A DNA stretch of 64,000 bases from Macrostomum lignano. Lineage: Eukaryota. The DNA is taken from the NCBI GenBank assembly GCA_002269645.1, contig NIVC01001678.1, positions 186,001 through 250,000 of the forward strand, given 5' to 3'. Shown here one piece after another: positions 1-64,000 of this stretch; the first letter of the stretch is position 1, and the number at the start of each line of letters is the position of its first letter. The notes beneath the pieces were generated by a model. That model saw only the letters and a program-made list of their open reading frames with translations, had not been told where the DNA came from and did no database searches. Both the position numbers and the translations under genes were made by a program.

Positions 1-46
1 TCTGTGTGTGTGTCTCCGTCTGTCTGTCTGTCTATCTGTCTGTCTA

Positions 47-115
<69 letters not shown>

Positions 116-118
116 TTT

Positions 119-183
<65 letters not shown>

Positions 184-300
184 TTTTCTGTCTGTCTGTC
201 TGTCTGTCTGTGTCTGTATGTCTGCCTGTTTGTCTGTCTGTCTGTCGTGTTGTCTTTATGTCTTAATGTCTGTCTGCTTTGTCTTCGCGTCTGTCTGTCC
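1..300. repeat. (TCTG)n microsatellite, degenerate at the right end
   Basis: Direct tetranucleotide periodicity; the SVCL-repeat ORFs are artefacts of it. Confidence 0.97.
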
Positions 301-794
301 CTTTCTGCTACCAGGTCATTTTGTACATTCTTTGTAGTACTAGTCTCTCCTAGTGTTTGTCTTGTTTGGATTTATTAGTGTCATTCTTAGTATGAAAAAT
401 ATTTCTTCTGTAAACGATAAGCCATATTTATAAATCTAATTTAATGCCCATGCGATTTTACTTCCAGACGACCAGCTTCCACGTCAACTTGAATATTGCG
501 CCTGAGGACAAGTTTGATTTATCAGCTTTTGAATTTGAACAGAAAAATTGGAACACTGTGCGTTTAAACTGGTCATCTGATGCGTTTCTCGTCTGCTTAT
601 CAGTTTCATTGTGAAATAATGCATTATATTTAATAAATAAATATGTTATTTGAGACTGCGAATATAGGGTTTATTTTCATTTATCGTGGTGATTGATTGT
701 GATGAGCAAAATTTATCCATATTACGAACCTATGTTTACTTTATTATTTTGGAAGTTGTGAACGGTTTTTTAATTCTTCAGTAGCTGAAGAATG

Positions 795-1326
795 CAGCTA
801 CCCTCCCTGGTTGTTCATTGGGGATGCCGCCTACCCTCCCTGTTTGTTCATTGGGAATGCCGCTTACCCTCCCTGATTGTTCATTGGGGATGCCGCTTAC
901 CCTCCATGATGCTTCAGTGGGGATGCCGCTTACCCACCATGATGCTTCAGTGGGGATGCCGCTTACCCACCATGATGCTTCAGTGGGGATGCCGCTTACC
1001 CACCATGATGCTTCAGTGGGGATGCCGCTTACCCACCATGATGCTTCAGTGGGGATGCCGCTTACCCACCATGATGCTTCAGTGGGGATGCCGCTTACCC
1101 ACCATGATGCTTCAGTGGGGATGCCGCTTACCCACCATGATGCTTCAGTGGGGATGCCGCTTACCCACCATGATGCTTCAGTGGGGATGCCGCTTACCCA
1201 CCATGATGCTTCAGTGGGGATGCCGCTTACCCACCATGATGCTTCAGTGGGGATGCCGCTTACCCACCATGATGCTTCAGTGGGGATGCCGCTTACCCTC
1301 CTTGATTTTTTATTGGGGATGCCGCT
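795..1326. repeat. 33-bp minisatellite (GGGATGCCGCTTACCCACCATGATGCTTCAGTG), ~15 copies
   Basis: 11-residue periodicity in the ORF track (VGMPLTHHDAS); edge units are degenerate. Confidence 0.95.
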
Positions 1327-1640
1327 ATCGATAGATAGCTTAGCATAGATAGATAGCATAGATAGATAGTTTAGCATGCAAATAATTTTTATGGTTTTTG
1401 ACCGTACGAACTAAAAAGTGGACAAGAAAAGTACAGCAAAAATATCACTGGAGTACATGATTCAAATGTAATATAATATATATAATATAATATTTTGGGC
1501 ATGATAGCAGTAGGGAAGTGATACATAAGCGTACAGACTACACTTCTAAAGAAGCCTCGCTTGAGTGTTGAAAATAAGAGTCAATCTCAGCTATTATTTC
1601 AATAAGCTACTCTAAGTAGTTGATAGTTATTTAAATTATT

Positions 1641-3661
1641 TTACTCCTCGTCCACAGTACAAGCGGACAGGACGATTGACACGATGAGGCATACGGTTGC
1701 TAGGATGCTGCACACAAAGCCGGCGTTGAGACTGTTGGAGGCCGCGTGGCCGTACTGCTGCACGCTGTGGAACACTGTGCCCAGGAACACGGACCAGCAG
1801 ATTATGGTTAGGACCACTGGAATATGAATGAAGAATATAGGGCTTAGCGAAACTCAAACATGTCTCGTGAATGACATCATTTTGCTGAGATGAGATAGCC
1901 ATGCAGAACTTCTGAGGAGGCGATCGATAAAAATAGATTTTTTTGCTGATAAAGTTTTACAACTCCAGGGAGAACTTTCAAATAAATTTTATAAATTTGG
2001 GCCAATCGGTTTAACTAACTTGAAAGTTCACGAAGCCTCAAGTCTTTGGGAAAGCACAGAGCTATAAGGAAGGCCTTGACCTTTGGTTAGAAGGACTTTG
2101 ATGGTGCAGTATAGTTGTCGGGAGTTAAGTGAGGTGGGATCGTGAGGCTGTAGGATTTTTTAGGGCTTGGGAATTATTGCGCAAATGTGGAAATTGTGAT
2201 TTTGAGACTTTCGAGAGTGTGGGAATTGTGATTGTGTGGGAGTTGTGAGGGTGTGTGAATTGTGAAGGTGTGGAAATTGTGATGGTGTGGGAATTGTGAT
2301 TGTGTGGGAATTGTGAGGGTGTGTGAATTGTGAAGGTGTGGAAATTGTGATGGTGTGGGAATTGTGATTGTGTGGGAATTGTTAGGGTGTGCGAATTGTG
2401 ACGGTGTGGGAATTGTGAGGGTGTGTGAATTGTGATGGTGTGGGAATTGTGATTGTGTGGGAATTGTGAGGGTGTGGAAATTGTAAGAGTGTGGGAATTG
2501 TGATGGTGTGGGAATTGTGATGGTGTGGGAATTGTGAGGGTGTGGGAATTGTGAGGGTGTGCGAATTGTGACGGTGTGGGAATTGTGAGGGTGTGTGAAT
2601 TGTGATGGTGTGGGAATTGTGATTGTGTGGGAATTGTGAGGGTATGGAAATTGTAAGAGTGTGGGTTTTGCTAGCGTGTGGTATTTTCAAGACTTGTGAA
2701 TTTCGAGAGTGTGCAGAGCCACAGTGAAATATTTAGAGAACTTGGGATTCACAGAGCCAACAGCGGCTACTGGCACTCACAGGCCATGGCACACATTCCG
2801 GCCAGCGTGAAGGCCAGCCGTTTCTCCTTGTACCGGTGCCGGATCACGTTGGTGTCGTTGCAGGCGGTCACCAGCAGCAGAAACAACGCTCCGAAGGTCA
2901 AGCCGATGCACACAAACAACAGCACCCGGATGGCAATCAGGGCTCCGCTATGCGAGTCTGACAGGTGGTAGAGCGTCTTCTCAGTCAGGTGGGCCGATGC
3001 CAATCCCGTCTCTCCAGCCGATGACGTCAGAGCGATGGCTTTTTCGGATGCCGGCGCAAGCGATTTCGACTTGGTGGCGCCTGCTGGCGTCGGTGTCGGC
3101 TTTGGTGTCGATGCTGCAGGCTGCGGCGGCGGCTGGGCGGCCGGCGCTGGCTGCTGCTGCTCTTTCTGGTAGACCATGATCGCGTGATGGTAGTGATGAT
3201 AGTACGGGTGGTAATAGTGGTAGTAGTGATAGTAGCGAACACCTGCCGTTGTGCGGAATTAGGGTGGAATTTTCTAATGGAATTCGGTTGCTAATTGTTG
3301 ACACCTCTCTCCTCTTTCATTGTCACTCATTAGCCCCAATTGTCACTCATTAGCCCCTGCCTTGTCACTCATTAGCCCATTGTCACTCATTATCCTCTTG
3401 TCACTCATTAGCCTCTTGTCACTCATTAGTCCCAATTGTCACTCATTAGCCCCTTGTCACTCATTAGCAGTCCTACAGCAGCCACACCCGGTACTCACGC
3501 CGCGTCTCCCACAGTCCCACAGTCACATAGGTGGTCACTCTGATCTTGTCGGTCTCCTTCAGCGCCACTTCAACCAGCATCCAGCGATCGCTGAACAGGC
3601 TGATGGTGAGCAGACAGCCGGATGAGCACAGGAAGAAGATCAAGGCGCAACTGTACAACAT
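1641..3661 (-). CDS. Claudin/PMP22-superfamily four-TM protein, ~266 aa; exons 3661-3499, 3242-2781, 1816-1641
   Basis: TM1 (LYSCALIFFLCSSGCLLTISLF) is followed by SDRW...VGLW, the W-GLW signature. LIAIR precedes TM2, then TM3 (LAFTLAGMCAMALVLTIICWSVFLG) and TM4 (AGFVCSILATVCLIVSIVLSAC). GTGAGT donors at 3498 and 2780 match CAG acceptors, both introns phase 1; total 801 bp is divisible by 3. An additional upstream exon cannot be excluded. Confidence 0.8.
2215..2665. repeat. Intronic degenerate tandem repeat built on GTGTGGGAATTGTGA
   Basis: Direct periodicity in the last intron of the claudin-like gene. Confidence 0.9.
3320..3470. repeat. Short intronic repeat built on TTGTCACTCATTAGCCC
   Basis: About 8 variable-length copies in the first intron. 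Confidence 0.85.
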
Positions 3662-4225
3662 GCCGCCAGCCAACTCCCCGCGGGGCAAGTCTGTATCTCT
3701 GCTGCAGCAGAAACTACTAGAATGCAGACTAGGAGGTCCTTCTATTCTATCTAGTCAGCCAGACTGACTCTTAGGAACCAGCTATGGTATCGATTTGCGG
3801 GGGGGGGAGGGGGTTGGGGTAACTTTTCCAATGGCTACTTTATCCCCAGCTACTCTTGTCATTCCTCCCCCCTTTGCAGCTCGAAAACTCAATGTGGCTG
3901 TGTGTGCGCATGGGCTCAGCTCGCTTCAATAGGAGCTATAGTTGAGACCGGTTGGCTCTGCGCGGATATGGGGGGACCTCTGGTAGCTCGTAAGAGTTGG
4001 TTTGGGTCTGCCGGACAGAGTCAACTCAGCTCAAGTATATGAATCATATACACTTGGGCTAGTATGGTTTAAGTCAAATGAAATTATATTATAGAATTAC
4101 TAAGCTATTGAATCCATAGCTCAGATCGCAGTTCAAGACATTTCCTATCAACAACTATTTAGTGGAATCGGCTATTGAAATTTTAGATATTGTTCAGCAT
4201 AGCTATAGATGCGGATTGAGCGCTT

Positions 4226-4765
4226 CCAGACCTTCCTCCCTCCTCTATCTCCCGCTTCTAGACCTTCCACCCTCCTCTGTCTGCCGCTTCTAGACCTTCC
4301 TCCCTCCTCTATCTGCCGCTTCTAGACCTTCCTCCCTCCTCTGTCTGCCGCTTCTAGACCTTCCTCCCTCCTCTATCTGCCGCTTCTAGACCTTCCTCCC
4401 TCCTCTATCTGCCGCTTCTAGATCTTCCTCCCTCCTCTATCTGCCGCTTCTAGACCTTCCTCCCTCCTCTGTCTGCCGCTTCTAGACCTTCCTCCCTCCT
4501 CTATCTGCCGCTTCTAGACCTTCCTCCCTCCTCTATCTGCCGCTTCTAGATCTTCCTCCCTCCTCTATCTGCCGCTTCTAGACCTTCCTCCCTCCTCTAT
4601 CTGCCGCTTCTAGACCTTCCACCCTCCTCTGTCTGCCGCTTCTAGACCTTCCACCCTCCTCTGTCTGCCGCTTCTAGACCTTCCTCCCTCCTCTGTCTGC
4701 CGCTTCTAGATCTTCCAACCACCTCTGTCTGCCGCTTCTAGACCTTCCACCCTCCTCTATCTCTC
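4226..4765. repeat. 32-bp minisatellite (TCTAGACCTTCCTCCCTCCTCTRTCTGCCGCT), ~16 copies
   Basis: Direct periodicity. Confidence 0.95.
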
Positions 4766-5032
4766 CTTCCTTCCTAGATCTGGTGCTATCGAACACCCAT
4801 GAATGCTAGATAGTGTGCACGTCTGACGGTTATAAAGTCAGGCCCGCTGTACACCCTGTGTGAGTGCTGTGCCTGCGTACAGCATTGGCGCGCTTGCATC
4901 CAACAGGCGATTTCAATAACCGAAATTTTAACCGCATGCTTTTGCTTTGCTTTTAAGCTGCAATTCCATTCCTTTGTTTGAATTTGTTCAGAAGTACCAC
5001 AATTCCTGGGGTTATGTTGCTGCCCCAGGCCA

Positions 5033-5884
<852 letters not shown>

Positions 5885-6367
5885 TCGTTTTCCGGACCAA
5901 TGAAAATTTTACTTAAAGCACATTCTCACTGCTATCAACCACCGTCATGCATTTGAGCTGCTTAAGGAACACCCCTCCGCCTAAACAAGTCGGTAACTGG
6001 CATCAGGCTGCTACTTTAAGTAGCAAAGCAGAAGCTACGATAGCATAGCAATTATTCTGTGGCCAAGCCGAACCGCACCCATACCTCTGAAACGCTTTAT
6101 TATTATGGGTTTCCCATAAACGTTTCCTTCTGCCAACAGTTCAGGAAGACAACGAACAATGGACTCGATGGTACTTTCTCTGTGTGATCTCTAGAGTCAC
6201 ATTCTCAAACTTCAGGCGAGGATTTTTCCTCTTCATAATCAGTATATTTTATAAACTAACACACTGTACGCCAGCAAGGAGGAATAGGGGAAGAAAGTGG
6301 AATGGGGAGGCCCAATAGGAGCCGTCGGCCAGAGAAGATTCATGCATCACTCGAGGGTCGCATGGCT

Positions 6368-6966
6368 GGGGTGCTTTCACAAGGTCGAAATTTCACAACG
6401 TCGAAAAGTAAATTATTTCACAAGGTCGAAACTTCACAAGGTCGAAATTTCACAACATCGAAAACTTTAGCAAGAGACTTCATAAGGTCGAAATTTCATA
6501 AGGTCGAAATTTCATAAGGTCGAAATTTCACAACATCGAAAACTCAAATAGCAGCCACTTTCACAAGGTCGAAACTTCACAAGGTCGAAATTTCACAACA
6601 TCGAAAAATCTAGCAAGAGATTTCATAAGGTCGAAATTTCACAAGGTCGAAATTTCATAACATCGAAAACTCAAGTGCAGCCACTTTCACAAGGTCGAAA
6701 CTTCATAAGCTCGAAATTTCACAAAGTCGAAAATTTTATATATCAAGAACCATACAGTAGTTTTCTACGTTGTGAAATTTCGACCTTATGAAGTCCTTTG
6801 CTAAAGCTTTCGATGTTGTGAAATTTCGACCTTGTGAAGTTTCGACCTTGTGAAAGTGGCTGCTATTTGAGTTTTCGATGTTATGAAATTTCGACCTTGT
6901 GAAATTTCGACCTTGTGAAAGAAGGTGCTTTCGACGTTGTGAAATTTCGAGTTTGTGAAACCCCCC
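6368..6966. mobile_element. Non-autonomous foldback-type DNA transposon with internally repetitive inverted arms
   Basis: Left arm repeats TTCACAAGGTCGAAATT and right arm its reverse complement; termini GGGG...CCCC; direct repeat GCATGGCT at 6360-6367 and 6967-6974 (8-bp TSD). Confidence 0.85.
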
Positions 6967-7225
6967 GCATGGCTGAGCTTCTCGCTCGCCGATAATCAGG
7001 GCTATTTTTAGGCATGCAAAAGCTTGTTCACGCATCACGTGCGTGTCGGTTGATTTCTCCAATCCTCTTGCTAACGGCGGTTTGGTTTCACTTCTCCTCA
7101 TTTCTTCTATTGGACGGTGGCAGCGCTGCCAATGGCAGTCAATTGTGACGCGAATGAGCAAAAATAGATAAATTCCAGCAAAATGCGGAGCTCTCCGCAT
7201 TCCACAGCACCGATACCGAGCCGAA

Positions 7226-8580
7226 ATGGAAGCTCTTTGGAGAATCCTGACAGCGATTGCAGCAGTTCTGATGCAGGCCTTCGGCAGGCCCGCAGGCCGA
7301 AGCGAGGACCTTGATGGCACTGAGCGGGAGATCCTGGCAGCCATTGTGTTCGAAAATGAAACAAAAATTTCACGCTACCTGCAGATGGCTTCTAACGTTG
7401 ATAAGCTCTTCAGCATGTCTGGGATAAGATTCACACCGCTTCACTTTGCATGTGAAATGGGAAACGTCAAAATTATCGAAATGTTCATTCAAGCCAGAGT
7501 TGACGTCAATCTTCAACGAAGCGATGGCTGCTCACCTCTGTACATTGCATCAGCGGAGGGTCACCACCAAGTTGTTTGCTCACTCATCAAAGCACAAGCT
7601 GACGTCAATCTTCAACGAAACACTGGCGAGTCACCTCTGTACATTGCATCACAGAATGGTCACCACCAAGTTGTGAGCTCACTCATCAAAGCACAAGCTG
7701 ACGTCAATCTTCCACAAAACACTGGCTCTTCACCTCTCTACATTGCATCACATTATGGTCACCACCAAAGTGTGTGCATACTCATCAAAGCACAAGCTGA
7801 CGTTAATCTTCAAAAAGTCTATGGCTGCTCACCTCTCTACATTGCATCACAGAATGGTTACCACCAAGTTGTGAGCTCACTCATCAAAGTACAAGCTGAC
7901 GTCAATCTTCAACAAGTCTATGGCTGCTCACCTCTCTACATTGCATCACAGAATGGTCACCACCAAGTTGTGAGCTCACTCATCAAAGCACAAGCTGACA
8001 TCAATCTTCAAGAAGTCGATGGCGACTCACCTCTCTGCATTGCATCACAGAATGGTTACCACCAAGTTGTGAGCTCACTCATCAAAGCACAAGCTGACGT
8101 CAATCTTCAAGCAGTCGATGGCTGCTCACCTCTCTACATTGCATCACAGAATGGTCACCACCAAGTTGTGAGCTCACTCATCAAAGTACAAGCTGACGTC
8201 AATCTTCAACATGTCAATGGCTGCTCACCTCTCTACACTGCATCACAGCAAGGTCATCACCAAATTGTAAGCTCACTCATTAAGGCACAAGCTGACGTCA
8301 ATCTTCAACGAAACGATGGCCGCTCACCTCTCTACATTGCATCAGCAAAGGGTCACCACCAAGTTGTGAGGTCACTCATCAAAGCACAAGCTGACGTCAA
8401 TCTTCAAGAAAACGTTCATGGCTCGTCACCTCTCTGGATTGCATCACAAAATGGTCACCACCGAGTTGTGAGCTCACTCATCAAAGCACAAGCTGACACC
8501 AAGGTTGAGCATATTCATTATCAAGAAGTCGCTGAAAACACATCTGCTGTGGAAGAGCCACCGAAAGAGTCACTATTTGG
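7226..8580 (+). CDS. Ankyrin-repeat exon V1 (hydrophobic N-terminus, N-cap, 11 ankyrin repeats); candidate alternative first exon of the ANK-cGLR gene, or a stand-alone 452-aa protein if unspliced (stop at 8584)
   Basis: 33-aa repeats G-x-SPLYIAS-xx-GHHQVVSSLIKAQADVNL; the ORF ends ...ESLFG, with the TAA inside TTTGG|GTAATT (donor at 8581, phase 2). Confidence 0.9.
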
Positions 8581-8748
8581 GTAATTTTCAGTCATTAGAT
8601 TTGTTTTCTTCATTTTTTCGTTTTTCATGTTTTTTCGTTTTTGATTCTTAATAACTTTTTTATTAGTTTTTACGGGTTCGAAGTAGATTGTATAATAGTA
8701 CCATCAAGTAGTAATGAGAGGCGGTTCTGTAAGGTGGAGCACCGCGCA

Positions 8749-8851
8749 AGTAGTATTGGTATATATTGAGAATGAACATCAAGTGAATGAGAGAACGTCA
8801 CAACCGAAGTGAGTGTGTATGGTCATCCTCAATATATACCAATAAACTACT
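8749..8851. mobile_element. ~100-bp MITE-like element with ~21-bp inverted termini; further copies at 9595-9695, 17103-17205 and 17943-18043
   Basis: AGTAGTATTGGTATATATTGAG ... CTCAATATATACCAATA(AA)CTACT around a shared core; two copies in each duplicated segment. Confidence 0.7.
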
Positions 8852-9911
8852 AAAAATATCTAGTTAGTGAAGCTGATGCAATAGGTAAAACAGCATCAGC
8901 AGCAAAGAACATATCTGATGCGAAGAAATCATACAGTAACATGTGTAAAGCAGGTGAGGAACTGGAATATATTAAAAAGAAACTTAGAGAAAAGGAAGCA
9001 AAGATAAGAATGCATGGAAGAAGAGCAGCAGATACAGTGTAGCCTCCCAATTAAACAAGGCTATTCAAGATATTGTTAAAATGGCTCGCTTCTAGGATCA
9101 ACAGAACAGTCTCAAGTATCTTCAAGACAAGGCAATGGTTTGAAGAAATTCTCACATAAAAAATGAGCGAGAAAAATACTGAAGCAAGACTTAATCGCTG
9201 TATTGGTGAAGGAACTTCACGATATGTCAACTATAAATATAGCAATTTTCTCGGTGTATTATAGACACTGTGGAGAGAATGAAAAAGTTCCCCTTTCCGA
9301 GTACAATAGTTGGAATGATAGGAATTTAAGGTTTTTAGTGGTGGCAGTGGCAGTGGCACTGCCATTTGTCAAAGTTGTTATGCTTTTATTTTATGATTGG
9401 AGTTTAAAGTTTTAAGGGTAGCTGAGATCACTACCTAGAAAATAGGGTTACATACAAAATCAGAATAGTTTGGAAACTGCCAGTGCCACTACCACATCTG
9501 CCACACACCTTGGGCTGTCCAAAGAGTGGTGCCACATGCCACCGAATTGGAATTTAAGGTTTTTTACAGACCCCTATTTTTTAAGATATTTTGTAGTAGT
9601 ATTGGTATATATTGAGGATGAACATCAAGTGAATGAGAGAACGTCACGACCGAAGGTAGTGTGTATGGTCATACTCAATATATACCAATACTACTCCCAC
9701 CCCACCTCCGGATGCCCTACCCAACCCCTAGCCTGCCCCACCCTGTTGTGTGTGTACTGTGTGCACTAATATCGCTATTCTATTGACTTCGTACTTTAGT
9801 GTACTACAGTGTCTACTAGTCTACTCACACCCCGACAATATATATCGGCTTGTTAACCCAGTGTCTGGGTCTAAGGGTTCTCGTAGCTTGCAACTAACAT
9901 GACTTAGCTTA

Positions 9912-10841
<930 letters not shown>

Positions 10842-11980
10842 CTATCCTGCCCATGGGCCCTTTTATCTCTCATCTTCTTTTTTCCCCTCATCTCCCAATT
10901 CTCCTGTCTCATCTCACCTCTCCTTTGCTATCTCACTTCTCCTCTCCTCTCTCCTGTCTCCTCTCAAGTCTTCCCTTCCCTCTCCTCTCTCATTTCCTCT
11001 CTCTATTTTCTCTCTTCTCTTTCTTTGTCCTCCTCTGTCTCGCAGTCATGCATGTGTAAGAGTAAATTGCTGGCCCTTTGGTTAAAATGTTTGCCAACAC
11101 CGTATATAAGCGCTTCGTAATGTCATTGCGCATGGTTTGGATGTATGAGAGAGCAGAGAAAGACAGTCAAGGATTGCAAAATTTGATATTGAAATATTTA
11201 ACTATAAGATCATTTAATTTCAGAAAAGTTACAGTCGCTGTCATCAGACATCGTTAGTCATTACTCCATGCTGTTGCAACCGGAGAGTTTGAGTGCCTGA
11301 TTAATGCATGTTCGGGACTTTAATCTCTATACTTGGGTCCAAAACTTTTGCATGCGACTGGGTCCATTCATCTTGCACTGGTCATTGGATTTGTAATCAG
11401 CCTCGAGCTGTTTACAACTGGAACTGGCTGAGGCAACTGAGTACATTTTTTTTGTAAATGCATTTTCTATTGTAAATATGTTTTTGTTTAAAAGATATTT
11501 GCTAGGAATTAAGCAAGCAGTCAGTAAAAGTATCAAGCTGGAAGATTTTCAAGTTAAGTCGACCAACCTTTTCCGATTTCTTTGGGAAAATGCAGATGGA
11601 ATTAATGCGAGTCAGGGAACAATTCTGTCCCTTATAGCAACTGCTTGTATCGCATTGAGTATTTTGTATCTTTTGGTTTGTGAAAGTTAACTTATCGAAA
11701 TTAGGAGTTAATAAGTTAAGATTTTGCTATTAACAAAAGTTAAGATTTTCATTAACGGTGCCCAACATTGCTTATCTAGTAGTTTGTCTTATTTAGCACT
11801 TTGTGTCTTATATTGTATTTTTGTCTGATTTATGAACATAAACTGACAATAATTATCCAATTTTCTACTTTCGCTATGTAATTTTGCGTTCTAATTGCTC
11901 CCAATTGGGCCGTTTTAGCTGTGCCTGTTTTGTGCGTACGTATATTCGTATAATAGTTCCACGATCGATAATTCATACAT

Positions 11981-12127
11981 GCGCAACCTTGGGAATCACC
12001 CGGCCGTTTCTATTGGCAGCACACACATGTAAGTCGCTATTGGACAGAACAGTAGTCACGTGACTGCTCTCAGCCAATAGCAAATTACATTGCCAATAGA
12101 AACGGCCGGGGAATCCCAAGGTTGCGC
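11981..12127. mobile_element. 147-bp palindromic MITE-like element
   Basis: ~38-bp imperfect TIRs (GCGCAACCTTGGGA...CGGCCGTTTCTATTGGCA / TGCCAATAGAAACGGCCG...TCCCAAGGTTGCGC); internal palindrome AGTCACGTGACT; no TSD recognised. Confidence 0.7.
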
Positions 12128-12930
12128 CAAATCATGATAATTTAGGCCTCTCAGTGCCCGTGGCGCACGAAGAGGTCCATTTTATTACCTGTAAATATAA
12201 CCTGGTCTCTCTCTTTCTACTTTTTACGACCGTTTACAGCTTTCACTCCCCGCCTGTTGCTAAATATAGCTTCTTAAGTGTTAGTCATTCCGTCTTCGTT
12301 ATTTCTCCCACTAGCAATTGGACAATTTTGTAGATTGTTGATTGTCTCTTATTCGTAGAATGCGAGCAACAATGTTAAACATCACTGCGCAGACTTGTAG
12401 CGCTGTAAAATCAATTAAAGCGTTCAATACGGTGGTTTTTGGTACGAGCGTATATTGATTAATAAAATACAGAACCAAAGTTGAGCACCAGGTTCGGATT
12501 GCAATTGTTGCTGAAACTACAAGCATTTTACAGCTGATTCTGAAACAGTTACCAGCAGTTATTGGTTGGGAATTGGGAATATCATATACCCTATTCAGGT
12601 GCGCTTGAGCTGCACGTCATATTCAACCTGTATAGTCCCAGGGTGGTGCTGTGCTCCTCCTAGTTTGCTCCGCTTCTGTATAGGTTGACTGTGAGGATTA
12701 TACACTGCGAAAGTACTTAGACCAGAATCTCAATTAAGTATTTTGACAGAACCTGTCTAGTGGCTCCGACACAGATCACTTCTGGGACGGCCGATCGACG
12801 GAGAAGCGTCGTCCACAACTTCAGCAACCGAATCAACAACTGCCTGAGACATTAGCGAAGCTGTGCCCGCTGCCTGCACACTTGATATCAGGCGAAAATC
12901 AGACGGAGCTCTTGGAATGCGTCGCAGTGC

Positions 12931-13147
12931 AAGCGGCAGCGGAAGCGGCAGCGGAAGCGGCAGCGGAAGCGGCAGCGGAAGCGGCAGCGGAAGCGGCAGC
13001 GGAAGCGGCAGCGGAAGCGGCAGCGGAAGCGGCAGCGGAAGCGGCAGCGGAAGCGGCAGCGGAAGCGGCAGCGGAAGCGGCAGCGGAAGCGGCAGCGGAA
13101 GCGGCAGCGGAAGCGGCAGCGGAAGCGGCAGCGGAAGCGGCAGCGGA
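12931..13147. repeat. 12-bp repeat (AAGCGGCAGCGG), ~18 copies
   Basis: Direct periodicity; reads (AAAE)n, (GS)n, (LP)n or (AAAS)n depending on frame. Confidence 0.95.
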
Positions 13148-15603
13148 GTTCGTTGAGTTGCAGCCAGCAGAGATGCTTTCAGGCAGTAACTTGTCAACCA
13201 TATCCGTTGTTTCTGTCATTGCAGAAAACTCTGCTTCTTCTCGCTAAGCGGTCTACAGTGTCAGAGACAGTTCGGGCGATGATGGACTCCTGTTTGACTC
13301 CCGACCCACAGGCAGCTATCAACTTCAATGGAAGAGATATGCGGAGTCCAGCTCGTCTGGCAGGAGTTAATACAGCTTTAACTGATTAGGATTTGGGCTT
13401 CAAAGTTACACTCCTGAATTATTTTCAAGGTGGGAATCATTTCATTGTGCAATATCATGAGCTTTATGAGTCCGCTCAAACGGCATTCCAATAATTCTCA
13501 AAAAACTTTGCAGAACTTTCATGCTGCAAGTTTTCGTAATTAAATCAGAAAAAAACTCAAACATGAATTTACTCCTAAATCAGCTACTGATGGTTGAAAT
13601 GTAATATTATTTAATACCTTTAGAGTTTGAATTATTCCTACATCTATCTATAAAACATTTATAAATATATAAATCTATCTATAAAAAACACACGCAGATG
13701 CCATCACGAGCTGTTTTGGACGAAGCCAAGCCAACAACGGCTAAGGTGCATGATATATGAAAAGACCAGTTGGATCGCGGTACGGACCGCTTAAAAGCGG
13801 CGTTACCGAGCAAGCCTGGCCAGAGACCCAGCGGGCACATCTATCTGCTACCGCCTGCACTACACCAGCAACCCCAACTCATCGGATCCACGCCACTGCT
13901 CACCAGGCGTCCAGCGCAACTGCAGCACCGGTGGACAGCAGAAAGCGTTAAGCATGTGCTGCAGGTGGGCATAGGTCAAAGAAGAATAAGCGTCAGTCGA
14001 TGCAATGCTTCGCCTATTCCCAGCAGGCCGACAATGACCCCGACGACGACCAGAATTGCACTAGCTCTAGCGACAGTGATGCAGAGAATTTGATGGATGA
14101 ACTAAGAGGAAATAGACGGAAATTATTTCAACTTTGAAAGCAGGGTCAGGTAACGTTTTGTCCTTAATTCCTTAATCCTTAATTTCACTTCACTTTGATA
14201 TGGATCCTTTTACAAATTAGGTAAATGCAAATTTACATATTCCTCAAGCATGAATCGTGGAGGTGTTTTCAAAATGGAAAATAAAGCGATTGCCCTTTAA
14301 TATTTCTGATATATTGTACTCGATTTTCTAATATTGACTGCCTTTGACTCTTACGAAATTGTAGGTTACAGTTATCATTAAAATCAAAGTTCATTGCAGC
14401 AGCAGGGCGGGGAGGAGCAGCAATGAACTTTGATTAATATGGCCCGTGGATACATACACCGGTATTTAGTTCCTTCCTACTACAAGTAGAGTAAATAGGA
14501 TTTACGTTGTTATTATTAATTCGACTGTCGAAGGGCGCAGGGTAAACGTAGTTGCCCCGACTGGACAAATTTTGCGCCAGTGCGCTAGACGCGCATCGAA
14601 GGGGCGTAAGATAAAACGTATGTTGAGACGTATAGAAATTGCTCCACTGGGTAAGAGATTGGTGTGTAAGAGATGTAAGTAGAAGTGGTGAGGTTTTCAT
14701 GTACAGTTTTGTGCAGAAAGGAATAGTTGTCAATAGCGACTAGGTGGGCATTGAAGTGACACATTTACGCTCTAGAAAGCTCCCATCCAGATTGAATGTA
14801 TTCTAACCAACGAATGCGCTCCAACTAGCAAAAGCTGAGGACACGACCCCAACTCAACCAATGAAAAACTGTTACGTACCATCCAATGCGATCAAGACTG
14901 AAAAGTACTATAAAAGCTTATGTTAACCAAGCAAGAAGCTCGCCCCTCTCCTCGCCCTAGCCTCTCTTTCGCCTCTCTTCTCCCTTCTCGCTATTCTAAC
15001 TACTTTTGATTAACACAGCTAGGGTCTCAACCCAAACACTAAAACTGATAAATTGACTCACTAAAACTAAAACAACAACCAACCCACGTTCCACAATAGA
15101 CGGAACCTTCGGTTCACCCGAACACTTAGAAACCCCTTGGAACTCGAACAAAACGAGCTTCTTATTTGGAATTCCATCTTAGGCATTATATTTTGTAAGA
15201 TACCATCTCGAGATTGTGACCATCAAATACAACGGTCTGTAAGTTACCATCAAGTGTTTGCATCATCAGGAAAAGTCAGTTGAATCCGCCGCCTTAGTTA
15301 TTTGGCTCTCACATTGATATTTGAAGTAGAACAAGAGCCATAGAAGTGAGAGACCAGAAGAAGAACAATGCCATAAATTTTAAAATATTTCAGTATGAGA
15401 TTTTGAGTACTGTTGAATCCACGTATAGGCAACGTAGTTCCCTTTTCCGAGAACAATAGAAGCTGTTCATTTAGACATAAAGCAAGTTCCCCTTTCAAGT
15501 ACAATAGACTCTTTGAGAGTACACACATGGCAAGTTCCCTTCTCAAAAAATACCAGCAAAATGCGGCGCTCCCCGCATTCCACAGCACCGATACCGAGCC
15601 AAA

Positions 15604-16934
15604 ATGGAAGCTCTTAGGAGAATATTGACAGCGATTGCAGCAGTTCTGATGCAGACCTTCGGACTTGATGAGACTAAGCCGGAGATCCTGAAAGACATTC
15701 GGTTCGGAAACACAAGAAAAATTTCGCGATACCTACAGAATCCTTCTAACGTTGATAGGCTCTTCAGAATCAATGCGATGACAATCTCACCGCTTCACTT
15801 TGCATGTGAAATGGGAAAAGTGAAAATTGTCAAAATGTTTATTCAAGCCAAAGCTGACGTCGATCTTCAACAAAGCGATGGCTGCTCACCTCTCTACATT
15901 GCATCAGCGGAGGGTCACCACCAAGTTGTGAGCTCACTCATCAAAGCACAAGCTGACGTCAATCTTCAACGAAACAATGGCGAGTCACCTCTCTACATCG
16001 CATCAGCGAAGGGTCACCACCAAGTTGTGAGCTCACTGATCAAAGCACAAGCTGACGTCAATCTTCAACAAGTCGATGGCTGCTCACCTCTCTACATTGC
16101 ATCGCATTATGGTCACCACCAAGTTGTGAGCTCACTGATCAAAGCACAAGCTGACGTCAATCTTCAAAAAGTCTATGGCTGCTCACCTCTCTACATTGCA
16201 TCACAGAATGGTTACCACCATATTGTGAGCTCACTCATCAAAGCACAAGCTGACGTCAATCTTCAACAAGTCGATGGCTGCTCACCTCTCTACATTGCAT
16301 CACAGAATGGTCACCACCAAGTTGTGAGCTCACTCATCAAAGCACAAGCTGACATCAATCTTCAAGAAGTCGATGGCGACTCACCTCTCTGCATTGCATC
16401 ACAGAATGGTTACCACCAAGTTGTGAGCTCACTCATCAAAGCACAAGCTGACGTCAATCTTCAAGCAGTCGATGGCTGCTCACCTCTCTACATTGCATCA
16501 CAGAATGGTCACCACCAAGTTGTGAGCTCACTCATCAAAGTACAAGCTGACGTCAATCTTCAACATGTCAATGGCTGCTCACCTCTCTACACTGCATCAC
16601 AGCAAGGTCATCACCAAATTGTAAGCTCACTCATTAAGGCACAAGCTGACGTCAATCTTCAACGAAACGATGGCCGCTCACCTCTCTACATTGCATCAGC
16701 AAAGGGTCACCACCAAGTTGTGAGGTCACTCATCAAAGCACAAGCTGACGTCAATCTTCAAGAAAACGTTCATGGCTCGTCACCTCTCTGGATTGCATCA
16801 CAAAATGGTCACCACCGAGTTGTGAGCTCACTCATCAAAGCACAAGCTGACACCAAGGTTGAGCATATTCATTATCAAGAAGTCGCTGAAAACACATCTG
16901 CTGTGGAAGAGCCACCGAAAGAGTCACTATTTGG
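15604..16934 (+). CDS. ANK-cGLR fusion gene, exon 1 (ankyrin exon V2, 11 repeats)
   Basis: Same architecture as V1; the ORF stop TAA (16936-16938) lies inside donor GG|GTAATT at 16935, phase 2, matching the acceptor at 19453. Confidence 0.85.
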
Positions 16935-18350
16935 GTAATTTTCAGTCATTAGATTTGTTTTCTTCATTTTTTCGTTTTTCATGTTTTTTCGTTTTTGATT
17001 CTTAATAACTTTTTTATTAGTTTTTACGGGTTCGAAGTAGATTGTATAATAGTACCATCAAGTAGTAATGAGAGGCGGTTCTGTAAGGTGGAGCACCGCG
17101 CAAGTAGTATTGGTATATATTGAGAATGAACATCAAGTGAATGAGAGAACGTCACAACCGAAGTGAGTGTGTATGGTCATCCTCAATATATACCAATAAA
17201 CTACTAAAAATATCTAGTTAGTGAAGCTGATGCAATAGGTAAAACAGCATCAGCAGCAAAGAACATATCTGATGCGAAGAAATCATACAGTAACATGTGT
17301 AAAGCAGGTGAGGAACTGGAATATATTAAAAAGAAACTTAGAGAAAAGGAAGCAAAGATAAGAATGCATGGAAGAAGAGCAGCAGATACAGTGTAGCCTC
17401 CTAATTAAACAAGGCTATTCAAGATATTGTTAAAATGGCTCGCTTCTAGGATCAACAGAACAGTCTCAAGTATCTTCAAGACAAGGCAATGGTTTGAAGA
17501 AATTCTCACATAAAAAATGAGCGAGAAAAATACTGAAGCAAGACTTAATCGCTGTATTGGTGAAGGAACTTCACGATATGTCAACTATAAATATAGCAAT
17601 TTTCTCGGTGTATTATAGACACTGTGGAGAGAATGAAAAAGTTCCCCTTTCCGAGTACAATAGTTGGAATGATAGGAATTTAAGGTTTTTAGTGGTGGCA
17701 GTGGCAGTGGCACTGCCATTTGTCAAAGTTGTTATGCTTTTATTTTATGATTGGAGTTTAAAGTTTTAAGGGTAGCTGAGATCACTACCTAGAAAATAGG
17801 GTTACATACAAAATCAGAATAGTTTGGAAACTGCCAGTGCCACATCTGCCACACACCTTGGGCTGTCCAAAGAGTGGTGCCACATGCCACCGAATTGGAA
17901 TTTAAGGTTTTTTACAGACCCCTATTTTTTAAGATATTTTGTAGTAGTATTGGTATATATTGAGGATGAACATCAAGTGAATGAGAGAACGTCACGACCG
18001 AAGGTAGTGTGTATGGTCATACTCAATATATACCAATACTACTCCCACCCCACCTCCGGATGCCCTACCCAACCCCTAGCCTGCCCCACCCTGTTGTGTG
18101 TGTACTGTGTGCACTAATATCGCTATTCTATTGACTTCGTACTTTAGTGTACTACACTGTCTACTAGTCTACTCACACCCCGACAATATATATCGGCTTG
18201 TTAACCCAGTGTCTGGGTCTAAGGGTTCTCGTAGCTTGCAACTAACATGACTTAGCTTATTTCACTCCGGCCCGCCCCACCCCACCTCCGGCCGGCCCCA
18301 CCCCACCTCCGGCCTGCCCCACCCCACCTCCGGCCTGCCCCACTTCAACC

Positions 18351-19151
18351 GGGGAGGCTTCACAAGCGCTAATTTTCATAACCGCTAACTCACCTACTTT
18401 CACAAGCGCTAAACTTCACAAGCGCTAAACTTCATAACTCACTTTCACAAGCGCTAAACTTCACAAGCGCTAAACTTCACAATAGCTACAAATTCGCCAC
18501 CTACTTTCACAAACGCTAAATTTCACAAGCGCTAAACTTCAGAATAGCGAAACCACCTACTTTCACAAGCGCTAAACTTCACAAGCGCTGAACTTCACAT
18601 TAGATACAAATTTGTCACCTACTTTCACAAGCGCTAAACTTCACAAGCGCTAAACTTCACAACCGCTAAAACACAAATGTCGCCTACTTTCACAAGCGCT
18701 AAACTTCACAAACGCTAAACCTCACAACCGCTAAAACACAAATGTCGCCTACTTTCACAAGCGCTAAACTTCACAAACGCTAACCTTTACAATCCCCAAA
18801 ACACGAATGTCGGTTTCTTTTACAAGCGCTAAAATGTTAATTTACTACATATACTAATATACTAATACTAATATACTATACTAATATACTAATATACTAT
18901 TTTAGCGCTTGTGAAAGTAGCCGACATTCGTATTTTAGCGGTTTTTAACGTTTAGCGTTTGTGAAGTTTAGCGCTTGTGAAGTTTAGCGATTGTAAAAGT
19001 AGGCGACATTTGTGTTTTAGCGGTTGTGAAGTTTAGCGCTTGTGAAAGCAGGTGGTTTCGCTATTATGAAGTTTAGCGCTTGTGAAGTTTAGCGCTTGTG
19101 AAAGTCAATGTCGTTAGCGGTTATGAAAATTAGCGCTTGTGAAAGCGACCC
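18351..19151. mobile_element. Second foldback-type element, inside intron 1 of the ANK-cGLR gene
   Basis: Arms of TTCACAAGCGCTAAAC repeats in inverted orientation around an AT-rich spacer (18841-18900); termini GGGG...CCC; direct repeat CTTCAACC at 18343-18350 and 19152-19159. Confidence 0.85.
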
Positions 19152-19453
19152 CTTCAACCTACCGCCTGCCCCACTTCACCTCCAGGACTAAAATCTAAAG
19201 TCTCATCCTTATCGCTAAATCATTCCATTTCCTACCTGCCAGCCATACAACAGACACTCTACATGGAAAGTCATTTAAAATTCGACAATTTTTCAGGAAC
19301 AAAACATGCAAACATTTGCTCTAAACTAAACTTAAAGGTTCAACTGCCTTCAATCAATTCATGCACTGTTCGGGAGAGCTGCCCTGTGCTACACAAATTA
19401 TTCTGTTAACCCTTCTTGAAGTGCACGTTTTTCACCAACAACTCACATTTTAG

Positions 19454-19803
19454 ATTCAGTCCCAGCGACTCAGAGCTGAGCGAGCAGCTGCACTCAGCAC
19501 TGGAGCAGTCAGGCTTCACCGAATCCCGAGCCGCATTGCAGAGCGCGGCTGCTGATGCCCTGCAGCAGATTCTGAGAAGTCGATTCAGATACGATGTCTT
19601 TTTTATCGTCGGCAGCTACTCAGAAGGCTGGGGCAACAGCCTGACGACACTGGACGGCAGAACTGACGCCCATTCCGACATTGATGTGATGCATTTGATT
19701 CCCGGCCGAAAATACCACCAGAGAGGCCTGTGCGAGTGCGATGGAGCTCCGGAGCAGCACGAGTTGGTGAACGGGCACATTCAGTGCTGCTCTGCAGGAT
19801 TGC
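19454..19803 (+). CDS. ANK-cGLR fusion gene, exon 2 (nucleotidyltransferase core: GSYSEG...SDID)
   Basis: Acceptor TTTTAG| at 19453 (phase 2; AGs at 19459 and 19465 are the same phase); peptide FFIVGSYSEGWGNSLTTLDGRTDAHSDIDVM carries the Pol-beta-superfamily GS and DxD motifs; donor C|GTGAGT at 19804 (phase 1). Confidence 0.85.
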
Positions 19804-20406
19804 GTGAGTTCTCTCTTGGGAAGTGAACTGGTCTGTAAGGTCTGTTAGTGATTGCTTGAGACTCTCGTAGTGCTGAAGTCTTCTTTTTGTGTGCAAAGCA
19901 TTGGTAGATTATGTGTAAAATGACAAGCGAAGGCAATTGCCGCCTAAAACTAAGTAAAGGGGAAAACCCGGAAAGTTAACAAAACACGGAACATATTTGA
20001 TGAGTGATAAAATATTATTTAGTATTGAAAGTGCAAATTGACAGTAGAAGTTATTGTTTCAGAAGGTTCACAAAAAAATGGTTCAACCATGTCCTTGAGT
20101 TCTGTGTGCTGGTGTTGGTCTATTCTGGCAAGAATGTAAGAAAACTTGACAAGATTTTTTGTGTCAAATTTGAGTTGCATTGGTAAAAGAGGAGCAACAC
20201 AATGAAGGGTTCTGTGAAAAATTGCGCTTTCAGCAGTTTTTTGCAGTTTTTGGCAAGAAAGGTTCGCATCAAGGGAATTTTGTGTCATTTGGTTGAGCAG
20301 TTTTAGTATGTTTGGGTCAGCTGCATATTGCTCAATCAGTACAAAGCATCACTGCACATACTCAGAGCTGTATTTTGCCTCATCTGGAACTCAATCGTTT
20401 TTACAG

Positions 20407-21884
20407 CCTCCAATCCTGCTCATGCGACACCCGGATTCACACTGAGGCCAGCGCTGGACGATGTCTCCGCGTGCCATCTCTGCCGCTACCCGCCCATCAC
20501 GCCGCTGCTGCCAAACCGCGTCTCGAACATCCCCCCTCGGGTCCTGGAGGCTCTCCAGAAGGTTCTCACCTCCGCCTTATCGCCCTGCCACGTTGTGCAC
20601 GCAGCCTCTCCTGACCGAGGTGGCGAAGAGCTCCGCGTGAGCACCAGCTTCCTGGAGAACCGGATGCTGCGAAGTCTCTCTACCCTGCAAGGTCAACTGT
20701 TCGTCACACTCAAATACCTGGTCAAGAAGGTCATCTGTCACAAGAATGGCTTCAATCAGCAAGGCTTGAAGTCCTACCACGTGAAGACCATCACCTTCCG
20801 AATGCTGGACGAGACGCCGGTCGAGCAGTGGAAGAAGGAGAACCTCGTGAGTCTCACGAGACAGTCGCTGCAGATGCTGCTCGACTGTGTGGAGAAGAGC
20901 CGAGAGCAGGACAGACAAACACCTGACACACCTGACCGATCTCGGGGTCGCATCATGAATCATTTCTTTCTCAGCGATGCGGCCATCTACCTCAAGGGTG
21001 CGGACAAGGAGAGAGTGGACCAGCATTTAGACGGCATCATGAGCACACTGAGAACAGTAATCTATCGGCTGCCCCAACTGCTGCAGCAGTTCATCGGCAG
21101 TCTCAGACCTGTGAGCGACTCAGGCACATTCTACTTCCACCCGTTCCAAATCCTGCGGCTGCCGGATCTGAGGCCGACGCCCCTCACGGAGTCCAATACT
21201 CTCGAGTACCATCAGATCTACGACGTGGTGAGAGAGTGTCTGGTGCGTCTCTCTTGCAGTGACTGCAGCCCGCGATCTCAGGAGTCGCTCACAGAGCTGA
21301 TTGCCAGACTCCCAGACTGCGCCCTCTCAGCACGGGAGGCTCTCAGAGCGCTGGCTTGCCTGAAGTTCGGCTACCGAGGAACTGCAGAGAGAGTCGTGAG
21401 CTTGTGCTCAGGTCACTCGGTGAGCAGAGGCATCGCTTGGTCTCGTGAGAAGTCGGCGACTGAAGCGACTGTGGAGTTCGTGATGCAGCATCTGAGCAGC
21501 CGCGACTCGGCGTGGAAGTTCTGCTTTCGGTTCGACCAGCGACCGAAACTCGAATTCTTGACAGGAGATCTGAGGGAGTGCTTTCCCCTCCGGTTGTCAT
21601 TCAGTGCTGACTATTTCTACATGAACTTTGACGCTCTGCTGTGGGCTCTGCGGCTTGAGCTGCGGACTGATGGAGAAGCGCGCGCTCAAGACTGGATCCG
21701 GGATGTGGCGGAGAGAGAGGACTCGGATGAGCAGGAGCTGCTGGTTGCCGCTTTTTATACTTCGAATCCGGAGCTGCTCAAGGAAATAATAAAGAAGCTG
21801 AAGGTGATGAAAGCAGTTCTTCGTGATGGGCTGAAGAAGAGACTGCTGGAAAAATGGCCATTTTTAAGGGCTGAATGGCAGTAA
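20407..21884 (+). CDS. ANK-cGLR fusion gene, exon 3 (rest of Mab-21/cGAS-like domain plus C-terminal helical region)
   Basis: Acceptor TTTTTACAG| at 20406 (phase 1). Peptides LDDVSAC (candidate third acidic residue), ELRVSTSFLENRML, LKYLVK and LKSYHVKT match Mab-21/cGLR hallmarks. Full CDS 1331+350+1478=3159 bp = 1052 aa plus stop. Confidence 0.88.
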
Positions 21885-22042
21885 AAACTGTAGCAACTTT
21901 TTTATAACATAAAAAACTTTTGTGTCCCAGATGACGATGAGCTGGTAATTAATATGCCTTATATAACTTCATCCTTAATAACTTTGACTAGAACTGTTTA
22001 TATGTACATAAACAGCCAGAATATGTACATAAATTTGTCAAC

Positions 22043-22048
22043 AATAAA
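22043..22048 (+). promoter_or_regulatory. Polyadenylation signal AATAAA of the ANK-cGLR gene
   Basis: About 160 bp after the stop and followed by U-rich sequence. Confidence 0.5.
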
Positions 22049-23102
22049 GTTAACCAATTCTGCTTTCCTTTTGCACTCTTGTGTTTTAAATCATTCCAAT
22101 TCCTATTCACCTTGCTCTAGTAAAAATATTTAAATAATTCACAAAATTATTGCAAGACTTTTAAATATTTATTTCGCTTTGTTGAAATGTTCCCATAATC
22201 GTTTTCAGCTTCTTTCGTCAATATTTAATTTAATTATTTGTTATTGGTGTCCTGTTACTCACATTCATGAAAATTCCATCTAAGGAAGAAGTGCACTGTT
22301 TGAATTTTACTTTCCATGCTTCATTTAAAAATTAGAGTTTAGTCAGTCAGTGTAAGCCCTCGTTTCCTTTGTTCTGATTAGCTTAATCTCTTTGGAGTTT
22401 ACACTTAAGATCGCCTATGGCTGTAATCTCCTTGAACACAATTGAAGACTTGATTTCTTATCCAAACAGAGATATCAGTAACTACGGGGGCGAAGGCTAG
22501 ACGGTTAGACTTAGCGGATTACTCTGGTTGCGTTAGAGCATCTGGTCTCCGCTTGTCAACCGTCCAGGTCAAGTTGCCGCCTCGCCTTTGATGTCTGTCT
22601 GAAATTGATGAGAGCTGCTGTAGCTTTGCCATGCGCTGCGTGCACTATTGTAGGCTCAGTCTATTTGCCCTTTCTATTGTTCTTGTTTTCCCATGCCTGC
22701 TCTAAGTTTAACTCTTACAGCCCCTATAGGCCTTACTTTTGTAGGCTGAAACTTCTAAATTTCTGAGCCGTATATCACTTCCCCCTTTTTGAAGTCCTTG
22801 CGTAGCAGCAGGATTTCCATCTTGCCTTCTCCTGGTGTGCGCTCTGACTTTTGTGAAACTGAAATTAATGGGGGTTAGAAATTCGCGGCGAAGTGCAGCT
22901 GCGAACTATCGTATTAAAGAAGAGGAAATATTCATCAAGAGGAATAATTGTTATATCAATATTGAATAGTGGCTACAGAAAAATGTAGCCAAGGCCTTAA
23001 AATCAGTCTTGCGTGTTCAATCCTTTGCTTTTCGGAGAGACAGAAGGTAGCGGACAAAACCTAAAAAAATATCCGCTATAGTCAGTCAGTCGGTCAGTCA
23101 GT

Positions 23103-24375
23103 CATTCTGGGGCTCCAATGCATTCTGGGACAATCTGGGGCTCCAATGCATTCTGGGCCAATCTGGGGCTCCAATGCATTCTGGGACAATCTGGGGCTCC
23201 AATGCATTCTGGGACAATCTGGGGCTCCAATGCATTCTGGGACAATCTGGGGCTCCAATGCATTCTGGGCCAATCTGGGGCTCCAATGCATTCTGGGCCA
23301 ATCTGGGGCTCCAATGCATTCTGGGCCAATCTGGGGCTCCAATGCATTCTGGGCCAATCTGGGGCTTCAATGCATTCTGGGCCAATCTGGGGCTCCAATG
23401 CATTCTGGGACAATCTGGGGCTCCAATGCATTCTGGGCCAATCTGGGGCTTCAATGCATTCTGGGACAATCTGGGGCTCCAATGCATTCTGGGCCAATCT
23501 GGGGCTCCAATGCATTCTGGGCCAATCTGGGGCTCCAATGCATTCTGGGACAATCTGGGGCTCCAATGCATTCTGGGCCAATCTGGGGCTCCAATGCATT
23601 CTGGGCCAATCTGGGGCTCCAATGCATTCTGGGCCAATCTGGGGCTCCAATGCATTCTGGGCCAATCTGGGGCTCCAATGCATTCTGGGCCAATCTGGGG
23701 CTCCAATGCATTCTGGGCCAATCTGGGGCTTCAATGCATTCTGGGACAATCTGGGGCTCCAATGCATTCTGGGCCAATCTGGGGCTCCAATGCATTCTGG
23801 GACAATCTGGGGCTCCAATGCATTCTGGGCCAATCTGGGGCTCCAATGCATTCTGGGACAATCTGGGGCTCCAATGCATTCTGGGCCAATCTGGGGCTCC
23901 AATGCATTCTGGGCCAATCTGGGGCTCCAATGCATTCTGGGACAATCTGGGGCTCCAATGAATTCTGGGCCAATCTGGGGCTCCAATGCATTCTGGGCCA
24001 ATCTGGGGCTCCGTGGATTCTGTGGCTCCAGTGGATTCTGGGGCTCCAGTGGATTCTGGGGCTCCAGTGCATTCTGGGGCTCCAGTGCATTCTGGGGCTC
24101 CAGTGCATTCTGGGGCTCCAGTGGATTCTGGGGCTCCAGTGCATTCTGGGGCTCCGTGGATTCTGGGGCTCCAGTGCATTCTGGGGCTCCAGTGCATTCT
24201 GGAGCTCCGTGGATTCTGGGGCTCCGTGGATTCTGGGGCTCCAGTGCATTCTGGGGCTCCGTGGATTCTGGGGCTCCAGTGCATTCTGGGGCTCCAGTGG
24301 ATTCTGGGGCTCCAGTGCATTCTGGGGCTCCGTGGATTCTGGGGCTCCAGTGCATTCTGGGGCTCCAGTGGATTC
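23103..24375. repeat. Compound minisatellite: 28-bp unit (CTGGGGCTCCAATGCATTCTGGGCCAAT) to ~24010, then related 17/18-bp unit (CTGGGGCTCCAGTGCATT)
   Basis: Direct periodicity; the long ORFs on both strands are repeat artefacts. Confidence 0.95.
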
Positions 24376-25537
24376 CTGGAACTGCAGATGGGCGTCAAAA
24401 ACCCCGGCGGCAAAAAAACTGCATGGCGCGAGAATCTTATAAAGTGGAGCACAGAAAATTGCAGGTCAATTTCATGTACCCGATTCTATCTCTACTTCCG
24501 TTGCGCATATATTTGTCGAATCTTGGTAATGGAAATTTTTCAGTACTTTTAATTACAAGCAGCTTTCAAAGTTTTTAAACATTCAATTTTATATTCCAAA
24601 ATCGAACTGTGATGGGGCTTTTAGGACAGACTTGGCCACTGCCTCCATAATCCCATCAATTCTATCTGCATTCTTCCCAAAGAAATCTGGGAAAAAAAGC
24701 GTCCACTTAGTTCGAGAATCCTCCAACAATATAATTTTACTCGCGGATTGCTTAATTCCCCAATAAATGACTTTTACAAAAATTTACATCGAAAAATTAG
24801 AATAAAAAAATTGCCAGCTGTTTCACAAGATTCCCACTATGAACGTCACGGGCCTCATTGCAAATCCAGAAAAAAAGAATTTCTTGGCCAAAATTCATAA
24901 GTTCCCGCGCAGGCAACGCATAGGTAAGTCTGGTACCGTGAGCTGAGCTGGTCTGTCCCCCGCATTCAGTGAGTCATCTGGAACAAAATCTTTGATTTTC
25001 CCGCAGCTCTCCAACGCATGCTAGAAAAAATCTGCAGCTCTGGGCTCATGCAGCTGCTGCAGTGCTCACTTCTCTCTGCCTGCACACACAGCTCCCCACA
25101 CACTCTTGTTGCAGCCCCCCAATAAACCTTGCAAACTTAATTCTGCTCCTATTTTCAGAATATTCTCAACGTCTGAGCATTTTATTTTGTCAGCACGAGA
25201 AAAAACCGGATCATAAACTAAATTGCGAAGCATCTGCTCAAGAAAAAGTGAGGCTGCCATAAAGCTGACTCAGCCGGAAAAAAGTCACTGTGTTTCCATT
25301 TTTTCTCTTGTGAGAAATCTCTTGCTATTTCTTTCTCTTTCTGTTTCCCTTCTCGCAAGCCAGTCTATAGTCGGTATGTAAGCTTCAGATGCACGCAAAG
25401 GTCAACAGAATCAAATGGGAAAACGTCTTGTCTATGGCTTAAAGTGGCCGAGAATTTGCTTTGGTCACGGAGGAAATTCCGTGCAACTTGAAGTCCCGTG
25501 TGTCTCGACCTCTTCATGCAAATGTCGTTTATAAGTT

Positions 25538-26884
<1,347 letters not shown>

Positions 26885-27109
26885 AGTTTGGATGTGCGAG
26901 AGCAGAGAAAGAAAAGATATTTGCTAGGAGTTAAGCAAGCAGTCAGTAAAAGTATTAAGTTGAAAGATTTTTTAGCTAAGTCAACCACCCTTTTCCGATT
27001 TCATTGGGAAAATACAGATAAAACTAACGGGAGTCAGTGAAAAATTCTGTCCTAAAAGGCCTCTCATAGCAACTGCTAGTATCGCATTGAGTATTTTGTA
27101 TCTTTTAGT

Positions 27110-28030
27110 TTGTGTCTTATTTATTAGTTTGAGTCTTGTATAGCAGTTTGTGTCTTATTTAGTAGTTTGTGTCCTATTCAGTAGTTTGTGTCTTATTTCA
27201 GTAGTTTGTGTCTTATTTTAGTAGTTTGTGTCTTCTTTAGTAGTTTGTGTCTCATTTAGTAGTTTATGTCTTATTTAGTAGTTTGTGTCTTATTTAGTAG
27301 TTTGTGTCTCATTTAGTAGTTTATGTCTTATTTAGTAGTTTGTGTCTTATTTAGTAGTTTGTGTCTCATTCAGTAGTTTTTGTCTTATTTTAGTAGTTTG
27401 TGTCTTATTTAGTAGTTTGTGTCTCATTTAGTAGTTTATGTCTTATTTAGTAGTTTGAGTCTTTTTTAGTAGTTTGTGTCTTATTTTAGTAGTTTGTGTC
27501 TTATTTAGTAGTTTGTGTCTCATTTAGTAGTTTGTGTCTTATTTAGTAGTATGTGTCTTCTTTAGTAGTTTGTGTCTTATTTAGTAGTTTGTGTCTCATT
27601 TAGTAGTTTATGTCTTATTTAGTAGTTTGTGTCTTATTTAGTAGTTTGTGTCTCATTCAGTAGTTTTTGTCTTATTTTAGTAGTTTGTGTCTTATTTAGT
27701 AGTTTGTGTCTCATTTAGTAGTTTATGTCTTATTTAGTAGTTTGAGTCTTTTTTAGTAGTTTGTGTCTTATTTTAGTAGTTTGTGTCTTATTTAGTAGTT
27801 TGTGTCTCATTTAGTAGTTTGTGTCTTATTTAGTAGTATGTGTCTTCTTTAGTAGTTTGTGTCTTATTTAGTAGTTTGTGTCTTATTTATTAGTTTGTAT
27901 CGTATTTAGTAGTTTGTGTCTTATATAGTAGTTTGTGTCTTATATAGTAGTTCGTGTCTTGTATAGTAGTTTGTGTCTTGTATAGTAGTTTGTGTCTTAT
28001 TTAGTAGTTTGTGTCTTATTTGTGTCTTTT
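27110..28030. repeat. 19/20-bp AT-rich minisatellite (TTATTTAGTAGTTTGTGTC)
   Basis: Direct periodicity, roughly 45 copies. Confidence 0.95.
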
Positions 28031-28032
28031 GT

Positions 28033-28259
28033 AGCAGTGGAAGAAGGAGAACCTCGTGAGTCTCACGAGACAGTCGCTGCAGATGCTGCTCGACTGTGTG
28101 GAGAAGAGCCGAGAGCAGGCCAGACAAACACCTGACACACCTGACCGATCTTGGGGTCGCATCATGAATCATTTCTTTCTCAGCGATGCGGCCATCTACC
28201 TCAAGGGTGCGGACAAGGAGAGAGTGGACCAGCATTTGGACAGGCGCGTCATGAGCACA
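28033..28259 (+). pseudogene. Duplicated internal fragment of cGLR exon 3 (copy of 20824-~21047)
   Basis: Near-identical QWKKENLVSLTRQSLQMLLDCVEKSREQ...ERVDQHLD peptide; truncated at both ends. Confidence 0.85.
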
Positions 28260-29194
28260 AATGTTCTCACAAGTACTACTAACAGTAAAGACTCAATTCG
28301 GCAGATGTTTTTTGCTATTTCACTATCGAGGTATCTGCTATCGATATGCGTAGGTTTTACTGCTGTCTACCCGGTGTTAAACATTGATTCCGGAGGCCTC
28401 AGACAGCTCCAGACGCATCTCATGAAGACTGACAAACCTCGAGTGAAGAGAATGCGAGCATAAAATTTTTATCGTTAATGCCTAGCATTTTGAGCACTCC
28501 TTGTGTGACTTTACAAATAGAGTCCGGCATCAAAGGAACAGCGAGTCCTTTAGGTCCTTTCCACCCTGACAATGGGACCACCAAGTATTTTCTTTGGAAA
28601 AGCTATCTTATGGTTTAAACTACGGCTCTGAATAAGTAAAAGTACGAGTTTTTGTTTAATAATTTTGAATGTACTTTACAGTATTTTCTTATTAGCCTGT
28701 TTTTCGTTTGATGTAGGCCGACAACACCGTAACACCGCAGCTCCCCAATTTACAGATTGGGGCGAGAAAGTTTTTTCGCAGCTGTGGTTTTATACATAGT
28801 ACTGTCAGTAACAAGCAAAGACTTGTAGGCAAACATGCGGACCATTGCAGCTGAAGCATTGTTCGGATGATTTGCGTTTTCACATCTTTAACTTATTCAC
28901 AGGGCCTGCAACCTAAATATACCCATGACTTATGAGTACAAAAGTTAAATTCTTCATATGGAAGAGAAGGGCAGGGAGAGCCAACTCAAAATTCCAAACT
29001 ATCCATTGCATTTCAGTTTTGTCAACGAAGAAAAAGTCAAACTTTTCTTTTGGTTATTTTAGTTTTTTTCTGCAAGCTGAAATTAAAGTTTTTCTAAAGC
29101 AACAACTATTGCGCGAAGAGATTTGCATTTGAAATGATTTTTTGTGATGACAGCAAGAATAATTTTATGTCATTCATCTGAGTAGAAACGATTG

Positions 29195-29549
29195 ACTGCA
29201 TGACTGAGTGCATGACTGAGTGCATGACTGAGTGCATGACTGAGTGCATGACTGAGTGCATGACTGAGTACATGACTGAGTGCAGAACTGACTGCATGAC
29301 TGAGTGCATGAATGAGTGCATGACTGAGTGCATGACTGAGTGCATGACTGACTGCATGGCTGACTGCATGGCTGAGTGCATGACTGAGTGCATGACTGAG
29401 TGCATGACTGAGTACATGACTGAGTGCAGAACTGACTGCATGACTGAGTGCATGAATGAGTGCATGATTGAGTGCATGACTGACTGCATGACTGACTGCA
29501 TGGCTGACTGCATGACTGAGTGCATGACTGAGTGCAGAACTGACTGCAT
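29195..29549. repeat. 12-bp repeat (TGCATGACTGAG)
   Basis: Direct periodicity. Confidence 0.95.
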
Positions 29550-29708
29550 TTCATTTCTGTCTCTCTTTTCCTCTTTCAATTCCCAATGCATTTTCTCTAC
29601 AAGTTTTAGGGTCTTTAACTCACTTAAAAAATAACACAGACATCACTGATGCAATCAAAGGGAAACTAGGAAGTGGGTTTTAATCAATTCTTATTCAAAA
29701 TTCTTTAG

Positions 29709-30263
29709 CAGGGAAGAGGAAAGGATAAAAAGGGAGAGGAAAGGATAGAAAGGGAGAGGAAAGGATAGAAAGGGAGAGGAAAGGATAGAAAGGGAGAGGA
29801 AAGGATAGAAAGGGAGAGGAAAGGATAGAAAGGGAGAGGAAAGGATAGAAAGGGAGAGGAAAGGATAGAAAGGGAGAGGAAAGGATAGAAAGGGAGAGGA
29901 AAGGATAGAAAGGGAGAGGAAAGGATAGAAAGGGAGAGGAAAGGATAGAAAGGGAGAGGAAAGGATAGAAAGGGAGAGGAAAGGATAGAAAGGGAGAGGA
30001 AAGGATAGAAAGGGAGAGGAAGGGATAGAAAGGGAGACGAAAGGATAGAAAGGGAGAGGAAAGGATAGAAAGGGAGAGGAAAGGATAGAAAGGGAGACGA
30101 AAGGATAGAAAGGGAGAGGAAGGGATAGAGAGGGAGAGCAAGGGATAGAGAGGGAGAGGAAGGGATAGAGAGGGAGAGCAAGGGATAGAGAGGGAGAGGA
30201 AGGGATAGAGAGGGAGAATAAGGGATAGAGAGGGAGAGGAAGGGATAGAGAGGGAGAATAAGG
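29709..30263. repeat. 20-bp purine-rich minisatellite (GGGAGAGGAAAGGATAGAAA), left part
   Basis: Direct periodicity; the same family resumes at 31343. Confidence 0.95.
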
Positions 30264-31342
30264 TGATGTGTTCCTTATTACCCGACTTTTGGTAATCAAG
30301 GAACACTCACTTCTAGCTCAGTAGCTAGGCAACCCAGTACGTCAACAGAAGGTATTCAATTACCTTGAGTCCTTAACTGAGAGCTCTCGTCAATACTCCT
30401 TATTCGTTGATCTCGTTATCAGTAGCGTTCCTGTCCTTCAGGAATTCCGGGCGCCGGTCAACAGTTGATCTGGTCCGCTCTTGCAATTGTCTCCTTGACT
30501 TCTTGCCGGCCGGTTATCTGTAGTTCGGACCAATCGGAAGCTTCCAAATTAACAATGGGTACCCTGCGCCAAACTGCGGTTTAATATAAGCCTACTCCTT
30601 CTAGTAGTGCCTCTATGCACTCTAGGTATGGCTCCGGAAACCACTGATAGTCTTCTAAGATCTATCAGGGGCAGTCCTTCTGGAGACTGCAACCAGTAGA
30701 GTCTAAACAGACTCAGGAGTCTCAACAGACTCACAAATAACCTCAAGTCACTCTTAGACTTGAGCGAGACGTCTCAACCAACAGGCGCAAATGAGTAAGG
30801 CTTACCACAAGAACTCGACCACGTCTTCGAGTTGCTTCAGGAAGTCTGCTGCAGAGCTTCCTCTTCGGAGCTTTCTCTCTCGGAGAATTGTGGCTCCGGG
30901 TCCGTTCCGGACCACTTGTATTTATAGGCAAATGGACCCCCATGAGGTCACGTGGGTCCAACTCTTCAACTGTCAAAAAGGTCACGGTTTGGTTGCTGTC
31001 AAACATGGCAGGGTAGAAAGTTACTCCATTGGTTTAGTGTAAAAGCGCGTGATTTGTCATCGCATTCGAGTTATTTTTAGTTACATTTGATTGGTTCACG
31101 TGCGTACGGTTGAATGATGCATCTTTCCTGGGGTTTGCGTTCGACAAGTACAGGTCACACGTGATTGGGTGATTTCTAAATTTAGCATGCTCAAGGTCTC
31201 TCTCTTTCTATTGGTTAGTCAGAATATACTTATAATTCAAAGCATACCTTTATTCATGCTCTTCAACTTACTACTGAATAAAATGTGTGAGTAGTACGTT
31301 AACACTTTTATGTCTTTTTTACGGGAGGTAGAACACTCTACA
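30264..31342 (-). mobile_element. Probable solo LTR (~1079 bp) inserted into the 20-bp satellite
   Basis: TG...CA termini, AAGG on both flanks (4-bp TSD, weak evidence inside a repeat), TATAAATA on the minus strand at 30919-30926; no coding capacity. Confidence 0.6.
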
Positions 31343-31902
31343 AAGGGATAGAGAGGGAGACGAAAGGATAGAAAGGGAGAGGAAGGGATAGAGAGGGAGA
31401 GGAAGGGATAGAGAGGGAGAGGAAGGGATAGAGAGGGAGAGGAAGGGATAGAGAGGGAGAGGAAGGGATAGAGAGGGAGAATAAGGGATAGAGAGGGAGA
31501 ATAAGGGATAGAGAGGGAGAATAAGGGATAGAGAGGGAGAGGAAGGGATAGAGAGGGAGAGGAAGGGATAGAGAGGGAGACGAAAGGATAGAAAGGGAGA
31601 GGAAGGGATAGAGAGGGAGAGGAAAGGATAGAGAGGGAGAGGAAGGGATAGAGAGGGAGACGAAAGGATAGAAAGGGAGAGGAAGGGATAGAGAGGGAGA
31701 GGAAAGGATAGAGAGGGAGAGGAAGGGATAGAGAGGGAGACGAAAGGATAGAAAGGGAGAGGAAGGGATAGAGAGGGAGAGGAAAGGATAGAAAGGGAGA
31801 CGAAAGGATAGAAAGGGAGAGGAAGGGATAGAGAGGGAGAGGAAGGGATAGAGAGGGAGAGGAAGGGATAGAGAGGGAGAGCAAGGGATAGAGAGGGAGA
31901 AC
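31343..31902. repeat. 20-bp purine-rich minisatellite, right part
   Basis: Direct periodicity. Confidence 0.95.
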
Positions 31903-31935
31903 AAGCTGTGATAACTTTGATAACTGAGGCAATAG

Positions 31936-32765
31936 TGTTGAATTGTAGGAGTGAGAAAAGTGCTCGCTTGAGAGCCTGGCTGACTTTATTTATTTTGTGT
32001 AGTAATGAGGTGGTTGGTGCAGAGAGATACCAGCGCGCATGGGGTGGTGTTGAGCAGAATTTACTAAGTCGGTAAATAACAATCGCACTGCTGGTGAGTC
32101 AACATAAACTATTACAAAGTGCATCGTGTCACTATGTCACATCTCCCACATTAGTTTGCGCCCTCACTGCAGCATCAATCTGTCAGGTGGTGCTCAAACT
32201 CGATTCGGGTAGCGCCGGGGTGTCTCGTTAGCAGATTCAGCCATGTCTGCCTGGTACCTCGCAGTCCTCGGCCGGGGTTATGCAGCTGTCCGATTCGGCC
32301 AATCCAGCGGGGGCGGTCAGCAGCTGCTCAGCGTGTCGCGCTTGTACGCCGCGTCCGGAATCGACTGTGCAGTTGCGAGTGCCGGCATTAAGGATGACAC
32401 CTTCGGCCCAGCGACTGCTTTCTCCCGCCGCACGAGCAGCAGTGCTGAAATCGCGGTAGAGCACGTAATCTCCAGGCTGGAACTGGCGCGCTGGCCGCTG
32501 CTGCTCAAGCTGATGCTGCTGTCGCTGTTGCATGGCCGAAGTCAACGATGGTGTAAGGAGGTCCAGCCGGCTGCGCAGCCGGCGGCCAATGAGCAGCTGA
32601 CTCGGCGCGGTGCCACTGACCCTGTGCGGAGCGTTGCGGTAGCCCATCAGCAGTCGTTGAAGTTGCTCGTCGGGGTGACCGCAATTACTCAGATGCCGCT
32701 TCAGCACCTGGACGAAGCGCTCGGCCTGGCCATGGTCGTTGGGTGGATGGCGCCGAAAAGATGTG
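31936..32765 (-). mobile_element. Ty3/gypsy 3' fragment: integrase C-terminal half (~32765-32237), polypurine tract and candidate 3' LTR (32141-31936)
   Basis: Peptide HPPNDHGQAERFVQVLKR...YRNAPHRVSGTAPSQLLIGRRLRSRLDLL...FQPGDYV; minus-strand GTGGGAGA followed by TGTGAC; candidate LTR ends in CA and contains AATAAA. Confidence 0.7.
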
Positions 32766-32850
32766 GCGGGTGCCGTTGGAACTGACGAACTCAGCAAACT
32801 CGGCTGAAGCAAATTGAGACAGTTGTTGATTGAGTTGAACGGCACCCAAA

Positions 32851-33350
32851 CCTCATTTATTTCTATTGGACGGTGGCAGCGCTGCCAATGGCAGTCAATT
32901 GTGACGCAAATGAGCAAAAATAGATAAATTCCAGCAAAATGCGGCGCTCTCCGCATTCCACAGCACCGATACCGAGCCGAAATGGAAGCTCTTTGGAGAA
33001 TCCTGACAGCGATTGCAGCAGTTCTGATGCAGGCCTTCGGCAGACCCACAGGCCAAAGCGAGGACCTTGATGGCACTGAGCAGGAGATCCTGAAAGCTAT
33101 TGTGTTCGAAAATGAAAAAAAATTCACAATACCTTCAGAATCCTTCTAACGCTGATAGGCTCTTCAGTATCAATGAGATAATATTGTCACCGCTTTACTT
33201 TGCATGTGAAATTGGAAAGCTTAAAATTGTCGAAACTTCAACGAAACGATGGCTGCTCACCTCTCTACATTACATCACATTTTGGCTTCCACGAAGCTGT
33301 GAGCTTACTCATCAAAGCACAAGCTGACGTCAATCTTCAACAAAACAGCG
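32851..33350 (+). pseudogene. Third, truncated ankyrin-exon copy (psi-V3)
   Basis: ATG at 32982 starts MEALWRILTAIAAVLMQAFGRPTGQSEDLDG; frameshift in the A-run at ~33115-33122, a ~29-bp deletion at ~33236, and truncation after about 2 repeats. Confidence 0.85.
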
Positions 33351-33918
33351 CTAACCCTAGCCTACTCAAACTATTTATTGCCTATGCGTTCTCAGTGAGA
33401 GTATAGAATACACTGCCTTGAATAATATTCAGTTTGGCGAGTTTGAGATGAGAGCCTCATACTACGACATACTACGACATACTACGACATACTACTGTTG
33501 TATTTTCTGCTCCCGTCCGTGCGGACCGCAGACGGGGTGATCAGGGGTTCGGGTACTGGACTGCCCAGAGCTTGCCGGGTGAGATAGGCGAGAGAGTGGC
33601 GACCCCCGAGGCGTACGGACACTTCGAGGTGGAGGTGGAGAGGCTGGGAGCGTACAGACACTCGGCCAGCCCCACGGAGAGAGGGAGATGCAGATGAGGA
33701 GGCTGTGAGCAGGTGGCCACTCAGCAGCAACAGCAGAGGTGAGTACGGGTCTGAAGGCGTACAGACACTTCACAGACCCGAAGGAAGACGGTGGCGGGAG
33801 AGGTGAATAATGAAGACGGGATAAATTGACGAAAGCGAACGCTGTCTTACCGGGCGGGGTCACTTGTCGCGCTCATGCAGGCGTGGCTTCTAATCTCTTG
33901 AAGAGTTGATTCGGGAGG

Positions 33919-35008
33919 TGATCAGTCTCCCGAAAACTCCCACTTCCAGACACTTAAGCCTGGGAACAAAATAAAGTGATCACTTACTTTTGCGGGCTCC
34001 TCTTCTGTGTAGTGCAGGTTCTCCGAGCTCGTTTCTTCTAATCTTCTTCTTCTCCGGAGGAATCTTCTTGAAGTCTCGAATCGGCCGAATGAGAGCGTGA
34101 CGATCAAATCAGGCGACGTCGCAGTATTTCTCGAATGCAAATCAATATAGGCCTTAAGCTCAGTAATCAATATCAACGATGCGCCCTTGTAATAAAATCA
34201 ACTTTCTGTAATAATCACGAGGACCTCCAAGAGGGGCGTCTTCTTCTAGATCTAACGGAATCGGAGTCGTGTGCTCCTATCGGTTAATCTAGGATAACCA
34301 AAATCAATCAATCGATAATCCTCTAAGGGTATCGGAATCGGTCCGCCGATCCTATCCAATCCCTTAGGAAAATGGGAGGCCTCAAATTCAATGAACTCAG
34401 TCCAAACGACTGGATAGTAGCGGCCGGCAATAAATCGCTCTCAAAATCAATAACAAAGGCTCGAGCAACGGCTCACCAATTGGTTTATCTCTCTCTCTCT
34501 CAGAGATGTAGCCTCGCTTAGCTGTTCCAGCAAGCTCCAAGATCTTTAGAGGCTGCTCCGAGTCCCAAGATCTTTTGAGGCTGCTCCGAGTCTGAGATAT
34601 TTAGCTCAGATTTTGGCTTGTATTTATAGGAAAAATTGTTGAGAAACAGCTTATTTTTAGTAGGTGACAGTTTCGCGCTTTGGAAATTTGACCCCTATGG
34701 AATACATTAGCTTTGAGCGCCGATACCATATTCGGAGTTCTAAATTTAAGTGTTGCAAAAGGTGGTCATTTGTTGCTTTCGTGGTCTTTAAAAATAGAGT
34801 GTGACAATTTGCAGTTTTTACAACATTCAAGTTTTTCGCATTTTTATGTTGCTACTTACAGTAGTCTGCTTGTAATGCCTCTGGAGATCTCTACACTCTC
34901 AGCTTCAGTTGACTGTATTTAAAGTTCAATCTTCTTCAATCAAAAACAATTAATCAAATTCTTCAATTCTTCAATCAATCAAAAACAGCTTTTGTGTTTA
35001 CTCAAACA
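33919..35008 (-). mobile_element. Possible second LTR-like segment related to 30264-31342 (boundaries uncertain)
   Basis: Shares CTTGTATTTATAGG (minus-strand TATA box) at 34618-34630 and a nearby GACCCC motif; no TSD found. Confidence 0.3.
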
Positions 35009-36574
35009 CGCGTAGAGCTAGAGTTGTAGAGAGAGAGCAGGGAGGGCGAGAGCCGGGCGAGGGCCGTGCGCGCACATAAATACTGGGTGAGCACTGAGCA
35101 GGGGACTGGGGTAGGCTTAGCCACGCAGGGCTGGGGGGTGGGGGCAAAACTCACAGAGTTGAAGGGCGAGAGGGAAGGCTAGCCAATCAGGTGCCTCCGC
35201 GGCGAGACACATGATTGGACTAACCCACGCGAGAGAGAGAGAGATGAAAATAAGCCAGCCAATGAAAATGTGGGCTGATGAAAATGAGAACAAAAAATGA
35301 ATAGCAGCTTTAGACGGAGGGGGCAAGCCAGAAAAAACCAGTGGCAGGGAGAGGAGGGGCGGAGAGCGCAGAGGTCGGGGCAAGGGCATTGCGAGGCGCA
35401 GCTCACAACACTACAACCTCATCATCCTCGTAATAATGGGGTCTTTAGAGGCCAGTGTGTTTGGCAGTCTTTCTGTCAGGTGAGCAGAAGAAAATAGGAA
35501 AATAAAAGCGGTGACAGACACAGCATGGCAGACGCCTATAATAAATTTGTGTAGGCAAGCATATCCAGAGCTACAAAATCATATGCAGCTCGTAGACCGA
35601 ACTGAAAATGATTTACGGGTATTTATTTACTTGGGTACGGCAAGCATTCTGACTGATTGATTGGTTGTTTAGTTAATTGCTGGCGCCCCTGGTGCTAAAG
35701 CCTCTTAAATAAAAGGGCACCCCTCCAAATAAACTGGCACCCAGAGTCTTTATTTGAAGACAAAATTTTTACAAAATTTTTCTTATTAAGTCTCTACCAT
35801 GCTACTGCTGAGTATTTGCTATCGAGTTTAATAAAAGTAGCTATTATTAAAGATGCTGGGATGAGGCAGTTGATGCGATTTAGACATTAAGAAATCATAA
35901 TTCATATTTATTAATCCACCGCAGACAAAAGGAAATTTAGACCGTCTCATGCGATGTGAAAATAAAACCACAGAGAAAGGCTCCACGCTTTGTCTTACCA
36001 AAACCGCATTCACACACAAAACACACACCGATCCGATGTTTTCTCCATCAGAGAGACTGGTTTCTCAAGTGGATATATTTATAAATCTGATACATCTCTA
36101 GCAAGCCCTTGGCTTGGTTCGGTTTTCTGTTGCTTCCGATCATTGATGATGCAAGAGAATCTCCGTGTGGGTTCGTTAAATGAGCGGCAATAGGCGATGG
36201 CAACGGGGCTCGAACCCATAGATCGAATGACAAAAACAAGTGGCTGCATGAGACCTGCTTAAGAGCGGGGCTTGGGGGGGGGCAATCCATGGGGCACGGA
36301 ATTGAAAGACCCTCGGATAAGAGGCCCCGCTTGTAAAAGTGTTGCGTCACTGAGCGATCGGGTGATCTCTGATTATTAACCCTGCTCAATGTCGCTCCAT
36401 GTAAGAACTCGAAATAATAGGATAACAAGGGGTGCCATTGGCGCATAAATAGGCCGTTTTATTCTTTTATTGTGCCCTCAATCTGTAATTGGCCTGATTG
36501 ATGGATTTTGTGCTGTGTGTAAGGGATTTCTTCTGGCTTCAGCAGATTCTTAGAAATCCTCAACTCCACCTCAT

Positions 36575-36945
36575 CCGCCCCTTGCTATCCACCCCCTTGC
36601 TATCCGCCCTCACTATCCGCCCCCTTACTATCCACCCCATCACTATCCGCCCCCTCACCATCCGCCTCCTCACCATCCGCCCTTCACTATCCGCCCCTCA
36701 CTATCCGCCCCTCACTATCCGCCCTTCACTATCCGCCCCTCACTATCCGCCCCTCACTATCCGCCCCTCACTATCCGCCCCTCACTATCCGCCCCTCCAC
36801 TATCCGCCCCTCACTATCCGCCCCTTCACAATCCGCCTCTTCATAATCCGCCCCCTCATCATCCGCCTCTTCACAATCCGCCCCTTCACCATCCGCCTCC
36901 TCACCATCCGCCCCCTCACTATCCGCCCTCACTATCCGCCCCTTC
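36575..36945. repeat. ~14-bp C-rich repeat (CCGCCCCTCACTAT)
   Basis: Direct periodicity. Confidence 0.9.
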
Positions 36946-37002
36946 ACCCAACCGTTCACAAACCTTGGTCCCATTCCCTCTCGCTCGCTTTACCTTCTTT
37001 TC

Positions 37003-37255
37003 TCACCCAGTCTCACCAAGTCTCACCCAGTCTCACCCAGTCTCACCTAATCTCACCCAGTCTCACCCAGTCTCACCCAGTCTCACCCAGTCTCACCCAG
37101 TCTCACCCAGTCTCACCCAGTCTCACCAAGTCTCACCCAGTCTCACCCAGTCTCACCCAGTCCCACCCAGTCTCACCCAGTCTCACCCAGTCTCACCCAG
37201 TCTCACCCAGTCTCACCCAGTCTCACCCAGTCCCACCCAGTCTCACTCAGTCTCA
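37003..37255. repeat. 10-bp repeat (TCTCACCCAG)
   Basis: Direct periodicity. Confidence 0.95.
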
Positions 37256-37611
37256 CTCTCTCTCTCTCACTCCCTGTCTCAATCTTTCTGAATTGGAAAT
37301 GGAAAATTCTCAGCAAATCTGCCAATTCATTCGAAGGCAAAGAGCGATTTGAGCCGGGGGGGCTCAACACAGCAAGCTCAATTATGCATTTTCTTCATTC
37401 AAGCCAGCTGCCACCACAAACAGCATCTGTTTAATCTCTCTAGATGAATAGACGCAAAGCCACACCTTCGGCTTAGCGCTTTCACTAGAGCGGGCCATTA
37501 GCCCCATCAAGGTGAAGCTGGAAAATCTAAAAGCACCTGCAGCCTCTCTCCTCATCACCGAATTTGCTTTTTTAAGGAAGCTTTTAGCAACCTCCGATAC
37601 GTTGGAAAAAA

Positions 37612-39258
37612 ACTCAGTTCCTGAGCATTAATCCCATCAGTTCCTGAGCATTAATCTCATCAGTTCCCGAGCATTAATCACATCAGTTCCTGAGCATTAA
37701 TCCCATCAGTTCCTGAGCATTAATCTCATCAGTTCCTGAGCATTAATCCCATCAGTTCCTGAGCATTAATCCCATCAGTTCCTGAGCATTAATCCCATCA
37801 GTTCCTGAGCATTAATCCCATCAGTTCCCGAGCATTAATCCCATCAGTTCCCAAGCAATAATCCCATCAGTTCCTGAGCATTAATCTCATCAGTTCCCGA
37901 GCATTAATCACATCAGTTCCTGAGCATTAATCCCATCAGTTCCTGAGCATTAATCTCATCAGTTCCTGAGCATTAATCCCATCAGTTCCTGAGCATTAAT
38001 CCCATCAGTTCCTGAGCATTAATCCCATCAGTTCCTGAGCATTAATCCCATCAGTTCCCGAGCATTAATCCCATCAGTTCCCAAGCATTAATCCCATCAG
38101 TTCCTGAGCATTAATCCCATCAGTTCCTGAGCATTAATCCCATCAGTTCCTGAGCATTAATCCCATCAGTTCCCGAGCATTAATCCCATCAGTTCCCGAG
38201 CATTAATCCCATCAGTTCCTGAGCATTAATCCCATCAGTTCCTGAGCATTAATCCCATCAGTTCCCGAGCATTAATCCCATCAGTTCCCAAGCATTAATC
38301 CCATCAGTTCCTGAGCATTAATCTCATCAGTTCCCAAGCATTAATCCCATCAGTTCCCGAGCATTAATCCCATCAGTTCCTGAGCATTAATCCCATCAGT
38401 TCCCAAGCATTAATCCCATCAGTTCCTGAGCATTAATCCCATCAGTTCCTGAGCATTAATCCCATCAGTTCCTGAGCATTAATCCCATCAGTTCCCGAGC
38501 ATTAATCCCATCAGTTCCTGAGCATTAATCCCATCAGTTCCTGAGCATTAATCCCATCAGTTCCTGAGCATTAATCCCATCAGTTCCTGAGCATTAATCC
38601 CATCAGTTCCCGAGCATTAATCCCATCAGTTCCTGAGCATTAATCCCATCAGTTCCCGAGCATTAATCCCATCAGTTCCTGAGCATTAATCCCATCAGTT
38701 CCCGAGCATTAATCCCATCAGTTCCCGAGCATTAATCCCATCAGTTCCCGAGCATTAATCCCATCAGTTCCCGAGCATTAATCCCATCAGTTCCTGAGCA
38801 TTAATCCCATCAGTTCCCGAGCATTAATCCCATCAGTTCCCGAGCATTAATCCCATCAGTTCCCGAGCATTAATCCCATCAGTTCCCGAGCATTAATCCC
38901 ATCAGTTCCTGAGCATTAATCCCATCAGTTCCCGAGCATTAATCCCATCAGTTCCTGAGCATTAATCCCATCAGTTCCCGAGCATTAATCCCATCAGTTC
39001 CCGAGCTTTAATCCCATCAGTTCCTGAGCATTAATCCCATCAGTTCCCGAGCATTAATCCCATCAGTTCCTGAGCATTAATCCCATCAGTTCCCGAGCAT
39101 TAATCCCATCAGTTCCCGAGCATTAATCCCATCAGTTCCCGAGCATTAATCCCATCAGTTCCTGAGCATTAATCCCATCAGTTCCCGAGCATTAATCCCA
39201 TCAGTTCCCGAGCTTTAATCCCATCAGTTCCTGAGCATTAATCCCATCAGTTCCTGAG
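37612..39258. repeat. 24-bp minisatellite (CATCAGTTCCYGAGCATTAATCCC), ~68 copies
   Basis: Direct periodicity. Confidence 0.97.
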
Positions 39259-39616
39259 TATTAAATCGAATAATCTAAAAGTTTCTGCACTTTCACTTTT
39301 TGAGGTAAATTCCAATTTCAACCATAGCCATTCAAAAGCACTGTTCCGCAATGATACTTTTCAAAGGGATTACCTTTTGACGGGAGAAAAAGTATGCCTG
39401 TTATTTTTAGAGAGGATTTCGCATTAAAGAGCGTCGTTTGATGTCTGAAATTAAAGCTGCCTGTCTTTGTTGCTAGGAGAAAAAGTGTAACTGCTTTGGA
39501 GAGAAAAGTACAAATCGAGAGAAAAGAGAATACTAAAGAGAATGAAAAGAAGTTTGGCTTGTGTAAAATACTTCAAGTATTAGTGGAGAGCAGCAATGGA
39601 GAGTCTTGAGAGAACT

Positions 39617-40146
39617 CCATATGCTAGAGACTCGACCTCTTATCTCCAGGCAGCCGTGTCTACAGAACTCCATGCTAGAGACTCGATCTCTCATCCCCAG
39701 ACACCCGTGTCTACAGAACTCCATGCTAGAGACCCGACCTCTGATCTCCAGACACCCGTGTCTACAGAACTCCATGCTAGAGACTCGACCTCTCATCCCC
39801 AGACAGCCGTGTCTACAGAACTCCATGCTAGAGACCCGACCTCTGATCTCCAGACACCCGTGTCTACAGAACTCCATGCTAGAGACCCGACCTCTGATCT
39901 CCAGACACCCGTGTCTACAGAACTCCATGCTGGAGACTCGACCTCTCATCTCCAGACACCCGTGTCTACAGAACTCCATGCTAGAGACTCGACCTCTCAT
40001 CTCCAGACACCCGTGTCTACAGAACTCCATGCTAGAGACCCGACCTCTGATCTCCAGACACCCGTGTCTACAGAACTCCATGCTAGAGACCCGACCTCTC
40101 ATCCCCAGACAGCCGTGTCTACAGAACTCCATGCTGGAGACTCGAC
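39617..40146. repeat. 51-bp minisatellite, ~10 copies
   Basis: 17-residue periodicity in the ORF track (TPVSTELHARDPTSDLQ). Confidence 0.95.
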
Positions 40147-40186
40147 CGGTACCCGCGGGTCCCAGTCATCTTCATCCCTAGCGACA

Positions 40187-40599
40187 GCCGCCAGATCAAA
40201 GCCAAACCCTGGAGCCTCCTCCCATCCCACCCACTGAGTCTCCTCTCGCCGGTGGTCTCTTTGACTTCAAAGGAAATTGGAAAACGCACAGCGACGACAC
40301 GACTCAAGGGAAAGTTGAGCAGGTCTTCTTGGCCAAAGCGCAGGAGGGGGGAGGACGACTCTGGGCACCCTTTTGGTCACTTCAAAGAGACGAAGGGAAA
40401 GATGCGAGAGAGGTGAGCAGTGCTCGGCAAACGTTCCCCCCGTAGATGAAGCCCCCCTATCGTCTAATCAAAGCGCCTCCCCTTTTCCCGAGACAGTCCG
40501 GACTTTGCCGGATCCTCTACAGCTCTGCTGCTTTTGCCTTTCTTGCCTGCTTCTGGTGATGCTGCTGCTGCTGCTGCTGCAGCCTCTGGACATCAAAGG
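40187..40599 (+). promoter_or_regulatory. Candidate Wnt/TCF-response element: five WWCAAAG sites plus a Helper site
   Basis: ATCAAAG at 40195, 40467 and 40592 (the last within ACATCAAAGG); TTCAAAG at 40266 and 40381; GCCGCCA at 40187-40193 abuts the first site. Confidence 0.55.
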
Positions 40600-40904
40600 G
40601 CCGGATTAGAGACTTCATTAGCTTAATGCCGCCCCACCCCTTTTCCCGCCTCTGCGGGGGGTGGGTGGATGATGGCGCGCTTCTCTCAAGCGCGTCTGCT
40701 TCTTCTTGTTCTTGTTTTCCTTTCCTGTAACCATGGCTAAAGAGAGCTAAGTTCGCGAGCTCGCTCCTCGCCTCCTCTGACCCCCGCCCTATCTGCAGCA
40801 GCAGCAGGCTTCGAAATCTGAGAGGTGCTGTGAGCTGCATTCGACTGCGCACCCGCTCATTTCTCAACAGTAGCTCCGATTCCACTTAATCAACTGCTCA
40901 ACCA

Positions 40905-41302
40905 AGCTGCTTCCACTCTCTAAACTGCTTCCACTCTACTAAACTGCTTCCACTCTACTAAACTGCTTCCAATCTACTAAAACGTTTCCACTCTACTAAA
41001 CTGCTTCCAATCTACTAAACTGCTTTCACTCTACTAAACTGCTTCCGATCTATTAAACTTCTTCCGATCTATTAAACTTCTTCCAATCTACTAAACTGCT
41101 TCCACTCTACTAAACTGCTTCCAATCTACTAAACTGCTTCCGATCTACTAAACTGCTTGGAGTCTACTAAACTGCTTCTACTCTACTAAACTGCTTCCAC
41201 TCTACTAAACTGCTTCCAATCTACTAAACTGCTTCCGATCTACTAAACTGCTTGGAGTCTACTAAACTGCTTCTACTCTACTAAACTGCTTCCACTCCCT
41301 AA
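40905..41302. repeat. 19-bp repeat (TAAACTGCTTCCACTCTAC)
   Basis: Direct periodicity. Confidence 0.93.
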
Positions 41303-42169
41303 ACAGACTGCCAAAACCCATGCAGTACCAAGACACCAGAATGAAAATAAGTGTTCATAAAAACCTCTGCCCAGTCAAAGCTCCATCGAGCGCGCAGCTG
41401 CACTCAGCATCCGGCGCCACCTGCGCTATTTTGTTGCGAGAGCACAAAGAGCGAGAGAGCGGGTCACAAAATTCCCACCTCGATCACGTGTTCTCATCTC
41501 CGAGGAAGGGAGACAGATAGAAGCTGCGGCATTTTCGTACCCAGTTATCCTCACCAAGAAAAAAACCTCCGGCTCCATCTATTTTTCAAGGCCATTATTC
41601 CCCATTATCCAGATGAAGACGCGGCAGCTGGGACCTCCGAGCCGACGCTGTGCTTTTTTTCTGCTCCTAGGAGCTATAGGGTCCTCCTTTTCGGGAACAA
41701 GTTAACAAGGCCTCCTCACGCTTATTCAACAACAAGAAATACTTTCGATACAAACTGGGGTTGCAGACCTGAACTGCCGTGTCCGATATTTAGGGGGCTT
41801 CGCCGCGAGGTTCGAGTAGGGGGGGGGACTACGAGATTTAATTACCTTTTTCCCCAAATATCGAGCTTTGCTCTTCTACAACAGAAGAAGAGTGTATAGC
41901 GGGTTCTGGTAATTACAGGCTTGCTTAGACCTGCGGGAGTCCCTACGACAGCTCTGTAGCCAGCCCCTGGGGATAAGGATTCTGTAGTCACTACAGCTTT
42001 ATACAAGGATCACACAAGTTATCTTCAATGAGGTTTGGGATGGTCTTAATTAAGTTGAGCAGTCGTTGAGAGGTGCGATTGCATAAATAGACAGGGTTCT
42101 CAGTCCGTTTTTTATTTATGATTTTTGGTGTCTTGTTGATGGTTATATCGGTTGGTTAATGGTTATATG

Positions 42170-42906
42170 ATGTTGGTCATATCCTGTTCCTATTGGTCAT
42201 ATGATATTGGTCATATCCTGTTCCTATTGGTCATATGATATTGGTCATATCCTGTTCCTATTGGTCATATGATATTGGTCATATCCTGTTCCTATTGGTC
42301 ATATGATATTGGTCATATCCTGTTCCTATTGGTCATATGATATTGGTCATATCCTGTTCCTATTGCTCATATGATATTGGTCAAATCCTGTTCCTATTGG
42401 TCACATCCTGTTCCTATTGGTCATATGATATTGGTCATATCCTGTTCCTATTGGTCACATCCTGTTCCTATTGGTCATATGATATTGGTCATATCCTGTT
42501 CCTATTGGTCATATGATGTTGGTCATATCCTGTTCCTATTGGTCACATGATATTGGTCAAATCCTGTTCCCATTGGTCACATCCTGTTCCTATTGGTCAT
42601 ATAATATTGGTCATATCCTGTTCCTATTGGTCACATCCTGTTCCTATTGGTCATATGATATTGGTCATATCCTGTTCCTATTGGTCATATGATGTTGGTC
42701 ATATCCTGTTCCTATTGGTCATATGATGTTGGTCATATCCTGTTCCTATTGGCCATATGATATTGGTCATATCCTGTTCCTATTGGTCATATGATGTTGG
42801 TCATATCCTGTTCCTATTGGTCATATGATATTGGTCATATCCTGTTCCTATTGGTCATATGATGTTGGTCATATCCTGTTCCTATTGGTCATATGATGTT
42901 GGTCAT
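42170..42906. repeat. 34-bp minisatellite made of 20- and 14-bp subunits (ATCCTGTTCCTATTGGTCAT + ATGATATTGGTCAT)
   Basis: Direct periodicity; some units lack the 14-bp subunit. Confidence 0.95.
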
Positions 42907-43420
42907 GTTCTAATATTCAAATGATATTAGTCATAGCCTGCTTTTGTTGGTCATATAACGTTGGTCATGCAAGACCTCAAGTAATATTTTCGCTCAGAAC
43001 TGCAAACAGACACAATTTCTGGCCTCAATATTTCCCAGAAGTTCGTGTATCGCACAGGGAATTCTTTGTAGCCAAAACAGTTTTGAATTTGCTACTAGAT
43101 TCTTTCATAAACCATACCTACTAACAAATCAGTTCAGAGAGAGAGAAGTGAGACCGTGAAAAAACCGAGACTTCAGAGAGAAAAAATGGGATAATAGTGG
43201 AAGTTCTTAATCTCATCCGGTAACGGGATCTATCGGGAGGGTGACTTATTTGGATCTCCAAGCCCAGGAGGTTCTGATTGTAACAAATCAGAATTGTAGC
43301 GGAACTAATTTATGATTTAATATCATTTTTCGCTTTAACAACAGCCGAATTTCTGTGAAAATGATTCATTTTTGGATTAGGAAAAGCGATCACCTGACAT
43401 ACTTCTCTATGGTGATACTT

Positions 43421-44115
43421 CCTGACATTCTAGCCTTCTCTTCCTGACATTCCAGCCTTCTCTTCCTGACATTCTAGCTTTCTCTTCCTGACATTCCAGC
43501 CTTCTCTTCCTGACATTCTAGCTTTCTCTTCCTGACATTCCAGCCTTCTCTTCCTGACATTCTAGCTTTCTCTTCCTGACACTGCAGCCTTCTCTTCCTG
43601 ACATTCTAGCCTTCTCTTCCTGACACTCCAACCTCTTCCTGACACTCCAACCTCTTCCTGACCTCCAGCTTTCTCTTCCTGACATTCCAGCCTTCTCTTC
43701 CTGACACTGCAGCCTTCTCTTCCTGACACTGCAGCCTTCTCTTCCTGACACTGCAGCCTTATCTTCCTGACATTCTAGCCTTCTCTTCCTGACATTCCAG
43801 CCTTCTCTTCCTGACACTGCAGCCTTCTCCTGACACTCTAGCCTTCTCTTCCTGACACTGCAGCCTTCTCTTCCTGACATTCTAGCCTTCTCTTCCTGAC
43901 ACTCCAACCTCTTCCTGACACTCCAACCTCTTCCTGACACTCCAACCTTCTCTTCCCGATACTAAAACCTCTTCCTGACACTCCAGCTTTTTCTTCCTGA
44001 CACTCCAGTCTCTTCCTAACACTCCAGTCTCTTCCTAACACTCCAGTCTCTTCTAACAGTCCAGCCTCTTCCTGACACTTCATCCCTTTCTCTGACATTC
44101 CAGCCTTCTCCCTGA
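43421..44115. repeat. ~22-bp repeat (TTCCTGACATTCCAGCCTTCTC)
   Basis: Direct periodicity. Confidence 0.93.
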
Positions 44116-45057
44116 CACTACAGACTTACCTAGGCACCAATTATCCCAAGTTTTCTTCTGACAATCTTGACACCAAAATATCCAAAATCTGATGGCGTTG
44201 AACACGAAAAAGTAACTTTGGATAGAAATAAACAATGTCCCATCCCCTTTGATTACTGTTAAACAAAGCAATTTCCTTATAAAGTAAATAGTTAGACAAT
44301 TATCTTAGCAGATCAGCTGAATAATTTAGTCTCTGGGTCCAGCTCGGTTTTACTCCACAACAACTCAAGGTAAAGCCTTACTCAGCATGCACCCTGGCAT
44401 AGCCCTGTGCGTGACATTGGGGATAAACTGCAACTCTCGGGCGATAATTTAATTACAGGGTACAAATTACTTAGGAAAGAAACTGTCTATGGCCAGTGGC
44501 CTTCATATAGTCTATGGCCGCGCGCTCGCGGTCGCGTGGACTGACCGATCATTTGTATAAATGTAGAGAGACAAATAACACTGACTGGTTGACTGTTGGC
44601 CAGCTGCTATAAAGGAAGCGACATCACATGGCGTGGGACCTGCAACCTCAGCTTCCTCTACCTAATCGATTGGCACGCAAACATGTTCACTGAATCGTGT
44701 GATGGGATAAAGCCCCCCCCCCCTCACACACACCCTTTTATATACCTCCGCATGCATTTGGCGGCAAAACAGATACTACATGCGTACACACAAAGGATAG
44801 AAAGGGAAAACCGTCTTCGCTCCGCTCTCTCGCTCCATCATCTATAAGTCGGCGTTTCAACGTTTTCTCCCTCCCTTTTTCTTTTGCAGGTGGGGGTCTC
44901 GGGCGCCGCGGTTGCAGATTTGATGGGGCCAGCGGCCGAGCTGATTATTTTCGCTTGGCCGAGCCGAGGCCGCGGCGGGGCGGGCGGGGTGGATGGGAGA
45001 GAGAGACGAATTTTCAGTTCGTTTATGCACACTTCACATCAGTCAACCACGAATCTC

Positions 45058-46190
45058 AGTGACATCTCAGTCAGTGACATTCCCAGTCAGTGACATTCCC
45101 TAGTCAGTGAAATTCCCCAGTCAGTGACATTCCCCAGTCAGTGACATTCCCCAGTCAGTGACATTCCCCTGTCAGTGACATTCCCCAGTCAGTGACATTC
45201 CCCAGTCAGTGACATTCCCCAGTCAGTGACATTCCCCAGTCAGTGACATTCCCCAGTCAGTGACATTCCCCAGTCAGTGACATTCCCCAGTCAGTGAAAG
45301 TCCCAGTCAGTGACATTCCCCAGTCAGTGACATCTCAGTTAGTGACATTCCCCAGTCAGTGACATTCCCCAGTCAGTGACATTCCCCTGTCAGTGAAAGT
45401 CCCAGTCAGTGACATTCCCCAGTCAGTGACCTTCACCAATCAGTGACATTCCCCAGTCAGTGACATTCCCCAGTCAGTGACATTCCCCTCTGTCAGTGAA
45501 AGTCCCAGTGACATTCCCCAGTCAGTGACCTTCACCAATCAGTGACATCCCAGTCAGTGACATTCCCCAGTCAGTGACATTCCCCAGTCAGTGACATTCC
45601 CCAGTCAGTGACATTCCCCAGTCAGTGACATACCCCAGTCAGTGACATTCCCCAGTCAGTGACATTCCCCAGTCAGTGACATTCCCCTGTCAGTGACATT
45701 CCCCAGTCAGTGACATTCCCCAGTCAGTGACATTCCCCAGTCAGTGACATTCCCCAGTCAGTGACATACCCCAGTCAGTGACATTCCCCAGTCAGTGACA
45801 TTCCCCAGTCAGTGACATTCCCCTGTCAGTGAAAGTCCCAGTCAGTGACATTCCCCAGTCAGTGACCTTCACCAATCAGTGACATTCCCAGTCAGTGACA
45901 TTCCCCAGTCAGTGAAATTCCCCAGTCAGTGACATTCCCCTGTCAGTGAAAGTCCCAGTCAGTGACATTCCCCAGTCAGTGACCTTCACCAATCAGTGAC
46001 ATTCCCCAGTCAGTGACCTTCACCAATCAGTGACATTCCCAGTCAGTGACATTCCCCAGTCAGTGAAATTCCCCAGTCAGTGACATTCCCCAGTCAGTGA
46101 CAGTCCCAGTCAGCGACATTCCTAATCTGTGACATTCCCAGTCAGTGACATCCCAGTCAGTGACATTCCCAGTAAGTTACATCCCAATCA
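45058..46190. repeat. 17-bp minisatellite (CAGTGACATTCCCCAGT)
   Basis: Direct periodicity. Confidence 0.95.
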
Positions 46191-46924
46191 GTGGCATCCC
46201 AGGTAGAATGCTCCTAGCCCTCCGAGAATTTTTCATTCATACTCTGTGTAAACTAAAAACTACACAACTTAGGCCTATCGTGTATTAAAGACACCCCAGA
46301 CTCCGGGGATTAATGCTCAAGTAGGGATGCTTTGGCAACACGCACAAACACGCGACACCACACAAACGCGTGGTAAGCCGAGACAACAATTACGCAAACA
46401 GCAAAAAATCCTTGATCTCCGCCTGTTCCTTCGAATCGAATCGAATCCATTATCGACCGAGAGCTGCTCAGCCGAGCGGCTGCTCAAGCGGAGCACACGA
46501 CAAGTGTGAAATCTTTGGATTATGGATTAACGCCTCTCCCCTGGACTGATTCGGACTGCAGGGATCAAAGACTGGATGAGGGGGGATTTTTGAGCTTGGA
46601 GCGAAGAGAGAGGAGAGCTCGGAGCGGGGAAGGTAAATCGATACCACGTGATGCTCATGGGGCGGTGAAATTCCGCATGCAAAGGCCCTGAATGAGTAAA
46701 ATTGGCCCAATGCATGCAAGCGGATGCTGCGTGAGCCCAATCGACTTTATCTGGATTATAGCGGCTAAAATCTGTGTGGGTTGGTCAGCCAGGGATGGCA
46801 AGCAAGAAACAACAGGTGACAAAGATGTTTAAAAACGAACGAGTTTGGTTCCTTGATGGAAATGTTTTTAGCTCGCCTGAAAACCAGAATTTCCTCGACT
46901 TGAAGCTTTAAAATTCCTTCCCCC

Positions 46925-47995
46925 AGAACCCTGAAGTTTCTCCCTCTGCAACCCTGAAGTTTCTTCCTCTGCAACCCTGAAGTTTCTCCCTCTGCAACCC
47001 TGAAGTTTCTCCCTCTGCAACCCTAAAGTTTCTTCCTCTGCAACCCTGAAGTTTCTCCCTCTGCAACCCTGAAGTTTCTCCCTCTGCAACCCTGAATTTC
47101 TTCCTCTGCAACCCTGAAGTTTCTTCCTCTGCAACCCTGAAGTTTCTTCCTCTGCAACCCTGAAGTTTCTCCCTCTGCAACCCTGAAGTTTCTCCCTCTG
47201 CAACCCTGAAGTTTCTCCCTCTGCAACCCTGAATTTCTTCCTCTGCAACCCTGAAGTTTCTTCCTCTGCAACCCTGAAGTTTCTTCCTCTGCAACCCTGA
47301 AGTTTCTCCCTCTGCAACCCTGAAGTTTCTTCCTCTGAAAGCCTGAAGTTCTCCCCTCGAAGCCTGAAGTTCTCCCCTCAAAGCCTGAAGTTCTCCCTTC
47401 GAAGCCTGAAGTTCTCCCCTCGAAGCCTGAAGTTCTCCCTTCGAAGCCTGAAGTTCTCCCCTCGAAGCCTGAAGTTCTCCCTCGAAGCCTGAAGTTCTTC
47501 CCTCGAAGCCTGAAGTTCTCTCCTCGAAGCCTGAAGTTCTCCCCTCGAAGCCTGAAGTTCTCCCTTCGAAGCCTGAAGTTCTCCCCTCGAAGCCTGAAGT
47601 TCTCCCCTCGAAGCCTGAAGTTCTCCCCTCGAAGCCTGAAGTTCTCCCTTCGAAGCCTGAAGTTCTCCCCTCGAAGCCTGAAGTTCTCCCTCGAAGCCTG
47701 AAGTTCTCCCCTCGAAGCCTGAAGTTCTCCCTTCGAAGCCTGAAGTTCTCCCCTCGAAGCCTGAAGTTCTCCCTTCGAAGCCTGAAGTTCTACCCTCGAA
47801 GCCTGAAGTTCTCCCCTCGAAGCCTGAAGTTCTCTCCCCTGAAAGCCTGAAGTTCTCTCCCCTGAAAGCCTGAAGTTCTCCCCTCGAAGCCTGAAGTTCT
47901 CCCCTCGAAGCCTGAAGTTCTCCCCTCGAAGCCTGAAGTTCTCTCCTCGAAGCCTGAAGTTCTCCTTTCGAAGCCTGAAGTTCTCCCCTCAAAGC
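46925..47995. repeat. Compound array: 23-bp unit (ACCCTGAAGTTTCTYCCTCTGCA) to ~47338, then 21-bp unit (GAAGCCTGAAGTTCTCCCCTC)
   Basis: Direct periodicity; shared CCTGAAGTT core. Confidence 0.95.
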
Positions 47996-48519
47996 CTCCC
48001 TGAAACCCAGAATTTCCTGACCTCAGAAAGGTCTCTTTCCAGGAATCATTGCCAGCTAGAGATCTGATCCCCTTTGCGATGCAGTTGGATCGTTGAGTCA
48101 AAGCCTGCACGTGCACCGATGTAACTCTATATTGCTTTGGTTTGAAAACAAAGCTGCGCATTAATAGAAACTTTTTTGAAGCATTGAGACTTAAAACACA
48201 CTGCCTTGAACTACAGTTGGCAAACATTTTGTGTTTTTATTGATCATTTGTGCCAATTATTCACCCAATTGGTTTGCCAATGGATTGTCAATTAGTTAAA
48301 TAATTTGACATTGATTTCTTAATTAGATTAAAAGCAAATTATTGACGAGAATTAAAGCAGATTCTATTACAAAAAACAATTAGTTTCAAAATCAAAACAC
48401 AGGTTTTCTTTAACATAAGCTCCTGCATGTTCACTAAAACGGCCACTCTGAATTGACAATTGTCTAATTAGAAGAAGCAATGGTGCTCAATGTAGTTAAT
48501 TGGGTTTCATGAGATTCTG

Positions 48520-49545
48520 GGTGGGGTTTCAGGAGATTCTTTGGGGTTTCAGGAGATTCTGTGGGGTTTCAGGAGATTCTGTGGAGTTTCAGGAGATTCT
48601 GTGGGGTTTCCGGAGATTCTGTGGGGTTTCAGGAGATTCTGTTGGGTTTCAGGAGATTTTGTGGGGTTTCAGGAGGTTCTGTGGGGTTTCAGGAGATTCT
48701 GTTTGGTTTCAGGAGATTCTGTGGGGATTCTGTGGGGTTTCCGGAGATTCTGTGGGGTTTCAGGAGATTCTTCAAGGTCTCAGGAGATTCTGTGGGGTTT
48801 CAGGAGATTCTGTGGGGTTTCAGGAGATTTTGTGGGGTTTCAGGAGATTCTGTGGGGCTTCAGGAGATTCTGTGGGGTTTCAGGAGATTCTGTGGGGATT
48901 CTGTGGGGTTTCCGGAGATTCTGTGGGGTTTCAGGAGATTCTTCAAGGTCTCAGGAGATTCTGTGGGGTTTCAGGAGATTCTGTGGGGTTTCAGGAGATT
49001 CTGTGGGGTTTCAGGAGATTCTGTGGGGTTTCAGGAGATTCTGTGGGGTTTCAGGAGATTCTGAATGGAGTTTCAGGAGATTCTGAATGGGGTTTCAGGA
49101 GATTCTGAATGGGGTTTCAGGAGATTCTGGATGGGGTTTCAGGAGATTCTGTGGGGTTTCAGGAGATTCTGTGGGGTTTCAGGAGATTCTGTGGGGTTTC
49201 AGGAGATTCTGTGGGTTTCAGGAGATTCTGAATGGAGTTTCAGGAGATTCTGAATGGAGTTTCAGGAGATTCTGGATGGGGTTTCAGGAGATTCTGAATG
49301 GGGTTTCAGGAGATTCTGTGGGGTTTCAGGAGATTCTGAATGGAGTTTCAGGAGATTCTGAATGGAGTTTCAGGAGATTCTGAATGGAGTTTCAGGAGAT
49401 TCTGGATGGGGTTTCAGGAGATTCTGAATGGGGTTTCAGGAGATTCTGGATGGGGTTTCAGGAGATTCTGAATGGGGTTTCAGGAGATTTTTTGGAGTTT
49501 CAAGAGATTTTGTGGGGTTTCAGGAGATTCTGGGTGGGGTTTCAG
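48520..49545. repeat. 20-23-bp minisatellite (GGGGTTTCAGGAGATTCTGT and GAAT variants)
   Basis: Direct periodicity. Confidence 0.95.
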
Positions 49546-50273
49546 AACGGGAGTTTTTTCGGAAAAGAACTGTTACAAAAGGCTTGATTTGCCTGCATTT
49601 ATACAAGCAAATCAGAATTTGCCCTATCAAAGTCAAACGCACAAACAAAGGCATCGATTTTAAAAGAATTTAGACAAGCAAAAGTTGCAAAATCCTATCC
49701 GGCCATTAGCGAAGAATTTCTAATACCCTTTACTTGATTCAATGCAAAGGACAACTATACTCAGAACTATAGATCAACTATATAACGGGGCTAATTTTGT
49801 CTCGGTTTATAATCGATGTTTATAGTTGAAGTCGATCTATTGCTCCATCACTATTTATAGGCATTGGAAGCTAAGAAGTTGACATCAGTGAGAGAAGAGA
49901 GGGCCGCCGTATGCAGAGGTTTATAAATCGATTTTTGGCATCTAATACTCAATAGCAGAGCTATATAGTAGAAGACTTAGAGACATGCGACTTGTCCATG
50001 GTACATACGAGCATAGTAACTCCATCCGGCCGCTCCGCTCTGCCTGAGCTGAGTGCAGCGCTGCATGGGTGCTCAAGCAGGGAGCAAGTGGGAAATCCAC
50101 TTGAAGCTCCCCTTTTAAGCTTTGTAGCTTTTTTCTACTACTAAAGAAATTCCCTTTTATCCCCTGTCAATCAGAGGAGGTCAAAGGAAAAAAAGGCGAG
50201 GGGCTGCACGGTCGAATTTTACGGTCAATGGCTGATTGGCTTGAAAATATAACTGATTGAGCTGTGGTCTGCT

Positions 50274-50701
<428 letters not shown>

Positions 50702-51019
50702 GTTTATTGCATGCATCAGAGATTTTGTTTGGCTACACGACAGCAAAAACTGAGCGAGCCAAGGATTTAGAGGATTAATTTACCGTTAATCTACTTTTTC
50801 TCTATCTGAGCCCGCAACCTGTATGAGGGCAGCAACGTTTGGGCGCGGTCTCCCCTCTCCTCCTCGCCCGCAGATCTAACGTGGAAATCTAATCTGCACG
50901 AAATGCCAAAGCATCTTCTTCTTGCGTTGCAACCCCCCCCCCCTAAATCGCCCTCCCTCAATCCCGGCCTTGCATTTCCATTCGACGTGCTCAAAAAAAG
51001 CTCAATGATTCCCAATTTC

Positions 51020-51360
51020 TAAGAAAGCGACCGGGCCGCCGGGGCGGCAGCCAATGAGGAGCGGCGGCTGCGAGCTGCCGGTCGCGCCCCAATTGGGAAT
51101 TCGGGGATCGGGGCGCGCCACAATTTGCCCAGCTCCCCTCGGCCCCAACCCCTCGCCTCGCAGTGTGAGCTGATGGGGAGGGGGGCAAAGGGGGGCATGG
51201 GGTGGCTGGCCCGCTTTGATGTAAAAGATAATTTTCCCTCTGTGCGTCTGTCTCTGCCTCTTTCTCCTTTTCTCCTTTTCTCTGACTTTTATCTTTTGAG
51301 AAGAGAGAGAGCAGGGCACGCTGAGACAAAGGTTCGATATTCTGCTCCCCTTTGTAACCA
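51020..51360 (+). promoter_or_regulatory. GC-rich candidate promoter of the TCF gene
   Basis: CCAAT motifs near 51051 and 51089, GC-rich tracts, a TCF consensus site CTTTGATGT at 51214-51222; lies just upstream of the first coding exon. Confidence 0.45.
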
Positions 51361-51513
51361 AAGCTAAAAAGAAGGCGGAAGGTGCGGTTTGTGTGAGACC
51401 AGCCCCTCCCGTGTGTGTGTGTGTGCCAGATCAAACGGGCGTAATCAAATTTCACAAAAGACGGAAAGACCCCTGTGGAAAGTTACCAAAAGGAAATAAA
51501 AAGCGTTTAAAGG

Positions 51514-54500
51514 ATGGCAGAGTATGAAAGTCAGCTGCAGTATCAGGACCCGAACGGTGAGTGCCTCTCTTCAGGGCCTCAGAGCCCTGCTCTGTGAATT
51601 CTTATCGGCAGAAATAGAATATACAAGGCAGGCAGGTATATAAGCTGCCTGAATGTCTGCTTCAAATCGTTTGAGAATTTGAGTTTGAGATCTCAGTGAA
51701 ATCTGTAGATATAGATTACCCATTCTTCAAGATCCCATGTGCATTGTGAAGGTCAACGCGTTGGTAAGTTAAGTCATTAACCAAATTTCACAGGCGCACC
51801 TGTTTCTTAGGTGGTCGCCCCTGTCTCTTAGGTGACCGACCCTGTCTCTTCGGTGGGCGCCCCTGTCTCTTTGGTGGGCGCCCCTGTCTCTTAGGTGGGC
51901 GCCCCTGTCTCTTAGGTGACCGACCCTGTCTCTTAGGTGGTCGCCCCTGTCTCTTAGGTGACCGACCCTGTCTCTTAGGTGGGCGCCCTTGTTTCTTAGG
52001 TGGTCGCCCCTGTCTCTTTGGTCGGCGCCCCTGTCTCTTAGGAGGGCGCCCCTGTCTCTTAGGTGGGCGCCCCTGTTTCTTAGGTGGTCGCCCCTGTCTC
52101 TTAGGTGGTCGCCCCTGTCTCTTAGGTGACCGACCCTGTCTCTTAGGTGGGCGCCCTTGTTTCTTAGGTGGTCGCCCCTGTCTCTTTGGTGGGCGCCCCC
52201 TGTCTCTTTGGTGGGCGCCCCTGTCTCTTAGGTGGGCGCCCCTGTCTCTTAGGTGACCGACCCTGTCTCTTAGGTGGTCGCCCCTGTCTCTTAGGTGACC
52301 GACCCTGTCTCTTAGGTGGGCGCCCTTGTTTCTTAGGTGGTCGCCCCTGCCTCTTTGGTGGGCGCACCTGTCTCTTAGGAGGGCGCCCCTGCCTCTTTGG
52401 TGACCGACCCTGTCTCTTCGGTGGGCGCCCCCTGTCTCTTTGGTGGGCGCCCCTGTCTCTTAGGTGGGCGCCCCTGTCTCTTAGGTGGGCGCCCCTGTCT
52501 CTTAGGTGACCGACCCTGTCTCTTCGGTGGGCGCCCCCTGTCTCTTTGGTGGGCGCCCCTGTCTCTTAGGTGGGCGCCCCTGTCTCTTAGGTGACCGACC
52601 CTGTCTCTTAGGTGGTCGCCCCTGTCTCTTAGGTGACCGACCCTGTCTCTTAGGTGGGCGCCCTTGTTTCTTAGGTGGTCGCCCCTGTCTCTTTGGTCGG
52701 CGCCCCTGTCTCTTAGGAGGGCGCCCCTGTCTCTTAGGTGGGCGCCCCTGTTTCTTAGGTGGTCGCCCCTGTCTCTTTGGTGGGCGCCCCTGTCTCTTAG
52801 ATGGGCGCCCCTGTTTCTTAGGTGGTCGCCCCTGTCTCTTTGGTGGGCGCCCCCTGTCTCTTTGGTGGGCGCCCCTGTCTCTTAGGTGGGCGCCCCTGTC
52901 TCTTAGGTGACCGACCCTGTCTCTTAGGTGGTCGCCCCTGTCTCTTAGGTGGGCGCCCCTGTCTCTTAGGTGACCGACCCTGTCTCTTAGGTGGTCGCCC
53001 CTGTCTCTTAGGTGACCGACCCTGTCTCTTAGGTGGGCGCCCTTGTTTCTTAGGTGGTCGCCCCTGTCTCTTTGGTCGGCGCCCCTGTCTCTTAGGAGGG
53101 CGCCCCTGTCTCTTAGGTGGGCGCCCCTGTTTCTTAGGTGGTCGCCCCTGTCTCTTAGGTGGTCGCCCCTGTCTCTTAGGTGACCGACCCTGTCTCTTAG
53201 GTGGGCGCCCTTGTTTCTTAGGTGGTCGCCCCTGTCTCTTTGGTGGGCGCCCCTGTCTCTTAGGTGGGCGCCCCTGTCTCTTAGGTGGGCGCCCCTGTCT
53301 CTTAGGTGACCGACCCTGTCTCTTAGGTGGTCGCCCCTGTCTCTTAGGTGACCGACCCTGTCTCTTAGGTGGGCGCCCTTGTTTCTTAGGTGGTCGCCCC
53401 TGCCTCTTTGGTGGGCGCACCTGTCTCTTAGGAGGGCGCCCCTGCCTCTTTGGTGACCGACCCTGTCTCTTCGGTGGGCGCCCCCTGTCTCTTTGGTGGG
53501 CGCCCCTGTCTCTTAGGTGGGCGCCCCTGTCTCTTAGGTGGGCGCCCCTGTCTCTTAGGTGACCGACCCTGTCTCTTCGGTGGGCGCCCCCTGTCTCTTT
53601 GGTGGGCGCCCCTGTCTCTTAGGTGGGCGCCCCTGTCTCTTAGGTGACCGACCCTGTCTCTTAGGTGGTCGCCCCTGTCTCTTAGGTGACCGACCCTGTC
53701 TCTTAGGTGGGCGCCCTTGTTTCTTAGGTGGTCGCCCCTGTCTCTTTGGTCGGCGCCCCTGTCTCTTAGGAGGGCGCCCCTGTCTCTTAGGTGGGCGCCC
53801 CTGTTTCTTAGGTGGTCGCCCCTGTCTCTTTGGTGGGCGCCCCTGTCTCTTAGATGGGCGCCCCTGTTTCTTAGGTGGTCGCCCCTGTCTCTTTGGTGGG
53901 CGCCCCCTGTCTCTTTGGTGGGCGCCCCTGTCTCTTAGGTGGGCGCCCCTGTCTCTTAGGTGACCGACCCTGTCTCTTAGGTGGTCGCCCCTGTCTCTTA
54001 GGTGACCGACCCTGTCTCTTAGGTGGGTGCCCTTGTTTCTTAGGTGGTCGCCCCTGCCTCTTTGGTGGGCGCCCCTGCCTCTTTGGGGGGGTGAATCCCT
54101 CTAAAAACGAATCTCATAACTGACGAATCTCATAACTGACGAATCTCATCAGAGACGAATCTCATCAGAGACGAATCTCATCAGAGACGAATCTCATCAG
54201 AGACGAATCTCATCAGAGACGAATCTCATCAGAGACGAATCTCATCAGAGACGAATCTCATCAGAGACGAATCTCATCAGAGACGAATCTCATCAGAGAC
54301 GAATCTCATCAGAGACGAATCTCATCAGAGACGAATCTCATCAGAGACGAATCTCATCAGAGACGAATCTCATCAGAGACGAATCTCATCAGAGACGAAT
54401 CTCATCAGAGACGAATCTCATCAGAGACGAATCTCATCAGAGACGAATCTCATCAGAGACGAATCTCATCAGAGACGAATCTAATTGCAGACAAATCTCC

Positions 54501-57500
54501 CCAATAATGCAGCATCCCCAAACACATGATAAATATTCGCCTTCAGCACAATTGTTGAACCAAAATCAATTAATGGCGAAATCAACCCCTAAAAAGAGAT
54601 CTGTGTACAGACCGCACGTGTCGAGCATGCTAAACGAGCATTCTTATCGATTCTGAGCAAAAAAAATTGAAAAAATATCAAACTGTAAGTATAGAAGAGT
54701 TGGACAAAGAGCTGAACAAAGATCCCTGTGCCACGCCTCGCTATTTTGCATGCTATGAAATTCGATAGGATTATTTCTATTATAAATTGTTGTTTTTTCA
54801 AGTCTGGAGTCTGCCCTGCCCCTCCCACATCCCATCCCAAATAGGATTTTTTCTTTTGTTTTGAGATGCATGCATCTTATAGCTATGAGAGACACTGGAA
54901 GGAGGTTAATGGTCTGGGTCTATTCCCCAGATTGACACGTGTCAGTCACATGATTCAATGCCAAATTGGCATGGCACCGATTCGATATTGTGTATAGATT
55001 ATACCATATACACGAAATATAAAAAACAGAATTGAAATCTGAGTCCTTTATTCTTTAGACCCAAAGAAAGGCAAGCGAGATTGCATGGAATTTCAGATCT
55101 TAGACAAGCCTTGAATTGTTTCTGCGTTTTCTAGGGTTGAATAATTGATTTTTTATGCCTGAGAAATCGGTCCGTTTGAGCAATTGAGTTGTTACTCAAT
55201 ACTCCTCTTCTCTGTTTCCCCTCCCAGGGCCTCCCTCTCCCTCTCCCTCTCCCTCCTTCTCCCCCTCCTTCTCCCCCTCCCTCTCTCCCCTCACCCTCTA
55301 CCCTCTCTCTCCCCCTCACTTTCTACTCTACCCTCTCTCGTTCTTCTCTATCTCCTTCTCTATCTCTCCCATCTCCCCTTCTCCCTCTCTAGAGCTCAAG
55401 AAAAGAAATTAGCAAGAATGGAGATTTTGGAAACGCAGACATGCAGACTCGAGTATAACGAAGTCAAGCGCATATAAGATACTTCAGACACTCTTGATTA
55501 GCCCAATCTCTGCACCTCATCGGATTTCGCTAGCCCTCCCGAGCCTGATACAGGTGTGTATATTCAGAGCGGAAAGTCAAACGCGGGGTCAATATTATTC
55601 AATCTTCCTCTCCTTCAGCATAACAGGTTCGAATAGCGCTATGGCAATGCAGATGGCTGCTCAAGGAAGGAAGTCCAGTTGAGAACCCCATCCTATTGCT
55701 TGAGCACTGCGCGATGCCGTCTACCCAGCTAAAAATGAGTGGGCGGCGGAGGCCCATGCAGCTCTAATTCCGACATATTGATAATTCCCCAACCCCCCCC
55801 CCATGTCGAGGGATTACAGACTTTCACGTCTGATTAGAGAGAGGAAAGGCAGGTCTATAAGGTCGCCATCAGTTCCTTTCTTTCTTCAATCTCGGCCGGC
55901 CGCCCCGTCATTCCCTCCTCTCCCTCCCCTAAGTCGAATTGAATTGTCGAAATCGTCATTTAGTTTTCGACTATAGCCTGCCTTCTCTATCTATAGCTGC
56001 ATTCCTATACGAGATTTATAGCAATTCCTATATAATAGTAGTCAGACGCGGTCTTTCTTTTTTTTAACTGAAATTCTGGGCCTCCCGCTTGAGTGGCCTA
56101 ACGAGATTAGCCTGACCGGGGGGGGGGGGCGTCAGATGCTCCATAGAGTTCCGATTCTCGTCAGACCATCGCCTCCCTCTATAGTGATTCAGTCCTGGCG
56201 CATTTGCGTATGGGGGAATGCTAGACTATTTGACTTACATGGTAGGCCATCAGAGATCTAATGCAGACTCTGGATGTCATGACTCAAACCAATCTCTGCT
56301 CTCTGATCTCTGCTGAACCCTGCATGCCAATGCCAAGCGGCTTCTGCCAGTGCGCGCTTCTGTTAGTGCGCGCTTCTGTTAGTGCGCGCTTCTGTTAGTG
56401 CGCGCTTCTGCCAGTGTGCGCTTCTTCCAGTGCGCGCTTATGCCAGCATCCGATCAATTATGATTTCTTATCCATTCTATTGGGTGTTGAGTTGCAGACA
56501 CGCACACAAACGGTGCACTGACTTAATAGCAACTAAATTAAATTGTATTCTATTTCTAAAGTTGATATCAATTTTGCAAACTTTCGCAATTTGCTTCCGC
56601 AAGCAGGCCATCCCGACTCGGCGTCAGTTCCCTACTTGAGCGCCGCGGTTGCCACCCCGTCTCCAAGCGGCAGCGGCGGCAGCGTCGATGGCAGCCGAGG
56701 CGGCAACGGCTCGAACTCGGTTTCATCCGCCTCTGTATCCGTGTCGTCGGCGGCCGCCGCCGCAGCTGCCGCTCACGCGCAGCATCTGCAGCATCAGCAG
56801 CTGCAGCAGCAGCAACAGCAACAGCAGCAGCAATACCATCATTTTTATCCAGATTTTACCGGCTGGGGCGGCGGTGGCGGCCACCTGCCTGCCTACACCT
56901 CAGCCCAGATTGGCAGGTGCGGCAACTCCTCGTCAGCCATGGCCTACCATCAGCAGCAGCATCAGCAGCATCACATGCTGGCTCCACCGCCGCCGCCGCC
57001 TCCTCAGCAGACAGCGGCCGGTCTTGGCTGTCTGTCGCCCAGTCTCCTGCATCATCACTATCAGCAGCAGCAGCAGCAGCAGCATCCCTATGCCTACTAT
57101 GACCAACTAGCTGCTCACGCTGAATGCCAGCAGCCTCTGATCGGCATCAAGAATGAGCCTTCTTCGCTGGCTCAGCATCATCAGCTGCATCATCAGCATC
57201 AGCATCAGCAGCTTCCGCAGCACCAGCTTCAGCACCAGCATCAGCAGATGGAGCGTCTGATGACCACCACGGGGTACAGCGGCGGCGGCAGCGGAGGCGG
57301 CGGTGGCGGCGGAGGTTCCTCAGAGCCGAAGTCACGGAAGTCTCATCACCAGCAGCAGCAGCAACAGCAGCAGCACGTGAAGAAACCGCTAAACGCTTTC
57401 ATGCTTTTTATGAAGGAGATGCGAGCCAAGGTCGTGGCGGAGTGCACACTCAAGGAGTCGGCCGCCATCAACCAGATTCTTGGGCGCAAGGTGAGCAGAG

Positions 57501-59083
57501 CAATTGCAAACTTGCGTCTGACGCACTCTCCATCTATCCCTCTCTCCATCTCCCTCTCTCCATCTATCCCTCTCTCCATCTCCCCCTCTCCATCTACCCT
57601 CTCTCCATCTACCCTCTCTCCATCTAACCCCTCTCTCCACCTACCCCTCTCCTAATCTATCCCTCTCTCCATCGACCTCTCTCTATCTCTCTCTCTCTCC
57701 ATCTACCACTTCCTCATCTACCATTTCCCTATCTACCATCTCCCCATCTACTATCACCCCATCTACCATCTCCTCATCTACCATCTCCCCATCTACCATC
57801 TCCCTCCCTATCTACCATCTCCCCATCTATCATCTCCCCCCTCTACTCATACGTTCTCCTCACCTCTCCATCTACCCTTCCATCTAACTCTCTCTCTCCC
57901 TCTCTCTCTCCATGTCCGCTCAAAATCTCAGTCTTTACCTCATGGTCTATGTTTAACTGTAACTGAGGCAAACACTGGCACATTTGCACATCAGCAACAA
58001 TGCAAAGAAAAATTCCCCAAGGCCCAACAAGCAAGACAGCAAGCCTAGCTGGTATTACAGTGGCAACTTAACTATTAAAGCCTAAGGCAGCATCCTTCAC
58101 GCGCGCATATTTATCAGCATTGCCCGAGGCCTGTCCATTCACAGCAATGCTATTTGAATGGGAAAACTTTTTGCCTGTTGCAGCAATAAAATTTCTTTGC
58201 CCATCTCCCTAACAATAAACTCCCAGCCGTGTACAAGACTTGCTGCTTTGTTGAAGCCCATGCAGAAGCAGAAGAATTTAGTGCTAGGCAAGGCCGCAAT
58301 TCCTCGAGGCACTCGAGACGCTGCAGTCCCGTTCGTGCCGCGGGACAAAGGGGAGACTCAGGGCCAGGCGTGTTCAGTTCCCAGGGTCTCCAGCAGCTCT
58401 TTAGCCTCATCAGATCTGGCACATCCACCTACTCCCAATTACCCACCCACCCCCGGGGGGGGGGAGGCTATTAACGAGATCCTCACAGGCCTCATGCGAG
58501 TCTTGTTTGCTACTGTAGGGATCATAATTAATCTAAATTGCTAGCCACATCAATGGGCCAAACAGGTAACACACGAAATACATGTACGAGTCTAGTTACC
58601 GGGTTAGGCGTGTGATTTTGGAGTAATAAACAAATTTACGGTCTAAAAATTGTATCACTAAGATTTATAGTGCCACTACGGATAATTGATAGCTACCAGT
58701 ATATTAGAGTCTGTATAAAGATGAAGATATTCACAAGTGACTCAGTGCATTGCATTTGCATGAGGGCACAAACCACAAATGCACAGACTGTACATGTCGG
58801 ATGATTAGAAAGTCAAGGCCGCTGTAAATCCTGTGTGAGCGTTTGCGTTGCTCATTCTCCCTGAGAACTACATGCCGCACTGCGCCACCCTCCACTGCAG
58901 TGGCACAATCTGTCACGCGAGGAGCAGGCCAAGTACTACGAGCTGGCCCGCAAGGAGAAGGAGCTGCACATGCAGATGTACCCGGGCTGGACAGCGCGCG
59001 ACAACTACGCGGTGCAGCTGGCCAACAAGAAGAAGGCCAAGAAGCGGCGAGGTGACTCCAACTTGTCGACGATGCACCAGCAG

Positions 59084-59115
<32 letters not shown>

Positions 59116-62100
59116 GCATCTGCAGCACATCCAGCAGCACCATCAGCAGCAAGGTACGAATCGCCCCCCTCTTTGAGTCCAGTCTGTTCCCGTCGTAGCT
59201 CGAAAGAATTTTCTATTTCGATTCGTCCGCAAATTAAAGACCCGACAGAGGTAGCTGCGCAACAGCGCGAAGCTCAGGTGTGCGAACAAATTCATAAACG
59301 TTCCTTTCGTGCGCAAACTCGAGCTGTTGATGAATAGGCAGATGGAGGAGCCTTTTGAATTTTTCTTTCTCCAAAGAAGCTGCTTCCTGTCTTTTCTTTA
59401 CGGTAGAATTTGGAAACAGTTTTTTTGTTCACAAGCGCACCTGATCCAAATTGGCCTCCTTTGAATAGAAAATCCCAGTGTGCCAGCTGATGACAAGTTC
59501 GTTGGAAACGGGGAAGCTCCCAAATAACACGAGGATTATCGTCAGATAGTTTTGCTCATATTTTGGTGTCCATCGTTGTTCAAAATAAATCTGCCGATAC
59601 AAATGCTCGTAATGATTCAATGCCAAGTCTATAAATCGAATACCAGATGGCAGGTGCAGAGGCTTTGTCACGCATTTTACAAATCCAATTAGCGACTTTA
59701 TTTGACGCTTTATAAGACACCGAGCTTCGCGTGGTTCTTGTAAAGCCCCGAGAAAAGGATATTCAGCGTTTTGCAATCTCTTCGATGCTTGAAAACCGAA
59801 ATTTCATTCCAGACCTGAAGAAGCTGCAGCTGCCGATGCAGCAGCCGTCGCCAATCTCCGGTTACGGCGTCGCCACGGCGGACGAGGCGGCCATCCACGC
59901 CAGCTACCTGGGCAAGATTGACTACAAGCCGGCAATGACCGGGTGAGAACTAACGGGGTGCTTGATTGACTAAGTTGAGCTTATGAAGAATCTTTTTTTG
60001 ACGAGAAAGTGTTACCGATTCAATAGATGTAGAACTGGAGTGGTATTGTGCATTCCTGTGTAGTCACCGCAGCTACCCCTCCTGTCCTGCAGTAGCTACT
60101 GCCGCAGTTACCCCTCTGTCCTGCAGTAGCTACTGCCGCAGTTACCCCTCTGTCCTGCAGTAGCTACTGCCGCAGTTACCCCTCCTGTCCTGCAGTAGCT
60201 ACTGCCGCAGTTACCCCTCTGTCCTGCAGTAGCTACTGCCGCAGTTACCCCTCTGTCCTGCAGTAGCTACTGCCGCAGTTACCCCTCTGTCCTGCAGTAG
60301 CTACTGCCGCAGTTACCCCTCTTGTCCTGCAGTAGCCACTGCCGCAGTTACCCCTCTTGTCCTGCAGTAACCACTGCCGCAGTTACCCCTCTTGTCCTGC
60401 AGTAACCACTGCCGCAGTTACCCCTCTTGTCCTGCAGTAGCCACTGCCGCAGTTACCCCTCTTGTCCTGCAGTAGCTACTGCCGCAGTTACCCCTCTGTC
60501 CTGCAGTAGCTACTGCCGCAGTTACCCCTCCTGTCCTGCAGTAGCTACTGCCGCAGTTACCCCTCTGTCCTGCAGTAGCTACTGCCGCAGTTACCCCTCT
60601 GTCCTGCAGTAGCTACTGCCGCAGTTACCCCTCTGTCCTGCAGTAGCTACTGCCGCAGTTACCCCTCCTGTCCTGCAGTAGCTACTGCCGCAGTTACCCC
60701 TCTGTCCTGCAGTAGCTACTGCCGCAGTTACCCCTCTGTCCTGCAGTAGCTACTGCCGCAGTTACCCCTCTTGTCCTGCAGTAGCCACTGCCGCAGTTAC
60801 CCCTCTTGTCCTGCAGTAACCACTGCCGCAGTTACCCCTCTTGTCCTGCAGTAACCACTGCCGCAGTTACCCCTCTTGTCCTGCAGTAGCCACTGCCGCA
60901 GTTACCCCTCTTGTCCTGCAGTAGCTACTGCCGCAGTTACCCCTCTGTCCTGCAGTAGCTACTGCCGCAGTTACCCCTCCTGTCCTGCAGTAGCTACTGC
61001 CGCAGTTACCCCTCTGTCCTGCAGTAGCTACTGCCGCAGTTACCCCTCTTGTCCTGCAGTAGCCACTGCCGCAGTTACCCCTCTTGTCCTGCAGTAACCA
61101 CTGCCGCAGTTACCCCTCTTGTCCTGCAGTAACCACTGCCGCAGTTACCCCTCTTGTCCTGCAGTAGCCACTGCCGCAGTTACCCCGCCTGTCCTGCAGT
61201 AGCCACTGCCGCAGCAACCCCGCCTGTCCTGCAGTAGCCACTGCCGCAGTTACCCCCTTGTCCTGCAGTAGCCACTGCGCGCAGCAACCCCGCCTGTCCT
61301 GCAGTAGCCACTGCCGCAGTTACCCCTCTTGTCCTGCAGTGGCCACTGCCGCAGCAACCCCGCCTGTCCTGCAGTAGCCACTGCCGCAGTTACCCCCTTG
61401 TCCTGCAGTAGCCACTGCCGCAGCAACGCCGCCTGTCCTGCAGTAGCCACTGCCGCAGTTACCCCCTTGTCCTGCAGTAGCCACTGCGCGCAGCAACCCC
61501 GCCTGTCCTGCAGTAGCCACTGCCGCAGTTACCCCTCTTGTCCTGCAGTGGCCACTGCCGCAGCAACCCCGCCTGTCCTGCAGTAGCCACTGCCGCAGTT
61601 ACCCCTCTTGTCCTGCAGTGGCCACTGCCGCAGCAACCCCGCCTGTCCTGCAGTAGCCACTGCCGCAGTTACCCCCTTGTCCTGCAGTAGCCACTGCCGC
61701 AGCAACGCCGCCTGTCCTGCAGTAGCCACTGCCGCAGTTACCCCCTTGTCCTGCAGTAGCCACTGCCGCAGTTACCCCGCCTGTCCTGCAGTAGCCACTG
61801 CCGCAGCAACCCCGCCTGTCCTGCAGTAGCCACTGCCGCAGTTACCCCCTTGTCCTGCAGTAGCCACTGCGCGCAGCAACCCCGCCTGTCCTGCAGTAGC
61901 CACTGCCGCAGTTACCCCTCTTGTCCTGCAGTGGCCACTGCCGCAGCAACCCCGCCTGTCCTGCAGTAGCCACTGCCGCAGTTACCCCTCTTGTCCTGCA
62001 GTGGCCACTGCCGCAGCAACCCCGCCTGTCCTGCAGTAGCCACTGCCGCAGTTACCCCTCTTGTCCTGCAGTGGCGACTGTCGCAACCCTTCTGTCCTGC

Positions 62101-62369
62101 AGTAGCCGTTAGCTCTGTAGGAATTAGGATACATCCAATTTAAGCCTGTTAAAGTGTCCACGCGCTTCCACCTTCAACTTCAACTTACACCGGCCATTTG
62201 CAGAGACATGCGTCACCACTACGACAACTTCCACATGATGCAAGCGGCCGCTGCGGCAGCCGCCTCCGCCGCCATCTACGACAGCTACCCGATGGCCACC
62301 GGCTCCTCTGCCGGCAGTCACGCGTCGTCGTCACAGGAAGGCGGCATGACCTTCACGGAGCTCACCTGA
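51514..62369 (+). CDS. tcf: TCF/LEF (pangolin) HMG-box transcription factor, ~491 aa; exons 51514-51556, 56607-57490 (alternative acceptor 56604), 58901-59153, 59813-59942, 62204-62369
   Basis: HMG box [39 protein letters not shown]|[36 protein letters not shown] plus basic tail KKKAKKRR is diagnostic. All four introns are GT-AG with matching phases (1,0,1,2); total 1476 bp. The first and last exon assignments are less certain than the HMG exons. Confidence 0.9.
51795..54085. repeat. 22-bp GC-rich minisatellite (GGTGGGCGCCCCTGTCTCTTAG family) in TCF intron 1
   Basis: Direct periodicity with higher-order block duplication. Confidence 0.97.
54106..54482. repeat. 16-bp homogeneous repeat (GACGAATCTCATCAGA), ~23 copies
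   Basis: Direct periodicity. Confidence 0.97.
57525..57910. repeat. CT-rich low-complexity repeat (CCATCTACC / CCCTCTCT) in TCF intron 2
   Basis: Direct inspection. Confidence 0.8.
60066..62104. repeat. 34/35-bp minisatellite (CTGCAGTAGCTACTGCCGCAGTTACCCCTCTGTC) in TCF intron 4
   Basis: Direct periodicity, roughly 58 copies. Confidence 0.97.
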
Positions 62370-62862
62370 GCAACAGGATTTCTCGGAAACCAAAGGAATT
62401 TTCCAATCTTCTGAATATTTGAAATCTGCACTTTTCATTAGCAAAACAAGATAGATCAGACCGAGACTAAGAGAATGATTTTTCAATCATTGTGTAGCTT
62501 TTCTCGTATATTCTGCTTGGCAACCAACTTTGACCCTTCCCACGCTTACTGCTCGCTAATGCAGATAAAAACGAGACACCATAATATTCGCACCTTTTCA
62601 ATTAACTGGCACTCTCTCTATATATAGACCCCAAATCGGACACTGACTGTCTAATCCAATCTGTTGCAATCTAGTCTTTTTATTTTCTGTCTAATCTCTG
62701 ATTCTCTTACGGTTTACCTGATTGCTTGCTCTCATGTTGCTTTCTCATTGATTGTATATCAACAACCTACTCAAATACCCTTATTATATTATTGCCTGCG
62801 GCGAATACCGACCCCGTGGAACATTAACAAATATACTAACGGACTCCAGCAAGCCGGTCTCT

Positions 62863-62931
62863 TTGTCTGTCTGTCTGTCTGTCTCTCTGCCTGCCTATCT
62901 CTCTGTCTGTCTGTCTGTCTGCCTGCCTGCC

Positions 62932-62968
<37 letters not shown>

Positions 62969-62980
62969 GCCTGTCTGTCT
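62863..62980. repeat. (TCTG)n/(CCTG)n microsatellite
   Basis: Direct periodicity. Confidence 0.9.
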
Positions 62981-63295
62981 ATTCTCCAAAGTCGATCCAC
63001 ACCACGCGAGTTTTGCTACAAGAAATATTATGCACCGAAAAACACAGGTTTTGACTGTCAGGATAAACACAGTCTCAGATTTCTGTCTTTATTTTCTTTC
63101 CTAAATGAAAAATTCAACAGGTTCTACTTAAAACTATTTTAGTAGTATCTGCAGACAACGCTCGTAATGAAGGCTTATTTTTTAGGTTCTCAAAAATATC
63201 ATATAAAAATGTCTAAACAGGAAAATATCGATTTGTAAAGGAGATTACCTAATGTTGCAGATCGAAAACCACAACGTTTATGGGAATTCGTTTAT

Positions 63296-64000
63296 GGGCT
63301 TCGCAACCCACGGCCTGCCCGACGTCTTGGTGTCGGACAACGGACCGAACCTGGTCAGCGCAGAGATGGAGAGGTTCCTCGAAAAGAACGCCATCCGGCA
63401 CGTGCGGACGGCGCCCTACCATCCTGCATCAAACGGCCAGGCCGAGCGTGCCGTGCAAACTCTGAAGCGGGCGCTGGCCAAGCAGCGGAGCGGCACCTTG
63501 GAGGAGCGCGTTGCCCGTTTCCTGCTGACCTACCGAGTGACGCCTCACGCGACGACCGGGAGGGCGCCATGCGAGCTGCTGATGGGACGGCGGCTGCACA
63601 TGCTGCTGGACCGAGTCCGCCCTGACTTGGCCGCTTAAGTGGCAGCTCAGCAGGCGCTTCAAAAGGAGCAGCACGATGCTCACGCGCGGGATCGCTGCAT
63701 CAACGTCGGTGACTCGGTGCTGGAGCGTGATTTCGCCAACGACGGCCGCTTTAGACCTGCGACGGTGATGGCGAGTTCCGGTGCCGTGTCTTACACCTGC
63801 CGTTTTGAAGATGGCATGTTTTGCATGTGGATCAGGTGCGCAAGTCAGTGGTAGACAGACCGCAGCAAGAGCTTCTGCCACCGGCTTCAACGACGGCGGC
63901 CGAGGCAGAGAGCGGGCCACCGATGAAGTCGCGCCTGGGTGGTGACGATTCGGCTGAGGAAGCGAGTGCGACTGATGCGGCGCCACAGCTTCGGCGGTTA
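63296..64000 (+). mobile_element. Degenerate Ty3/gypsy integrase fragment
   Basis: FATHGLPDVLVSDNGPNLVS...TAPYHPASNGQAERAVQTLK...YRVTPHATTGRAPCELLMGR is a classic rve core C-terminal half; in-frame stop at 63636-63638; 5'-truncated. Confidence 0.88.

What the first reader, a model, noticed from the sequence alone, without database searches (positions are those of the whole stretch)
15604..21884. Hidden ankyrin-repeat / cGAS-like receptor fusion gene
Seen: three ORFs that look separate join in frame through GT-AG sites with matching phases (2 then 1) into about 1052 aa: hydrophobic N-terminus, 11 ankyrin repeats, linker, nucleotidyltransferase core (GSYSEG, SDID, candidate third Asp in LDDVSAC), Mab-21 helical part (LKSYHVKT) and about 230 aa of C-terminal helical sequence. 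Established: cGAS-like receptors make cyclic dinucleotides for STING, are expanded in several invertebrate groups, and characterised ones sense nucleic acids. Inference: here a diversified protein-binding array may gate the enzyme, allowing detection of protein or other non-nucleic-acid ligands. Repeat-domain fusions to cGLRs may already be in databases; I cannot check novelty.
Basis: partly seen in the sequence, partly recalled or inferred. Interest (0 to 1): 0.9.

Follow-up and report, generated by a model that had tools for sequence, protein, structure and literature searches.

The report
Flatworm ankyrin-repeat cGAS-like receptor gene
The three reading frames do join into one intact gene for an ankyrin-repeat protein fused to a cGAS-like enzyme, but it is one more copy of a large Macrostomum flatworm gene family that a 2023 survey of cGAS-like receptors had already catalogued.

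Summary
Observation confirmed. Exons 15604-16934, 19454-19803 and 20407-21884 join in frame through GT-AG introns (phases 2 and 1) into 1052 aa. The protein has a conserved hydrophobic N-terminus, 11 ankyrin repeats, a Mab21/cGAS-type nucleotidyltransferase core (G497-S498, D519-x-D521, D578) and a 242-aa C-terminal domain.

The window is Macrostomum DNA. All close relatives are M. lignano proteins, the best 87% identical. Paralog gene models carry ANK and Mab21 in one polypeptide. One spans junction 1 with the same length, and both intron positions and phases recur in two M. lignano loci. Exon 2 has no usable start codon, and the spliced-leader ATG would be out of frame.

A model of the 87%-identical relative hits cGAS first. 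Of 99 family cores, 91 keep all five catalytic positions.

It is not new as a kind. Li et al. 2023 list ANK-cGLR as a named architecture, tabulate M. lignano ANK-cGLRs, and cloned five (NTase part only). The ligand-gating idea is untested. It fits the variation between repeats, which sits on the canonical binding surface, and the neutral core (pI 7.3).

The C-terminal domain matches no known fold, and whether Macrostomum has STING is unknown.

Verdict: new member of a known kind, of moderate-to-low interest.

The parts
15548..15603 (+). Conserved 5' leader just upstream of the start codon. It begins at ...CCAG|CAAAATGCGG, a possible trans-splice or exon acceptor.
   Evidence: Similarity between copy B, copy A (7170-) and the fragment at 32926- begins here. 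The short upstream ATG is out of frame. Its role as an acceptor is inferred only.
15604..16934 (+). Exon 1: aa 1-443 plus two bases of codon 444. It holds the N-terminal hydrophobic segment, a capping repeat-like stretch, 11 ankyrin repeats and a linker.
   Evidence: ORF, Pfam Ank with 11 stretches, donor GG|GTAATT. The N-terminal motif M..L.R.L.A.AA..L..FG is shared with M. lignano P0007, P0008 and P0021.
15604..15663 (+). N-terminal hydrophobic or amphipathic segment MEALRRILTAIAAVLMQTFG.
   Evidence: Conserved in paralogs and in copy A. Its function is unknown: a signal-peptide-like, membrane-binding or capping helix could not be told apart with these tools.
15772..16863 (+). Array of 11 ankyrin repeats. 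Ten are spaced exactly 33 aa apart and the last is offset by one residue. The DNA is a 99-bp tandem repeat, 10.1 copies, 89% matches.
   Evidence: 47% of the between-repeat entropy lies in the 6 positions that are randomised in designed ankyrin binders (expected 18%, permutation p about 0.001).
16935..19453 (+). Intron 1: 2519 bp, phase 2, GT...AG. It contains a 21-bp minisatellite (18265-18343) and inverted arrays of a 16-bp unit (18359-19143).
   Evidence: An intron with the same position and phase occurs in M. lignano L001 and L002.
19454..19803 (+). Exon 2: the N-terminal half of the nucleotidyltransferase core. G497-S498 are at 19611-19616, D519 at 19677-19679 and D521 at 19683-19685.
   Evidence: The first in-frame Met is residue 79 of this exon, after the GS motif at residue 53.
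19804..20406 (+). Intron 2: 603 bp, phase 1, donor GC|GTGAGT, acceptor TTTACAG|CC.
   Evidence: Same position and phase in L001 and L002.
20407..21884 (+). Exon 3: the rest of the NTase core (third acid D578 at 20457-20459), the Mab21 helical lobe (Pfam Mab-21_C about 20706-20900), the C-terminal domain and the stop codon.
21156..21881 (+). C-terminal domain of 242 aa, specific to this Macrostomum family, fold unassigned.
   Evidence: AlphaFold2 on the window's own sequence gave pLDDT 84.8 and pTM 0.85. No Pfam family matched. There was no significant PDB or viral fold match, best E 0.74 and 0.49. Every database hit to it that was looked up is M. lignano; the exception is P0029, a family member covering most of this domain, labelled bacterial and probably contamination.
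22043..22048 (+). AATAAA, a candidate polyadenylation signal 159 nt after the stop codon.
   Evidence: Read directly from the sequence. Not tested.
7170..9995 (+). Partial duplicate of the gene's 5' end. It holds an intact second ANK exon (7226-8581, 452 aa, same donor) and 1.4 kb of intron 1, with no Mab21 exons behind it.
   Evidence: The identity is mosaic: about 100% against 16274-18343 but only 77-93% against 15548-16273. It could be an alternative first exon, an orphan copy or an assembly artefact; this is undecided.

Best explanation
The region is one intact three-exon gene of a Macrostomum flatworm (M. lignano or a very close relative). It encodes a 1052-aa protein with four parts: a conserved N-terminal hydrophobic segment, 11 ankyrin repeats, a cGAS/Mab21-type nucleotidyltransferase, and a 242-aa family-specific C-terminal domain.

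It belongs to a large lineage-specific expansion of ANK-cGLR genes that evolves by tandem duplication, gene conversion and decay.

Most likely mechanism (inferred, not shown): the protein is a cytosolic pattern-recognition-type enzyme. The variable concave face of the ankyrin array binds a ligand, more probably a protein or another non-nucleic-acid molecule than dsDNA or dsRNA. That binding controls the NTase active site (GS loop, D519/D521/D578). The enzyme then makes a nucleotide second messenger for a downstream receptor, which would be STING if Macrostomum has one.

Shown here: gene structure by homology, domain make-up, fold, conservation of the catalytic residues, and the location of repeat variability. 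Inferred: enzymatic activity, the ligand, gating by the ANK array, the role of the C-terminal domain, and the downstream receptor.
For: Gene structure:
- The exons join in frame through canonical splice sites.
- Paralog proteins span the junction.
- Intron positions and phases are conserved in L001 and L002.
- Exon 2 has no start codon before the GS motif.
- The M. lignano spliced leader ends in ATG (PMC8629364). Joined to exon 2 it reads out of frame and stops after 34 codons.

Family and fold:
- Pfam Mab-21_C scores 24.5 bits against a 24.1 cut-off.
- A family profile hits cGAS chains in the PDB at E 5.5e-7.
- hhalign to the human cGAS C-lobe gives 79% probability.
- The AlphaFold2 model of the 87%-identical relative has pLDDT 82 and pTM 0.84.
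- Foldseek places cGAS first (E 1.7e-5, probability 1.0), then MAB21L1, MB21D2, Sp-cGLR1, MiD51 and CdnE.

Active site:
- G, S, D, D and D are invariant in 10 paralogs down to 33% identity.
- All five are kept in 91 of 99 family cores.

Sensor array:
- 47% of the between-repeat entropy lies in 6 canonical binding positions (p about 0.001).
- dN/dS between repeats is 1.77 at surface codons and 0.61 at framework codons.
- ANK repeat number varies from 1 to 17 across the family.
- The core has pI 7.3, against 9.1 for the cGAS catalytic domain. Li et al. report that nucleic-acid-sensing cGLRs are more positively charged.

Precedent:
- Li et al. 2023 curated M. lignano members of this family as cGLRs.
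Against: - No transcript evidence was available, so the splice is inferred.
- The strict search motif h[QT]GS...h[DE]h is not met. The protein has V-G-S and L-D-D, and the GS-to-DxD spacing is 20 residues, the top of the allowed range.
- The geometry of the acidic triad could not be measured. No coordinates are returned, and the model is of an 87% relative, not of the window protein.
- The main text of Li et al. names no Macrostomum enzyme among its 15 characterised active cGLRs. Their constructs lacked the ANK part.
- dN/dS against the nearest M. lignano gene is high: 0.71 overall and 0.88 in the C-terminal domain. That also fits relaxed constraint in a redundant family.
- Other flatworms studied lack both cGAS and STING (PMC13563047, PMC10855445). 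Whether Macrostomum has STING could not be established.
- The surface-codon set used for dN/dS was partly chosen after seeing the data, and repeats within one gene are not independent.
Confidence: 0.7

Rival explanations
1. Two separate transcription units: an ANK-only gene ends at 16938, and an independent Mab21 gene starts at exon 19454, for example by spliced-leader trans-splicing within an operon. Under this reading no fusion protein is made.
For: [quoted passage not shown] The ANK ORF has its own in-frame stop at 16936-16938 if unspliced. The nearest M. lignano models P0001, P0003 and P0004 are annotated without ANK. Intron 1 is long (2.5 kb) and full of repeats.
Against: Exon 2 starts in codon phase 2 and has no in-frame Met before the GS motif. 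The SL's own ATG is out of frame and stops after 34 codons. P0001 is flagged 'partial', and its upstream 9 kb is a satellite array, so the absence of an ANK exon there says little. P0002 and P0015 (86-87% identical) do read from ANK into the Mab21 part. Complete paralog models are fusions. The acceptor is TTTTAG, not the [T/C]TNCAG motif enriched at trans-splice sites.
Confidence: 0.07
2. A real fusion gene whose Mab21 part is a non-catalytic scaffold, as in MiD49/MiD51 or MAB21L1. The ANK and C-terminal domains would mediate protein assembly, and no second messenger would be made.
For: The strict cGLR regex is not met, and a 10-residue insertion lengthens the GS loop. Foldseek also hits MAB21L1, MB21D2 and MiD51 with probability 1.0. 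No Macrostomum enzyme is named among the active cGLRs in Li et al..
Against: Catalytic G, S, D, D and D are kept in 91 of 99 family cores, across paralogs only about 33% identical. That is hard to explain without selection for catalysis or at least for nucleotide and metal binding. The best fold hits are catalytic cGAS structures.
Confidence: 0.15
3. A young, redundant copy that is drifting towards pseudogene status in a birth-and-death family. It is intact by recency rather than by function.
For: dN/dS is 0.71 at dS 0.094 against the nearest M. lignano gene. Gene fragments of the same family lie nearby at 28033-28259 and 32926-33347, and an orphan ANK exon lies at 7226-8581. The 5' flank of this copy differs from that of the other two copies beyond -56.
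Against: All 1052 codons are open, both introns keep canonical sites, and all catalytic residues are intact. With about 124 substitutions separating it from P0001 and no stop codon, nonsense changes appear to have been removed by selection (inference). High dN/dS is also expected for immune receptors.
Confidence: 0.08

Closest known systems
ANK-cGLR fusion proteins catalogued by Li et al. 2023 (PMC9980059), including M. lignano PAA86972.1, PAA45980.1, PAA57558.1, PAA93208.1 and PAA68676.1, and the Stylophora pistillata ANK-cGLRs
   Same: Same architecture: N-terminal ankyrin repeats followed by a cGAS-like NTase. For the M. lignano entries it is also the same gene family. Their sequences carry the same GSxxEGWGNSLxxLxGxT...DxD loop and C-terminal extension.
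   Different: The window gene is a different paralog or ortholog; the best database match is 87% identical. None of these fusions has a known ligand or product. The cloned constructs began at the NTase part, so the ANK array has not been tested.
Vertebrate cGAS (e.g. PDB 4K97, 6CT9)
   Same: Best structural match. The two share the Mab21 helical lobe (SYHVKT, HFF..D motifs), a GS loop, DxD and a third Asp.
   Different: Only about 15% identical. The core is neutral rather than basic. The GS-DxD loop is 10 residues longer. It has an ANK array and a 242-aa C-terminal domain, and lacks cGAS's disordered basic N-terminus. DNA binding is not predicted.
Non-catalytic or orphan Mab21 proteins (MAB21L1, MB21D2, MiD49/MiD51)
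   Same: Same fold, with Foldseek probability 1.0. MiD49/51 also use an N-terminal hydrophobic segment; that point is from my own knowledge.
   Different: The window protein and 91 of 99 relatives keep the full acidic triad and the GS motif. According to Li et al., the Mab21L1/2/3 genes lack a predicted functional active site.
Bacterial CD-NTases of CBASS (CdnE, CdnG)
   Same: Same NTase superfamily, with weaker fold hits at E 4e-3 to 0.5. Like them, its charge is neutral rather than basic.
   Different: The window gene is eukaryotic, has introns, and is fused to ANK repeats. It has no operon partner effector.

Membership tests
cGAS-like receptors (cGLR), criteria of Li et al. 2023 | Final curation criterion: a G[S/G] activation-loop motif plus an [E/D]h[E/D] X50-90 [E/D] catalytic triad | tested here: met
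   G497-S498, D519-I-D521, then 56 residues, then D578. The regex matches. These positions are invariant in 10 paralogs and all five are kept in 91 of 99 family cores.
cGAS-like receptors (cGLR), criteria of Li et al. 2023 | Strict search motif h[QT]GS X8-20 [DE]h[DE]h X50-90 h[DE]h | tested here: not met
   The regex fails. The residue before GS is Val, not Gln or Thr, and the third acid sits in L-D-D-V. Only flanking positions fail, and no catalytic residue is missing. The spacing of 20 is at the allowed limit. Li et al.'s own accepted M. lignano entry PAA86972.1 (..VMGS..) fails in the same way. I therefore treat this as a search heuristic rather than as grounds for exclusion.
cGAS-like receptors (cGLR), criteria of Li et al. 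2023 | Sequence homology across both the NTase core and the C-terminal helix bundle | tested here: met
   For the helix bundle: Pfam Mab-21_C 24.5 bits against a 24.1 cut-off, profile against PDB cGAS E 5.5e-7, hhalign 79%. For the N-terminal core there is no HMM alignment to cGAS; the evidence is motifs and fold only.
cGAS-like receptors (cGLR), criteria of Li et al. 2023 | [quoted passage not shown] | tested here: met
   The AlphaFold2 model of the 87%-identical M. lignano relative P0001 (pLDDT 82) has as top Foldseek hits mouse and human cGAS (E about 2e-5, probability 1.0, TM 0.50-0.57 on the target), and also Sp-cGLR1.
cGAS-like receptors (cGLR) | Synthesises a nucleotide second messenger on ligand binding | not testable with these tools
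   Needs recombinant protein and labelled NTPs.
cGAS-like receptors (cGLR) | Signals through a STING-type receptor encoded in the same genome | not tested
   No tool here can scan a Macrostomum genome. The literature found covers only planarians and schistosomes, which lack both proteins. Li et al.'s species table, as held, has no Macrostomum row.
Ankyrin-repeat proteins | Tandem 33-residue repeats that match the Ank profiles | tested here: met
   Pfam Ank with 11 stretches (E 2.5e-80) and Ank_2 (E 1.7e-100). The repeats are in exact 33-aa register.
Macrostomum ANK-cGLR-CTD expansion | N-terminal hydrophobic motif, ANK array, core with the long EGWGNSLxTLDGRT loop, and the family-specific C-terminal domain, encoded by three exons | tested here: met
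   A profile search gave 92 representatives with E below 1e-30; of the hits looked up, all with E below about 1e-19 were M. lignano.
Non-catalytic Mab21 proteins (MAB21L1/2, MiD49/51) | Mab21 fold with a degenerate active site | tested here: not met
   The fold is shared, but the active-site residues are intact and conserved. The gene is not filed here.

The most novel reading that the evidence does not exclude
The Macrostomum ANK-cGLR-CTD genes form a diversified family of receptors for protein or other non-nucleic-acid ligands. Hypervariable ankyrin surfaces, and possibly alternative ANK first exons such as 7226-8581 and 15604-16934 spliced onto one enzyme body, would supply the specificity. 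The structurally unassigned C-terminal domain would couple the enzyme to a downstream pathway that need not involve STING, in a phylum otherwise reported to have lost cGAS-STING signalling.
Probability: 0.15. Interest if true: 0.75.

Novelty: new member of a known kind. Interest (0 to 1): 0.33.

Why it matters
Only nucleic-acid ligands are known for cGLRs, and most catalogued cGLRs have no known activator. A family in which a variable ankyrin surface is wired to the enzyme is a natural place to look for a protein-sensing cGLR. Macrostomum lignano is a laboratory model with RNAi and transgenesis.

Two points here go slightly beyond the published catalogue. First, the family carries a conserved 242-aa C-terminal domain with no recognisable fold. 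Second, variation between repeats sits on the canonical binding face.

The specific gene is one of roughly a hundred paralogs, and its architecture is already in the literature. So the finding mainly confirms good reading of raw sequence rather than revealing a new system.

Tried and rejected
I used the 87%-identical M. lignano P0001 as first row instead, and the window's own exon-3 segment for the C-terminal domain. I did not try to get round the refusals.
- Single-sequence phmmer against the PDB gave only marginal cGAS hits (E about 0.05). The family profile was needed.
- hhalign and hmmsearch did not align the N-terminal catalytic half to cGAS. Residue-level equivalence of D578 with cGAS D319 therefore rests on motif order, model topology and my own reading, not on a computed alignment.
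- I looked for an ANK exon upstream of the closest M. lignano gene (L002). The 9 kb upstream is a roughly 120-bp satellite array, so this was uninformative. L002 never appeared in the script folder, so I pasted its sequence in by hand.
- The C-terminal domain was searched against Pfam, PDB folds and viral folds. Nothing was significant, only weak TPR-like helical noise.
- Literature searches for STING or cGAS in Macrostomum found nothing on Macrostomum itself.
- I ran no further search on a human STING query. Its word-based sensitivity and the flood of vertebrate hits would have made a negative result meaningless.
- I considered a signal peptide or membrane anchor for the N-terminus. The charge distribution around the hydrophobic stretch differs between paralogs, so I left it unassigned.

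Full report

Yes.

- The first ORF's stop codon (16936-16938) overlaps a donor: GG|GTAATT, with the exon ending at 16934.
- Acceptor TTTTAG|A places the next exon start at 19454. The split codon GG+A restores the frame of the second ORF.
- Donor GC|GTGAGT after 19803 and acceptor TTTACAG|CC before 20407 join the second and third frames through C+CC.
- The joined CDS is 3159 nt, 1052 codons and a stop.
- Pfam finds 11 ankyrin repeats (Ank E 2.5e-80, Ank_2 E 1.7e-100) in exon 1. In exon 3 it finds the Mab-21 helical domain, barely above threshold at 24.5 bits against 24.1.

**2. Where does the window come from, and is the splice supported?**

The Mab21 half retrieves only Macrostomum lignano proteins, apart from one 1-kb contig labelled bacterial. 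The best hit is 87% identical. At synonymous sites the window gene differs by dS 0.094 from the nearest M. lignano gene. The window is therefore M. lignano or a very close relative.

Several independent lines support the fusion.

- M. lignano P0002 (86% identical) reads ...SSALEKPPKEPEFECSLSDSELSEQ... across junction 1. This matches the window's ...TSAVEEPPKESLFGFSPSDSELSEQ... residue for residue in length.
- Complete NCBI models of paralogs (P0006, P0007, P0008, P0012, P0021; 53-58% identical) contain ANK repeats, the Mab21 core and the C-terminal part in one protein.
- Three of these start with the same kind of hydrophobic N-terminus as the window protein.
- In locus L001 (P0007) and locus L002 (P0001) the two introns lie at the same codon positions with the same phases, 2 and then 1.
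- Exon 2 cannot start a protein. Its first in-frame Met is residue 79, after the GS motif at residue 53.
- M. lignano trans-splices about 30% of its genes with a leader that ends in ATG (PMC8629364). That ATG joined to 19454 reads out of frame and stops after 34 codons.

What is missing is RNA evidence. None of the tools holds any.

**3. What the enzyme part is**

A profile of 12 family members hits only cGAS chains, Sp-cGLR1 and MAB21L1 in the PDB sequence set, the best at E 5.5e-7.

The tool would not accept the spliced window protein. I therefore modelled the 87%-identical P0001, which gave pLDDT 82 and pTM 0.84. Foldseek against the PDB puts mouse and human cGAS first (E about 2e-5, probability 1.0). 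MAB21L1, MB21D2, Sp-cGLR1, MiD51 and bacterial CdnE follow.

The model topology is the NTase one. Strand FFVV is followed by G-S at the start of a short helix. A long loop leads to a strand that begins D-I-D, and a later strand carries the third Asp.

In an alignment of ten paralogs down to 33% identity, G53, S54, D75, D77 and D134 of the Mab21 part are invariant. These are G497, S498, D519, D521 and D578 of the whole protein. In 99 family cores taken from the large searches, 91 keep all five.

Li et al. 2023 curated cGLRs by three things: a G[S/G] loop, an [E/D]h[E/D] X50-90 [E/D] triad, and predicted structural homology. The window protein meets these. It does not meet their stricter search regex. 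Val precedes GS, and the third acid sits in L-D-D-V. The GS-to-DxD spacing of 20 is the maximum allowed, because of a conserved 10-residue insertion (EGWGNSLxTLDGRT). At least one M. lignano protein that they accepted fails the strict regex in the same way.

I could not measure the geometry of the triad, because no coordinates are returned.

**4. The sensor-like part**

The 11 repeats are in exact 33-residue register and are about 89% identical at the DNA level.

- The differences between them are not spread evenly. 47% of the positional entropy falls in positions 2, 3, 5, 13, 14 and 33. From my own knowledge (Binz et al. 2003), these are the positions randomised in designed ankyrin binders because they form the target-binding face. 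The expected share is 18% and the permutation p is about 0.001.
- Between-repeat dN/dS is 1.77 at positions 1, 2, 3, 5, 13 and 14, against 0.61 in the framework. That position set was partly chosen after seeing the data, and repeats within one gene are not independent. It is an indication, not proof, of diversifying selection.
- Across the family the number of detectable ANK repeats upstream of the enzyme ranges from 1 to 17.
- The enzyme core has zero net charge (pI 7.3), against 9.1 for the human cGAS catalytic domain. Paralog cores range from 6.0 to 9.2.
- Li et al. report that nucleic-acid-sensing cGLRs are more positively charged than auto-active ones.

They do not demonstrate it.

**5. 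The C-terminal domain**

The last 242 residues (21156-21881) fold confidently on the window's own sequence (pLDDT 84.8, pTM 0.85) into a mixed helical domain with short strands.

It has no Pfam match. It has no significant match among PDB structures (best E 0.74) or predicted viral structures (best E 0.49). Every database hit to this part that I looked up is M. lignano; P0029, labelled bacterial, also covers most of it (section 8). Its role is unknown. It evolves faster than the core, with dN/dS 0.88 against 0.58.

**6. Family and neighbourhood**

The profile search of 1.84 billion representatives gave 92 hits with E below 1e-30. All of those I looked up were M. lignano. Bivalve and annelid proteins appear only at about 1e-16 to 1e-25, and only over the Mab21 core.

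The window shows the family's turnover.

- A 2.8-kb segment (15548-18343) is duplicated at 7170-9995. The copy holds a second intact ANK exon (7226-8581) with the same donor, but no Mab21 exons follow it.
- The duplicate is mosaic: about 100% identical over 16274-18343 and only 77-93% over the first five repeats.
- It ends at a 21-bp minisatellite.
- Fragments of the Mab21 part (28033-28259) and of the N-terminus (32926-33347) lie further on.

**7. Comparison with what is known**

Li et al. 2023 (PMC9980059) surveyed about 3,000 cGLRs.

- 87% are single-domain. The paper explicitly lists ankyrin- and TPR-repeat fusions as architectures (Fig. 1C) and notes ANK-cGLRs in the coral Stylophora.
- Its Table S2 lists M. 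lignano proteins with N-terminal Ank_2 domains.
- Its Table S3 shows five M. lignano proteins of this very family cloned for the biochemical screen.
- Those constructs begin at the NTase part, for example GFSERSARAQ..., which is equivalent to the window's GFTESRAALQ.... The ANK arrays were therefore left out.
- No Macrostomum enzyme is named in the main text among the 15 characterised actives.

The architecture, and even the genus, is thus already on record. What remains unknown is ligand, product and pathway.

Planarians and schistosomes are reported to lack both cGAS and STING. I found nothing on STING in Macrostomum.

**8. Other things seen**

- Intron 1 contains inverted arrays of a 16-bp unit (18359-19143).
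- M. lignano model P0072 joins ANK, the cGLR core, more ANK repeats and a caspase domain in 2111 aa. It could be a real immune or death-type fusion, or a merged gene model.
- P0029, labelled as a Kangiellaceae MAG protein, is a 42%-identical family member on a 1065-bp contig. It is probably eukaryotic contamination. If so, it suggests that the family exists in another marine animal.
- M. lignano model P0005 starts with MQSQRLRAERAAALS..., which is exon 2 read out of frame. This looks like an annotation error in a public model.
- An exon at 56543-57655 encodes poly-Q tracts and the first half of an HMG box (Pfam E 6.6e-9).
- Much of the window is satellite or minisatellite DNA.

**9. Verdict**

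The gene is a new member of a known, already catalogued kind. The mechanism proposed is reasonable and now has some circumstantial support, but it is untested. Interest is moderate to low (0.33). The most novel reading still open is a diversified, possibly STING-independent family of protein-sensing cGLRs with a new C-terminal domain. I give that about 15%.

Noticed in passing
window 7170-9995: A second, intact ANK first exon (7226-8581, 452 aa, identical donor) plus 1.4 kb of intron, with no Mab21 exons after it. Its identity to the studied gene is mosaic: about 100% over 16274-18343 and 77-93% over the first five repeats. This could be gene conversion, an alternative first exon or an assembly artefact.
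   Followed up: partly
window 9917-10016 and 18265-18343; L002 about 9600-9670: The same 21-bp minisatellite (CTCCGGCCTGCCCCACCCCAC) marks the end of the duplicated segment in both copies. A related tract lies in intron 1 of the M. lignano paralog, so it may be a recombination hotspot.
   Followed up: no
window 18359-19143: Intron 1 contains inverted arrays of a 16-bp unit (TTCACAAGCGCTAAAC). Weakly related sequence lies at 6368-6966, upstream of copy A.
   Followed up: no
window 28033-28259 (ORF 28056-28463): An isolated fragment of the Mab21 helical lobe, 96% identical to 20824-21047. It diverges after ...VDQHLD, so it is a gene relic.
   Followed up: partly
window 32926-33347 (+) and 32237-33127 (-): A fragment of the family's 5' leader and N-terminus (76% identical) overlaps a minus-strand ORF. 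The far end of that ORF reads like the tail of a retroelement integrase (…GQAERFVQVLKRHL…). It has no Pfam hit.
   Followed up: partly
window 56543-57655 (+): An exon encoding poly-Q and poly-G tracts and the first half of an HMG box (Pfam HMG_box E 6.6e-9; [18 protein letters not shown]...). It is probably a TCF/LEF- or Sox-type transcription factor gene.
   Followed up: partly
window 778-1377, 4786-5900, 12931-13147, 23098-24578, 29106-31932, 36498-37352, 39533-40237, 43518-43940, 46868-48227, 48500-49108, 50257-50778, 52506-53963: A large share of the window is satellite or minisatellite DNA. It produces long spurious ORFs in several frames on both strands.
   Followed up: no
M. lignano protein P0072 (PAA93319.1, 2111 aa): This model joins ANK repeats, the cGLR core (aa 1019-1575), more ANK repeats and a caspase domain (Peptidase_C14, E 2.8e-27). 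It is either a real sensor-to-protease fusion or two merged genes.
   Followed up: no
protein P0029 (347 aa, 1065-bp contig labelled Kangiellaceae bacterium MAG): A 42%-identical member of this animal gene family sits in a bacterial metagenome bin. It is probably eukaryotic contamination, and if so it suggests that the family exists in another marine animal.
   Followed up: no
M. lignano protein P0005 (UniRef A0A1I8FXA2): Its N-terminus MQSQRLRAERAAALSTGA... is exon 2 read in the wrong frame from an ATG at the exon start. This looks like an annotation error in a public model.
   Followed up: partly
L002 about 8700-9300, probably extending over 1-9300: The closest M. lignano paralog has a roughly 120-bp satellite array directly upstream of exon 2. 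Only 8700-9320 was read. The extent is inferred because 1-10000 holds only two ORFs of 50 aa or more, both at 9534-9808. This explains why that gene is annotated as 5'-partial.
   Followed up: partly
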